The notes below the pieces were generated by a model. The model was not told the origin of the DNA and did no database searches. It saw nothing but the letters and a program-made list of their open reading frames with translations. From Octopus sinensis (taxonomy: Eukaryota), in assembly GCF_006345805.1 (NCBI RefSeq), contig NC_043016.1, forward strand, positions 1,860,001 through 1,924,000: 64,000 nucleotides of DNA, read 5' to 3'. A program made the translations under genes and the position numbers. Shown here piece by piece: positions 1 to 64,000 of this stretch; the stretch's first letter is position 1; each line of letters begins with the position of its first letter.

Positions 1-1102
1 GTCTTCAGACAAGATACCTGCTTTGTATGCATACTTCATTATAGACAATGCACTCAAGGTCCAAATCAATCTTTAGTTAGGGTTATGGTGATGGATTTAG
101 TTCCGCACACAACAATATATACAATCCTTATAACGTTTTCCGCACAATTTAAAACTATCGCTTTTTACTTAGAAGATATGGTATGACCGAGGCTACACTA
201 CAACAACAAGAACAAACAAATAAAACTTGTTTGAAATGCAAGGTCGTATCTCGAAACCACTTGATTGTGAAGCAAACTCGAAAGCGAGGTCGTTATGTAG
301 GAGCTCAATTTTCTTTTTGTCATAAGTGAAGCAATAATTTATCAAAATTAACAGCCAGTTTTTTAAAAACTATTTGCCATAGTTCTGTATTTTTGGTGAA
401 TAACGTATTGTGACATGTGTACCTCTTTGAAGGTCATTTAAAATACAAATGAAAGAGCTTAGATATGACCTCGCATTACCGGCTTATTTCGGTAGCTTGC
501 TTTTTATTCAACAGCACAGAACTTCATTGGTCGAAATTACCATTAACTTCCGAAACAAGCTCTCATAGAATCTTAAAAGAATCGCCTACATCTCCCTCAA
601 ATCAAGCCCAGCCGTCTTTTCAAGTCAACTCCTAAGACGTTGTATCAACCAACGCAACGTTTGTTTGTTTTCTTTTTTATTCTCGATAGAATGCTTTTTA
701 TCGAAGATTTGCTCTATCAGAGCTGTCCGTGGACTAATCAACAACAACAATAACAACAACAAATTATTAGTAGATAATGTTGAATATTTTCCCAAGAGTC
801 TTTGAATAGATATTTCAATAATAATGAAATGGATACCTTTTGTTTCTGTACTGAGTATATGTTCAGATATGATCCAATAGCTGTAAATCTTTCTTCCATA
901 TTTAACTATTTTCAAATTGAAAACAAATGTTTCATATGTAGCTGCTGTGAAGTTCATGCGTATACGAAGGGGATTTAAGGAGCATGTAGAGTGAACTGCT
1001 TTCAATGGCATTTAGAACTATCGTTTTCCCTCCTCTCGTAGACACAAATTTTGGACAAAGGATAAACTGCAACAACTTCAACAAAAAACACACCAACAAC
1101 TA

Positions 1103-1140
<38 letters not shown>

Positions 1141-1158
1141 ACTACTACTACTACTACG

Positions 1159-1212
<54 letters not shown>
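1103..1212. repeat. (ACT)n microsatellite
   Basis: Direct tandem actactact run; explains the poly-Thr/Tyr ORF at 1005-1229. Confidence 0.95.
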
Positions 1213-1214
<2 letters not shown>

Positions 1215-1699
1215 TCTTCATCAACATAATCATCATCATTAACAATATCAACAATATCAACATCATTATCATGTATTCTAAAGGACACCTGAGGTAGATA
1301 GGTACTATATACAGATGCATACATTCATAAATACATACGTATATATATATATGTGTACTACGGCATTCCGTCGATTACGACGATGAAGGTTCCAGTTGAT
1401 CCGATCAACATAACAACCTGCTCATAAAATTAACGTGCAAGTGGCTGAGCACTCCACAGACACGTTATAAATTATTAAAAAATACTGAACATTTATGTTT
1501 TGAGACCTGTAATTTATCACTTCTGGTGCATCAACAGTTAATTAATCATAATAATTACATGTGTATGTGTGTGTGCGTATGTGTGTGCGTGCACGCGCGT
1601 CACGTGTGTATTTATATACAGTGTCCCAGTATGGCCTCAGTCTAATGGCTGAAACTAATAAAAGATAAAAGATACATGTGTGTGTGTGTGTATTCATTC

Positions 1700-1938
1700 T
1701 TCTATTCCTTTGCCTGTTTCTGTCATTTGACTGCGGTCATGCTGGAGCACCACCATAAAGGTTTTTGTTAGTCGAAGAAATTGACCCTAGCTCTCGTTTT
1801 TAAACCTCGTACTTATTCTTTCGGCTGCTTTTGTCGAACCGCTAGGTTGCCGGGACATCAACGGTTGTCAAGTGGTGATAGTGAGGACAAATACAGACAC
1901 AAAGACACACACATACAAACACACACACAGTGCATGTG

Positions 1939-1972
<34 letters not shown>

Positions 1973-2230
1973 TATTATATATATAGATATATATATATAT
2001 ATATATTATGGCGGTTGCCCCAGCATGGCCACAAGCTCATTAGCTGAAACTGGAAAAATCAAAATCAATCAATCATATATATGTACGATGGGCTTCTTTC
2101 AGTTTCCGTCTAACAAATCCTCTCATAAGGCTATAGTATAAACACCGACCAAGGTGACACGCAGTGGGACTGAACCCGTAACCATGTGGTCGAAAAGCAA
2201 GCTTCTAACCACACAGCCACGCCTGCACCT
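1700..2230 (-). mobile_element. tRNA-headed SINE family A (head + internal microsatellite + tail), diverged
   Basis: Head on minus strand at ~2085-2230, CA/TA repeat at ~1910-2005, tail at ~1700-1910; same layout as 56121-56665. Confidence 0.75.
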
Positions 2231-2457
2231 AAGAAACCGATAAACTCTCAAAATAGAAATGGCTGGAAATAGAGATACTCCGAATGTGGAACTTAAAAAC
2301 TGAAACAATCCTTATAATGATAAGCGAATTTGGTATGATTAAAATCGTACGGACACATACATAATCAAGACACAAGGATTTACGAATATATGTATATATA
2401 TAACATAGAAAATAGCTCTACTAGGCACCTCACCCATCCTACTATAAAGCCATTCAG

Positions 2458-2614
2458 TATAACAACAACAACAACAACCACAAGAACAACAACAACAATA
2501 AAATGATAATAATCATAATAATATATAATAATAATAATAATAATAACAATGATGATGATGATATGATGATGATGATGATGATGATGATGAGATGATGATG
2601 ATATAATAATAATA

Positions 2615-2643
<29 letters not shown>
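2458..2643. repeat. Compound (AAC)/(AAT)/(GAT)n trinucleotide tract
   Basis: Direct; immediately precedes an R4/Dong fragment. Confidence 0.95.
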
Positions 2644-2645
<2 letters not shown>

Positions 2646-3783
2646 GTTAAAACTTGTCTCAAAACATGAAAACAAGAAAGCATCATCTCAGTAACAAAAC
2701 AGGCAAAGGAATATCTAAGTGAATTCGAATACAACAATTTACGGAATTAGACATACAAGAAACAAGCACAGAAAAAAGCTAAACGCATGAAAACCTGTGC
2801 TAAAACTGCGACCTTAGATATTCTGAATGATAAATGGCAAGAAAAACCTCTCAATGAGAGCCAATAATACAGATGTTGACAAAGCCCTGACCCATCAATG
2901 GCTAATGGCCTCTGGCTTAAAATCTGAGACAGACAGGTTTATCATAGCAGCTCAAGATCAATGCCTACCAACAAGAAACTACCAGGCCAACATATTAAAG
3001 GACGGCAGTAGCCCAACATGTCGTGTATGTCAACAACAAAATGAATCCATTGATCATGTTGTCTCCAAGTGCAGTCTTCTTGCACCTACAGAGTATCTCA
3101 ACAAGCATGATAGAGCTGCACAATATATTCACTGGGTAATCTGCCAAAACCCTGGATTTGCCCCACGAAAAACTGGTGGGAACACACACCACCCCAGTGC
3201 TTGAATGACAACATCTCATCATCACTCCTCTGGAACTTCCCCATTCAAACTGACAGAAAGATAGATGCAAATAGGCGAGACATCATATTGAAAGACTTCA
3301 AACAAAGAACATGCCTCCTCATTGATATGACTGTCCCAATCGATATAAACGTATCTGTCAAGACCTACCAAAAACTGAGCAAATATAAAGATCTTGAAAT
3401 AAAAATCAGCAAAATGTGGAACCTGAAGACTAAAACAATACATGTTGTCATAGGTACCCTGGGAATGATAGCAAAAGGGGCTGATTGCTACCTAACTCAG
3501 ATATCAGGAAACCCCAAAATGGCAGAAATTCAAAGGATAGTGCTCATGGGAACTGCTCATATCCTACGCAAAATATTGTCTATGTAATCTCAAGTTTTAA
3601 AACAAACATACCTTTCGTTTTTTTTTCTTTTTTGACATTCACTAGTACAACACTAATACAAAACCAAAGATATGGCACACTAGGCATAACAATATCACCA
3701 ACTTCCAACCTGTTGTCTCTTGATGTCTCTGGGTGAGACTTGGAACCAACTTGTACAAATGTAAAGCAAAAGTCAAACATAGA
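2644..3783 (+). mobile_element. 5'-truncated R4/Dong-clade RLE LINE, lineage A
   Basis: Frameshifted ORFs 2827-3204 and 3201-3587 give LKSETD..IIAAQDQCLPTRNY, CCHC knuckle CRVC..DHVVSKC, KHD and the RLE region (DIILKD..CLLIDMTVP..KYKDL). 3' UTR ends caaacatag-(aat)n. Confidence 0.9.
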
Positions 3784-3801
3784 ATAATAATAATCATGAT
3801 G

Positions 3802-3873
<72 letters not shown>
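3784..3873. repeat. (AAT)n tract 3' of the R4/Dong copy
   Basis: Direct. Confidence 0.95.
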
Positions 3874-3875
<2 letters not shown>

Positions 3876-3879
3876 GCAT

Positions 3880-4048
3880 TGAAAGATTTGGGGAGGGCTA
3901 GTCGATTACCTCGATCCTAGAGTTCAAATTGTACTACCTTCATCGATCGAAAGGATGAAAGCAAAGCTATCTTCGGTGGGATATGGACTCAGAAAGTAAT
4001 GAGAGATGAAATGCCGCTAAGCATTTTCCCCGGCGTACTAACGATTCA
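3880..4048 (-). mobile_element. tRNA-headed SINE family B, diverged
   Basis: Reverse complement resembles gaatcgttagcacgccggg..aaatgcttagcgg..ttctgagt..ctttcatcctttcg, shared with 14060-14280, 18358-18510 and 60782-60933. Confidence 0.7.
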
Positions 4049-4049
4049 A

Positions 4050-4061
4050 TAGCACAACCAA

Positions 4062-4094
<33 letters not shown>

Positions 4095-4283
4095 CAACAA
4101 CACAACAGCAACAACAGAATGATAATAACGATGATGATGATTATGATAATAATAGTAATAATAATATAATAAGAAGAAGAAGAAGAAGAAGAAATGTAAC
4201 AATAATAATAGTAATAGTAATGATATAATAATAAATAATATAATAATAATAATAATATAATAATAATAATAATAATAATGATG

Positions 4284-4337
<54 letters not shown>

Positions 4338-4355
4338 TAATAATAATATGGCAAT
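4050..4355. repeat. Compound (CAC)/(AAC)/(AAT)/(AAG)n tract
   Basis: Direct. Confidence 0.95.
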
Positions 4356-4399
4356 AATAGTAGGAGAAAGGCTAGACAAACGTAGATAAAAATATTGAA

Positions 4400-4800
4400 A
4401 GCTCTTCACTAGCAATATCTCATGGTATTTACGGAATTACTGATCATGTGTTTGTCTTAAGAATATAATCTCAGATGGGAAACAGAAGGAACAGTTACGG
4501 CGTCTGACAACCAACTGTTGTGAATATACAACACGAGAAATATCTGCATCTCTTCTGTAGGCTATGAGGAGTGGAGCAGTAACAAAGGAAAACATTATTA
4601 GATCTTGATCCAAGTGAACACACAAAAAGAAAATAATAAAATATAACTTGATAATGTAGGAAAAGATGGTCCATTGGCAATTGTGTAAAACATTCAAAAA
4701 CTTTGTTTCATCTTCTATCAGAATTATATAAAACGAAGGGAAGAATGATTCGTGGTATTTTTTAATATCTACATAGCGAAAGGTAGTTTCAGCCAGAGGA
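4400..4800 (+). mobile_element. Highly decayed R4/Dong-like LINE remnant
   Basis: Broken frames read WETEGTVTA and DNVG..VHWQLCK, matching the ETEG..HD..HW..C region of the better copies; follows an (AAT)n tract. Confidence 0.5.
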
Positions 4801-5657
4801 AGACTAGACATTTTGATTACAGAGTTATAAACAAATATTGTTATCCCAGTAGATGTTTCGCCCTTAGACAGAAGAGAGAATAAGAGAATGTATCAGGAAA
4901 TAATAATGAAACACACGAAGACAAGGAGACAGCTTTATTCCATCCAAAGAAATATACTGTAATATTCATTCTATTATGGAACCAAAATACTTTGAAATAA
5001 GGTAGTTTCTAATAGAATAAGGAATATAAATACGGCTATAGGGAAAGTAAACTCGGAATTGTTATATAAAAATCGATAACCAAATATGCATTCGTATATT
5101 AAATGGTGAATGATGTAGGCTATCAGAAATAATCTCTGGACAATCGAGATTAGGCCCAGGAATGGGCTTGTGGTTAAGTAGTGATCAAAGAAGTGTTATC
5201 GGGTTCGATCCTAACACGAAGTGACTTTTAAACCATAATGATTGCTCCGACCGAACTCTGATAATAAGATTTGAACATCGAAAATTATGCATGCATTCTA
5301 ATTATTTTGTATTAGGGATCCAAATATTTGGTCCGTTTTAACGCTAAAAATTCATCAGTGGATTTCTTAATTGTGGCCACACAAATATCATAAAAATATG
5401 TAATTTTTTTCCTGACTAAGCAACCCTACAATCCTAGGAAAAAAAGCACAAGAGTCATTACTTGATTGGTGCTATTTCTAGTTAATCTACCTAATGAATT
5501 GAGGACATTTAGTATCAATCCACACTTAATTCCAACCCCAACTAAAGTCAATAAGATTGATCAGTCATTCATCAGTTGCTTTGATCAGGGGAGCACAAGC
5601 GTTCGACAAACATTCTGTCGGTTAAATTTGATAAAATGAAATATTGATTAATTCTAG

Positions 5658-6628
5658 GGCAGTGTTGGTGTTGCGTATGGTATTGTTGGTGTGATGTGTA
5701 ACAGTGTTGATGTGGTGTATGGTAGTGCTGTTATAGTACATGTTAATGTTGGTATTGTGAATGGTAGTGTTGGTGTGATGTATGGTAGTTTTGTTGTACT
5801 GTATGGTAGTGCTGGTGTGGCGAATGGTAGAGTTGGTTTGGTGTATGGCAGTGTTGGTGTGGCGTAAGGTAGGGTTGGTGTTGTGTATAGTATTGCTGAT
5901 GGCGTGCAAAGTAATGTTAGCGAGGTGTATGGTACTATTGATGTGGTCTATGGTAGTGTTGGTGTAGTGTATGGTAGGGTTGGTGTTGTGTATAGCAATG
6001 TATTCGTGGTATATGGTGTAGTTGGTGAGGTGTATGGTAGGGATGTTGTGTATGGTACATTTGGTATGGTGTATGCTAGTGTTCGGGTGATGTGTGGTAG
6101 TGTGCCTGTGATGTATTGTAGTGTTGGTATGGTGTATAGTAATATTAGTTTGGTGTATCGTAGTTTTGGTGTTGTGTATGATAGTAATAGTGTGGTTTAT
6201 GGTGGCGCTGGTGATGTGTATAGCAGTGTATTTGTGGTCTATGGTAGTGTTATTGTGCTGTATGGTAGTGCTGGTGTGGTGTATGGTAGTATTAGTAGTG
6301 TGTACGGAAGTGTTGCGTGGTGTATGATTGTGTTGCTGCGGTTTGTGGTAGTGTTGGTGTGGTGTATGGTAGTGTTGGTGACGTGTATGTTATATTATTG
6401 TTGTGTATAGCAGTTTTGGTGTAGTGTGTGGTAGTGTTGATGTAGTGTATAGTAAGTGATTGTGTGGTGTATTATGTTGCTGGTGATGTGTATAGCAGTG
6501 TATTTGTGGTCTATGGTAGGTTTGGTGTGGTGTATGGTAGTGATAGTGTGCTGTAGTGTATACTGGTGTTATGTATGGTACTGTTATGTTGTGTATGGCA
6601 TTGATGTATGGTGTATGGTAGCGTTCAT
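5658..6628. repeat. Degenerate 21-bp tandem repeat (~46 units, consensus gtgtatggtagtgttggtgtg)
   Basis: Periodicity visible directly; translates as VVYGSVG (+) or TIHHTNT (-). Confidence 0.9.
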
Positions 6629-6659
6629 GTCAGGTGTGTGCGCGCTATATATATATATA

Positions 6660-6698
<39 letters not shown>

Positions 6699-6699
6699 C

Positions 6700-6840
6700 T
6701 TACTTACTTAAAGCAGCAGAAATTCAACAAAACCTGTTACTCTGAATGTTCTGCTGCTTTAAATAAAGCATATTACTCTACTACTGTATTTGAGCACTCT
6801 TTTTTCCACATTGTTTCACATTTATGTGTTTACTCCGGTA
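6700..6840. repeat. Dispersed repeat with a 14-bp inverted stem (6708-6762); related copy at ~48370-48500
   Basis: ttaaagcagcagaa...ttctgctgctttaa; aagcatattactctac..gtatt(t/c)gag.act.tttttccac shared by both loci. Confidence 0.55.
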
Positions 6841-7158
6841 TATATATATATATATATATATATAGGGGGGATAAGAAAAATCAACGGAAATGCACATTGT
6901 AATAAAAAAAAAAGGCTTTTATAAAGGTAATGACAGATATATACATTTAGATGAACTGAGGTAGTAATAAAAGTCATTATAATGAGATGATTAAAAAGTC
7001 AGAAAGCAAAGCATCCCATGGTTTCGTCATAAGCTATTCCTTGCTTTGAATAAACACCGGCTAATGAACGGTGTCAGGTCTTATAGATCCTGAGAAAAAA
7101 GATTATTTGTAAAGGAGGTATATAGTTCTGGATTTAGTGCATTTGTGTTAGATAAAGT

Positions 7159-7535
7159 ATTGTAATGTGAATGGTGTAGGGAGTCTCGGAAAATCTAATC
7201 TATGTCATGACATCCTTAGGATGTGGTAACCACTATATTGGACAAACAGGAATTTCACTCTGTCGAAGAACCACCATCCACAAAGAGCAAATCAGCCACC
7301 CACAATACAGACAGTTACAGGTTAGTAAATACATAGAAAAGTATGCCAGGAATCTTAATCCTAATTTCCAAATCTTCCCATTCTATCAATGTTCACAGAA
7401 CACCACAATGCAACAAAGGTTGAATAAAGATGCAATTTTCATCAATAAATATCTTCCCCAACTAAATATGAACACACAACTTAATTCAGAACACCACTAA
7501 CCCCTATACACTCCCTACACCATTCACATTACAAT
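7159..7535 (+). mobile_element. Penelope-like element 3' fragment, GIY-YIG endonuclease
   Basis: ORF 7207-7500 reads CGNHYIGQTG..RRTTIHKEQI..FINKYLPQLN; bracketed by a perfect 26-bp inverted repeat (7159-7184 / 7510-7535). Confidence 0.75.
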
Positions 7536-7990
7536 TCTTGAGAAGTATAAACGGAGATAGTTAGAGGAAGATAGATAAAGAGGGAGAGAGGAGGTGAAAA
7601 AGGGAAAGTGAGGGAGAGAGAAGGAGAGAGGAGTTAGAGAGTGCGGGAGGGAGAGATAGAAAAGATGAAAACGGTGCAAGAAAAAATTGTCGGCATTAAC
7701 GTTTCCTCAAGTTGAAGTGACCGGAAGAACGAAGTCGATGGAAGAGGAAATAACAGTGATCCAATTGAACACGGATGCTGAAGCGCACCTGTGTTTTGGG
7801 GATGCCTGTGTGAGTATATATATGTTTGTGTGGGAAGGGGCGGGGGCGGAAACGCGAGTTTGGGTGCGCACGCACTCGCGTTCGCCCCCGTCCCACACAC
7901 ATGAAATAATATGAGATAAGGGTAATACTAAAATTACTACATATAAAGAGTAATAAACAGTATCTAGTACTACGGATAGGAATACAAGAA

Positions 7991-8099
<109 letters not shown>

Positions 8100-8117
8100 T
8101 AATAATAATAATAATAA

Positions 8118-9737
8118 TTGACAGAAACATCTAACGTTAACCTTGACCAGCAGAATGTCATAAAAGAATTAGACCCAGCAGAGAACTACAAGTATCTAGG
8201 GGTAATTGAAGGAGAAGGAATAAGGCATTCAGAGATGAATTCAAAGGATCAGGAAAGAATGTTATCGCAGAGTAAGAGCAATACTCAAGACAGAGCTGAA
8301 TGCGAGAAACAGGATCGAAGCGATCAATGCATTAGCCATACCAGTTGTGACTTACAGTTTCAATATTGTTAACTAGTCAATTACTGAAATATGTAATCTT
8401 GACAGAAAAATTCGAAAACTATTGACAATGCATAGAATGCACCACCCTAAGGCAGATACAGAACGACTTTATCTGACAAGAAAAGAGAAAGGCCGTGGAC
8501 TTTTACAACTGGCAATAACAATGAAGATTGCTACAATTGGCCTAGACACCTACCTGAAAAACTCTGAGGACTGGATGTTAAAACTTGTTTCAAAACATGA
8601 AAACAAGAAAGCATCATACTCAGTAACAAAACAGGCAAAGAAATATCTAAGTGAATTCCGAATACAACAAATTTCGGAATTAGAGATAGACATACAAGAA
8701 ACAAGCACAGAAAAAGCTAAGCGTGTGAAAACCCGTGCTAAATCTGCGGCCTTAGATATTCTGAATGATAAATGGCAAGAAAAACCTCTCTATGGCAAAT
8801 ACCCAAAGGGAGCAAATAATGCAGATGTTGACAAAGCCCTGACCCATCAATGGCTAATGGCCTCTGGCTTAAAATCTGAAACAGAGGGGTTTATCATAGC
8901 AGCTCAAGATCAATGCCTACCAACAAGAAACTACCAGGCCAACATATTAAGATCAGAAGCATCCAACGTGTCGTGTATGCCAGCAACAAAATGAAATCAT
9001 TGACCATGTGGTCTCCAAGTGCAGTCTTCTAGCGCCTACAGAGTATCAACAGACACGATAGAGCTGCACAATATATTCACTGGGTAATCTGCAAAAACCT
9101 GGATTTGCCCCATGAAAAAAACTGGTGGAACACAAACCACCCCCAGTGCTTGAAAATGACAACATCTCACTCTCTGGAACTCCACCATTCAAACTAACAG
9201 AAAGATAGATGCAAATAGGCCAGACATCATATTGAAAGACTTCAGACAAAGAACATGCCTCCTCATTGATATGACTGTCCCAATCGATATAAACGCATCT
9301 GTCAAGACCTACCAAAAACTGAGCAGGTATAAAGATCTTGAAATAGAAATCAGCAAGATGTGGAACCTGAAGACTAAAACAATACCTGTTGTCATAGGTT
9401 CCCTGGGAATGATAGCAAAAGGGGCTGATAGCTATTTAACACAGATACCAGGAAACCCCAAAATGGCAGAAATTCAAAAGATAGTGCTCATGGGAACTGC
9501 TCATACCCTACGCAAAATACTTTCTATGTAATCTCAAGGTTTAAAACAAACATAATTTTCGGTTAAAAAAAAAACAAAAAAATTTTTTTTTTAGACATTC
9601 ATTAGTACAACACCAAAAAATCCCCCCAAATATATGGCACACTAGGCATAACAACATGAACTTCCAACCTGTTGTCTCTTGAGGTCTCTGGGTGAGACTT
9701 GGAGCCAACTTGTACAAATATAAAGCAAAACTCAAAC

Positions 9738-9740
<3 letters not shown>
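8118..9740 (+). mobile_element. 5'-truncated R4/Dong-clade RLE LINE, lineage A
   Basis: ORFs 8118-8372, 8422-8994 and 9232-9531: RT end YKYLGV, MHHPKADTERLYL..GRGL, QDQCLPTRNY, RPDIILKD..IDMTVP. (AAT)n on both sides (7990-8117 and 9741-9900). Confidence 0.92.
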
Positions 9741-9772
<32 letters not shown>

Positions 9773-9802
9773 TAATAATAATAATAATAATAATATGATA
9801 AT

Positions 9803-10405
<603 letters not shown>

Positions 10406-10414
10406 AATAATAAT

Positions 10415-11070
10415 AATATATATATGGATAGAATGTGTCTAGAAAAATGTGGAGTCTGTGAAACATGGAACGAGACATTAGCACACCTTGTGAAAGAATG
10501 CGTCACGCTGGCACAGGAAAAATATAAGAAATGGAGGCATGGCTAGAAACTCTGCCAGAAATGGGAAGTTGGAGCTGGAAACACATGTTACAATCATCGA
10601 GTCGAAGAGTACTGGAAATGTAAGATTCTTGTGGGACTATTCAAACAGATAAGAAATTAGAAAATAATAGACCAGACATAACGATTATAGATAAGAAAAA
10701 TGAGGTTGCGTATTTATAGACACATCATAGCCGTTTGATTCCAGGATCGTAAAGAAGGAAGAAAAAAACAAAAAAAATACACTCTCTTAAGATTTGAAAT
10801 AGGAAGAATTTGGGGCATGCGAAGAGTAAATAATTTTGCGCAGAGACCAGTAAGCAAAGGTATAGACAAATGACTGAAGGTGGTTGAAACAAAATGCCCG
10901 GTAGAACTCCTACACAAATTTTGTCTGTTAGGGACAGCAAGGATTATCAGGAGGGTCCTAAGCAGTTGAAGGACTGCTGAAAACTTGTGGGTGCCTAAGG
11001 CTACAGGTAGTAAACCGCTATCCACATAATTCCTACCAGGAATATGACAGAATCTGAGCTAAACCAAAAT
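10415..11070 (+). mobile_element. Decayed R4/Dong-like LINE 3' fragment (different lineage)
   Basis: CGVCETWNETLAHLVKECVTLAQEKYKKWRH (CCHC) and NRPDITIIDKKN in broken frames; followed by (AAT)/(GAT)n. Confidence 0.7.
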
Positions 11071-11099
11071 AATTATAATGATGATGATGATGATGATGA

Positions 11100-13995
11100 T
11101 TACTCACAAGAATATGCTGCCGAGAATGGTGAAATAATCGAGATAGATTGTTTAAAACGGTGAAGACCTGGCTATTAATCAGGATTTTGAATCTATTAAA
11201 TTTATGTGCGACTTTTAAAAGGCTGACCAATAGAGACTAAATCAAGTGACAAGTAAAGTTAATACTGTATTGAATCATATTGAAACAAATAACCTCATGA
11301 AGACAGCAAATAGGATTGTTACAGAAAGGATAGGATTGAAGACCAATGAGAACAGAACATTGATCAAAAGAAAAGGAAATAGACAAGCTTGGTAGAAAAG
11401 AAGAATATCAGAAGATGTAAGCTCCCTGAACAATGTAGTGTCAATACTTGATTGGAAAAGAAGAGGAGAATTGAAGAATGATCGCTAATTTGTAAAATTA
11501 AAGATGTATAATGTTGATACAAAAGGCCTGAATGTTGTAATTGAAAAACTGAAGCAGCGCATACTTGCCAAGAAAGCAAAGCTCACTAGGTTTGAACAAC
11601 GGATTAAAAGATAGCGGGAAAAGCAATTGCTTAGAATCGACCAAGAGAGATATTATCAAGAAATTAATGATGACTTAGAACGTGAAAGATAGTTCCTGGT
11701 GCTGATGGAAGTCGACAGTTTGGGAGTAAGATGTGGAGTAAGCAATAACAACACAATACTGGAGCTGAATGGTTCTGCAGCCTGAAGCAAACAAATTATC
11801 TTCAGCAAGAAGCTATTCTCTTTACCGAAGATAGCATAAAAAAAATATTAGCAAAACGATGAGCAATTGGAAAACAGCAGGACCTGATGGGTTACAGGGA
11901 TTTTTGATAAAAAGAAATTCAGTAGGTGCCATAAATTGACTGCAGAGCAATTTAATGCATTGATTGAGGGAGAAGAAATCCCGCGGTGGTTGATCAAGTA
12001 ATGTTGTGCTCGGAGGAAGGAAATGCTGCCGACAATTACAGATCAATTTCTTGCTTTTCATTAATGTGGAAGTTATTGCCTGGAAGGATTGCAAGATAAA
12101 TGTTGATAATATCTTACCATTGGAACAAAAAGTTGCAGTGGTACCAAAGACCAATTATTGATAGTAAAATTGGTAGTGTAAGATTGTAAGCTAATGAAAG
12201 CAAATTTGGGAATGGATTGTGTTGATTACCGCAAAACTCAAAATTTGATTCTGCATTTGTGGATCATTGAGTGTGTAGATATGCTTGGAATTTGCTAGGA
12301 ATGTAACGTTTTTTGAAGAAAAGAATGGTGGAGGTGTAAAACTGAGTTGGCATCATACAGACAGAGCTTTGGCACCCTGGGCATCAGAAGATTTTCCAAG
12401 GCGATTACTTATCTCCATTGCTTTTTATACTTTGCATGATCCCTCTGACCTTGGTGCTGGGGAAAGTGAACCTAGGTTATCAGCTAAAGGGAAAATCTCA
12501 ATTAATCACTTCCTTTACATGGATGATTTGAAATTGTATGGCAAGGATGAAGTACAAGTGAGGACCTTAGTGATTACGGTCCACTGCTTTGGTACTGATA
12601 TTAGGATGGAATTCGAACTCAATAAGTGAGGTGTAATGAGCATGAAAAGAAGCAACGTACAGTACCTGGCATGGATAGAATTACCAAGTAGAGAACTGAT
12701 TAAACAAATTGAAAAGAAACGCTATAAATCATGTAGAAGGAAATGAAAGAAAGCTGAAGAAAGAATATTTCCGAAGACTATGATCGTTGCTACTTTCAAA
12801 ATTGACTGGATGGAATAAAATCTTCGGTATGGAGCTGGAATCAGAAACATTAGAAAGAACTAATGAGCATGGATACGAAGACACAGAAAATATTGACCGT
12901 ACCCGGAGCATTCCATCTCAAGAGTGGAACTGATATATTGTACTTGTTCAGAAGATAGGGTGAGAGAGGTTTAATCAGTTGCCAGGATTATGTTGAATCA
13001 GAAAAAAAAACCCAGCTTAGAGTGGCATGTAAAAAATGCCGTGGAATCATTGTTGAACCGTAAAGTCTGGCATCATCAAAATTAATAATTGTGCGAAGAA
13101 AGAAAAACTTAAAGAGAAAAAGATCACGTTTAAAGAAATAGCATGGAAAGAAAATATATACGGTCAGTTTGGAAGAGATATGAGCGACAAGATCGATACA
13201 GAATGCCATAGGTTAGGGATGCGAGAAGTGATCTGGGGGTAGAGACTGAAGCACTTATATGCACAGTACTAGAACAAGCTTTAAGGACGAACTATGTGAA
13301 GTGTAAAATGGACAGCAAAACTGGGAGCAACAAATGCAGAATGTGTGGCAAGAAGGCTCAAACGGTGTGGCCCATTGTCAGTCAACCCCAAAATTGGCAC
13401 AACGCGTATACAAACGACATGACAGCATGACAAGGATGATCCGTTGAGGGCTCTGTGGAATTACAGACCACAAAGAGGAAATAGTTGTAAGACCAAATCT
13501 TAGAAGTAGTTACTGAGAATGAAGACTGCTAAATCCGGTGGAATGCAATGATTCAGTGTGACCATCAGATCAGATATCGGAAACCTGACATTCTTGTGGT
13601 GAACGAAAAAGAAAATAAAAACTTGCATGATAATCGACATAGCCTGTCCTGAAAAGATGTTATTGCCTATGTATTTACTGCTTGGATTTTATTCCATCCA
13701 GTCAATGAGAAAGAAAAAAACAGTGAAAAGCTATGACGATTTGAAGTGGGGAAATAGGCAGGTTGTGAGCAATGAAGAAAGTGAACATGATAACAACAGT
13801 AATTGGCGCACTTGGAAGTATCAGCAATTAAAAAAACATGGGTTCACCTAGAAAAATTATCATTGCTTGGAACTGTAAGAATTCTCCGCAGGGTTCTTGA
13901 AACATGATCAGTAACGCAGTCTCACCTTAGTCTGCTGGCTGTGGACAGCTACACTTTCCATCATACCCAGCAAGATAAGCTAAGAATTTTCATCA
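11100..13995 (+). mobile_element. Long decayed R4/Dong-like LINE (pre-RT region, RT, CCHC, RLE)
   Basis: NWKTAGPDGLQG, HFLYMDDLKLYG..MEFELNK, ETEAL, KCRMCG, RKPDILVV..IIDIACP; many stops and frameshifts; 3' end abuts (TAC)/(TAA)/(CAA)n. Confidence 0.8.
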
Positions 13996-14059
13996 GCTAC
14001 TACTACTACTAATAATAATAATAACAACAACAACAACAACAACAACAACAATCCTTTCT

Positions 14060-14280
14060 ACTATATGCATAAGGCTTGCTAGTGATTCTTTTCTACTCTA
14101 GGCACAAGGCCCGAAATTTTGGGGGATTAGATTGACTCTAGTACTTAATTTATCGACCCCGAAAGGATGAAAGGCAAAGTCGACCTCGGCAGAATTTGAA
14201 CTCAGAACGTAAAGATAGACGAAATACCACTAGGTATTTCCCTCAGCGTGCTAACGTTTTTTTTGCCGGCTCGTCGCCTT
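14060..14280 (-). mobile_element. tRNA-headed SINE family B
   Basis: Reverse complement shows a B-box-like gttctgagttcaaattctgcc followed by gaggtcgactttgcctttcatcctttcggggtcgataaattaagtac. Confidence 0.85.
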
Positions 14281-15050
14281 GCCGCTTTAATAATAAAAGC
14301 AGCCCCAAGGTGTCGATACTCTTTTTTTCTATGACATAATTTGACTTTGTAAATGAACAATCTGCTATGATTATTTCAATGGCCTACCAATGTATACAGT
14401 GAGTTTTTTTGCCATCGGTTTCGGGAAGAAACTCGGCAAGAAATGAAAACAGATTGAAAGAAAGTTAATAATAATAATAGTAATAACTATAATGAAACTA
14501 ATAATAATGATGATGATGATGATGATAATGATGATAAAAAATATTTAACTAGCATACCCTTGTTATGTGTACATATACATACATATGTATAGACACACAC
14601 ACACACGCACACACACACACACACACACACACGTACACCCATAAATATATTTATGTATATATGTATGTATGCTAATATCTAGGTATGTATGTAAGGATAT
14701 GTGTACGCCTGTATGCGACTGAATGTATTTATGTGTCCCGTAAGTAGACATTTAATTACAAAGATATAAGCTATAGCATTGATAGTGCCCTGATACTATC
14801 GTGAGTTGTGTCACTGTCAGTTAGTTCAACTTAATTTACAAGCTATTGTTGCAACAGCCGATCTCTCACTTAAAATCAATTACACTCTTAGAAACACACC
14901 TTAGAAACCAGAATAAAGTATCGCTCTAAAACAACGACTGCCTCCACCACTACCATCATCACCAACATGATCGTCATAGATACCACAAAAATAATAAGGA
15001 TTTAAGCACTAGCAAACAGAACGACGTACACAATAGCAGCAACAGCAACA

Positions 15051-15082
<32 letters not shown>

Positions 15083-15109
15083 ATCAACAGCAACAATCAT
15101 CTTTTATCA

Positions 15110-15453
15110 TTTATATTTTACTAGTTTCTATCATTTGACTGCGGCCACGCTGGGGCACCGCCGTGAAGGATCTTGGTCGAACAAATCTATTCCAGGATTT
15201 AGTTTTTAATGCCTAGTACTTATTTTGTCGATCACTTTCGTGGTATCTCTAATTTACTAGAACGTAAACAAACCAACAACAGTTGTCAAATACAAGGACA
15301 TGCACACATATGAAAGATTTCCATCTACCAAATCAACTCAGAAAGTTTTGGTCAGCCCGAGCTATAGTAGAAGACAAGGTGCCACGCAATGGGGACTGAA
15401 CCCGGAACTGTATGGTTGGGAGTAAGTTTCTTACCACACCCCACACCTGTGCA
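15110..15453 (-). mobile_element. SINE family A (tail + head), diverged
   Basis: Tail catttgactgcggccacgctggggcaccgcc at ~15130 and head gggactgaacccggaac at ~15390 on the opposite strand. Confidence 0.75.
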
Positions 15454-15508
<55 letters not shown>

Positions 15509-15512
<4 letters not shown>

Positions 15513-16721
15513 GTTGGCAAGAAAGTAATTTCGTTTTTTGCAAATAGATAGTTACGATTTTTTAATGACTTTTGTCAATGTTATGATTTGACATTTTATA
15601 GCCCTTACTTTTAGCTTATGTTAGAAGCAAATTTGCGCGTTATTTTGTTTACAGCAGTTAGTTCAGTGTCAGTTTTGACATTGAGTGCAAAACGAACATT
15701 TTCGCCACATTTTTCCTTTTTTTTATTTCCGTAAAGAGATATGTGTAGTTTACGGCGTTGATTGCTTAACAGAAAGCACATGTCAGAAATGGATTTAAAA
15801 ATTCCGATCTGGAGATATTTCACTCAAACAAAGATGACCAACGTTCTGGTCGACCTACTGAAGTTGATGATGACTGAATCAAAGCCATAATTGAATCTGA
15901 TTGCCATATAACTGTGTGAGAGATTGCAGAGAGGTTAAATGTGTCACACACAACAATTGAAAATCACTTAAAAATGTCTTGGAAGCTCGATATTTGGGTT
16001 CCACATAAATTGAAACAGATTCACTTAACACAATAAATTAATATTTGCAATATGCATCTCAAACGCAATGAAATCGACATTTTCTTTTAAACGAATCATC
16101 ACTGGTGAGGAATAATGGATTGTCTACAATAACATGAATCGAAAAAGATCATGTTCCAAGCGTATGAACCAGCACAAACTACATCGGAAGCAGAATTTCA
16201 TCAAAAAGGTTATGCTGTCACTTTGGTTCGATTACAAAGGTGTTGTGTATTTTGAGCTGTTTCCAAGGAACCAAGCGATCAATTCAGATGTTCGCTGTCA
16301 ACAACTAATGAAACTGGGGGAATCAATAAAAAATGGTCAGAAATGGCAAATTATAAAGGAATCATGTTCTAACAGGACAACGCTAGACCACAGATGTCCT
16401 TGCTAACTCATGAAAAATTATTGGAACTTGGTTGGGAAGTCATCCACCATATATCCATAATCTTGCCCTATCATTTCGAAGTTTGCAAAATTCTTTGAAT
16501 GGTAAAACTTTCAATAATTAGGAAATCGCACAAGCTTCAGTTTTTGGCTGATAAGGACCAGAAAAGTAAATGAGCGCAGAATCATGAAGTTACCAAAAAG
16601 ATCGTAAAAGGTCATCGGATAAAGTAGAAAATATATAATTGATTTAAAGTTCATTCTTTGTATGAAAAAAAATTACTTTTATTTCACACTAAAAACCGGA
16701 ATTAGCTTCTTGCTTGCTAAC

Positions 16722-16725
<4 letters not shown>
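15509..16725 (+). mobile_element. Decayed mariner (DD34D) transposon
   Basis: Imperfect TIRs ttgggttggcaagaaag / cttcttgcttgctaacccaa, (TA)n on both sides; broken transposase with FRSGD, SGRPTEVDDD, WVPHKL, IITGEE.WIVYNN, KVMLSLWFDYKGVVYFEL. Confidence 0.9.
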
Positions 16726-16791
<66 letters not shown>

Positions 16792-17018
16792 CACACACAC
16801 AAACAATGATGCAGCACGGAATTTTGTCAGTGAACAGGTCACGGTCTCAAAGCGATTAAAATATTTTGACTTAAAGGTTGAAGTGAATCTAACGGTTTTT
16901 GTGTGATTCTTGAATGGCTTATAAACACCTTCCACGCTGCAATTGTTTTCATTCCAGCACACGATCTCAGATCAAGTCACTCGCTATGCAAGTACATCTC
17001 CGTAATGTATATATATAC

Positions 17019-17180
17019 ACGACAGGCTTCTTTCCGTTTCCGTCTACCAAATCTGCTCACAAGGCTTTGGTTATGCTGAGGCTACAGTAGAAAACTCATG
17101 TCCAAGGTGCCATGCAGTGGGACTGAACCTGGAACTATGTGGCTGGAAGGCATCTTATCACAAAGTCACGCCTGTGCCCT
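17019..17180 (-). mobile_element. SINE family A head
   Basis: Reverse complement of the 47621-47782 consensus. Confidence 0.8.
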
Positions 17181-17571
17181 AGTCATGCGACGAAAACAAC
17201 AATAGTAGATATACCGACAATGACGGCGAATGATCCTATGCATGGGTGCTTGACATGTTAAAAATGTCAGCCAAAGCACCCTGAAATCAAATCCTGTCAC
17301 CTTAATGTATTGTAGAAAATAGTTCCTGATAAATCACAAAAGTGGCATGGCGACGGCTAGAACATCTTTGGTCATAGATTTGTTCAGTGTAAATTGATCT
17401 GTTTCAAGAAAATAGCACCTTATATTATTCGAACACTAATCTATACTTCTACTGCATGTAATAGGTACCATATAGAGGTACATAATACTCTTGCATGGAG
17501 GTACGAAAACTGTACAATGATGATTATTTTTATTTCATGTATATATCAATATGAATCTGATTGGTTTATGG

Positions 17572-17861
17572 CAGTGGTTCCCAAACTTTTTCGGATACCA
17601 TCCCCTTTGTCCCTGTGATACATTCCTAGCACCCTCCCCTGTTCTCCACCTCAAACGTAGACCACTTTCTGAAGCAAATTCAAAACAACCGTATTTCATA
17701 TATAAAATTTAACCTAATTAACCCATAATTTTGTTAGTTTTACATCCATCGCTCCCTTTTGGCCACGCCATTATCGCCCCACTTTTCTTCTACGCCCCCC
17801 ACCACCACCTGGATCTTTCCACTGTCCTCAGTGTGTCAACCGCCCACTTTTGGAACCATTG
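17572..17861. mobile_element. hAT (Charlie-like) MITE
   Basis: Terminal inverted cagtggttcccaaa / ttttggaaccattg; no coding capacity; TSD not recognisable. Confidence 0.55.
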
Positions 17862-18357
17862 GAGTCAATAGGATGCTGCACTCTCGATCGCATGATCGTG
17901 TATTCGATTTGTGGTGAAGGTCGGGTATTGTGTTAATGTGACGTTGCTCCAACCCACTCAACAATAAATGATACTAGAACTCCAGACACGACTGACTATA
18001 TCAAAGTTTTCCCATTTATATCAAACATACTGTAGTTTTGCTTTATTCCTCGAGTCTGCCTAGTAATAAGATTTCAATAATTAGCAGATCATCTGCTAAC
18101 TCATGGGTTTGAACCAGTTTACACTCATAGAAAACGAATTCTATATTATATCAATTATTTCTCTTGGTTACTTACTACTAGTTTATCTACTGGTTTATTT
18201 CTACAAAATTTCTATTTTCAACTGGTACGAATAAGTACAAGTTGATCAATTGGATCGATATAATCAGCTTACTCCTTCTCCCAATTTGTTGGCCTTGTGC
18301 TAAAATTTGAAACTAATCTTATAAATAATATAAAGGTAGCAAACTTTCCAGACAAAA

Positions 18358-18510
18358 ATGCTTGGTGTCATTTCATCCGTCTTCTGAGTTCAAGTGCCGC
18401 TGTGGTCGACTTTGCCTTTCATCGTTTCAGGTTCAATACAATAAGTAAGTTGAGCACTGGGGAACCATGTAAATCGACTTATCCCCCACCCCGAAATATG
18501 GCTTTCAAAA
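18358..18510 (+). mobile_element. SINE family B, 5'-eroded
   Basis: ttctgagttcaagtgccgctgtggtcgactttgcctttcatcg. Confidence 0.7.
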
Positions 18511-18675
18511 GTTAAGGTTCACTGGTGCCTACTGTCTTATATCAGAAAAAGTGGGCTCTAATTTACAGTTCGGTGAAAGTCAGGCCCTAGACAATATCGA
18601 AACCTACGATCACATTTGTCTATCTGTGTATTTATCTACCTACGTATTTGTCTGTCAGTCTTCCGGCCTGTGTAT

Positions 18676-18676
18676 A

Positions 18677-18759
<83 letters not shown>
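18676..18759. repeat. (TATC)n tract abutting Tx1 copy 1
   Basis: Direct. Confidence 0.95.
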
Positions 18760-18760
<1 letters not shown>

Positions 18761-19168
18761 CTTCCTTCAAACGGGAAGGAAGAGCTATTTTCATCATCCT
18801 TGTGGCTATGTCGAAAGAATGTATCTGGTGGACGCGTCTGAAAGGATTAGAGACAAACACTTTCCTCTCTGGCCAATCTCTCATCAACTTCTTCAAGTAT
18901 CACTTGAAAAGGAAAGTGAGAGTAGAGAGGCAAGTTTTGTCTAGCGAATGTTTTAAAAAAAGATGGGTGAATGTAGCAAGGATGGCACGTATGAATGACG
19001 AAGCCACCTTGAATATGATCCTATGAACCCAGAAATTGAAAACAGAGGGTTACCCACTTGCAAACAAATGTGGTAACATATAACAATATTGACCAAGGTT
19101 ACCGTGGTCTTTTTCGTAGGCTTTTCTTCCCACAGATAAACCTTACTTGCTTTCCCCTTTAAACCATA
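18760..19168 (+). mobile_element. Tx1/L1-clade LINE copy 1 (ORF2 C-terminus + part of 3' UTR)
   Basis: PSFKREGRAIFIILVAMSKECIWWTRLKG; near-identical to 21140-21540; flanked by (TATC)n. Confidence 0.9.
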
Positions 19169-19180
19169 TATCTATCTATC

Positions 19181-21845
19181 TGGGACGAGTGGCCAGCGTG
19201 AACGCAGGGTGGACTTCAGTGTCTACCTGCACAGCCTGCCACGACTCTCGGCAAGAGAGGCAAAGTGCTGTGAAGGTGCCATAACGGCGGCGGATGTGCG
19301 GGACGCAATGGTAGAATGCTCGAGAGACAAATCGCCGGGTTTGGATGGTCTGCTGTACGAGTTTTACAATTGTATGCCAGACTTGTTTGGGGACGTCTTG
19401 GCAGCAGTATACTGCAACTGGCAGCAAAACGGGAGCACATCCGGAGTTTTGTGAGTCGAGGAAGCGTAACGCTGCTGAAGAAAGATCCAAACAAGGGGGA
19501 CATTATAGATAACTTTAGGCCCATCACTCTGCTCAATGCTGACCTGAAAATGTTGATCAAGGTGTCAGCCAAGAGGTTGGCGCTTGTCATCGAGAAACTG
19601 GTTGACAGGGCGCAAACGTGCGCCGTGCCGGGCCAGACCATCCATGACAACCTCCATCTGATGCGCTACATCATGGAGAGAGTAGTTATGGAACCTGGCA
19701 TGGGTGGGGCCCCTGATCAGTTTGGATCAATCGAAAGCTTTCGATAGGGTAGACTATCGATACTTGGAGGCAGTCCTCAGAGCGGCTGGTTTCGATCCCG
19801 TCTTCCGCGGCTAGATAGCTGCTTTGTACAGAGGCATCAGTTTGGTAATTCGCGTAAATGTACATCTATCGTGACCTCTCGACATTGCACGTTCGGTCCG
19901 TCAGGGATACCCCCTCTCGGCGCTTCTATACGTATTGACTCTTGAGCCACTACTGCGGAAGTTGGCGACTCTGAGGGGCATTCCGCGAGAATTAGGATGC
20001 GGGACGAGCGTGTCTGCATACGCGGACGACGTCACCGTCATAGATTCAAGCCACGAGCATATCGAGCTGGTCGGCGAGACACTGAAAGACTACCAAGCGG
20101 TGATAGGAGCGAAAATCAACCGGGAAAAGTCAGTGGGCTTGCGGCTCGGCACCTGGAGAAGCAAGCCCATGCCGTCCACCAGCGCTCCCGTCGTGGGACG
20201 CGGTACGGACGGCCCGGTCGAGTTGCTCGGGGTCTAGTTCGGTCCGGACCTCCAAATGGAGAAGAACAGGAACGAGATAACGAGTAGGGTGGTCTCTCTC
20301 GCCCGGCAATGGGCCGAGAGGAAACTGTCCCTAAAAGCTCGGGCGGAGGTGGCGAACACGTACATCGCGTCCATCATCTACTACCACCTGACCGTCGCAC
20401 CTTGTCGCGACCCTACCATCACCAAACTAGAACGCATTCTCTTCAGCTTCTTGTGGAAAGGATGCGTCCCGATAGTCAGGCGATCCATTTGCTGTCAACA
20501 CCCATTAAAGGGATGGCTGGGCATGCCGTGGTTGATGATGCGCAGACACGCGCTGAGACTGTGACATCTCCGGCTCTATGTAGACGACGGTGAACAGGTG
20601 TGGTCGCCGTTTGTGAGGCACGCTTTCCCGCAATTCGTCTCCATGACCGAACTGCAGTCGTGGATTAAAAAGAGGCCGAGGAAGGGCGAATGGCACCGCG
20701 AGTGTCGCGTTGCTCTCAAGCAACTATGCCGCCCCGGGTTGACCTTGAGCGACTTCAACACAAGCAAAGCATTCTATAGGGGATTAGTGGAGGGGAGGTA
20801 CGACAACGATTTTAGGGCGAACCTGGGCGTCGACGAGGAATACTTGACCCGCCTGTCTGAGACGACTTTCGGGCCGGGACCAATGGACAACTTCCAGAGA
20901 TCCCTGGCCTGGCAGTGCTACCGAGAAGCGCTACCCGTTCGGGATAAGCTCTATAGGCATAGCTCGAGAAACACGGGGCCGACCTGCCCGAGAGGCGGTC
21001 AGAGCGACGAAACCGTTATGCACGCAATCGTGCAGTGTCCAACAATTTCCGACCTGTGGGCTTATGTCGAACGACTGCTGTCACGTGTGGGACTTGTCGG
21101 TTTATCAGCCGAGTCTATCGTTAATATCGTCACGCCTCCTTCCTTCAAACGGGAAGGAAGAGCTATTTTTATCATACTTGTGGCTATGGCGAAAGAATGT
21201 ATCTGGTGGACGCGTCTGAAAAGGATTAGAGACAAACACTTTCTCTCTGGCCAATCTCTCATCAACTTCTTCAAGTATCACTTGAAAAAGGAATGTGAGA
21301 GTAGAGAGGCAAGTTTTTGTCTAGCGAATGTTTTAAAAAAAGATGGGTGAATGTAGCAAGGATGGCACGTATGAATGACGAAGCCCCTGAATATGATCTT
21401 ATGAACCCAGAAATTGAAAACAGAGGTACCCACTTGCAAACAAATGTGGGTAACATATAACAATATTGACCAAGGTTACCGTGGTATTTTTCGTAGGCTT
21501 TCTCCCCACGGGATAAACCTTACTTGCTTTCCCCTTTACACCTATATCGTAACACTGTGATACACGATCTCTATTGATCGATCCTTTTTTTTTCCTCTTT
21601 CCCTTTTTTCCCCTTTTTCTTCTTTTTCATTTCTCTTTCCTTTGTTCCTTTCCCTTTCTTTTTTTCTTTTATTCTTTTTTTTATTTTATTCTATTTTTTT
21701 CCTTTTTTTTGTTCTTTTCTTCCCTTTTACGATCCTTTTGATCGAAAACCTACGCCACCCCGTTTTTTCATCCACCAAAAAGAAAAGCTCTACCTTGTAA
21801 CTTGTCCCATCTGTGTGCAGCCCTGTGTGACCAATAAAGAAAACT
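19181..21845 (+). mobile_element. Tx1/L1-clade LINE copy 2 (5'-truncated ORF2 RT to 3' end)
   Basis: SPGLDGLLYEFY, FRPITLLNADLK, SAYADDVT, C-terminal zinc region YREALPVRDKL..CPR..ETVMHAIVQC; ends aataaagaaaact-(tatc)n. Confidence 0.93.
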
Positions 21846-21886
21846 TATCTATCTATCTGTCTGTCTGTCAGTCTGTCTGTCTGTTA

Positions 21887-21937
<51 letters not shown>

Positions 21938-21971
21938 ATATTATCTATCTATCTATCTATCTATCATCTAC

Positions 21972-22007
<36 letters not shown>

Positions 22008-22073
22008 ATCTATCTATCATCTATCTATCTATCTATCTATTATATCTATCTATCTATCTATCTACTATCTATC
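21846..22073. repeat. Degenerate (TATC)n spacer between Tx1 copies 2 and 3
   Basis: Direct. Confidence 0.95.
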
Positions 22074-24974
22074 TAGCAAAGCACTAGCCATAGATAGAAA
22101 TAGAGTAGAGGGTGAGCTAGTTAAGAAGCTAGAAGTGGAACTAGAAGCGGCATCACATCCGACGTTTTGGCGGCGAGGTTGGCCCTTCGACCAACCACTT
22201 CAACGCCAAAACACGAAGGATGTGCCGTCAGAGCTAGGATGCGTGCTCTAGGAACGAGGTGTTGGAGCCGCGAGAGAGAGGCCCGGGTGGCGGAGGCGCA
22301 GCAGGGCAAACAAAGCCCACCATTCGGTCTCTGGTAGATGCACAAGGGCGGCGAATTGTTCGAGCCCAGCAAGATGTGCGAGACATTCAGCGGCACTTTG
22401 CCCGACTGTACGGGACGAGTGTGAGCGTGAACGTAGGGGGAGATGGGATTCAGTGCCTACCTGCACAGCCTACCACGACTCTCGGAAGAGAGGCAGAGTC
22501 CTGCGAAGGTGCCATCACGGCGGCGGATGTGAGGACGCAATGGCAGGAATGCGAGAGACAAATCGCCGGGTTTGGATAGTCTGCCCTACGAGTTTTACAA
22601 TTGTATGCCAGACTTGTTTGGAGACGTCTATTGGCAGCGGTTTATACTGCAACTGGCAGCAAACACGGAGCATTAACCGGTTTGTGAGTCGAGTAGCTGT
22701 AGCACTGCTGAAGAAAGATCCAAACAAGGGGAACTTATGGCATAACTTTAGACCAATCACTCTGCTCAATGCAGACCTGAAATTTTGACAAAGGTGTTGC
22801 CCAAGAGGGGTTGGCGCTTGCATCGAGAAACGGTCGACAACGCACAAAACGTGCGCCGTGCCGGGCCGGAGCTTCCATGACAACCTCCATCTGATGCGCT
22901 ACATCATAGACAGGGTAGTTAACGAACCTGGCATGGGTGGGGCCCTGATCAACTTGGATCAATCGAAAGCTTTCGATAGGGTAGACCATCGATACTTGGA
23001 GGCAGTCCTGAGAGCGGCTGGTTTCGGTCCCGTCTTCCGCGGCTGGATAGCTGCCTTGTACAGAGGCATCCGTTCGGTAATTCGCGTGAATGGACATCTA
23101 TCGAGACCTCTCGACATTGCACGTTCGGTCCGTCAGGGATGCCCCCTCTCGGCGCTTCTATACGTATTGACTCTTGATCCTCTACTGCGGAAGCTGGCGA
23201 CTCTGAGGGGCATCCTGCGAGAATTAGGATGCGGGACGAGCGTGTCTGCATACGCGGACGACGTCACCCTCATAGTGTCAAGCCACGAGCACATCGAGTG
23301 GGTCGGCGAGACACTGAAAGACTACCAAGCGGTGACAGGAGCAAAAATCAACCGGTAAAGTCAGTGGGCTTGCGCTCGGCACCTGGAGAAGCAAGCCCAT
23401 GCCGTCCACCAGTACCTCCGTCGTGGGACTCTGGACATACTGCTCGGTTGAGTTGCTCGGGTCTGATTCGGTCCGGACCTCCAAATGGAGAAGAACTGAA
23501 CGAGATAACGAGTAGGGTGTCACTCTCGCCCAGCAATGGGCCGAGAGGAAACTGTCCCTAAAAGCTCGGGCGGAGGTGGTGAACGCGTACATCATCGCGT
23601 CCATCATCTACTACCGCCTGACCGTCGTACCTTTTCCGACCTTACCATCACCAAACTAGAACGCATTCTCTCCGCTTCTTGTGGAAAGATGCGTCCCGAT
23701 GGTCAGGCGATCCATTTTCTGTCAACACCCGTTAAAAGGAGGACTGAGCATAGCCGTGGTTGATGATGCGCAGACACGCGCTGAGACTTGCGACATCTCC
23801 GGCTCTATGTAGACGACGATGAACAGGTGTGGTCGCCGTTTGTGAGGCACGCATTCCCGCAACTTGTCTCCATGACCGAACTGCAGTCGTGGATCAAAAA
23901 GAGGCCGAGGAAGGGCGAATGGTACCGCGAGTCGCGTTGCTCTCAAGCAACCTCTGCCGTCCTGGGTCGACCTTGAGTGACTTCAACACAACCAAAGCAT
24001 TCTATAGGGGACTAGTGGAGGGGAGGTACGACGACGATCTCGGGGCAAACCTGGGCGTCGACGAGGAATACCTGACCCGCCTGTTTCGAACGACTTTCGG
24101 CCCGGGACCTAGGACAACTTCCAGAGATCCCTGGCCTGGCGGTGCTACCGAGAAGCGCTACCCGTTCGGGATAAGCTCTATAGCATAGCTCGAGAAACAC
24201 GGGGCCGACCTGCCCGAGATGCGGGTAGAGCGACGAAACCGCTCTGCACGCAATCGTGCAGTGTCCAGCAATTTCCGACCTGTGGCTTATGTCGAACGAC
24301 TGCTGTCACGTGTGGGACGTGTCGTTTTATCAGCCGAGTCTATCGTTAATATTGTCACGCCTCCTTCCTTCAAACGGGAAGGAAGAGCTATTTTTATCAT
24401 ACTTCTTGTGGCTATGGCGAAAGAATGTATCTGGTGGACGCGCCTGAAAGGATAGAGACAAACACTTTCTCTCTGGTCAATCCTCATCAACTTCTTCAAG
24501 TATCACTTGAGGAGGAAAGTGAGAGTAGAGAGGCAAGTTTTGTCTAGTGAATGTTTTAAAAAAAGATGGGTGAATGTAGCAAGGATGGCACGTATGAATG
24601 ACGAAGCCACCTTGACTATGATTCTATGAACCATAAAAATACTAGAGTTGCTTATTTGCAAAAAAAAAAAAAAGAAAGAAATATAACATGTGACTTCATT
24701 GACCGAGGTTACCGTGGTCTTTTCCGTAGGCTTTTCTTTCCACGGGTAAACCTCACCTGTCCTCCCCTTTACACTTCATATTGACATTTCTGTGATAACG
24801 ATCCCTATTGATCAATTTTTTTTTTTCGTCTCCCCCTTTTTTTAACCCCCCCTTTTTTGTCCTCTTTCTCTCCTTTACGATCCCTTTTGATCGAACACCC
24901 CCCCTTTTTTTTACTTCAAAAGAAAAGCTCTACCTTGTAATTGTTCTATCTGTTGCAGCCCTGTGTGGCTAATA
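22074..24974 (+). mobile_element. Tx1/L1-clade LINE copy 3 (5'-truncated), runs into the gap
   Basis: GGALINLDQSKAFDRVDHRYL, SVRQGCPLSALLY, YADDVT; many frameshifts; 3' UTR colinear with copies 2 and 4. Confidence 0.93.
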
Positions 24975-25074
24975 NNNNNNNNNNNNNNNNNNNNNNNNNN
25001 NNNNNNNNNNNNNNNNNNNNNNNNNNNNNNNNNNNNNNNNNNNNNNNNNNNNNNNNNNNNNNNNNNNNNNNNNN
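24975..25074. other. Assembly gap (100 N)
   Basis: Direct. Confidence 1.
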
Positions 25075-25331
25075 GTACAATAATAATTCTTCAATCTATC
25101 TAACGGAATAAAAGAGAGATCAAAAAAACATTCCCTTTAATTAAACACTATGATAATTCCTGGACACTTCTTCCACAGCACGGTTTTGATTTTGGTTGTA
25201 TTTATTTAATTTTCTTTTATTGTAAATATTTATTCATTTAGCATTATTATTACTATCATTGTTATTTTTGTTGCTGTTGTTGTTGTTATTGTTATTTTTG
25301 TTGTTGTTGTTGTTATTATTATTATTATCAC

Positions 25332-25375
<44 letters not shown>

Positions 25376-25627
25376 TATTATTATTATTATTATTATTATC
25401 ATCATCATCTCATCATCATCATCATCATCATTATTATTGTTGTTGTTATTGTCGTTGTCATTATTTTCATCGCTGACATATGCGGAAGTCCGGTCTAAAC
25501 AAACAGGCAATGAAAGTTTTATAGCCCCCTACCTCTATCACCTCACTGGAGAGGAAAGAGCTAACCAAAAAAAAAAGGAAATTATTATTATTATGATTAC
25601 TATTATTATTATTATTAATATTAATTA

Positions 25628-25665
<38 letters not shown>

Positions 25666-25700
25666 GTTATTATTATATTATTATTTTATTATTATTACTG

Positions 25701-25732
<32 letters not shown>

Positions 25733-25766
25733 TTATTATTATTACTGTGTGTTATTATTATTATTA

Positions 25767-25818
<52 letters not shown>

Positions 25819-25896
25819 CATTACTATTATTAATAGTAATAAAAATAATGACTGCAAAATCAACAACAATAATAAGACCAATAACAACTAAAAAAA

Positions 25897-26214
25897 TTAT
25901 AATGATTTTTTCTTTTGCATTATGTGACGTAGCCGGTGCTGTAAAACGTTAGTGATGCGTAGAACGACACATGTAAACAGAAAAGTATTATTTCTACATA
26001 ACGGTCGAGTCAATTCCATTTTGAAATCTAGTGGTAGTTCGCTCCGATGCCTACAACAGCTTTTGATGTTTTGCAATAGAAGAGAGCATGAGCCTTCAAC
26101 GCTATACACATTGGCTGGTATATCTATCGCTTGATAAACAAACTCTGCGAATACGTCTTCAGGGGTTAACTGTTTTAGCTTTGTTTCGTTATTAACAGCA
26201 ACATTCTCTTTCTT
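25897..26214 (-). CDS. Candidate host-gene exon (105 codons + stop), product unknown
   Basis: Pyrimidine tract and acceptor ttttttctttttt.aaacaccag|aag, then an open, non-repetitive frame KKENVAVNNETKLKQLTPEDVFAEFVYQAIDIPANVYSVEGSCSLLLQNIKSCC..KKKSL*. No family recognised. Confidence 0.3.
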   Translation of the reverse strand, partial: KKENVAVNNETKLKQLTPEDVFAEFVYQAIDIPANVYSVEGSCSLLLQNIKSCCRHRSELPLDFKMELTRPLCRNNTFLFTCVVLRITNVLQHRLRHIMQKKKSL

Positions 26215-26454
26215 CTGGTGTTTAAAAAAGAAAAAAATGAAGTTTGGGGAATACGAGTTTAGGAAGAAGTTTACTTCTTGTCATACATAACTGTTAGACC
26301 GAATCCTATTTCATGCGGATTGCTTTTAAATCAACAAAATATTTTCAAGGTTAAACTGCTTTCTCCACAAAGGGTGATAATGGTGATGACAATGATGAAA
26401 ACGATGATGATGATGATGATGATAATGATGAAGATGATGATGATAGAAAGATGC

Positions 26455-26556
26455 TCAAGCTGCGTGGCACCTTGGGCAAGTGTCTTCTACTATAGCCTCG
26501 AGTCGACCAAAGACTTGCGAGTGATTTGGTAGACGGAGCTGAAAGAAGTCCGTCGT
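26455..26556 (+). mobile_element. SINE family A, central part
   Basis: ggcaccttgggcaagtgtcttctactatagcctcg..gatttggtagacgg. Confidence 0.8.
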
Positions 26557-26687
26557 GTGTATATATACATACATAATATTATATATATATTACTATATAT
26601 AATATATATATATAATATAATATATATATAATATATAATATATATATATATAAGTATATGTATATATATATAGTATGTATGTGTGTA

Positions 26688-26722
<35 letters not shown>

Positions 26723-26863
26723 CTTCATTTCGATAATATTTGAGAGATACTGTGTTAATGAAAATCAGCTACGCTCTCTACTCCTGAAGACTTTCACTTT
26801 AGCAGTTATGTGAAATCCCTGGCCTGGGTGCGATATGATAATCTTCGCCGCCTCAGTGCAGGT

Positions 26864-26907
<44 letters not shown>

Positions 26908-27357
26908 GGAGAGAGAGAAAGCACCAAAGTGATGCAAAATAACATTTGTTCGGGTAGGACCTAAGCGGACATGCAAATCTTGAAGATTTCTACAAATCAA
27001 TCCTGAAACACTACTTCGTTGTAGCTGCTAGAAGAAAGGAAACGAAGAAACAGAAATCATAGTAAGAGAAAATTGGCTGATATACAAAGAGATGAGTGTG
27101 TGCATGTGTGTTTGTGTGTGCGTGTATATGTGTGTGTATGTGTATATATATGTATACATATATGCATACATATATATATGTATATATATATATATATATA
27201 TAAAGGTTTGTGTATTTTTGCAATGTGTACAAATAACACGGTAAAAATAAATAAATTGTTACCAGGGAGGCAAAAATTCACGTAAGTGCCAAGGATGTTA
27301 CAGGCTACTTATAAAGGTAAAAATTCCAGGCTTAAGTGAAATGTTTTTGTATAACAT

Positions 27358-27783
27358 AATTAAGAAATGGAGTTAAACGCAGGTGTTATTCTTCATACTT
27401 CCGGCAAATGTTTCTAAGAAAACATTGATATTATTCCGGAGAGAATAAAATGATGTAAAACAATGCAGTCATCTCGTCAGGAAAAAAAAAAGAGAAACAA
27501 AACATCAATAAGCCATTTGTACTGAATGTGATTACTGCGTATATGATAAAGGGGAACGCTAAAAAATAACCTGCCAGCGTTCCCCTTTATCATATATGCA
27601 GTAATCACATTCAGTAAAAATGGCTTATTGATGTTTTGTTTCTCTTTTTCTTTTCCTGACGAGATGACTGCATTGTTTTACATCATTTCATTCCCTCCGG
27701 AATAATATTAATGTTTTCTTCGAAACATATGTCGGAAGTATAAATATTTCAATATCACCTGCGTTTGACACCATTTCTTAATT
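27358..27783. repeat. Fold-back inverted repeat, ~205-bp arms with 15-nt spacer
   Basis: 27358-27560 is the imperfect reverse complement of 27576-27783 (centre ggggaacgct-aaaaaataacctgcc-agcgttcccc). Confidence 0.9.
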
Positions 27784-27979
27784 TATATATATATATTTGA
27801 GTATATTTTTGTGAGTATCCATTCATTCCTTTATTTGTGTAAATTAAAATAATTTAATAATACAATACCACATGTTGCTCTACTACTTCAAGCCTTTCTA
27901 ACCACTTTTTTCAAAACACCTGGTAGAACATGAGTTCTTGGGGGCAAAATAGGAATGTCAATATTTTCTGTTATTATTC

Positions 27980-28441
27980 AGTGAGAGAGCAACGACCAAT
28001 ATAACCATCATGACTACTCACCTTATAAGGGTTCACCTGACACATGTATCACAATTATATGTGCACGACATGGGGATCTCATATCAAGATAAACATAAGA
28101 TGACCTTGTAGGTGGGGCTCAATAAGACTTTTTTTCATGTTAAGTGGCCCATGCTACTCAAAAAAATCTTTGAATAAAAACACCAAAGAATCCCTCTCAA
28201 CATATAGCTATGATGCTCCCCCATGACTTCTGCTCGTGATCACATATGCACACATCGTCAGCCACTAAGGGACATGCTCAACTGTTAAAGTCAAACAACT
28301 GACAAGCAAATCTGTGGTATTGAGCAGAATATTTGCTGTAGCCCATCTTTTATACCAAGACAAACAATGTACATGATAACACTTCCAATCAGTTAAGATC
28401 AGAAGCCATGAGAACCACTGCCTGGTAGGGCATCAGGGCAT
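27980..28441 (-). mobile_element. ~555-bp TAA-embedded element, internally deleted diverged copy
   Basis: Colinear with 29664-30218 and has the same catcagggcat terminus. Confidence 0.85.
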
Positions 28442-28461
28442 TTATTATATTTTTTTTATTA

Positions 28462-28508
<47 letters not shown>

Positions 28509-28516
28509 TATTATTG

Positions 28517-28553
<37 letters not shown>

Positions 28554-28567
28554 TATTATTATTGTTA

Positions 28568-28634
<67 letters not shown>

Positions 28635-28702
28635 CATTATATCATCATCATCACATCATCATCATCATCAACATCATCATCATCATCATTATTATTATTA
28701 TT

Positions 28703-28736
<34 letters not shown>

Positions 28737-28743
28737 CCATCAC

Positions 28744-28796
<53 letters not shown>

Positions 28797-28868
28797 CCAT
28801 CACCATCATCATCATCATCATCATCATCATCATTATCATTATCATCATCATCATCATCATTATCATCA

Positions 28869-28944
<76 letters not shown>

Positions 28945-28946
<2 letters not shown>

Positions 28947-29416
28947 TATGTTTGACTTTTGCTTTATATTTGTACAAGTTGGCTCCAAGTCTCACCCAGA
29001 GACCTCAAGAGACAACAGGGTTGGAAGTTCATGTTGTTGTTATGCCTAGTGTGCCATATATTTGGGAGGGGGTGTTGTACTAATGAATGTCTAAAAAAAA
29101 GTTTTTTTTTTTTAAATCGAAAATTATGTTTGTTTTAAACCTTGAGATTACATAGAATGTATTTTGCGTAGGATATGAGCAGTTCCCATGAGCACCATCT
29201 TTTGAATTTCTGCCATTTTGGGGTTTCCTGGTATCTGAGTTAGGTAGCTATCAGCCCCTTTTGCTATCATTCCCAGGGCACAGGTATTGACAACAGGTAT
29301 TGATTTAGTCTTCAGGTTCCACATATTGCTGATTTCTATTTCAAGATCTTTATATTTCCTCAGTTTTTGCTAGATCTTGACAGATACGTTTATATCGATT
29401 GGGACAGTCATATCAA

Positions 29417-29417
<1 letters not shown>
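28945..29417 (-). mobile_element. R4/Dong lineage A, 3' end (RLE C-terminus + 3' UTR)
   Basis: Reverse complement of ~9265-9740; trinucleotide tracts on both sides. Confidence 0.9.
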
Positions 29418-29463
<46 letters not shown>

Positions 29464-29465
29464 TA

Positions 29466-29538
<73 letters not shown>

Positions 29539-29552
29539 TATATTATTAATAA

Positions 29553-29584
<32 letters not shown>

Positions 29585-29586
29585 CC

Positions 29587-29617
<31 letters not shown>

Positions 29618-29663
29618 TATTATTATTATTATTATTATTAATATTGTTATTATTATTATTATT

Positions 29664-30218
29664 GAGTGAGAGAGCAGTTCATGCCATCAAAGTGACACTG
29701 GGGTAAAATATACGAAGCCCAATATACCCATCATGACTACCCGTCTGATAAGGGTACCCCAGGCACATGCATCACAACCATATGTGCATGACATGGTGAT
29801 CTCATATCAAGATAAACAGCACCTGACCTTGCAGGTGGGGCCCAGTTAGAATTTTCTTCAGTTTGAGTAGCCCATCCCGCTCAAAAGGTCCCTGAATAAG
29901 GGTTGTTTAAGGATGTTGAACGAAACACCCATGTTTCCAGAGGTGAATTATTCAAACCCCAAAGAATCCCTCTCAACACATGGCTATGATGCTCCCCCAC
30001 TACTTCTGCTCGTGATCAGAGATGCACATATCGTCAGCCACTAAGGGACATGCTCAACTGGTTAAGGTCAAACAACTGACAAGCAAATCTGTGGTATTGA
30101 GCAGAATATTTACTGTAGCCCATCTTTTATACCAAGACAAACAATGTACATGATAACACTTCCAATCAGTTAAGATCAGAAGCCATGAGAGCCACTGCCT
30201 GGTACTGCATCAGGGCAT
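29664..30218 (-). mobile_element. ~555-bp non-coding TAA-embedded element, reference copy
   Basis: Minus strand reads (aat)n-atgccctgatgcagtaccagg...ctgctctctcactc-(aat)n; five copies in the window. Confidence 0.9.
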
Positions 30219-30220
30219 TA

Positions 30221-30255
<35 letters not shown>

Positions 30256-30297
30256 TATTATTATTATTATTATTATTATATTATTATTATTATTATT

Positions 30298-30853
30298 GAG
30301 TGAGAGAGCAGTTCATGCCATCAAAGTGACACTGGGGTAAATATATACGAAGCCCAATATACCCATCATGACTACCCGCTGATAAGGGTACCCCAGGCAC
30401 ATGCATCACAACCATATGTGCATGACATGGTGATCTCATATCAAGATAAACAGCACCTGACCTTGCAGGTGGGGCCCAGTTAGAATTTTCTTCAGTTTGA
30501 GTAGCCCATCCCGCTCAAAAGGTCCCTGAATAAGGGTTGTTTAAGGATGTTGAACGAAACACCCATGTTTCCAGAGGTGAATTATTCAAACCCCAAAGAA
30601 TCCCTCTCAACACATGGCTATGATGCTCCCCCACTACTTCTGCTCGTGATCAGAGATGCACATATCGTCAGCCACTAAGGGACATGCTCAACTGGTTATG
30701 GTCAAACAACTGACAGGCAAATCTGTGGTATTGAGCAGAATATTTACTGTAGCCCATCTTTTATACCAAGACAAAACAATGTACATGATAACACTTCCAA
30801 TCAGTTAAGATCAGAAGCCATGAGAGCCACTGCCTGGTACTGCATCAGGGCAT
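30298..30853 (-). mobile_element. ~555-bp element, tandem second copy
   Basis: Near-identical to 29664-30218, separated by ~80 bp of (TAT)n. Confidence 0.9.
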
Positions 30854-30962
30854 TTATTATTATTATTATTATTATTATTATAATTATTATTATTATTATT
30901 ATTATTATCATTATTATCATTATTATTATCATTATCATTATCAGTATTGTTATTATTATTAT

Positions 30963-32090
30963 TTTTTCTTCTTTCAAATTTGCTTCCATTTCTTGCTGAG
31001 TGTCTTCCCGACACCTAGGGCAAAGAAACTCATAGTATACCTTGGTAGGCCATTAAACTAAACTCAATAGTTAGTTCGTTTTTTTTTTAAGTTAAATAAA
31101 ATACATGAGCAGCAAAGTTTCTCACATCGACAATGCTCTTCTCAATACGTGTGATGTACCAGTTAAGACAATCTTTTGCACTTCTTGCAGGGATGGTAAG
31201 CCAGGGATCATTCTCATATAATTTTCGGTTCCCTTCTTGATCATTCCTAGTGCTCCTACGATCACTGGTATTGTAACCGCCTTGAGATGCCACATTTTCT
31301 CAATTTCAATGAGTAGGTCTTTATATTTTCTGAGTTGTCAAACACTTTCGCTGAGATATTATGATCACAGGGGATGCTCATGTCGATCAATAAGCAAACT
31401 TTATTGTTTTGGTCTTTCACAACAATATCTGGTTTATTGGCTTTGATGGTTCGGTCTGTATGTACTGGAAAGTCCCACAGAATCGTTACATTTTCTCCTT
31501 CAGTTACAGCTTCAGGGTGGTGGATTATACCACTTGTCGGCAGTTTTGATATTGTAATGCCGACTTATTAGCCAGTGTAGATATTGGCCAACTCTGTCAT
31601 GTCTTAATTTATACTCCACTGGTGCTAAGACTTTACAATCAGAGATTAGGTGGTCCACCGTTTCAATCATGTTGCAGAATCGGCATTTTGGGTCTGCTCC
31701 ATTTTTCATCACATTGGCCTGGTAGTTCCGGGTTAATAAGGCTTTGATCGTGAGCAGCCAGGATGAAACCTTCGCTCTCTGCTTTTAGCCCTGAGGTCTG
31801 TAGCCACTGATGGGTTTGCTTCTGGTCAACATCAGCTTGTTTGCTGCGGGCCACATATTTGCCCTGCAGAGGTTTCTCCTCCCACCTATCAACCAATTGC
31901 TCGTGCGCTTTTTTCGTTGCCATCATTTTCACCTTCTTTGCAACGATAGTTGCCGTACTCCCTCGGGTTGTTCAGTTCGGGTATCCTGCACGGGATCAAT
32001 AGCAAATTTTTTGCTTTCCTTTATGATAGAATGAAGCTTCTTTCGTCTCTCGTGATTTTCCACGAGCTTTAGCATCCAGTCATTCGTTAT
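30963..32090 (-). mobile_element. R4/Dong lineage B, 5'-truncated copy
   Basis: PLQGKYV..LKAESEGFILAAHDQ, CRFCN..DHLISDC, RHD; similar to 32165-33290 but with substitutions and indels. Confidence 0.9.
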
Positions 32091-32130
32091 TATATATATA
32101 TGTGTGTGTATACATACACACGTGCATATC

Positions 32131-32163
<33 letters not shown>

Positions 32164-32164
32164 T

Positions 32165-34470
32165 TTTTTTTCTTCTTCTTTCAAATTTGCTATCATTTCT
32201 TGCCGAGTGTCTTCCCGACTCCTAGGGCAAAGAAACTCATAGTATACATTGGTAGGCCATTAAACTAAACTCAGTAGTCCGTTAATTTTTTTTTTTTTTT
32301 GAGCAGCAACAGTTCTCACATCGACAATGCTCTTCTCAATACGTGTGATGTACCAGTTAAGACAATCTTTTGCACTTCTTGCAGGGATGGTAAGCCAGGG
32401 ATCATTCTCATATAATTTTCGGTTCCCTTCTTGATCATTCCTAGTGCTCCTACGATCACTGGTATTGTAACCGCCTTGAGATGCCACATTTTCTCAATTT
32501 CAATGTGTAGGTCTTTATATTTTCTGAGCTTGTCAAACTCTTTCGCTGAGATATTATGATCACAGGGGATGCTCATGTCGATCAATAAGCAAACTTTATT
32601 GTTTTGGTCTTTCACAACAATATCTGGTTTATTGGCCTTAATGGTTCGGTCTGTATGTACTGGAAAGTCCCACAGAATCGTTACATTTTCTCCTTCAGTT
32701 ACAGCTTCAGGGTGGTGATTATACCACTTGTCGGAAGTTTTGATATTGTAATGCCGACTTATAAGCCAGTGTAGATATTGGCCAACTCTGTCATGTCTTA
32801 ATTTATACTCCACTGGTGCTAAGACTTTACATCCAGAGATTAGGTGGTCCACTGTTTCAATCATGTCGTTGCAGAATCGGCATTTTGGGTCTGCTCCATT
32901 TTTCATCACATTGGCCTGGTAGTTCCGAGTTAATAGGCTTTGATCTTGAGCAGCCAGGATGAAACCTTCGCTCTCTGCTTTTAGCCTGAGCTCCGTAGCC
33001 ACTGATGGGTTTGCTTCTGGTCAACATCAGCTTGTTTGCTGCGGGTCACATATTTGCCGTGCAGATGTTTCTCCTCCCAATTATCAGCCAATTGCTCGTG
33101 CGCTTTTTTCATTGCCATCATTTTCACCTTCTTTGCAACAATAGTTGCCGTACTTCCCTCGGGTTGTTCAGTTTGGGCATCCCGCACGAGATCAATAGCA
33201 AATTTTTTGCTTTCCTTTATGATAGAATGAAGCTTCTTTCGTCTCTCGTGATTCCACGAGCTTTAGCATCCAGTCATTCGATATTTCGAGATATTTGGCC
33301 AGTCCAATTGTGTGTTTTTGTAAGCTAGTTCAAATTGGATCAGGCCTCGACCTCCTTGGGCTCTGGGAAGGTAAAGGCGATCTACGTCTGCCTTTGGGTG
33401 GTGCATCCTATTACAAGTCAGCAGCTTGCGTATTTTTCTATCTGTATTCTTTACTTCACTCATATTCCAGTTCAACACATTGTAGCTATAAGTAACAACT
33501 GGAACTGCTAAGTAATTTATAGCTAACACCTTGTTACGTGCATTTAGTTCAGATTTCAGGACTGCACGAACTCTCCTATAACATTCCTTCCTGATTTTCT
33601 CTTTCATGCTTGCATGCTGAATACCAGAGCCTTCATTTATCCCTAAATATTTGTATGTTTGTTCTTGCTCAAGCTCTCTTATGATTGTGTCAACATCTAA
33701 CACGACTGAATTTGTGGTCTTCACTTTCCCTTTCTGGAAAGTGGCCCTGGCACACTTCTCAAGTCCAAACTCCATTCCGATGTCATCGCTGAATGCTTTC
33801 ACGGTGCGCAATAGGCCTTCAAGTTCATTATTGTCTTTACCATAAAGTTTTAAGTCATCCATATAAAATAGATGGCTTATTTTTTTATTGGCAATTTTAT
33901 ACCCATACTCTGTTCTGTTTAATTCACTTGTAAGGGGTATTAGGGCTATGCAGAATATTAAAGGTGAAAGTGAGTCACCTTGAAAAATTCCACAGTTGAT
34001 GTTTATATTTTCTGAGGCAAGTACTCCATTAGAGTGGTATAATTGGAGATTCGTATTCCACAACGACATATTGTGCTTCAGGAAGTTTGAAATCACAGGG
34101 GAAATTTTGAAGATGTCCAGCGATCTCAAGATCCATGGATGCGGTATACTGTCGAAGGCCTTTTTATAGTCAATCCATGCGGTGCTGAGATTTCTGCGCT
34201 TGTTGTGACAGTTCTCAAGGATCATACGATTGATTAGCAGTTGATCTTTGCATCCGTAAGAGCCTCGGCGGCACCCTTTTTGTTCAATGGGGAAAATATC
34301 GTTCTTCTCCATGAATGCATATGTTTTCTCCGCCAGGATAGATGTTAGGATTTTATACGTGGGGATAGACAGGTTATAGGCCGATAGTTTTTTTGGAAGG
34401 TTGGTTTCGTTATTCTTTGGGGTAGTAAGTAATGCCACTTGCTAACCATTCAGGTGTTTTCTTTGGTCTC
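32165..34470 (-). mobile_element. R4/Dong lineage B, RT to RLE
   Basis: ORF 33263-34438 is RT (EQKGC, WIDYKKAFDS, GIFQGDSLSP, HLFYMDDLKLY); ORF 32316-33002 has CRFC..DHLISGC, RHD and KPDIVVKD..IDMSIP; (TAT)n on both sides. Confidence 0.95.
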
Positions 34471-34489
34471 TATTATAATATTATTATTA

Positions 34490-34529
<40 letters not shown>

Positions 34530-34536
34530 TATTATT

Positions 34537-35079
34537 GAGTGAGAGAGCAGTTCATGCCATCAAAGTGACACTGGGGTAAAATATACGAAGCCCAATATAC
34601 CCATCATGACTACCCGTCTGATAAAGGTACACCAGGCACATGCATCACAACCATATGTGCGCGACATGGTGATCTCATATCAAGATAAACAGCACATGAC
34701 CTTGCAGGTGGGGCCCAGTTAGAATTTTCTTCAGGTTGAGTAGCCCATCCCGCTCAAACGGTCCCTGAATAAGGGTTGTTTAGGATGTTGAAAGAACCAC
34801 CCATATTTCCAGAGGTGAACTATTCAAACCCCAAAGAATCCCTCTCAACACATGGCTATGATGCTCCCCCATACTTCTGCTCGTGATCAGAGATGCACAT
34901 ATCGTCAGCCACTAAGGGACATGCTCAACTGGTTAAGGTCAAACAACTGACAAGCAAATCTGGTATTGAGCAGAATATTTGCTGTAGCCCATCTTTTATA
35001 CCAAGACAAAACAATGTACATGATAACACTTCCAATCAGTTAAGATCAGAAGCCATGAGAGCCACTGCCTGGTACTGCA

Positions 35080-35080
<1 letters not shown>
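34537..35080 (-). mobile_element. ~555-bp element, 5' end ~10 nt shorter
   Basis: Colinear with 29664-30218. Confidence 0.9.
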
Positions 35081-35138
<58 letters not shown>

Positions 35139-35159
35139 TATTATTATTATTATTATTAT

Positions 35160-35298
35160 TCTATGTTTGACTTTTGTACAGGTTGGCTCCAAGTCTCACC
35201 CAGAGACCTCAAGAGACAACAGGTTGGAAGTTCACATTGTTGTTATGCCTAGTGTGCCATGTATTTGTTTTTTTTTGTGTTGTACTAGTGAATGTCTC
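35160..35298 (-). mobile_element. R4/Dong lineage A 3' UTR only
   Basis: ctatgtttgac..ggctccaagtctcacccagagacctcaagagacaac, matches 28945-29090. Confidence 0.85.
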
Positions 35299-35391
<93 letters not shown>

Positions 35392-35564
35392 TTATTATTA
35401 TTATTATTATTATTATCATCATCGATTTTCCTGAACATTTTTCAACTCGTTGACAATTGACGGTTTTAATTGCTTTATATACTTATCAACAATGTCATTT
35501 TGGTTTGAGCCCACCCCCCTTCACCAAAAGAATGTTAAAAATAAAATCAAAGCAATGCATATGG

Positions 35565-35728
35565 ACACAGATATGATTGTGTGGTTAAAAATGTTGCTTT
35601 GCAACTACGTATCATAGGATTCTATTCCACCACGCAGCAACTTAGGCAAATGAGTATAGTCCCGGACCGACCAATATCTTGTGAGTAGATTTGGTAGACG
35701 TTGGAAACTGTGAAGAAACCCGTCGTGT
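35565..35728 (+). mobile_element. SINE family A head, old copy
   Basis: gattgtgtggttaaaa..gaccgacc..gatttggtagacg..aaacccgtcg. Confidence 0.6.
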
Positions 35729-35822
35729 GTGTATATATACACAGATACACACACTCACGCATATACACATTTATGTATATGTATATTATATATATGTGTG
35801 TGTATACATACACACGTGCATA

Positions 35823-36370
35823 TCTATTATATAAAATCGTTCTGTCTGTGTGTGTGTCTTCTCCAATCTCGAGCATCCTCCATCCGATTGCGCTCAAATT
35901 TGATATGTAAATACCAACGGTATCAAGGCATGTATAAGTCTTGAAAAAATTTTAAAAATCGATTCCAAGTGAGAATGCGATCAATAAAGCCGTTTTTGTC
36001 CTGCTTTTCTTCCGTCAATCTGTACATAATTGCACCTTCCATTTTTTGTTGTTTTTGTACTGCTTAAAGGCACGTTTCTTTCCTGCCAAGCTTACGGTTT
36101 AAACCATGTTTGTGTTCTCCTAGTCAACAGCCTTATCATTACTGGTACTTTAAACTCTTCAGTTGCATATTTGTGTGAATAAAATTTGTTTTCCTTTGGA
36201 ATAGAAAAATGTCTATCTTTATTTCTTCTTTTGCTGGTGTCTCAAATTTAGGTTAAATCAGTGTTTCCCAAGGGTAGGCCTATGGGACGGTCGGACAAGT
36301 TGTTTTGAGAAAATTTAGTTTAAATGTTTGACAACTCAGCGCCGTCCATTGGACGGGGGGCGTTTTGCTC

Positions 36371-36371
<1 letters not shown>
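35823..36371 (+). mobile_element. Non-autonomous Helitron-like element
   Basis: A|TCTATTATATAAAA 5' end, ctgtctgtgtgtgt repeat, ccgattgcgctcaaatttg, 3' hairpin ccgtcc-att-ggacgg, CTCG|T terminus (CTAG-like). Confidence 0.65.
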
Positions 36372-36422
<51 letters not shown>

Positions 36423-36509
36423 ATATATATATATATTATATATATATATATATATATACATACATACATACATACATGCATACATACATACATACATACA
36501 TACATACAT

Positions 36510-37064
36510 GGTGGCTGCCCCCTCGTTATCGTGTATGGCCATTGTACGGAGCTTAATCAATGTTGTTATCGTGCAATGCCGGTGCAAGAAGACTGTTTTT
36601 AAAGTGAGGAAAGGCTGTGCACCGAGTCAATCCCACTCACTAAGCAATAGCAGCCATAATCCGAAAAGAAGAACAAGTCAACATCATCGGTAACCACTGA
36701 GCCGTAGGTTTTATGTCGGAGTTATCCCAGTTACCTGAGTTACCTTCTCTCAGAAGGATGCCCTAACAAAGGTTAGGAGTCCTTCACTCCCAATGGTTTA
36801 ACCGCGCGATCGAGTATTCAGTCCGATTATTTCTATGTCCTCGCGCATGACGCATCCTTAAGACATTTATTGGGTGGCCGTTGACTCTCAAGAGTTCCTC
36901 CGCCCTTTGACGGGTTTTGTTTTTCATCCCGCAGGGTGTCCAATAAACACCCTCCTCACCAAGCAAGCTTGGTGGGGTTGCCGGTTTAGTCGCCGACGAC
37001 CCGACTATGCAACAGGTTGTACTGGGTTACATGTTACGAGTAGCACTGGAAAGTGACCTGACAT
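36510..37064 (-). mobile_element. ~550-bp non-autonomous RTE-like element embedded in (TACA)n
   Basis: 3' end ttaagctccgtacaatggccatacacgataacgagggggcagccac resembles the 3' end of the RTE piece at ~50690-50735; GC-rich hairpin-rich 5' half; no ORF. Confidence 0.6.
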
Positions 37065-37649
37065 AAACAGACATACATACATACATATATATATACATAC
37101 ATACATACATAGATACATACACACATACATACATACATGCATACCTACATACAAACATACATGCATACATACATACATACATACAAACATACATACCTGC
37201 ATAAACTGGCATTGCAAGCAGAGTTGGTACAGAAGCAATTGTAACTGATTTTTAAAGATGTTAAAGTATTTTTGTCATATTATTTGGATCATGTACACAA
37301 ACACACACGCACACGCACACGCACACGCACACGCACATATATATAATGATAGATAGATATGTATATATAAATATACATGCATACATATATTCACACACAC
37401 ACACATACACACATATTTTTATGTATGTGAGTATGTATCTTTGTGTTTGTCTCCAATGGTCTCTTGTTTACGTCCACATAACTTAGTACTTCGAAAAAGG
37501 AGCCGATAGGAAATGTTGCAGGCTTAAAATTATGTACTGGGTTCGGTTTGTTGGGCTAAATCTTTCAAAGTGGTGCTTCATCATGGCTGTAGTCTTATGA
37601 ATAAAGATAAACGATAAAGGTCCTGTATTTGCATCTCATCTATCTTTAA

Positions 37650-38016
37650 TCTTTTGTCTGTTTTAGTTAGTAGACTGCGGCTATATTGGGGTAACGGTTT
37701 TTTTTAATTGAATGATTCGACCTCAGTTTTTATTTTTTTAAACCTGATTCTATTGGTTTCTTTTTGTCAAACCGCTAAGTATGGGGACATAAACAAACCA
37801 ACACCTGTTATCAAGTGGTAATGGAAGACAAATACACACACATTCACACACACGCACTCATATATGACATGCTCTTTTCAGTTTCCGTCTAACATATTTA
37901 CCCACAAGGCTTTTGTTGACTTGAAATTAAAGTTGAAGAATCTTGCCACAGTGGGACTGAACCCGGAACCATATGGTTGGGAAGCAAGCTTCTTATCACA
38001 CAGCTACGCCTGCGCT
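37650..38016 (-). mobile_element. SINE family A (tail + CA repeat + head)
   Basis: Head at 37864-38016, tail at 37650-37840; a second degenerate tail lies at ~37440-37610 in the opposite orientation. Confidence 0.7.
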
Positions 38017-38129
38017 TATCTAAAAATTACTATCAAACTCTTTAATGTGTGTTTCTTTCGTTTAGCAATTCGTCAGCACGTATTATAGCAGTACATATTA
38101 TAAGAAAAACAATTATCTTTGTAGACTTC

Positions 38130-38740
38130 ACAATTTATTACATAACGTTAATAGCTGATATTAAATTTGTTCTGCATACAACAAGAGAATCATATTCTAT
38201 ACGTCGTATTATATACTTCATATTGACGTAGTCTTTCATGCATCCACCTCATTACATAACATTAACAGTTATATTAGTCTTACATATTATTACATTATAT
38301 TAATAATCTCATATTAAAGGAATTTTGTATACTACAGTACTAAAAATCATTAACGGAATTACACTAAAGTATTGTTATGTATAACCCAGTTGTTTTACAT
38401 AACATTAACAGCATTCTATTTGTCATATATACAATATTATTACGTTAAATGAACATCTCTTTATTAAAAAAATAACAAAAGATAAAAATTTTACATATAG
38501 TTCAATGTTTAATCGTGCTCTATAGCCGTCTCAGTTTACTAATCAAAGTAATGTTGTTTACAACAGTATTACATAACATTAACAACTTTATATTAAAGTT
38601 GTCTAGTACACTATACTATTACATGGCTTTATAATAAAGTAGTTTTGTATACAACATTATTACATGACATTAATGGATTTATATTAAAGTAGTCTTATAT
38701 ACATCACTATTACATCACATTAACGGTCTCATATTACTTT
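38130..38740. repeat. Degenerate ~50-bp AT-rich minisatellite
   Basis: Recurrent tattacat(a/g)acattaa(c)..tatattaaagt.gt..tgtatac units. Confidence 0.7.
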
Positions 38741-39789
38741 AACTTTTACACCCTTATCATCAGCATTAATGACAATAAACTCATAAATAGACAGTGCTTA
38801 ACAGTAAAAGATTCTTTCAACATAAAAAAAATTTCTCCTTTGGAATCCGAGAATTTATTTCTGGATTCCTGAAATAATTTTCCTGGAAATAAATTTTTCC
38901 CTGGTTAAGAATCGCAGTTTTAGATGATGTTTTTTCTCTGTTTAAAGCATGATAACTTCGATACTCATTCAGAAGTATGCGCGAAATTGTTAGTGTAGTT
39001 GTTCTTGTTTAGCTTTAAGTGAACCCTCATTCAGAAGATATAATGAAAAACATCCCAGTTATTGCCTTCGAGTTGCTAGAAACTTTTACAACTAGATGAC
39101 ACAATGCAACGTTTTGTTTAGAAGACAGTGCGTGTAATTTGAGAGCCATTTGGTTACTATACGTAGCAGGCTTAGCTATAATCGTAAAACATCAAACGCA
39201 AGACTATATCTAAAGTTGTCTATATACACTATAAACCGAGACTTTCTAGGGGTATAGAATATTAAGTATGCACTAAATTATGTCAAATTTAACCTGCTTA
39301 TATACGCTGCGAATTGAAACTCCTGTAGAACATTATACATACTTCAAATTAAATTAAGTTTCCTTTTTTCATTTGTTAGTGATAATTATTGCATTATATA
39401 GAAACATGGTTCTCTAATACACACACATACACACAAACGCACGCGCGTTCACGCAAGCGCGCGCGTTCACGCAAGCGCGCGCGTTCACGCAAGCGCGCGC
39501 GCAAACGCACATGCACGCGGACACACACCCGTTCACATATTCAGGTTTAGCTATGAGTCCACATATAATATACAATATAGATATGACAATATAGGCTATC
39601 AAAATGATAATACGAGATGTTTAAATAATAACAATCATGAAAATATTATTTTCGTATTCCTCGTTATTTCAATAGTAAAAGGAAAATATTTCTACATTTA
39701 ACCCTTTTCATATTTTTTATCATTTCTAAAATATAGTATCGCTTATAGTGGATTCAACCAGCGTCTATTCGCTACAACAGTGAATAATG

Positions 39790-40700
39790 AGTTGGTGATT
39801 AAAACTGGATAAGGTGAAAAAGACAAAAATAAAATTCAAACAGAATATATTCATTGCCTGGTTAATTGGGAAAAGTCACTAATGATGGATGTAGAACAAA
39901 ACCTTGGGTTTGGTTGAAAAAAGGACAATTGAGAAAAGAAACAGAGAGCCTTGTTATAGCAGCTCAACAACAAGCGCTGCAAAGAAACAGATTGAAATAT
40001 GCATGGTGAGAAGGTGCCAACAAAATGTACAGTGTGTGGGGACTGGGATAAAACAATGGAACACATTGTTACAGAATACCCCAAGTTGGACCAGGGAGAA
40101 TATAAGAAATGAAGACGTCATCAAGTTGTGAAAGATTTACCCTGGATGCTTTGTCAACAATGGGGGTTGAATTAGGAAGTACATGGTACAATCATCGGGT
40201 AGGAAGAGTACTTGAGTCGTAAACAAGCAGGAATTTGTGGCGTTTTCTCATTTAAACGGAGAAGTAGACAGAACATAACAAGCTAGATATAACAATATGT
40301 ATACTAACTGACTCGTCATGTCCACTTGATGTAGGGATTTCAAAATCCCTACATCAAGTGGACATGACGAGTCAGTTAGTATACATATTGTTATATCTAG
40401 CTTGAAAAATTGATAAAAATACAACACCTTAAAATTTGGGATTGCGAAATTTAGAATATGAAATCTGTAAAGGTTGTACCAGTAATAATTGATGCATTAA
40501 GGACTGTGAGTGATGACAGACAAATGGTTAAAGTTGATTGGAATGGAATGTCCTGTATAGCTTCTACGGAAGGTTTCTCTCTTAGGAGCTTGAAGGATTA
40601 TTAAAATTCATGTGGATATTTAAGGTTACAGGTACTAACCTGCTGCCCACATTAATTTTACAGCAATAACATCAATCGTGAGCCAAGGCAATAAAAAATA
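39790..40700 (+). mobile_element. Decayed R4/Dong-like LINE 3' part
   Basis: WLKKGQLRKETESLVIAAQQQAL, KCTVCG..EHIVTE.P, KVVPVII in broken frames. Confidence 0.7.
40279..40404. repeat. Perfect palindrome, 62-bp arms, 2-nt loop
   Basis: caagctagat...gtagggattt-ca-aaatccctac...atctagcttg. Confidence 0.97.
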
Positions 40701-42120
40701 ATAATGTAAAAAAAAAAAACAGAAAAAAAGCATAGTATACAAACTTTATGAGAAATAGAAATGATATTGTTACTGTTTAGATTAGAGGCATTTCCAATGT
40801 CTAACTCACACAAGCGCTTTCATCTTTCGTTCTACCGCTATCGCTTTTTCTCCGAACCGGCTAGTTCCAGGCCACCACTAAGCATCCTCGCCTCAAGTAA
40901 TTCTCCTGTCGTAATCCACATTGTGTCCAAGCTTTACACACGCACTAACCCCTATACCCATTCCTTCTTCCACCAGAATATTGAACCTCTGGATCTGCCT
41001 GAAGTTATGTAAATGCTGCAGGTACTAACCTGCATCAAACACCTTTAACGGAATCCATTTTAATCGGTCTTAGTGGGTTTGTGAAAGCAACCTATTACCA
41101 CAGATGACCATACTATGATTTTGGAAGTGGGGCATTGGGTCCCCGATTCCGCAAAAGTAAAAGAAAAAATATCACGCGATGGGCATGGATAGGTGGCATG
41201 ATGTCATGAATATAACGGAATGGCTAAAATCACCAAATTCCCTTTAGTTTCGGTGTTTAACATTTTACTCCCAAAGATCCCAATTTTCGAGATACGTCTT
41301 TTCTCAGAAATGGGACGGCACATTTCTGTAACACATATACGAGTTTGTTATTGTTTTCCCCCTCCCCACCAAGTAAGAAGTGGTTGAGTTGAGATATGAC
41401 CGAAAATGTTAAATCCTAGACAATTTCGTCTCATTTTCAAACAAAGTGTATCTTTCCATTTTCAGTTCATAGGTTGGGATATGAGCAAGGTTTGAAGGAT
41501 CTTGCTCCTATTTATAACAAGTAGAGAGGTTGCTTAGAGACATCTCACATTCTCTCGAGTGGTTCCGGTGTTTTGGAATAATTGTTAGCAATCCAGATTA
41601 TCAATACAGTGTTGAAAGTTAGGACATACGGGATTTTAGGAGTTGTCATAAAAGCCATTTTGGGGTCTAATTTTACAGCAAGACTAAAAATTTACAAATT
41701 TGAATCCGCATATTTATTTATTTATTCATTCATTCATTCATTCATTCATTTAATCATTCATTTATTATCTACTTTCGTGATTTGTCACTGGAATTGTCTT
41801 GTACAAGACCAAGCTTTTTAGAAGTGATTCAATATTTATTAACTCCCCTAAGTTAATAAGAAGATCTGCCAGAAATATTTGCTTTGAATGTTTTTTTAAA
41901 GATTATATTTGATACATTCGACAACGACCTTTCACAGAAGAAATGCGTGAAGAAAGAAAATAAGACAACGAAAAAGGAAGTTCTCATGGATGAAACACAT
42001 TTGGTTATAAGTTAAGGTCGACCTAGATCTTAGGAGCAACAACGAAACTACATGAGCAATAGTGAACAACAAGTAAAGCATATATACTGGTGAGCCATGA
42101 AAAAAATGTCAGATTCCATA

Positions 42121-42339
42121 CATGAGGGAGTGATGAAAAGTTACTTGTTTTGCGTAAAAGAAAATACAGGAGGATCACTTAATTATGATTTTATGCAACA
42201 TATTCCCCTCTTAGATTCACACACTTATTGCAGCGGTCCTTCAGTTTTTGAAAACCCTGTAACAAGACTCGGAAGGTTGGGCCTCCAACCAGGCCTTTCA
42301 CGATAGACTTAAAGCCGATAACTCTTCAGCACCTCCTCC
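42121..42339. mobile_element. Mariner-type MITE
   Basis: TA|catgagggagtgatgaaaagtt ... aactcttcagcacctcctcc|TA; a second copy lies inverted at 48748-48952. Confidence 0.7.
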
Positions 42340-42796
42340 TATAAGTATAATGTGTATAATAAAACAATTAAATAGAAGTATATAAAAAAAATCTGGTCGT
42401 TTAACGTGGTTGACACTTCTCACCTGAACTGTTTTATTGTACATTATAGCAATAAAAGTATCATTTTACATTGCGAGGCTTTAACAACAGTTAAAGGAAG
42501 GTCTAGCAAGGGAATAAACAGATGTTATTGCCAGGAATGGGACATATGCCAATCCCAAGGCACTGTCTTTGGTTACGCTAAATAGAAGTAAATTATGTAA
42601 ACATTTCTGAGACTCTGAAAATAAAATAAAATAAAAGCAAAAGTTTTATTGTTATTTTATTTTTGTTCATAGTAAAGCTAAGTTGATATAAAACAAACAC
42701 TGTTGCTGTTGGTGTCCCCTAACTTCCGGTCAGGCCTCAAAAGTCTCCTTCCATGTACAATACAAGTATTTTTTCGGGTATAGTGTACTAGCACTA

Positions 42797-44060
42797 CATA
42801 CCTACCTACCTACCTACCTACCTACCTACCTAAGTACGAATGTACGTACGTAGTACCTACCTACCAACCTACATACCTACAAACCTACCTAAATACATAC
42901 ATACCTACCTACCAACCTACCTATATACCTACCTACATACCTACATACATACCTAGCTACCTACCTACCTAAATACCTACCTGCATACCTACCAACCTAC
43001 CTACCTATCTACCTACCTACCTACCTATTTACCTACCTACCTACATAACTACCTACCTACCTATATACCTACCTACATACCTACCTACATACCTACCTAT
43101 ATACCTACCTACATACCTACGTACCTACATACCTACCTACCTACCTACCAACCTACCTATATATCTACCTACATACCTACCTACCTACCTACCTATATAC
43201 CTACCTATATACCTACCTACCTAGATACCTACCTACATACGTACCTACCTACATACCTAACTACCTACATACCAACCTACCTACCAACCTACCTACCCAT
43301 ATATCTCCCTAGTTATATACCTACCTACCTACATACCTACCTACCTACCTACCTACCTACCTACTTACCTACCTGCCTACCTACCAACCTACCTAGCTAC
43401 CTACTTACCTACATTTCTACATTCCTACCTACCTACCTAGCTACCTACCTACCTACCTACCTACCAACCTACATACCTACATACCTACCTACCTACCTAT
43501 ATACCTACCTACATACCTACCTACATACCTACCTACCTATATACCTACCTACATACCTACCTACCTACCTACCTACATACCTACCTACATACCTACCTAC
43601 CTACCAACACACTACTACCTACCTACCTACATACATACATACCTACATACCTACCTACTACCTACCTACCTACCTACATACCTACCTACCTACATACATA
43701 CCTACCTACCTACCAACCTACCTACCTACCTACCTACCTACCTACCTACATACCTACCTACCTACCTACCTACCTACCACCTACCTACCTACATACCTAC
43801 CTACATACCTACCTACCTACCAACACACTACCTACCTACCTACCTACTACATACATACCTACATACCTACCTACCTACCTACCTACCTACCTACATACCT
43901 ACCTACCTACATACATACCTACCTACCTACCAACCTACCTACCCTACCTACCTACCTACCTACATACCTACCTACCTACCTACCTACCTACCAACCTACC
44001 TACCTACCTACCTACCTACCTACCTACCTACATACCTACCTACCAACCTACCTGCCTACT
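42797..44060. repeat. ~1.27-kb degenerate (CTAC)/(ATAC)n tetranucleotide array
   Basis: Direct. Confidence 0.95.
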
Positions 44061-44195
44061 TAATTGCAGACATACCTGCTTATCTATCAATCTACCTTTT
44101 AATTATTTAACTACTTGCTTATCTTACAATCGAGGCGATCCCATTTACACCAAAAAACCTATACCCCTAGCTGTGCACCTTCATATGTATGCGTA

Positions 44196-44405
44196 TATAT
44201 CTATATATATAAATATCAGTAAATGTGATGACAAAAGACAAAAGAATAAACGATTATCATATGAACTTCCCTAGCTTGCAGCTGTTTCTGCTATAGTATG
44301 CGGTGGACTCATAGTTGAGTACATTATAGCTTCCATGGAGTTTCGAATATGAATGTCATCGCATTTACTCATAACCGCTCTGTGAGCGACTAAAGCTTCG
44401 TAGTA
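44196..44405 (+). mobile_element. Possible short non-autonomous Helitron
   Basis: tctatatatataaa 5' end, cgctc-tgt-gagcg hairpin, cgtag|t end. Confidence 0.35.
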
Positions 44406-44498
44406 GTAGAAGAGCATATGTATACTGTGTTCTATATCAGGTTATTAGACTTGCAAGCCTAAGTGAAAATTAAAACATATGAGCATATATATATATAT

Positions 44499-44557
<59 letters not shown>

Positions 44558-44629
44558 GTATAGGTAAAAACAGTATGAAAACAAAAGAAAGAGAGACCTC
44601 AATATTATGTCAATAGAAGAAAATTTATC

Positions 44630-44869
44630 TATAAAATAATATGTTACATTTACTCAATTGTCAAGAAAAAACCTCTGAGTTTCAGATGCCGAAGTGGAAA
44701 TCCACAACACACCTCTCTTCGGTTATCTGGCCATCTGAAAAAACGCTATCTGATAGCGTTTTTCAGATGGCCAGATAACCGAACAGATGGTGTTGTGGAT
44801 TTCCACTTCGGCATCTGAAACTCAGAGTTTTATCTTGACAATTGAGTAAATCTAACATATTATTTTATA
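44630..44869. repeat. Imperfect palindrome, ~120-bp arms, 1-nt loop
   Basis: Centre aaacgctatc-t-gatagcgttt; a single-arm homologue lies at ~57095-57270. Confidence 0.9.
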
Positions 44870-44880
44870 TATATATATAT

Positions 44881-45300
44881 ATGTTATGTTTCGGAATGGT
44901 CATATTGCCAGTTCAGCCAATAAAAACACACGCACTATATATTTGGTGTTATTTTGCTTCAGCGTTATTTATTTTTTACATTAATCTTAATTTTATTTCG
45001 GCCAGAGTTCTTTCGTCAGACTCCTGTGACCGCATCAGTGGTCCTTTGTTTTCTTCTTTCTTATTTGTGTGTCTCTCCTTACTAACCGTTAGCCATTTTG
45101 TATTTCTATTGTATGTCTTCATTTGCGCATGCTTATATCTCTATGTGCGTCTATGTTTATTTAGTGTGTGTATGAGGGGGGATGCCTGTATTATTTGTAT
45201 CTTCTGTTTATATATGTTCATGTAAATTGTATTTTGCTTTTGTTGTTTTTGTTTATTCTTATTTTGTTCATGTGTTTACATCCACTTATTATATCATTAC

Positions 45301-45331
<31 letters not shown>

Positions 45332-45444
45332 TGTATGTATGTATGTATGTATGTATGTATGTATGTATGTATGTATGTATGTATGTATGTATGTATGTAT
45401 AACAACAATACTAGTAATAAATAATAAATCGAATCGAAAATTAT

Positions 45445-45487
<43 letters not shown>

Positions 45488-47361
45488 TATATATAATATA
45501 TATAATTAGTTATTTATTCTATTTGTTTATTTATCTGTGTGTATTATCATGTTTTCGGAATCCTCTATCGCCATATGTTGCGGTGTGTGCTAGTGCTCCA
45601 TTCTAGTTTTCTACTCAGGCTAGGTTTATTTTCTATTAGTGTGTAGCTTCTGTAATTGTGTGATTGTTGCATCTGTTCTATGTGTGGACAATATTTTAAT
45701 TTCTATATTGTTGATTGATCCCCCGTGTTCCTGTTCGGCGTGTTGGTACAGAATCGATGAGCTTTTACCTTCCTTGAGTTGTCTCCAATGTACATTTACC
45801 CGCTCTCCTATGCTTCTTGCCGTTTCCCCTACGTATGTCGTTGTCTTGTTACTGTATCGTCCCTCTATACATCTTATACTATAGACTACATTTCTGGCTT
45901 TACAGCTTGTTTGTGGGCTAAATCTACATACAGTACAGTACTTATCCGTACAGGGGGGTTCTACTAAAAGGATAGGTTCTACCAATTATAGATTTGATAG
46001 GGTTGCCTGGCTTTTCAACAACCTTAATTCTTAGCTTAAGGTTTCTAGGGTCCTTCTAAAGCGGTACGCCATTTAACCTCCAGGGGTGGTTTCAACGAAC
46101 ATGACACTCTGGTATTTATGGCTATCATACCAAGAGTTGGCCTTCGCTATTTTCTTTTTTGTCCTTTCTATAGTGTTCCATGACTTGTTCCTATAGAGTG
46201 GGCAAATCCCATTCTTATCATTACATAATATATTATCAAATTTCTTCATGGCTCCTTTGTATACTCTGATCATTTCCTTATGGCTGTAACCTGAGAATTG
46301 CATGCGGAGAATGAAATATTGTGTATGTCTCTTTAACTCTGTGGGCTCGCACATGCGTGACACATTTCTCATTATTCTGACGAGGTCTGCCATTAAAATA
46401 TTGAATTTGGCATTGTCCGCAATGACTGAGTTCCGGTGGATCAAGTATTTTGAGGCCATAGGTTTGGCATAGTATGAATGAAGGATTTGGTTTTATTATT
46501 CACAATTCTAGCCAGAGTTCAGTGTCTAGTACTGGTAGTCTATGGTTGGGGTGTTTAGTGGGGTAGTCTATTGTGACCTTAATACTCTGGTGGATGGAGT
46601 TAGCTATTTGCTGGATGCTCTCCATAGTATTAGTTTCTATTACTATATCAACATTACTCTCTTGTGGGGGTGCCTTTACCACTATGTTGATATCATCAAC
46701 ATAGCGAGAGTACATGTTTACGAGTATGGAGTTCTGTGTTAGGCGTTCTTTAGAGGATCCCGAAAACATAATAAATACACAGATAAATAAACAAATAGAA
46801 ATAAATAACTATATATTTTTTATATATAACTATATAACTATATATATTTTTTTCCATTCGATTTATTATTATTATTACTAGTATTGTTGTTATACATACA
46901 TACATACATACATACATACATACATACATACATACATACAAACATATGTAATGATAATAATAAGTGGATGTAAACACATGAACAAAATACGAATAAACAA
47001 AACAACAAAAACAAAATACAAATTATATGAACATATATAAACAGAAGATACAAAATTACAGGCATCCCCCCTCATACACACACTAAATAAACTTAGATGC
47101 ACATAGATATATAAGCATGCGCAAATGAAGACATACAATAGAAATACAAAATGGCTGACGGTTACTAAGGAGAGACACAAATAAGAAAGAAGAAAACAAA
47201 GGACCACTGATGCGGTCACAGGAGTGTGACGAAAGAACTCTGGCCGAAATAAAATTAAGATTAATGTAAAAATGAATAACACTGAAGCAAAATAACACCA
47301 AATATATAGTGCGTGTGTTTTTATTGGCTAAACTGGCAATATGACCATTCCGATATATAAC
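44881..47361 (-). mobile_element. Penelope-like element: RT/GIY-YIG fragment flanked by inverted pseudo-LTR-like repeats
   Basis: Minus ORFs 46500-46769 (YSRYVDDINI..RLPVLD), 46073-46459 and 45626-45985 (CTDKYCTVC..VVYSIRC..YVGETAR..ERVNVH); 44881-45566 is the reverse complement of 46751-47361. Confidence 0.88.
47201..47245 (+). ncRNA. Minimal type-I hammerhead-like motif (variant core); second copy at 45000-45044 (-)
   Basis: GGACCA-CUGAUGC-G-GUCAC(AGGAGU)GUGAC-GAAA-G(AA)C-UC-UGGCC. Core deviates (A9 to C, one extra G); activity unproven. Confidence 0.45.
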
Positions 47362-47409
47362 AATATCAACACACGACTTCACATAAAAAATCTTGCACAA
47401 CAAATATTT

Positions 47410-47441
<32 letters not shown>

Positions 47442-47589
47442 AATATATGTATTTACATACACACAAACACACACACACACATACATATACATATGTAAGG
47501 ACACATATATCACAAAAACCCATATATCTCAGACACCCTCAGACATGCAAACGTACATAACTCGATTTATATTTATGTGTGCGTGTGTG

Positions 47590-47620
<31 letters not shown>

Positions 47621-47782
47621 GGCGCAGGAGTGGCTGTGTTGTAAGTAGCTTGTTACCAACCACATGGTTCCGGGTTCAGTCCCACTCCTTTGCACCTTGG
47701 GCAAGTTTCTTCTACTATAGCCTCGGGCCGACCAAAGCCTTGTGAGTGGATTTGGTAGATGGAAACTGAAAGAAGCCCGTCG
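47621..47782 (+). mobile_element. SINE family A head, best-preserved copy
   Basis: A-box-like tggctgtgttgt, B-box-like ggttcagtccc, CORE-like ccttgggcaagt, ends gaaagaagcccgtcg-(ta)n. Confidence 0.88.
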
Positions 47783-47790
47783 TATATATG

Positions 47791-47860
<70 letters not shown>

Positions 47861-48747
47861 TAATATATATATATGTACATATACATATATACATATATAT
47901 ATGTATCTGCATATATATATATATATATTTATATATAAATGAAATTTCCACACAGGAACACGGGGTTTTGCCCTTGGTATGTAGCTTCAACCGTGTTTTC
48001 TGACGTGAATTTGCTACCCAGGTATCGATTAACCGAATTATCCATACTAGGATAATTCATTCACCTACTCATATATATATATGTATGTATGTATATATTA
48101 ATTAAGAATTAAAATCAAAATAGGGGTGAAAAATTTTATGTTAATTTAATGATATCAGTTTAACACCAATGGTTTAGCGCATAAAAAACTAGGATTCAGT
48201 AAATATTATTTATACATATATGAGAGGGAGTGGATTCCTTCTCATATATGTATGTATATATATATATATATATATATATAAAACCTTTCGCATTACCCTT
48301 AAAACCAATAAATTTTCAGCACCCTTTCGTGTGAATGTTAATATATTCTAAACAAAGCTGTCCCATAAGGGGGAAGGTGAAACTCTGAGTAATAGTTTTT
48401 GTCATGTCTTTACAGCTTTAGTAATTAAGCATATTACTCTACCTCCAGTATTCGAGTACTATTTTTTCCACCTTGTTTCATTATGTGCTCACCCAGGTAT
48501 ATATATATATATATAAGAAAAGAGGCGGGGGTCCAAGTGGGAAAAAAATATAGGCAAATTTCTTGTTGAAAATGCACATAAATTTGAAAATCTTGTAATT
48601 ATTTAAAATAAATTGAGTTACATATATACCAACTAGTTTCAACAAAACTGTTTATCACTGGTAAAAATCTAAAATTATGAATTAGAAAAACATCTCAACA
48701 GCAAATTTACCTATGTATATATATATATATATATATAAATGTATAAA

Positions 48748-48952
48748 CACGACGGATTGCTGAAAAGTTCTTGGGTGTCGTGTAAGGCCTGGTTGGAGAT
48801 CCAACCATCGGAGTTCTTTTAAAGGGCTTTGCAAAACTGAAAAACCGCTGCAGTAATTCTGTGAGTCTGAGAACATATGTTAAATAAAATCCTAATTAAC
48901 TGATCCTCCTGTACTTTCTTCTACCCCAAGCCAGGAACTTTTTCAGCACTTC
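48748..48952. mobile_element. Mariner-type MITE, inverted copy of 42121-42339
   Basis: gctgaaaagttc ... ggaactttttcagcac; internal tgatcctcctgta and ggcctggttgga shared. Confidence 0.7.
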
Positions 48953-48964
48953 ATATATATATAT

Positions 48965-49250
48965 ATTTTATTCTTTCTGTCATTTGACTGCGGCCATGCT
49001 GGTGCACCGCATTGAAGAACTTTCAGTCGAATATATCGAACTCAATCCTTATTTTCGTCCTTTTTAAGAACCTGGTGCTTATTCTATCGGTCTCTTTTGA
49101 CGTAAACACACCAGAACCGGTTGTCAAGCGCTGGGTGAAGACAAACACGCACGCACACACACAACACACACACACACGCATACACACGCACACACATGTA
49201 TACGCTGGCCTTTTTCATTTTCCGTCTACCAAATCCACTCATAAGGCTTA
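48965..49250 (-). mobile_element. SINE family A tail + CA repeat + partial head
   Basis: catttgactgcggccatgctgg..ggttgtcaagcg..acaaacac, then ccgtctaccaaatccactcataaggc. Confidence 0.75.
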
Positions 49251-49499
49251 TATATATATATATAATATATATATATTATATATATAATATATATATATAT
49301 ATATATTATGTATATGTATATATATATGTGTATATGTGTGTATATATATGTATATGTATGTATGTATATATGTATGTATGTATGTATATATGTATGTATG
49401 TATATAAGCATGTATGTATTTATTTGCACATGTATGCTTTCTTTTTCTCTTCGTAGACTTAATTTGGGCTGGCCACCCGCTTGGTGACAAGGCTGTGAA

Positions 49500-49840
49500 G
49501 GAAAACATCGTGTTTTGTTCATCATCAGTTCCGGATATCGAGATTATTTGTAGTTTATGGATTAAACATTTGTGTTCCCCTTCAAGAACTCAAACTCGGC
49601 CATACTTTGCTCCAGACGGGTTAGTATGTGTCCTGTTGCTCCCAAAATAATAGGTATGAAGCTGAAAATGTATCTTGGGTACTGGATTTGTTACATTCTT
49701 ATCAATGGTCCACAGATGTCCTCCTGTATTTTTCTAACCATATTGAAAAAGGACTGCTGATTTTCATAATAGAACAGATGTTTCGTTTGTAGTCTCAGTC
49801 AACGATATCTGGGCGTTATTTTTTGAATTTGGTGACTGAA
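49500..49840 (-). mobile_element. Decayed RLE-type LINE C-terminus (CRE/R4-like)
   Basis: Minus strand EDICGPLIRM*QIQYPRYIFSFIPIILGATGH..LIHKLQIISISGT. Confidence 0.45.
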
Positions 49841-49919
49841 TTAATTTTTAAGTTCCACCATTGGTCGTGATATTGTCAACTTTGTTCTGTCTATTTATGA
49901 ATGTGTGCTTATAAGTATT

Positions 49920-49972
<53 letters not shown>

Positions 49973-50089
49973 GTGTGTGTGTGTGCGTGCGTGCGTGTGT
50001 GCGTGTGTGTGAGTGTGTAAGTAAATATGTATGTAAGTCCGTATACATACATACGCATGTATGTATATAATCATATACATTCAAGGATG

Positions 50090-50740
50090 CCAAAACAACT
50101 CTTTTATGGAGAGTTAGCTAAAAGACAACGACCTCCACATAACCAAAACAGAGGTATAAGGACTTGCTGAAGGCTTCCTTAAGATATGCTTGCATCTCTC
50201 CTGACACATGTGTGGGCATAGCTATTGAACGTAGCGGTGGAGAAGGATTGCGCATGAGGGGACAGCCACGTTTGAGAAATCTCGAGTTGCACATGAGAAA
50301 GTAAGGAGGGATGTGAGGAAGGGCATCGCTGTTACACTTCCTGAAGAGAAGGGTCTTCCTTTGATGCTGACATGCAATATCTGTGCAAGACCCTGCCTCA
50401 GTAAAGCTGGACTCAAGAGTCATCTTCGTAGTCATAAAACGAGACGGATGAGTGACAACCTGGCCACTGGTAGTGGTGTAACACACCATACTAATCATAT
50501 CTGTCGGGCATGTGGAAGAGAGTGTAATTCGGTAGGAGGTCTTAAACGACATGCAAAGGTACATGAAGCCCAGTTACAACTACAGCCGGCTATTACCAGT
50601 AAATGTTTTGGTTGCCAATTTTGTACAAGACATTGAAGATCTTTAGCTGGGCTAAAAAGTCACATTCGATCACAGCACCAGTAACAGTTAAGCTTCGTGC
50701 AATGGTCATACTCGATAAGGAGGAGGCAGCCATAATAAGG
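50090..50740 (+). mobile_element. RTE-clade LINE 3' fragment with C2H2 fingers
   Basis: KQLFYGEL.., CNICARPCLSKAGLKSHLRSH, CRACGRECNSVGGLKRHAKVH, CQFC..SLAGLKSHIRSQH. Confidence 0.7.
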
Positions 50741-51028
50741 TATGTATATATATATATACATACTTCTATAGATATGTACGTATATATGTAAGTCAATGCA
50801 TGTAAGTGGATGTATTATGAGTGGATTTATGTATGTAGGAATGTGTATATGTATGATCTCTATGCATATGAATGTATATACATGTAAAAGTATGTGTATA
50901 TATGAACATTCAGATTATTGTTAATATCTCACAAACAAAGAAAGTTTCCATGACAGGACAAAGGCCATTTCTATTTAGATATCAAATATAGAGACATGTA
51001 TTTGGGCTACCGAAGTATTCTTTTCCGT

Positions 51029-51030
51029 GC

Positions 51031-51104
<74 letters not shown>
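51029..51104. repeat. (CTAT)n tract 5' of Tx1 copy 4
   Basis: Direct. Confidence 0.95.
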
Positions 51105-51105
<1 letters not shown>

Positions 51106-54100
51106 AAACGATTTTCCACATTGGAACTGCATTCAGACGACTTGGTAATGATACCAATCTACTTAAACCAGAGAGTGACGAAAGTCCAAATAAAAAATGT
51201 ACCACCTGAAGTCGAAACACAATGGTTAGTCTCTGCCATCTGCTTTGAAATGGCAGAGACAATGTCAGAGACAAACATCCTTGAAATCACTGTTCTAGGA
51301 CAGAAAGACTGGGAGGGAAAATCAATCCAATTCCTTCTTCAATTGGATGAAACAGCAAGAGAAAAGATACCCACCACTATAGAACACTGCCAGGAGGCTA
51401 CAAACTTTATGTAGTGGTAGACGGCAGGCGACCACGCTGCTATTTGTGTGGAAGCGAAACACACTTGAAAAAGACGTGCCCAACCACTGCACACCAAGAG
51501 CAACACAACAAGCTCTACTACCACACCACCATCAACACAGAAGACGACAAGAGAAGCACACCAAGCTAATCCGTCAACAACCAAAAATCACTCAACACCT
51601 GAGAAAATCCCACACCACCAACAACAGCAAGAACCAAAGTAACAGAAAAACAAAGAAAAACACAAAAACTGATTCCCCATCCCTTATACCGCACTCACCC
51701 ACACACAAACACTCAACAACAACAGCAACGAAAACAACAGCACAACCACTTACACAGACATACATGAAGCCTACAACATACCCCTACCCCTACTGATTAC
51801 TCAGGAATTTCGTCGGAAGACGAAACCAGTGAGGAATGGCAAATAGCTACAAAAAGAAGGAAAATAAAGAGCAGAAACACAACCACACCAAATGCAACCA
51901 CGAACAAAGTAGGGGGAAATACATCTCCCGAAGACATTTCGAAACCCAACAAAAACAACAGCCACACCAACACCACAAAAATATATACAGCAAACATGCT
52001 CACAGCTCACAGACACCAAAAACACAAATTTGATGGAATACATCAAATCTAAAACAAACATAACAGAAGATGACATAAAAACAAACAATCACCCATACAC
52101 AACACCACCAGACCACATCAAAATATTACACATCTCCAAAAGTCTGCACCACACAGTAAAAGGCATTTTCCCCAGTGCGGTTGGTAACTGCCAAAAATAC
52201 CTCACAAAGAAATTTTACTGGGATCTCCTCGAGGACAAACCAAAGGAGAAGAAAGCAAAACTTTCGAGCAGTAAGTAACCCTCTGTTCCTTTCGCTTGTA
52301 TTCTAATTCACTAGGATTATGATCAAGATTGGTTGTATAAATGCCCGTGGCTTGGGGTCCTCTGGGAAACAAGGGTACCTCTTAAATGACACAAGTAAGA
52401 AATCATAGTCATAAGTGAGACCAGACTCCACAATCCTTGGGACCTAAAGACCATGTTTGGCGGACAGTTCAACATTTATTTTCCCCCCTGTCTGCCAAGA
52501 ATGGGCGGTACCTCTTAAATGACATAAAGTCACATAAGTTAGAAATCATAGCCATAAGTGAGACCAGACTCCACAATCCGCGGGCCCTAAAGACCATGTT
52601 TGGCGGACAGTTCAACGTATTTTTCCCCCTGTCTGCGAAGAATTGGCAGTAGTTGCACCGCGGTACTTTTTCGCAAGAGTCTGGATCTCAAAGTAAAGAC
52701 AATATTCGTAGACCCGGAGGGTAGACTGGTCGTCCTGGATGTCGACGGCAGCAATGGGTGCGCTTTTCGACTCGTATCAGTCTACGCACCGCCCTTAACA
52801 GGTCGGGCGGATTTCTTTCAACGTCTAGAAGTATTTACTCTTAGTGGGGGATTGGAATGCTACCTTGGACACGCATGTAGACTACGTGGGTAGAGATAGG
52901 AATAGACGGGGATGCAAATGCCTCAGAGACCTGCTCAGACGCTTTCAACTGTCTGCAGGTTCCGACTAGGCCACCCGAATGCACCAACGTGGACATGGAG
53001 CAACCGCATCGGGTCGTCGAGATCGTATCTAGGTAGGATACTGTGTAGGAAAGAGATAGAGATAGCATAGGATGTCCACAATTCCACATAGTCAGCTACA
53101 CGGATCACAAAACTTGTGACATGTACGCTAGACTTAGGTAAGACACTTAGGCAGGGTCCCGGATACTGGAAACTAAACGCGTCTTTCCCATCGAGACAGG
53201 TTTTCAGAGACCGGATTAGCACAATAGTAAAGAGGGCTTTGACGGGAGCCATCATCAACAACAAATGGTGGTTTGCCCTCAAGAGAGCAGTAAAAGCAGA
53301 AGCGATTAGGTACAGCAAAGCACTAGCCATAGATAGAAATAGAGTAGAGGGTGAGCTAGTTAAGAAGCTAGAGAGGGCAATTAGAAGCGGCATCGCATCC
53401 GACGTTTGGCGGCGAGGTTGGCCCTCGACCAACACTTCAACGCAAACACGAAGGGTGTGCTGTCAGTGCTAGGATGCGTGCTCTAAGGAACGAAGGTGTT
53501 GGAGCCGCGAGAGAGGCCGGGTGGAAGAGGCGCAACAGGGCAACAAAGCCACCATTCGGTCTCTGGTAGATGAACAGGGGCGAGAATTGATCGAGCCAAG
53601 TAAAATGTGTGAGGCCTTTCAACAGCATTTTGCCCGACTGTTCGGGACGAGTGGCGGGCAAGAACGTAGGGTGGACTTCAGTGCCTACCTACACAGCCTA
53701 CCACGACTCTCGACAAGAGAGGCTGGGCGCTGCGAAGGTGCCATCACGGCAGCGGAAGTGCAATACGCGATGGCAGAATGCTCGAGGGACATATCACCGG
53801 GTTTGGATGGTCTACCCTACGAGCTTTACAATTGTATGCCAGACTTGTTTGGAGACGTCTTGACAGCGGTGTACTGCAACTGGCAGCAAAATGGGAGCAT
53901 TCCTGGTTTTGTGAGCCGACGAGCCGTAACACTGCTGAAGAAAGATCTAAACAAGGGAAATGTAATAGATAACTTTAGGTCCATCACTCTGCTTAATGCA
54001 GCTTGAATTTTTGGCCAAGGTGCTAGCCAAGAGGTGCGCGCTTGTCATCGAGAAACTGGTCGACAAGGCGCAAACATGCGCCGTGCCGGGCCGGACCATC

Positions 54101-55940
54101 CATGACAACCTCCACCTGATGCGCTACATCATAGACAGGTAGTTAACGAACCTGGCATGGGTGGGGCGCTGATCAATTTGGATCAATCGAAAGCTTTGAT
54201 AGGGTAGACCATCGATACTTGGAGGCAGACCTCAGCGGCTGGTTTCGGTCCGTCTTCCGCGGCTGGATAGCCGCTTTGTAAAGAGGCATCCGTTGGGTAA
54301 TTCGCGTAAATGGACATCTATCGAGACCTTTCGCCTTCGCACGTTCGGTCCGTCAGGGATGCCAACCTCTCGTCGCTTTTATACGTATTGACTCTCGAGC
54401 CATTATTGCGGAAGCTGGCAACCTTGAGGTACATCCCGCAAGAACTGGGATGCGGGACGAGCGTGTCTGCATACGCGGACGACGTCACCGTCATAGTGTC
54501 TAGCCACGAGCACATCGAGCAGGTCGGCGAGACACTGAAAAACTACGAAGCGGTGACAGGAGCGAAAATCAACCGGGAAAAGTCAGTGGGCTTGCGACTA
54601 ACCACCTGGAGAAGCAAGCCAATGCCGTCCACCAGCGCCTCCGTCGTGGGACGCTGGACCGACGGCCTGGTCGAGTTGCTCGGTGTCTGGTCGGTCGGAC
54701 CTCCAAGTGGAGAAGAACTGCAACGAGATAACGAATAGTGTGGTCACTCCCGCCGGCAATGGGCCGAGAGGAAACTGTCCCTAAAAGGTCTGGCGAAGGT
54801 AGCGAACACGTACATCGCGTCCCATCATCTACTACCGCCTGACCGTCGTGCCTTGTCCCGACCCTACCATCACCAAACTAGAACGCATTCTCTTTCGCTT
54901 CTTGTGGAAAGGATGCGTGCCGATGGTCAGGCGATCCATTTGCTGTCAACACCCGTTAAAAGGAGGGCTGGACATGCCGTCGTTGATGATGCGCAGACAC
55001 GCGCTGAGACTGCGACATCTCAGGCTCTTCGTAGACGACGGTGAACAGGTGTGGTCGCCGTTTGTGAGGCATGCTTTCCCGCAACTCGTCTTCATGACCG
55101 AACTGCAGTTGTGGACACTCGTGCAGTGTCCAACAATTTCCGATCTGTGGGCTTATGTGGAGCAACTGCTGTCACGTGTGGGACGAGTCGGTTTATCAGC
55201 TGAGACTATCGTCAATATTGTCACGCCTCCTTCCTTCAAACGGGAAGGAAAAGCTATTTTCATCATCCTTGTGGCTATGGCGAAAGAATGTATCTGGTGG
55301 ACGCGTCTGAAAGGATTGGAGTCAAACACTTTCCTCTCTGGTCAATCTCTCATCAACTTCTTCAAGTACCACTTGAAAAGGAAAGTGAGAGTAGAGAGGC
55401 AAGTTTTGTCTAGCGAATGTTTCAAAAAAAAGATGGGTGAATGTAGCAAGGATGGCACGTATGAATGACGAAGCCACCTTGAGCATAATCCTATGAACCC
55501 AGAAATTCAAAACAGAGGGTTACCCACTCGCAAACAAATGTGGTAACATGTAACAATATTGACCAAGGTTACCGTGGTCTTTTTCGTAGGCTTTTCTTCC
55601 ACGGATAAACCTTACTTGCTTCCTTTACCACCATACATCATAAACACTGTGATACACGATCCCTATTAATCGTTTTTTTTTCCTCTTCCCCTTTATCCCC
55701 CCTTTTTTCCTCTTTTTTTCAGTTCTCTTTTCTTTTGTTCCTTTTCCCATTTTAAAAAATTTTTTTAAAAATTCTTTTCTATTTTTCTTTTCTCCCTTTT
55801 ACGATCCCTCTTGATCGAAAACCTACGCCACCTTTGTTTTTGTTTCTTTTGTTTTTTGTTTTTTTCATCCCCCAAAAGAAAAGCTCTACCTTGTAACTTG
55901 TCCCATCTGTGTGCAGCCCTGTGTGGCCAATAAAGAAACT
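51105..55940 (+). mobile_element. Tx1/L1-clade LINE copy 4, near full length (ORF1 + APE-RT ORF2), degraded
   Basis: ORF1 ~51105-52278 with knuckle RPRCYLCGSETHLKKTC; ORF2 from ATG at 52319 with APE motifs IGCINARGL, IIAISETRL, VYAP, GPGYWKLN, then RT. Has a ~135-bp internal duplication (~52375-52640) and a ~370-bp deletion at ~55115; ends aataaagaaact-(tatc)n. Confidence 0.93.
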
Positions 55941-55993
55941 TATCTATCTATCTATCAATCTATCTATCTATTCATTCAACCATCCATCCATCC

Positions 55994-56085
<92 letters not shown>
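55941..56085. repeat. (TATC)n tract 3' of Tx1 copy 4
   Basis: Direct. Confidence 0.95.
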
Positions 56086-56120
56086 GTCTGTCTGTCTGTC
56101 TATGTATATATATATATATA

Positions 56121-56272
56121 TGGCTGTGTTGGTAAGTAGCTTGCTTACCAACCACATGGTTCCTGGCTCAGTCCCACTAGTGGCACGCTGGGAAAGTGTC
56201 TTGGGCCGACCAAATCCTTCTGAGTAGATTTGTTAGACGAGAACTGAAAGAAGCCTGTCGTATATATGTATA

Positions 56273-56329
<57 letters not shown>

Positions 56330-56369
56330 GATATATATAATAATATATATATATAAAATATGTATTATG

Positions 56370-56405
<36 letters not shown>

Positions 56406-56665
56406 TGTATGTATGTATGTATGTATGTATGTATGTATGTATGTATGTATGTGTGTGTATATGTTTGTGTGTCTGTGTTTGTCCCCCTAACATCGCTGAC
56501 AACCGATGCTGGGTGTTTATGTCCCCTAACTTAGCGGTTCGGGAAGGAGACCGATAGAATAAGTACTAGGCTTACATAGAATAAGTCATGGGGTCGATTT
56601 GCTCGACTAAAAGGGTGCTCCAGCAGGGCCACGGTCAAATGACTGAAACGAGTAAAAGAGTAAAA
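56121..56665 (+). mobile_element. SINE family A, complete layout (head, TA/TATG repeat, tail)
   Basis: Head 56121-56260, microsatellite to ~56460, tail ending gtcaaatgactgaaacgagtaaaagagtaaaa. Confidence 0.85.
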
Positions 56666-56981
56666 TATATAAAACTGAGAATGTGTGTCTGTCTGCCTGT
56701 GTGTTTCCCTAAAACTTGAGAACTACACAACCAATTTCATTCAAATTTTACACATGCCTTCCATATAGTGTCATGGGCAAAAGAATTTTTAACTTCTTGC
56801 CTAGGGCGAGCCCGCAGCAACATCATATCTTCTCCAATATTTCAGTATTACGTGTCAAAAGTGAAAGAAAAACATCTTTCTATTGTAATGTCAGATACTT
56901 TCACTTTAATACTGAAACTAATAAAGTGAAACTATTGTATAAGAGGGATGAACCATTAACAGTGGACATCCATTTTGCTAG
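56665..56981 (+). mobile_element. Non-autonomous Helitron-like element
   Basis: atatataaaactgagaatgtgtgtctgtctg.., caaccaatttcattcaaatttt, 3' ggatg..catcc hairpin then CTAG. Confidence 0.55.
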
Positions 56982-57015
56982 AAGAAGATCAGCTGTGGTC
57001 TTATATGCTAATTAT

Positions 57016-57050
<35 letters not shown>

Positions 57051-57094
57051 TGTGTATATATATATAATATATATATATATATACATAGCGGTAT

Positions 57095-57270
57095 TTTTTT
57101 CATAGCGTTTTTCAATGGCCAATAAACCGAAGATAGTGTTGTGGATTTCCACTCTTCGGCATCTGAAACTCAGTTTTATCTGGACTTTTGAGTAATTGTA
57201 GCATATTATTTATAGATAATTTCCTCTATTTACATAATATTGATGTCTCTTTCTTTTTTTGTTATCTACC
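57095..57270. repeat. Dispersed repeat, homologue of ~44565-44750
   Basis: gtgttgtggatttccac.cttcggcatctgaaactcag shared. Confidence 0.75.
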
Positions 57271-57419
57271 GTTTTTACCAATATATATATATATATATAT
57301 TTATACAGTCAATATATACTTGTTTTATTTATATTCCTGAGCGCCATACTAATACAATTGTTTGTTTGTACTCCACCTGCCTTTGTCTCTTGTTTATTTT
57401 CATAAAGCTTCCCGTTATA

Positions 57420-58870
57420 TATACAGTCAACCTAGCTAAAACAAAAGTCCTAATTAGTAGGAAGGTAGACAAACTACAAACACCTTCAGGTAGATGGCCC
57501 TGTTCGATCTGTAGAAAAGGCGTAGGTAGAAACTCTATAAGATGTACCCAGTGTAAGCTATGGACACATACGGGTGCAGCAATGTCAAAGGAAGGCTAAC
57601 TGGGAAGATAGATTTTTGTATGTGGCAGATGCTAAAGAGCAATAAACACTGAAATCTGCAGAAAGCTACTTCCGTCACTTTCCAGGGTAAAACACTAGAA
57701 GTAGTTGATACCTAGGTGACCAAGTCAGTAGCGGGGGCGGGTGTGCTGAAAGTGTAACTGCTAGAGTAAGAATAGCTTGGGCAAAGTTCAGAGAGCTCTT
57801 ACCCCTGCTGGTGACAAAAGGCCTCTCGCTCAGAGTAAAAGGCAGACTGTATGATGCGTGTGTACGAACAGCCATGCTACATGGCAGTGAAACATGGGCT
57901 GTGACTGCTGAGGATATGCGTAAGCTCACTTGGAATGAAGCCAGTATGCTCCGATGGATGTGTAATGTCAGTGTTCATACTCGATAGAGTGTAAGTACCT
58001 TGAGAGAAAAGTTGTATCTAAGAAGCATCAGCTGTGGTGTGCAAGAGGGACGATTGCGCTGGTATGGTCATGTGGCGAGAATGAATGAAGATAGATGTGT
58101 GAAAAGGCGCCAATCCCTAGCGGTTGAGAGAACCCGTGGAAGAGATAGACCCACGAAAACCTGGGTCGAGGTGATGAAGCACGACCTTCGAACATTAGGC
58201 CTCACCGAGGCAATGTCTACTGACCGAGACCTTTGGAAATATGCTGTGTGTGAGAAGACCCGGCAGGACAAGTGAGTCCATCCCGTGTCCTTTGCCAGGG
58301 ATGTAGCCAGCCCACTTATGCATGCGTTCCCCTCCTTGGACACGCGAAGACCTGTTGAGGCAAGTGAAGTCGAAATTGAATTTCGTAATCGAACATCATC
58401 CGACGTCTGGCACCCATGCCAACCTCCCTTCATTGGACACTAAACTCTGCTTGTGAAGACCTGTTAGGGCAAGTGAAATCGAAATCGAAATTGAACCAAT
58501 CCTATGACTGGCACCCGGCAATTGCCAGTGCCACTGGACTAACTCCTGTGCAGGTGGCAAGTAAAGAAACACCGTTTTGACCCTGTGCCAGTGGCACGTA
58601 AAAGCACCATCCGAACGTGGCCGATGCCAGCGCCGCCTTGACTGGCTTCCGTGCCGGTGACACGTAAAAAGCACCAACCGATCGTGGCCGTTGCAGCCTC
58701 GCCTGGCACGTAAAAGCACCCACTACACTCACGGATGGTTGGCGTTAGAAGAGCATCAGCTCAGATCAGACTGGAGCCTGGTGCAGCCCTTCTGGCTTCC
58801 CAACCCCGGTCGAACAGTCCCAGCATGGAAAGCGGACGTTAAACGATGATGATGATGATGATGATGAATG
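57420..58870 (+). mobile_element. 5'-truncated RTE-like LINE (post-RT Cys-rich region, thumb, 3' UTR, (GAT)n tail)
   Basis: VNLAKTKV..WPCSICRKGVGRNSIRCTQCKLWTH, RLRWYGHVARM, RGRDRPTKTWVEVMK.D; stop at 58275; ends cagcatggaaagcggacgttaaac-(gat)n. Confidence 0.85.
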
Positions 58871-58873
58871 ATG

Positions 58874-58939
<66 letters not shown>

Positions 58940-58942
<3 letters not shown>

Positions 58943-59068
58943 ATCTCGAAAGAAGAATGAAAGGCAAAAGCGAACTAGCAGAATTTGAACCCAGTGTGCA
59001 GGAAGCCGGAAGAAACAAGGCGAGGATATCTTCTTATTTACATAATATTAGCGACTTTGCCATTCGTC
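58940..59068 (-). mobile_element. SINE family B, very diverged
   Basis: gaatgaaaggcaaa..gcagaatttgaacccag. Confidence 0.45.
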
Positions 59069-59589
59069 TTTTTACGTACGCGCGCGCTCACACGCACAGA
59101 AACACATAAATGAATAGAAAAAAGAGAGACGGACAGAGAGAGAGAGAGAGAGAGAGAGAGAAGTGCGTATTTATGTATAAGTTTTATTCGTTCACGCTCT
59201 CCTCTGACTGTTTTAACTGACGACCAGCTGAGCTTGTCACAAACTCTGTCTGTCTGTCTGTCTCCCTGGTTCTCTCTCTCTCTCTCTCTCTGTTGCCCCT
59301 TCTCTCTCCCTCTTTCTCGCTTCACCAATGTCTATGTTATCCTCTCCCAGCATCGTGCACCTTTCCTCTCCGTTTTATCAAACTGCACTACACAAACTTT
59401 TACCACAATCCCGTCACAATCACTTCAGTTATCACCGAGCAAAGCACAACCAAAACCACAAAAATCACCACAGACACCCCTTATCATTACAACCACCACC
59501 ATCACCACCATCACGAGTACATACTTTATCGTAGTCTTCTTGTCGAACCGCTACATTTGGGTATATACGGTGATATAGTGCAAAGAACA

Positions 59590-62069
59590 TTAGTTTCTAG
59601 ACTGCAGTAATTACACGCGCACACGCACGCACACGCACGCACACACACAGACACACAGTTAAGCATGCACACGCACACACGCGCACTCAAACACATACAC
59701 ACAAAAACATACCCATGCATACACACACCCGCTCGTTAGCATACGACGCACATAGACATTTGTGTGTATGCTTGTATTAGTGGACTTGTGTATGTATATA
59801 CGAGTGACTATGTTTGTGTGTGTGTGTGTGTGTGAGTACGGCGGGCTTCTGAGCAATTTCCGTTTACCAAATTCCTAACATACACAATATATTGATTAAC
59901 CCAAGACTATTAAAGGAAAACAATTGCGTAAACTGACGGGTTGTGAGATCGAGTCTGGACCTGTGAATCGAATTTCTAAACAACATAAAGCCATACTTGC
60001 GTCAGTTAAACACACACACACACACACACACACAAACCTACGGATACACTTAACAAATGCTCACATGCACACACACTTTCTCTCTCACACGCACACACAA
60101 ACACACACCCTTACCCTCTCTCTCCCTCACACACAAACACATAGGCACACACACTCTCTCTCTCTCTCTCACACACACAAGCACATAGGCACACACACTC
60201 TCTCTCTCTCTCTCACACACACAAACACATAGGCACACACACTCTCTCTCTCTCTCTCACACACACAAGCACATAGGCACACACACTCTCTCTCTCACAC
60301 ACACACACAAACACACACACTCTCTCTCTCACACACACACACACACATAAGTGTGAATGCGTGTTTAAGAGTTTATTTACGTGCGTATTTGTGTGCGCGT
60401 GTGTGTGTTTGTGTGCGCGCGTCAACATGTATGTCTACGTATACAAGTATATGCATCTGTCTCTATTCCATATACACAGATGCACGTACTTCTATTCCAC
60501 TCACACACACACACACACACACACACACATTTACAAGTGTTCATTCATTTCTTGCATAACTTTGCTATCTTTCTTCACTCAGGCTTCACTAACTTTTCTT
60601 TTCTTTTCTTCAATTCTCTTTTGACATTGTTGTTGTTCCTGCTGCTGTGGACGTCGTTGTTATCGTTTCTTAACCCCCCTCCATCCAGCAAATAGACATA
60701 TGATCCAAGCCATTCCTTCTATTTTCCAAACATGACCATCACCGACCGTGGACCAGTTGTCATATTAATGTTTTATAAAGCGGCGCGATGGCTGAATCGT
60801 AAGCCCGCCGCCGCCGCCGCCGGACACAATGCTTAGCAGTTGTAGTATTTTGTCCTGCTTTACGTTCTGAGTTCAAATCCCGCTCAGATCGACTTTCCTT
60901 TCAAACGGTTTCCCCAAAATTTCAGGCTTTGCGTGTGTGTGTGTAATTTCTTCGTTTAAAATCTTAAAACCAGTTGGATCTTTTTGTTATTATTATTATT
61001 ATTTTAGAGTGAGATTTAGCTGCTATTTCTCAGTGATCGTGACCAGGCTATCTTCATCTTCTTCGCCCGACACTAGTGTGCTGTTATTGTTATTATTGTC
61101 ATTGTTTTCGATGATGATAATGGCGGTGGTGGGGCGGTGGTGGGGCGGTTGGTGGTGGTGGTAATGATGACGATGATGATGATGATGACGATGTTTGATG
61201 TCTGATGCTGTTATTTCTTCTTGGCCGTGCTTATTGTCGTTGCCATCCGATATTTAAGCCCCTCCCATCCATCCATCAGCATTTATACAATTTCTTTTTG
61301 TTGCCTTCTTCTTTACCCCTTTTCTTTTCTTTTTCTTTCTTCCTTTTCTTTTCTTTTTGCATTTTCTCTCCCCCCTTCCCTGTCAATCACCCTGTCCCCC
61401 TCTCTCTTTCACTCTCTCTCTGTATATATTCCTCTGCCTCCCTTTCTCCTTCTCTCCCACATTCCGTTCTTTCTCACCTTCTCGCACCGCTACTCCCGTC
61501 TCGCCTCACTCTTTCCATATCTTATCTAGCTCTCATTCTCTCTCTCTCTCTCAGTCTCTCTCTCTCTCTCACGCTTTCTCCCTCTGTCCCTCACTCTCTA
61601 CTTCTCTTATCTCTCCTCCCGCGTCACTACGACTCTGATTTTCTTACCATTCTTTTCCAGTTTATGTTGTTGTTGTTGTTCTGTGGTTTATAGCCAAGCT
61701 CCTCCCCCTTTTCTTTTTGTCTTTTTTCTCCCTCTTTTTCCTCTTGACCCTCCATCTGTTCTCCGTAGTCTTTCTCCTCCTTTCACTCTCCCTCTTCAAA
61801 CTCGCATATACACATTCCATAATTTATACATACATACATATTATCAATATTATATATATATATATATTATATTTATTATATATATATATTATATACATAT
61901 ATATATGTATATTTATATATGTATTATATATATATATATAATATAATGTAATTATATTATATATTATACATATATATATAATATATATATATATGTATTA
62001 TATATATATATATACATATATATAATATATGTATATATATATATATGTATTATATTATATATATGTATT

Positions 62070-62110
<41 letters not shown>

Positions 62111-62582
62111 TACATATATATATATAATATATATGTATTTATATATATATATATATGTATTATATATATATATATTATACATATATATATATATATATAT
62201 ATGTATTATATATATTTATATACATTATATATATATATATAGATATATGTATATTTATAATCATATATATATATATATGTATTATATATATATATATATA
62301 TATGTTATTTATATATATATATATATGTATTATATATAATATATATATATATAGATATATATATATATATATAATACATATATAATATATATATAATATA
62401 ATATATATATATATATATATATTATACATATATATTATATATATATGTATTCGTACATACATATATATGTGTGTATTATATTTATGAATACAATCTTTAT
62501 TATTATTTTAATAGTTGAGTCTATGACATGCGGCCATACTGGAGCTCCGCCTTAATATGTTATACACACAAACACACACACA

Positions 62583-62617
<35 letters not shown>

Positions 62618-63441
62618 CACACACATAACAATAAAGCATCGGCGACAACGACGAATTTGCAGGACATTGTGAAAGGATCATACATAGGCATCACAACTTT
62701 CTAGTTGTGATGTCTCTTACCCTCATTCTGTGTGTGTGTGTGTGCGAGTGTGCGAGTGAGTATGTGACTGTGTGTGTGTATCCATAGATAGATAGACTAC
62801 AGATAGATAGATAGACAGTCATAGATAGGTTGATAGATAGATAGATAGATAGATAGATAGGTAGATATACATACACACACATGCACACATACACACGACA
62901 TATATACATCTGTATATATGTCTCTCTCTCTCTCCATCTCTGTCTCTTTCGCTCGCTTTCTCTTTGTCTCCTCTATTTTTATCTTCCTCACGATTACCAT
63001 TTACATTTCACCTTTATGTTTCTCTTCCTCTTTTCGCTTCCGATATCACCACCTCACCCCTCACCCCTCACCCCTCACCCCCTCCACTCACCCCCACCCT
63101 CTTACTAATTCACCTCAATCCAAATCTCTTACCTTCCTTCTCGCTTCGTTGTCTTTTATCTCCCCAATTTCACAATCATTCCAACCACCCCGTTCAACAA
63201 CCACTATGCTCTCTCTCTCTCTCTCTCTCTCCTCTTCTTCCTCTCTCTTTTTTTCTCTCTCTCTACCCCTTCACTTTCTCTCCTCCCTGTCTATCGCTCA
63301 CCTTTTGCTATCTATCTACCTATCTATCCATATCACACCTTTCTCTCTCTCTCTCTCTCTCTCTTTCTTACTCTCAGACAAACACATTTATTCCTCTCTC
63401 TCTCTCTCTCTCATACTCACCCCTCTTTCTCATTCACACAC

Positions 63442-63484
<43 letters not shown>

Positions 63485-64000
63485 TCAAATTCTTCTCGTA
63501 TTATTCCCTTTGCACTAAACGTCCAAATCAACTTTAAACGGCTTTTCACTCGTCATTTATCTCACTGCTCCCCCCAACTCCACCCTCTCACGCGCTTTAT
63601 TCATACGTACATTGCATGCATACATATACACATACATGTATACGCACTTACATACGCACACAAACACACACATGTACGTATGTGTGTGTGTGTTCATATA
63701 TCATGCTCTATCGTTATTTCACTTCACTCTTTTTGTGTATGTGTGTATGTATATATATATATATGTGTGTGTATACACATATATGTATGTATATATATTT
63801 CTATATGTATGTATATATATATTTATATATGTATGTATATACAAACATATATACATACATATATATATATATATGAAGATAAACGGATGCGTGACGTTTA
63901 TAATAATATAAATAATATACATATATATGCATATATACATGCATGTATGTACAGACATACATATATATGCATATATAAATGTGTGTATATACATATGTAT
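59590..64000. repeat. Low-complexity zone: (CA)n, (CT)n, long degenerate (TA)n at 61830-62470, (GATA)n at ~62790-62865
   Basis: Direct; accounts for all ORFs called in this interval. Confidence 0.9.
60782..60933 (+). mobile_element. SINE family B with internal (GCC)n expansion
   Basis: ggcgcgatggctgaatcgtaagc-(cgc)n-..aatgcttagc..tacgttctgagttcaaatcccg..gatcgacttt. Confidence 0.7.

What the first reader, a model, noticed from the sequence alone, without database searches (positions are those of the whole stretch)
29664..30853. Discrete ~555-bp non-coding element that behaves as a non-autonomous partner of TAA-specific R4/Dong LINEs
Seen: five copies (9901, 27980, 29664, 30298, 34537), all in (TAA)n and co-oriented with the R4/Dong LINEs. 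The 3' end is fixed (ctcactc-(aat)n) and three copies share the same 5' end, ATGCCCTGATG, unlike random LINE truncation. It has no ORF, no tRNA A/B boxes and no obvious similarity to the lineage A or B 3' UTRs. The 5' end can pair with the distal region (AUGCCC/GGGUAU, CAGGCA/UGCCUG), suggesting a closed RNA fold. Known: RLE-LINE-dependent short elements are uncommon (Entamoeba EhSINEs, R2 SIDEs). Inference: a site-specific SINE-like parasite with an unknown promoter or 5' processing mechanism.
Basis: partly seen in the sequence, partly recalled or inferred. Interest (0 to 1): 0.8.

Follow-up and report, generated by a model that had tools for sequence, protein, structure and literature searches.

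The report
TAA-repeat-specific non-coding retroposon family
The finding is a real, young, very abundant 555-base non-coding mobile element. It copies itself only into TAA microsatellites, almost certainly by borrowing the enzymes of the TAA-specific Dong/R4-type LINEs that sit beside it. It is an interesting new example of a known kind of genomic parasite, but not a new kind.

Summary

**What is there**
- The five window copies belong to a 555-nt family with at least 22,000 3' ends in this 2.72-Gb genome, which is probably an octopus.
- Copies differ from the family majority sequence by a median of 1.7%.
- Every copy examined ends ...CTCACTC followed by (AAT)n.
- Nearly all copies lie in (TAA)n, with the sense strand on the TAA strand.

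**Evidence for LINE-driven copying**
- In an unbiased sample of 60 copies anchored at the 3' end, half begin at position 1-2. The other half are 5'-truncated at scattered points.
- This pattern marks target-primed reverse transcription of an RNA of defined length.

**What it lacks**
- It has no ORF, terminal inverted repeats, tRNA head, Rfam match or HDV-like ribozyme fold.
- It has three internal T4+ runs.
- It shows no similarity to any of the three RLE-type LINE lineages (A, B, C) that share its target and its (TAA)n tail. The partner lineage could not be identified.

- The proposed long-range 5'/3' pairing has a probability of about 0. The sense RNA is nevertheless unusually structured (z = -3.1).
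- The sharp 5' end need not be a processed end. Full-length copies join the upstream repeat in one fixed register (about 70-77%), while truncated copies do not. The RNA therefore probably starts within the repeat.

**Interest:** moderate.

The parts
29664..30218 (-). Full-length 555-nt copy of the element. The sense strand is the window's minus strand. It runs from ATGCCCTGATG... to ...CTCTCTCACTC.
   Evidence: This copy was the query for the genome-wide search.
30298..30853 (-). Second full-length copy, 99.1% identical to the first. The two are in tandem, separated by 79 nt of (TAA)n.
30219..30297 (-). (AAT)n spacer. It serves as the tail of the upstream copy (30298-30853) and as the 5' flank of the downstream copy (29664-30218).
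34537..35080 (-). Copy lacking about the first 9 nt, 96.9% identical. A LINE B 3' end plus (AAT)n lies just 5' of it (35161-35200).
27980..28441 (-). Old, diverged copy (80% identity) with an intact 5' end and internal deletions.
9901..10405 (+). Old copy (84.6% identity), 5'-truncated near element position 58. It is on the plus strand because the TAA repeat is on the plus strand here. It sits just downstream of a LINE B 3' end and its (TAA)n tail.
32159..34471 (-). 5'-truncated lineage-A LINE (Dong/R4-like, with RT and C-terminal parts), lying in the same (TAA)n array.
   Evidence: The intact relative P0001 was analysed.
30955..32091 (-). Second 5'-truncated lineage-A LINE. Its 3' end is ...GAAAGAAGAAAAAA followed by (AAT)n.
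28960..29430 (-). Lineage-B LINE 3' fragment. Its 3' end is ...CAAATATAAAGCAAAAGTCAAA followed by (AAT)n.
8127..9740 (+). Lineage-B LINE 3' part (about 49% amino-acid identity to lineage A) with its 3' UTR and (TAA)n tail.

Best explanation
The element is a high-copy, recently active, non-autonomous non-LTR retroposon. I call it SINE-like in lifestyle, but it is not a classical SINE. It appears to be copied in trans by the (TAA)n-specific LINEs of this genome, which carry a restriction-like endonuclease (RLE) and resemble Dong/R4.

**Shown directly**
- It is 555 nt long and has no ORF.
- Its 3' junction, CTCACTC|AAT, is fixed and followed by a templated (AAT)n tail with a median length of 30 nt.
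- It inserts almost only into (TAA)n, in a single orientation.
- About half the copies are full length. The rest are 5'-truncated at scattered points.
- About 12% of copies carry a short duplication of their own 5' terminus at the 5' junction.
- About a quarter of copies sit directly behind the tail of an earlier TAA-tailed insertion, forming co-oriented arrays. The window holds one such array of eight insertions at 27,980-35,200.

**Inferred mechanism**
1. The LINE endonuclease nicks the TTA strand of the microsatellite.
2. The (UAA)n tail of the element's RNA pairs with the nicked strand.
3. The LINE reverse transcriptase copies the RNA by target-primed reverse transcription.

Recognition seems to rest on the tail, possibly helped by RNA structure, and not on a LINE-derived 3' sequence. 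The element shares nothing else with lineages A, B or C.

**The 5' end**
- The RNA probably begins in the last unit or units of the upstream repeat, or further upstream.
- The cDNA end can then anneal in register to the target repeat. This produces the apparently exact ATGCCC boundary without any processing.
- Internal T4+ runs and the lack of a small-RNA head argue for Pol II or read-through transcription and against Pol III.
For: **Copy number and ends**
- Searches give the counts and the 5'-start distribution described above.
- All 30 best-scoring copies and nearly all 60 sampled copies lie in (TAA)n in a single orientation.
- Median identity to the majority sequence is 98.3%.

**Signs of reverse-transcriptase integration**
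- 14 of 116 copies carry a 5'-junction self-duplication, including truncated copies.
- A LINE A copy shows the same feature (L045).

**Candidate partners**
- Lineage A is an intact 1,235-aa single-ORF element with an RVT_1 domain. Its best solved-structure matches are R2 proteins, at E = 1e-27 across residues 385-1083.
- Its sequence contains a CCHC motif and a PD...D...K motif (read directly).
- Lineages A, B and C all end in (AAT)n and have 4,508, 7,641 and 10,875 3' ends respectively.

**Register of the 5' junction**
- Searches show the fixed register for full-length copies and no preferred register for truncated copies.

**RNA properties**
- The sense RNA is unusually structured (z = -3.1) while the antisense is not (z = -0.6).
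- T4+ runs lie at positions 78, 334 and 512, and the longest ORF is 59 aa.

**Literature**
- Octopus genomes carry active Dong-R4 LINEs and hundreds of unclassified SINE families (PMC13282606; PMC9115989).
Against: - Trans-mobilisation is inferred and has not been demonstrated.
- No LINE lineage could be tied to the element.
  - The 3' ends share neither sequence nor predicted structure.
  - Upstream neighbours of the element (element 16, C 8, A 3, B 1-2) simply track how abundant each kind of tail is. They do not single out a partner.
- RLE LINEs such as R2 are known for specific 3' UTR recognition, so use of the tail alone would be unusual.
- Some 5' reiterations join directly at A1 with no repeat leader (L017, L056). 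This implies that some RNAs really do start at A1.
- Only three lineages were compared. The O. vulgaris annotation lists five recently active Dong-R4 families, so a lineage with a matching tail could exist.
- Structure conservation could not be tested, because no divergent homologues were available.
Confidence: 0.8

Rival explanations
1. The precise 5' end is made by a self-cleaving ribozyme, HDV-like as reported for the R2 and R4 clades, located in the first 100-200 nt. It would release the element from read-through transcripts.
For: [quoted passage not shown]
- The 5' 100 nt form a stable local domain.
- Some 5' reiterations join exactly at A1.
Against: - Rfam gives no ribozyme match, even at E <= 10 on the element alone.
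- A stringent nested double-pseudoknot descriptor gave no hit for cleavage sites from -9 to +3, in the element or in the LINE A 5' end. Its false-positive rate was 1 in 300 shuffles.
- A looser descriptor hit no better than shuffled sequences.
- The fixed repeat register of full-length copies is not explained by cleavage at A1 alone.
Confidence: 0.1
2. It is an internally deleted or 3'-UTR derivative of an autonomous LINE, comparable to an R2 SIDE. It would be recognised through LINE-derived ends.
For: It has the same target, tail and orientation as the LINEs. R2 and RTE commonly give rise to such derivatives (PMC5786205).
Against: - No blastn similarity to the whole of LINE A, or to the 3' parts of B and C, even with word size 7.
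- The 5' ends differ: ATGCCC... in the element against CAAAGAGTTC... in LINE A.
- None of 60 3'-anchored copies continues into coding sequence.
- The count of 5' ends (11,990) is about what 48% of 22,181 predicts. That leaves little room for a longer parent sharing the element's ends.
Confidence: 0.07
3. It is a classical Pol III SINE whose head is too diverged to recognise.
For: - It is short, abundant and non-coding.
- There is a weak A-box-like GGCAGTGG at positions 20-27 (read directly).
- The same genome holds tRNA-derived SINEs.
Against: - ARAGORN and Rfam find no tRNA, 5S, 7SL or snRNA similarity.
- There is no B box at a proper distance.
- Three T4+ runs at positions 78, 334 and 512 would be expected to stop Pol III before the 3' end.
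- 50% 5' truncation is more like a LINE than a SINE.
Confidence: 0.05
4. It is not a retroposon at all, but a DNA transposon or MITE, or a satellite unit spread by recombination.
For: Tandem pairs exist: 16 of 112 copies have another copy within 130 nt upstream. A 54-bp-period array of the element's 5' end exists on C1.
Against: - No terminal inverted repeats.
- The 3' end is fixed and the 5' end variable.
- The tail is templated.
- Copies are dispersed over all chromosomes.
- Spacer lengths between tandem copies vary from 20 to 112 nt, as expected for independent insertions into earlier tails.
Confidence: 0.02

Closest known systems
R2 SIDEs (short internally deleted elements of R2) and other bipartite non-autonomous LINE derivatives
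   Same: They are non-coding, use the site-specific RLE LINE machinery, and share the parent's target and orientation.
   Different: SIDEs keep the 5' ribozyme and the 3' UTR of the parent R2. This element shares no sequence with any LINE lineage examined. Only the (TAA)n tail is shared.
SINEU-3 mobilised by target-specific Tx1-Mar LINEs in crocodilians (Kojima 2015, PMC4494074)
   Same: It is a non-autonomous retroposon that inherits the target specificity of its LINE partner. It is often found in tandem. Transcription from flanking sequence was discussed for it.
   Different: SINEU has a snRNA-derived head and uses an APE-type Tx1 (L1-clade) partner. Here there is no recognisable head, the partner is RLE-type, and the target is a microsatellite.
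Alu or SVA with L1 (relaxed recognition through the poly(A) tail only)
   Same: The simple-repeat tail is the only sequence shared between parasite and LINE. Both are high-copy and young.
   Different: L1 is APE-type with a loose target. Alu has a 7SL Pol III head and is rarely truncated. Here the tail is (UAA)n and also matches the target, so tail-target pairing can serve both for priming and for specificity.
Dong (Bombyx) / R4 clade LINEs, and the Drosophila I factor with its (TAA)n tail
   Same: They show (TAA)n targets and/or tails. Dong/R4 has a single ORF with RT, a CCHC motif and an RLE.
   Different: Those are autonomous elements. I found no report of a non-autonomous partner for the Dong/R4 clade in the papers searched.
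Entamoeba EhSINEs with EhLINEs
   Same: A short non-coding partner of an RLE-type LINE.
   Different: EhSINEs share their 3' ends with the partner EhLINEs and are not microsatellite-specific.

Membership tests
LINE-dependent non-autonomous retroposon (broad sense) | No coding capacity, a fixed 3' end with a simple-repeat tail, variable 5' truncation, and dispersed high copy number. | tested here: met
LINE-dependent non-autonomous retroposon (broad sense) | Shares target site and orientation with an autonomous LINE present in the same genome. | tested here: met
   LINE lineages A, B and C all sit in (TAA)n with an (AAT)n tail.
LINE-dependent non-autonomous retroposon (broad sense) | Demonstrated mobilisation by the LINE proteins. 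| not testable with these tools
   Needs a retrotransposition assay.
Classical SINE | A 5' head derived from tRNA, 7SL, 5S or snRNA with an internal Pol III promoter. | tested here: not met
   ARAGORN found none. Rfam found none at E <= 10. Internal T4+ runs are present.
Classical SINE | A 3' region derived from the partner LINE's 3' end (stringent type), or a shared simple tail (relaxed type). | tested here: inconclusive
   Only the (AAT)n tail is shared with A, B and C. Other lineages were not examined.
R2-SIDE-type internally deleted LINE | 5' and 3' termini identical to those of a parent LINE. | tested here: not met
   covering both ends of LINE A and the 3' ends of B and C.
HDV-like-ribozyme-processed retroelement | A nested double-pseudoknot ribozyme at the 5' end. 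| tested here: not met
   A non-canonical fold cannot be excluded.
DNA transposon / MITE | Terminal inverted repeats and target-site duplications of fixed length. | tested here: not met
   No terminal inverted repeats. Target-site duplications cannot be read inside a microsatellite.
Dong/R4 clade (for the neighbouring LINEs, not the element) | A single ORF with RT followed by a CCHC motif and a restriction-like endonuclease. | tested here: met
   P0001 has 1,235 aa, an RVT_1 domain and R2-protein matches at E = 1e-27. The CX2CX7HX4C and KPD...D...K motifs were read in the sequence.
Dong/R4 clade (for the neighbouring LINEs, not the element) | Phylogenetic placement of the RT within the R4/Dong clade. 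| not tested
   No reference sequences were available. The assignment rests on (TAA)n specificity, domain architecture and published octopus annotations.

The most novel reading that the evidence does not exclude
The element may be a structured Pol II-type RNA that parasitises an RLE-type LINE purely through a (UAA)n tail matching both the LINE's tail and its target. It may also use the target microsatellite as its portable upstream promoter. The AT-rich (TAA)n would act as a TATA-like element, and the element's 5' domain would fix initiation in the last repeat unit. Every insertion would then be born with both a promoter and a priming site. This would be the first described non-autonomous partner of the Dong/R4 clade. 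It would also be a case of relaxed template choice by an RLE LINE.
Probability: 0.15. Interest if true: 0.65.

Novelty: new member of a known kind. Interest (0 to 1): 0.45.

Why it matters
- The family makes up at least about 0.4% of a 2.7-Gb cephalopod genome. That figure comes from 22,181 3' ends at a mean of about 464 nt each, and it is a lower bound.
- The family is young, so it is a live contributor to genome change in a lineage known for repeat-driven genome evolution.
- RLE-type LINEs are being developed as site-specific gene-insertion tools, mainly on the basis of R2. A natural RNA copied efficiently while sharing only a target-matching tail with the LINE would show how little template recognition such enzymes need.
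- The family also shows how TAA-tailed insertions create new targets for later insertions. This builds co-oriented arrays and expands the microsatellites.
- The register test used here compares full-length with truncated copies. It is a simple way to tell whether an apparently exact 5' end inside a repeat is real.

Tried and rejected
1. **Rfam scans** of the 9-kb surroundings and of the element alone gave only low-complexity miRNA artefacts and nothing real. ARAGORN found nothing.
2. **A loose HDV-like descriptor** was uninformative: 132 of 200 shuffles also gave hits. A stringent version found nothing.
3. **Upstream neighbours as a clue to the partner.** LINE C looked enriched at first (8 of about 29). 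After counting 3' ends genome-wide, the neighbours simply track tail abundance (chi-square about 2.1 on 3 df, calculated by hand).
4. **Divergent 3'-anchored copies** (L092, L093, L061, L083) were checked as possible LINE parents. They are truncated copies or segmental duplicates.
5. **Covariation support for the fold.** Older copies differ mostly by random mutations, so there is no usable subfamily structure.
6. **5' register of LINE A genome-wide.** Only one AT-flanked full-length 5' end exists, so this was uninformative.
8. **Pairwise divergence of 3' regions** gave C 96%, element 95%, A 85% and B 71%. This weakly hints that C is of the same age as the element. However, it is confounded by truncation and small sample size.
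9. **Literature searches** found no description of a TAA-specific SINE-like element in cephalopods.

Full report
**Setting**

The window is G000:C20:1,860,001-1,924,000 of a 2.72-Gb eukaryotic assembly with 13,516 contigs. That size matches the published Octopus sinensis chromosome-level assembly. Octopus genomes are reported to carry active Dong-R4 LINEs and many unclassified SINE families. I did not prove the species directly.

**Checking the observation**

Read on the minus strand, window 29664-30218 is a 555-nt unit. It runs from ATGCCCTGATG... to ...CTCTCTCACTC and is flanked on both sides by TAA repeats. Their coordinates and identities are in the observation check.

Four copies lie on the minus strand and one on the plus strand. 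In every case the sense strand is the TAA strand, and the neighbouring LINE fragments point the same way.

On the minus strand, from 35,200 down to 27,980, the order is: LINE B 3' end, element, LINE A, LINE A, element, element, LINE B 3' part, element. That makes eight co-oriented insertions in one microsatellite locus.

**Genome-wide picture**

- A DNA search returned about 40 copies at 97-100% identity, nearly all full-length.
- Searches give the genome-wide 5' and 3' end counts, with no hits to the reversed control patterns.
- All 30 best-scoring loci lie in (TAA)n in a single orientation.
- To avoid bias towards full-length copies, I fetched the first 60 exact 3'-end matches on contig C1 with 900 nt upstream.
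  - 29 begin at position 1-2 and 2 at position 6.
  - 29 are truncated at scattered positions between 47 and 504.
  - The 3' junction is CTCACTC|AAT in 57 of the 60, and the tail has a median length of 30 nt.
  - The seven copies whose 5' flank is not TAA-like are all truncated. Two pairs of them are segmental duplicates.
- The median identity of 106 copies to the majority sequence is 98.3%.
- At a mean length of about 464 nt, the family occupies at least about 10 Mb.

A fixed 3' end with a templated tail, plus a mixture of full-length and randomly 5'-truncated copies, is the signature of target-primed reverse transcription of an RNA of defined length.

**What it is not**

- The longest ORF is 59 aa and lies antisense.
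- There are no terminal inverted repeats.
- T4+ runs lie at positions 78, 334 and 512.
- ARAGORN finds no tRNA-like head.
- Rfam finds nothing on the element alone, even at E <= 10.
- None of the 60 anchored copies runs upstream into shared or coding sequence.

It is therefore not a LINE 3' UTR, a MITE, a retrozyme or a classical Pol III SINE.

**The LINEs**

- The RT ORF at window 33263-34441 belongs to a very abundant lineage, A.
- An intact lineage-A copy (L043) is about 4.3 kb long and encodes a single 1,235-aa protein, P0001.
  - It has an RVT_1 domain.
  - Its best solved-structure matches are R2 retrotransposon proteins, at E = 1e-27 over residues 385-1083.
  - Its C-terminus shows a CCHC knuckle and a PD...D...K motif.
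- This is the RLE-type architecture expected of Dong/R4. RT phylogeny was not done.
- Lineage B is about 49% identical to A at the amino-acid level.
- Lineage C was discovered in the flanks of element copies.
- All three lineages sit in (TAA)n and end in (AAT)n.
- Counts of 3' ends are A 4,508, B 7,641 and C 10,875.

The element has no detectable similarity to the whole of A, or to the 3' parts of B and C, even with 7-nt words. The last 120 nt also fold differently. The LINEs end in A-rich, weakly structured sequence, whereas the element's end is GC-richer and paired. The only shared feature is the tail.

**Which lineage is the partner?**

Lineage C's 3' end sits just upstream of 8 element copies, which looked like a clue. 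However, the upstream neighbours within 130 nt (element 16, C 8, A 3, B 1-2) are proportional to the genome-wide abundance of each kind of tail. They therefore show only that any existing TAA tail is a target, or a template-jump acceptor.

Pairwise divergence of 3' regions is similar for C (96%) and the element (95%). That comparison is small and confounded. The partner remains unidentified.

**The 5' end**

- Positions 3-6 pair with 98-101, and positions 14-19 pair with 85-90, at P = 0.8-0.99. Together they form a local 5' domain.
- The sense strand folds to -188 kcal/mol (z = -3.1, with 1 of 100 shuffles as good). The antisense strand gives z = -0.6. Strand-specific structure is therefore real. 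Its conservation could not be tested.
- R4-clade LINEs are reported to have 5' HDV-like ribozymes (PMC5786205), so I searched for one. Rfam found none. A stringent descriptor, with 1 false positive in 300 shuffles, found none in the element or in the LINE A 5' end.

The most informative result is the register of the upstream repeat.

| Set of copies | TAA\|A1 | ATA\|A1 | AAT\|A1 | Other | Test |
|---|---|---|---|---|---|
| Full-length, perfect repeat flank | 34 | 8 | 2 | - | p = 3e-9 against uniform |
| Truncated | 10 | 12 | 5 | - | not significant; contingency p = 0.003 |
| 100 further full-length copies on C1 | 67 | 16 | 5 | 12 | - |

The 12 'other' copies in the last row are about 5 with the repeat ending AAT directly before T2 and 7 with imperfect repeats.

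If the RNA ended at A1 and was joined blindly, all three registers should be equally frequent. If phase-specific top-strand cleavage set the register, truncated copies should show the same bias. Neither holds.

The simplest reading is that the template RNA carries at least one repeat unit as a 5' leader. It would initiate in the last unit or units, or further upstream. The cDNA end would then anneal in register to the target, as proposed for R2 elements whose RNA retains upstream 28S sequence (my background knowledge).

Some reiterated 5' fragments join with a TAA before A1 (L010, L019, L025), and others join directly at A1 (L017, L056). RNA 5' ends are therefore probably heterogeneous around -3 to +1.

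**Junction duplications**

14 of 116 copies carry a direct duplication of 12-67 nt of their own 5' terminus at the junction. This includes truncated copies, and in four loci the duplication is repeated several times. A LINE A copy shows the same feature. A 54-bp-period array of the element's 5' end lies at C1:68.85 Mb. I read these as reverse-transcriptase template jumps at the end of first-strand synthesis. That is an inference.

**Comparison with known elements and novelty**

- The element works like other non-autonomous partners of target-specific LINEs, such as R2 SIDEs and SINEU-3 with Tx1. In sharing only a tail, it resembles Alu with L1.
- It fails the membership tests for a classical SINE (no Pol III head) and for a SIDE (no LINE-derived ends).
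- I found no published non-autonomous partner for the Dong/R4 clade in the library searched. The family may still be present, unnamed, among the 'unclassified SINE' or 'unknown' consensus sequences of octopus repeat libraries.
- I rate it a new member of a known kind, of moderate interest.
- The more novel reading is tail-only hijacking of an RLE LINE with the target microsatellite acting as promoter. It is not excluded, and it has not been tested.

Noticed in passing
window 27980-35200 (minus strand): Eight co-oriented TAA-tailed insertions lie in one microsatellite locus. In order they are LINE B, element, LINE A, LINE A, element, element, LINE B, element. Each new tail seems to offer a target for the next insertion. 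About 26% of element copies genome-wide have another TAA-tailed retroposon end within 130 nt upstream.
   Followed up: partly
L047:9100-9525; also L019, L055, L064, L074, L095, L103, L108: A third TAA-tailed RLE-LINE lineage, C. Its C-terminus reads ...IPIIVGALGMIKK... and its 3' end reads ...CACGCTATAAAAATAAAACTACTG(AAT)n. It has 10,875 3' ends genome-wide, more than lineages A or B, and its copies are very similar to each other (about 96% pairwise).
   Followed up: partly
G000:C1:68851537-68853021 (not fetched): The 5' 30-mer of the element recurs about 27 times at spacings of 54 or 108 bp. This suggests a minisatellite built from the element's first 51 nt or so plus a TAA unit.
   Followed up: no
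L017, L019, L025, L010 (5' flanks of the element); L045:2440-2490 (LINE A): Multiple short head-to-tail reiterations of an element's own 5' terminal 14-31 nt lie immediately upstream of position 1. One LINE A copy shows the same thing. This is probably template jumping by the reverse transcriptase.
   Followed up: partly
L061:48-270; L029 3' flank; L078, L076 and L049 3' flanks: A tRNA-like SINE of about 220 nt is flanked by the same microsatellite. Its presumed sense strand is followed by (ATT)n, which puts it antisense to the TAA-specific LINEs. Its tails may seed (TAA)n targets for the LINEs and for the 555-nt element. A reverse-complement SINE end lies within 150 nt downstream of 3 of 60 element copies.
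   Followed up: partly
L092/L093 and L094/L100: Two pairs of truncated element copies share identical non-repeat flanks. They are local segmental duplications on C1 (21.59 Mb and 21.69/22.58 Mb) and not independent insertions.
   Followed up: partly
window 12016-12976 (+), 22705-23349 (+), 18759-24564 and 54366-55430: Further RT-bearing LINE fragments only 26-40% identical to lineage A, so they belong to other clades. A repeated segment of 1-3 kb is also shared between about 19-24.5 kb and 54.3-55.4 kb (families D14, D15 and D18).
   Followed up: no
window 5587-6560, 42750-44300, 60054-60395: Long minisatellite and microsatellite arrays with periods of 21 bp, 8/12 bp and 8/36 bp, unrelated to the finding. 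The window also contains a run of 100 N.
   Followed up: no
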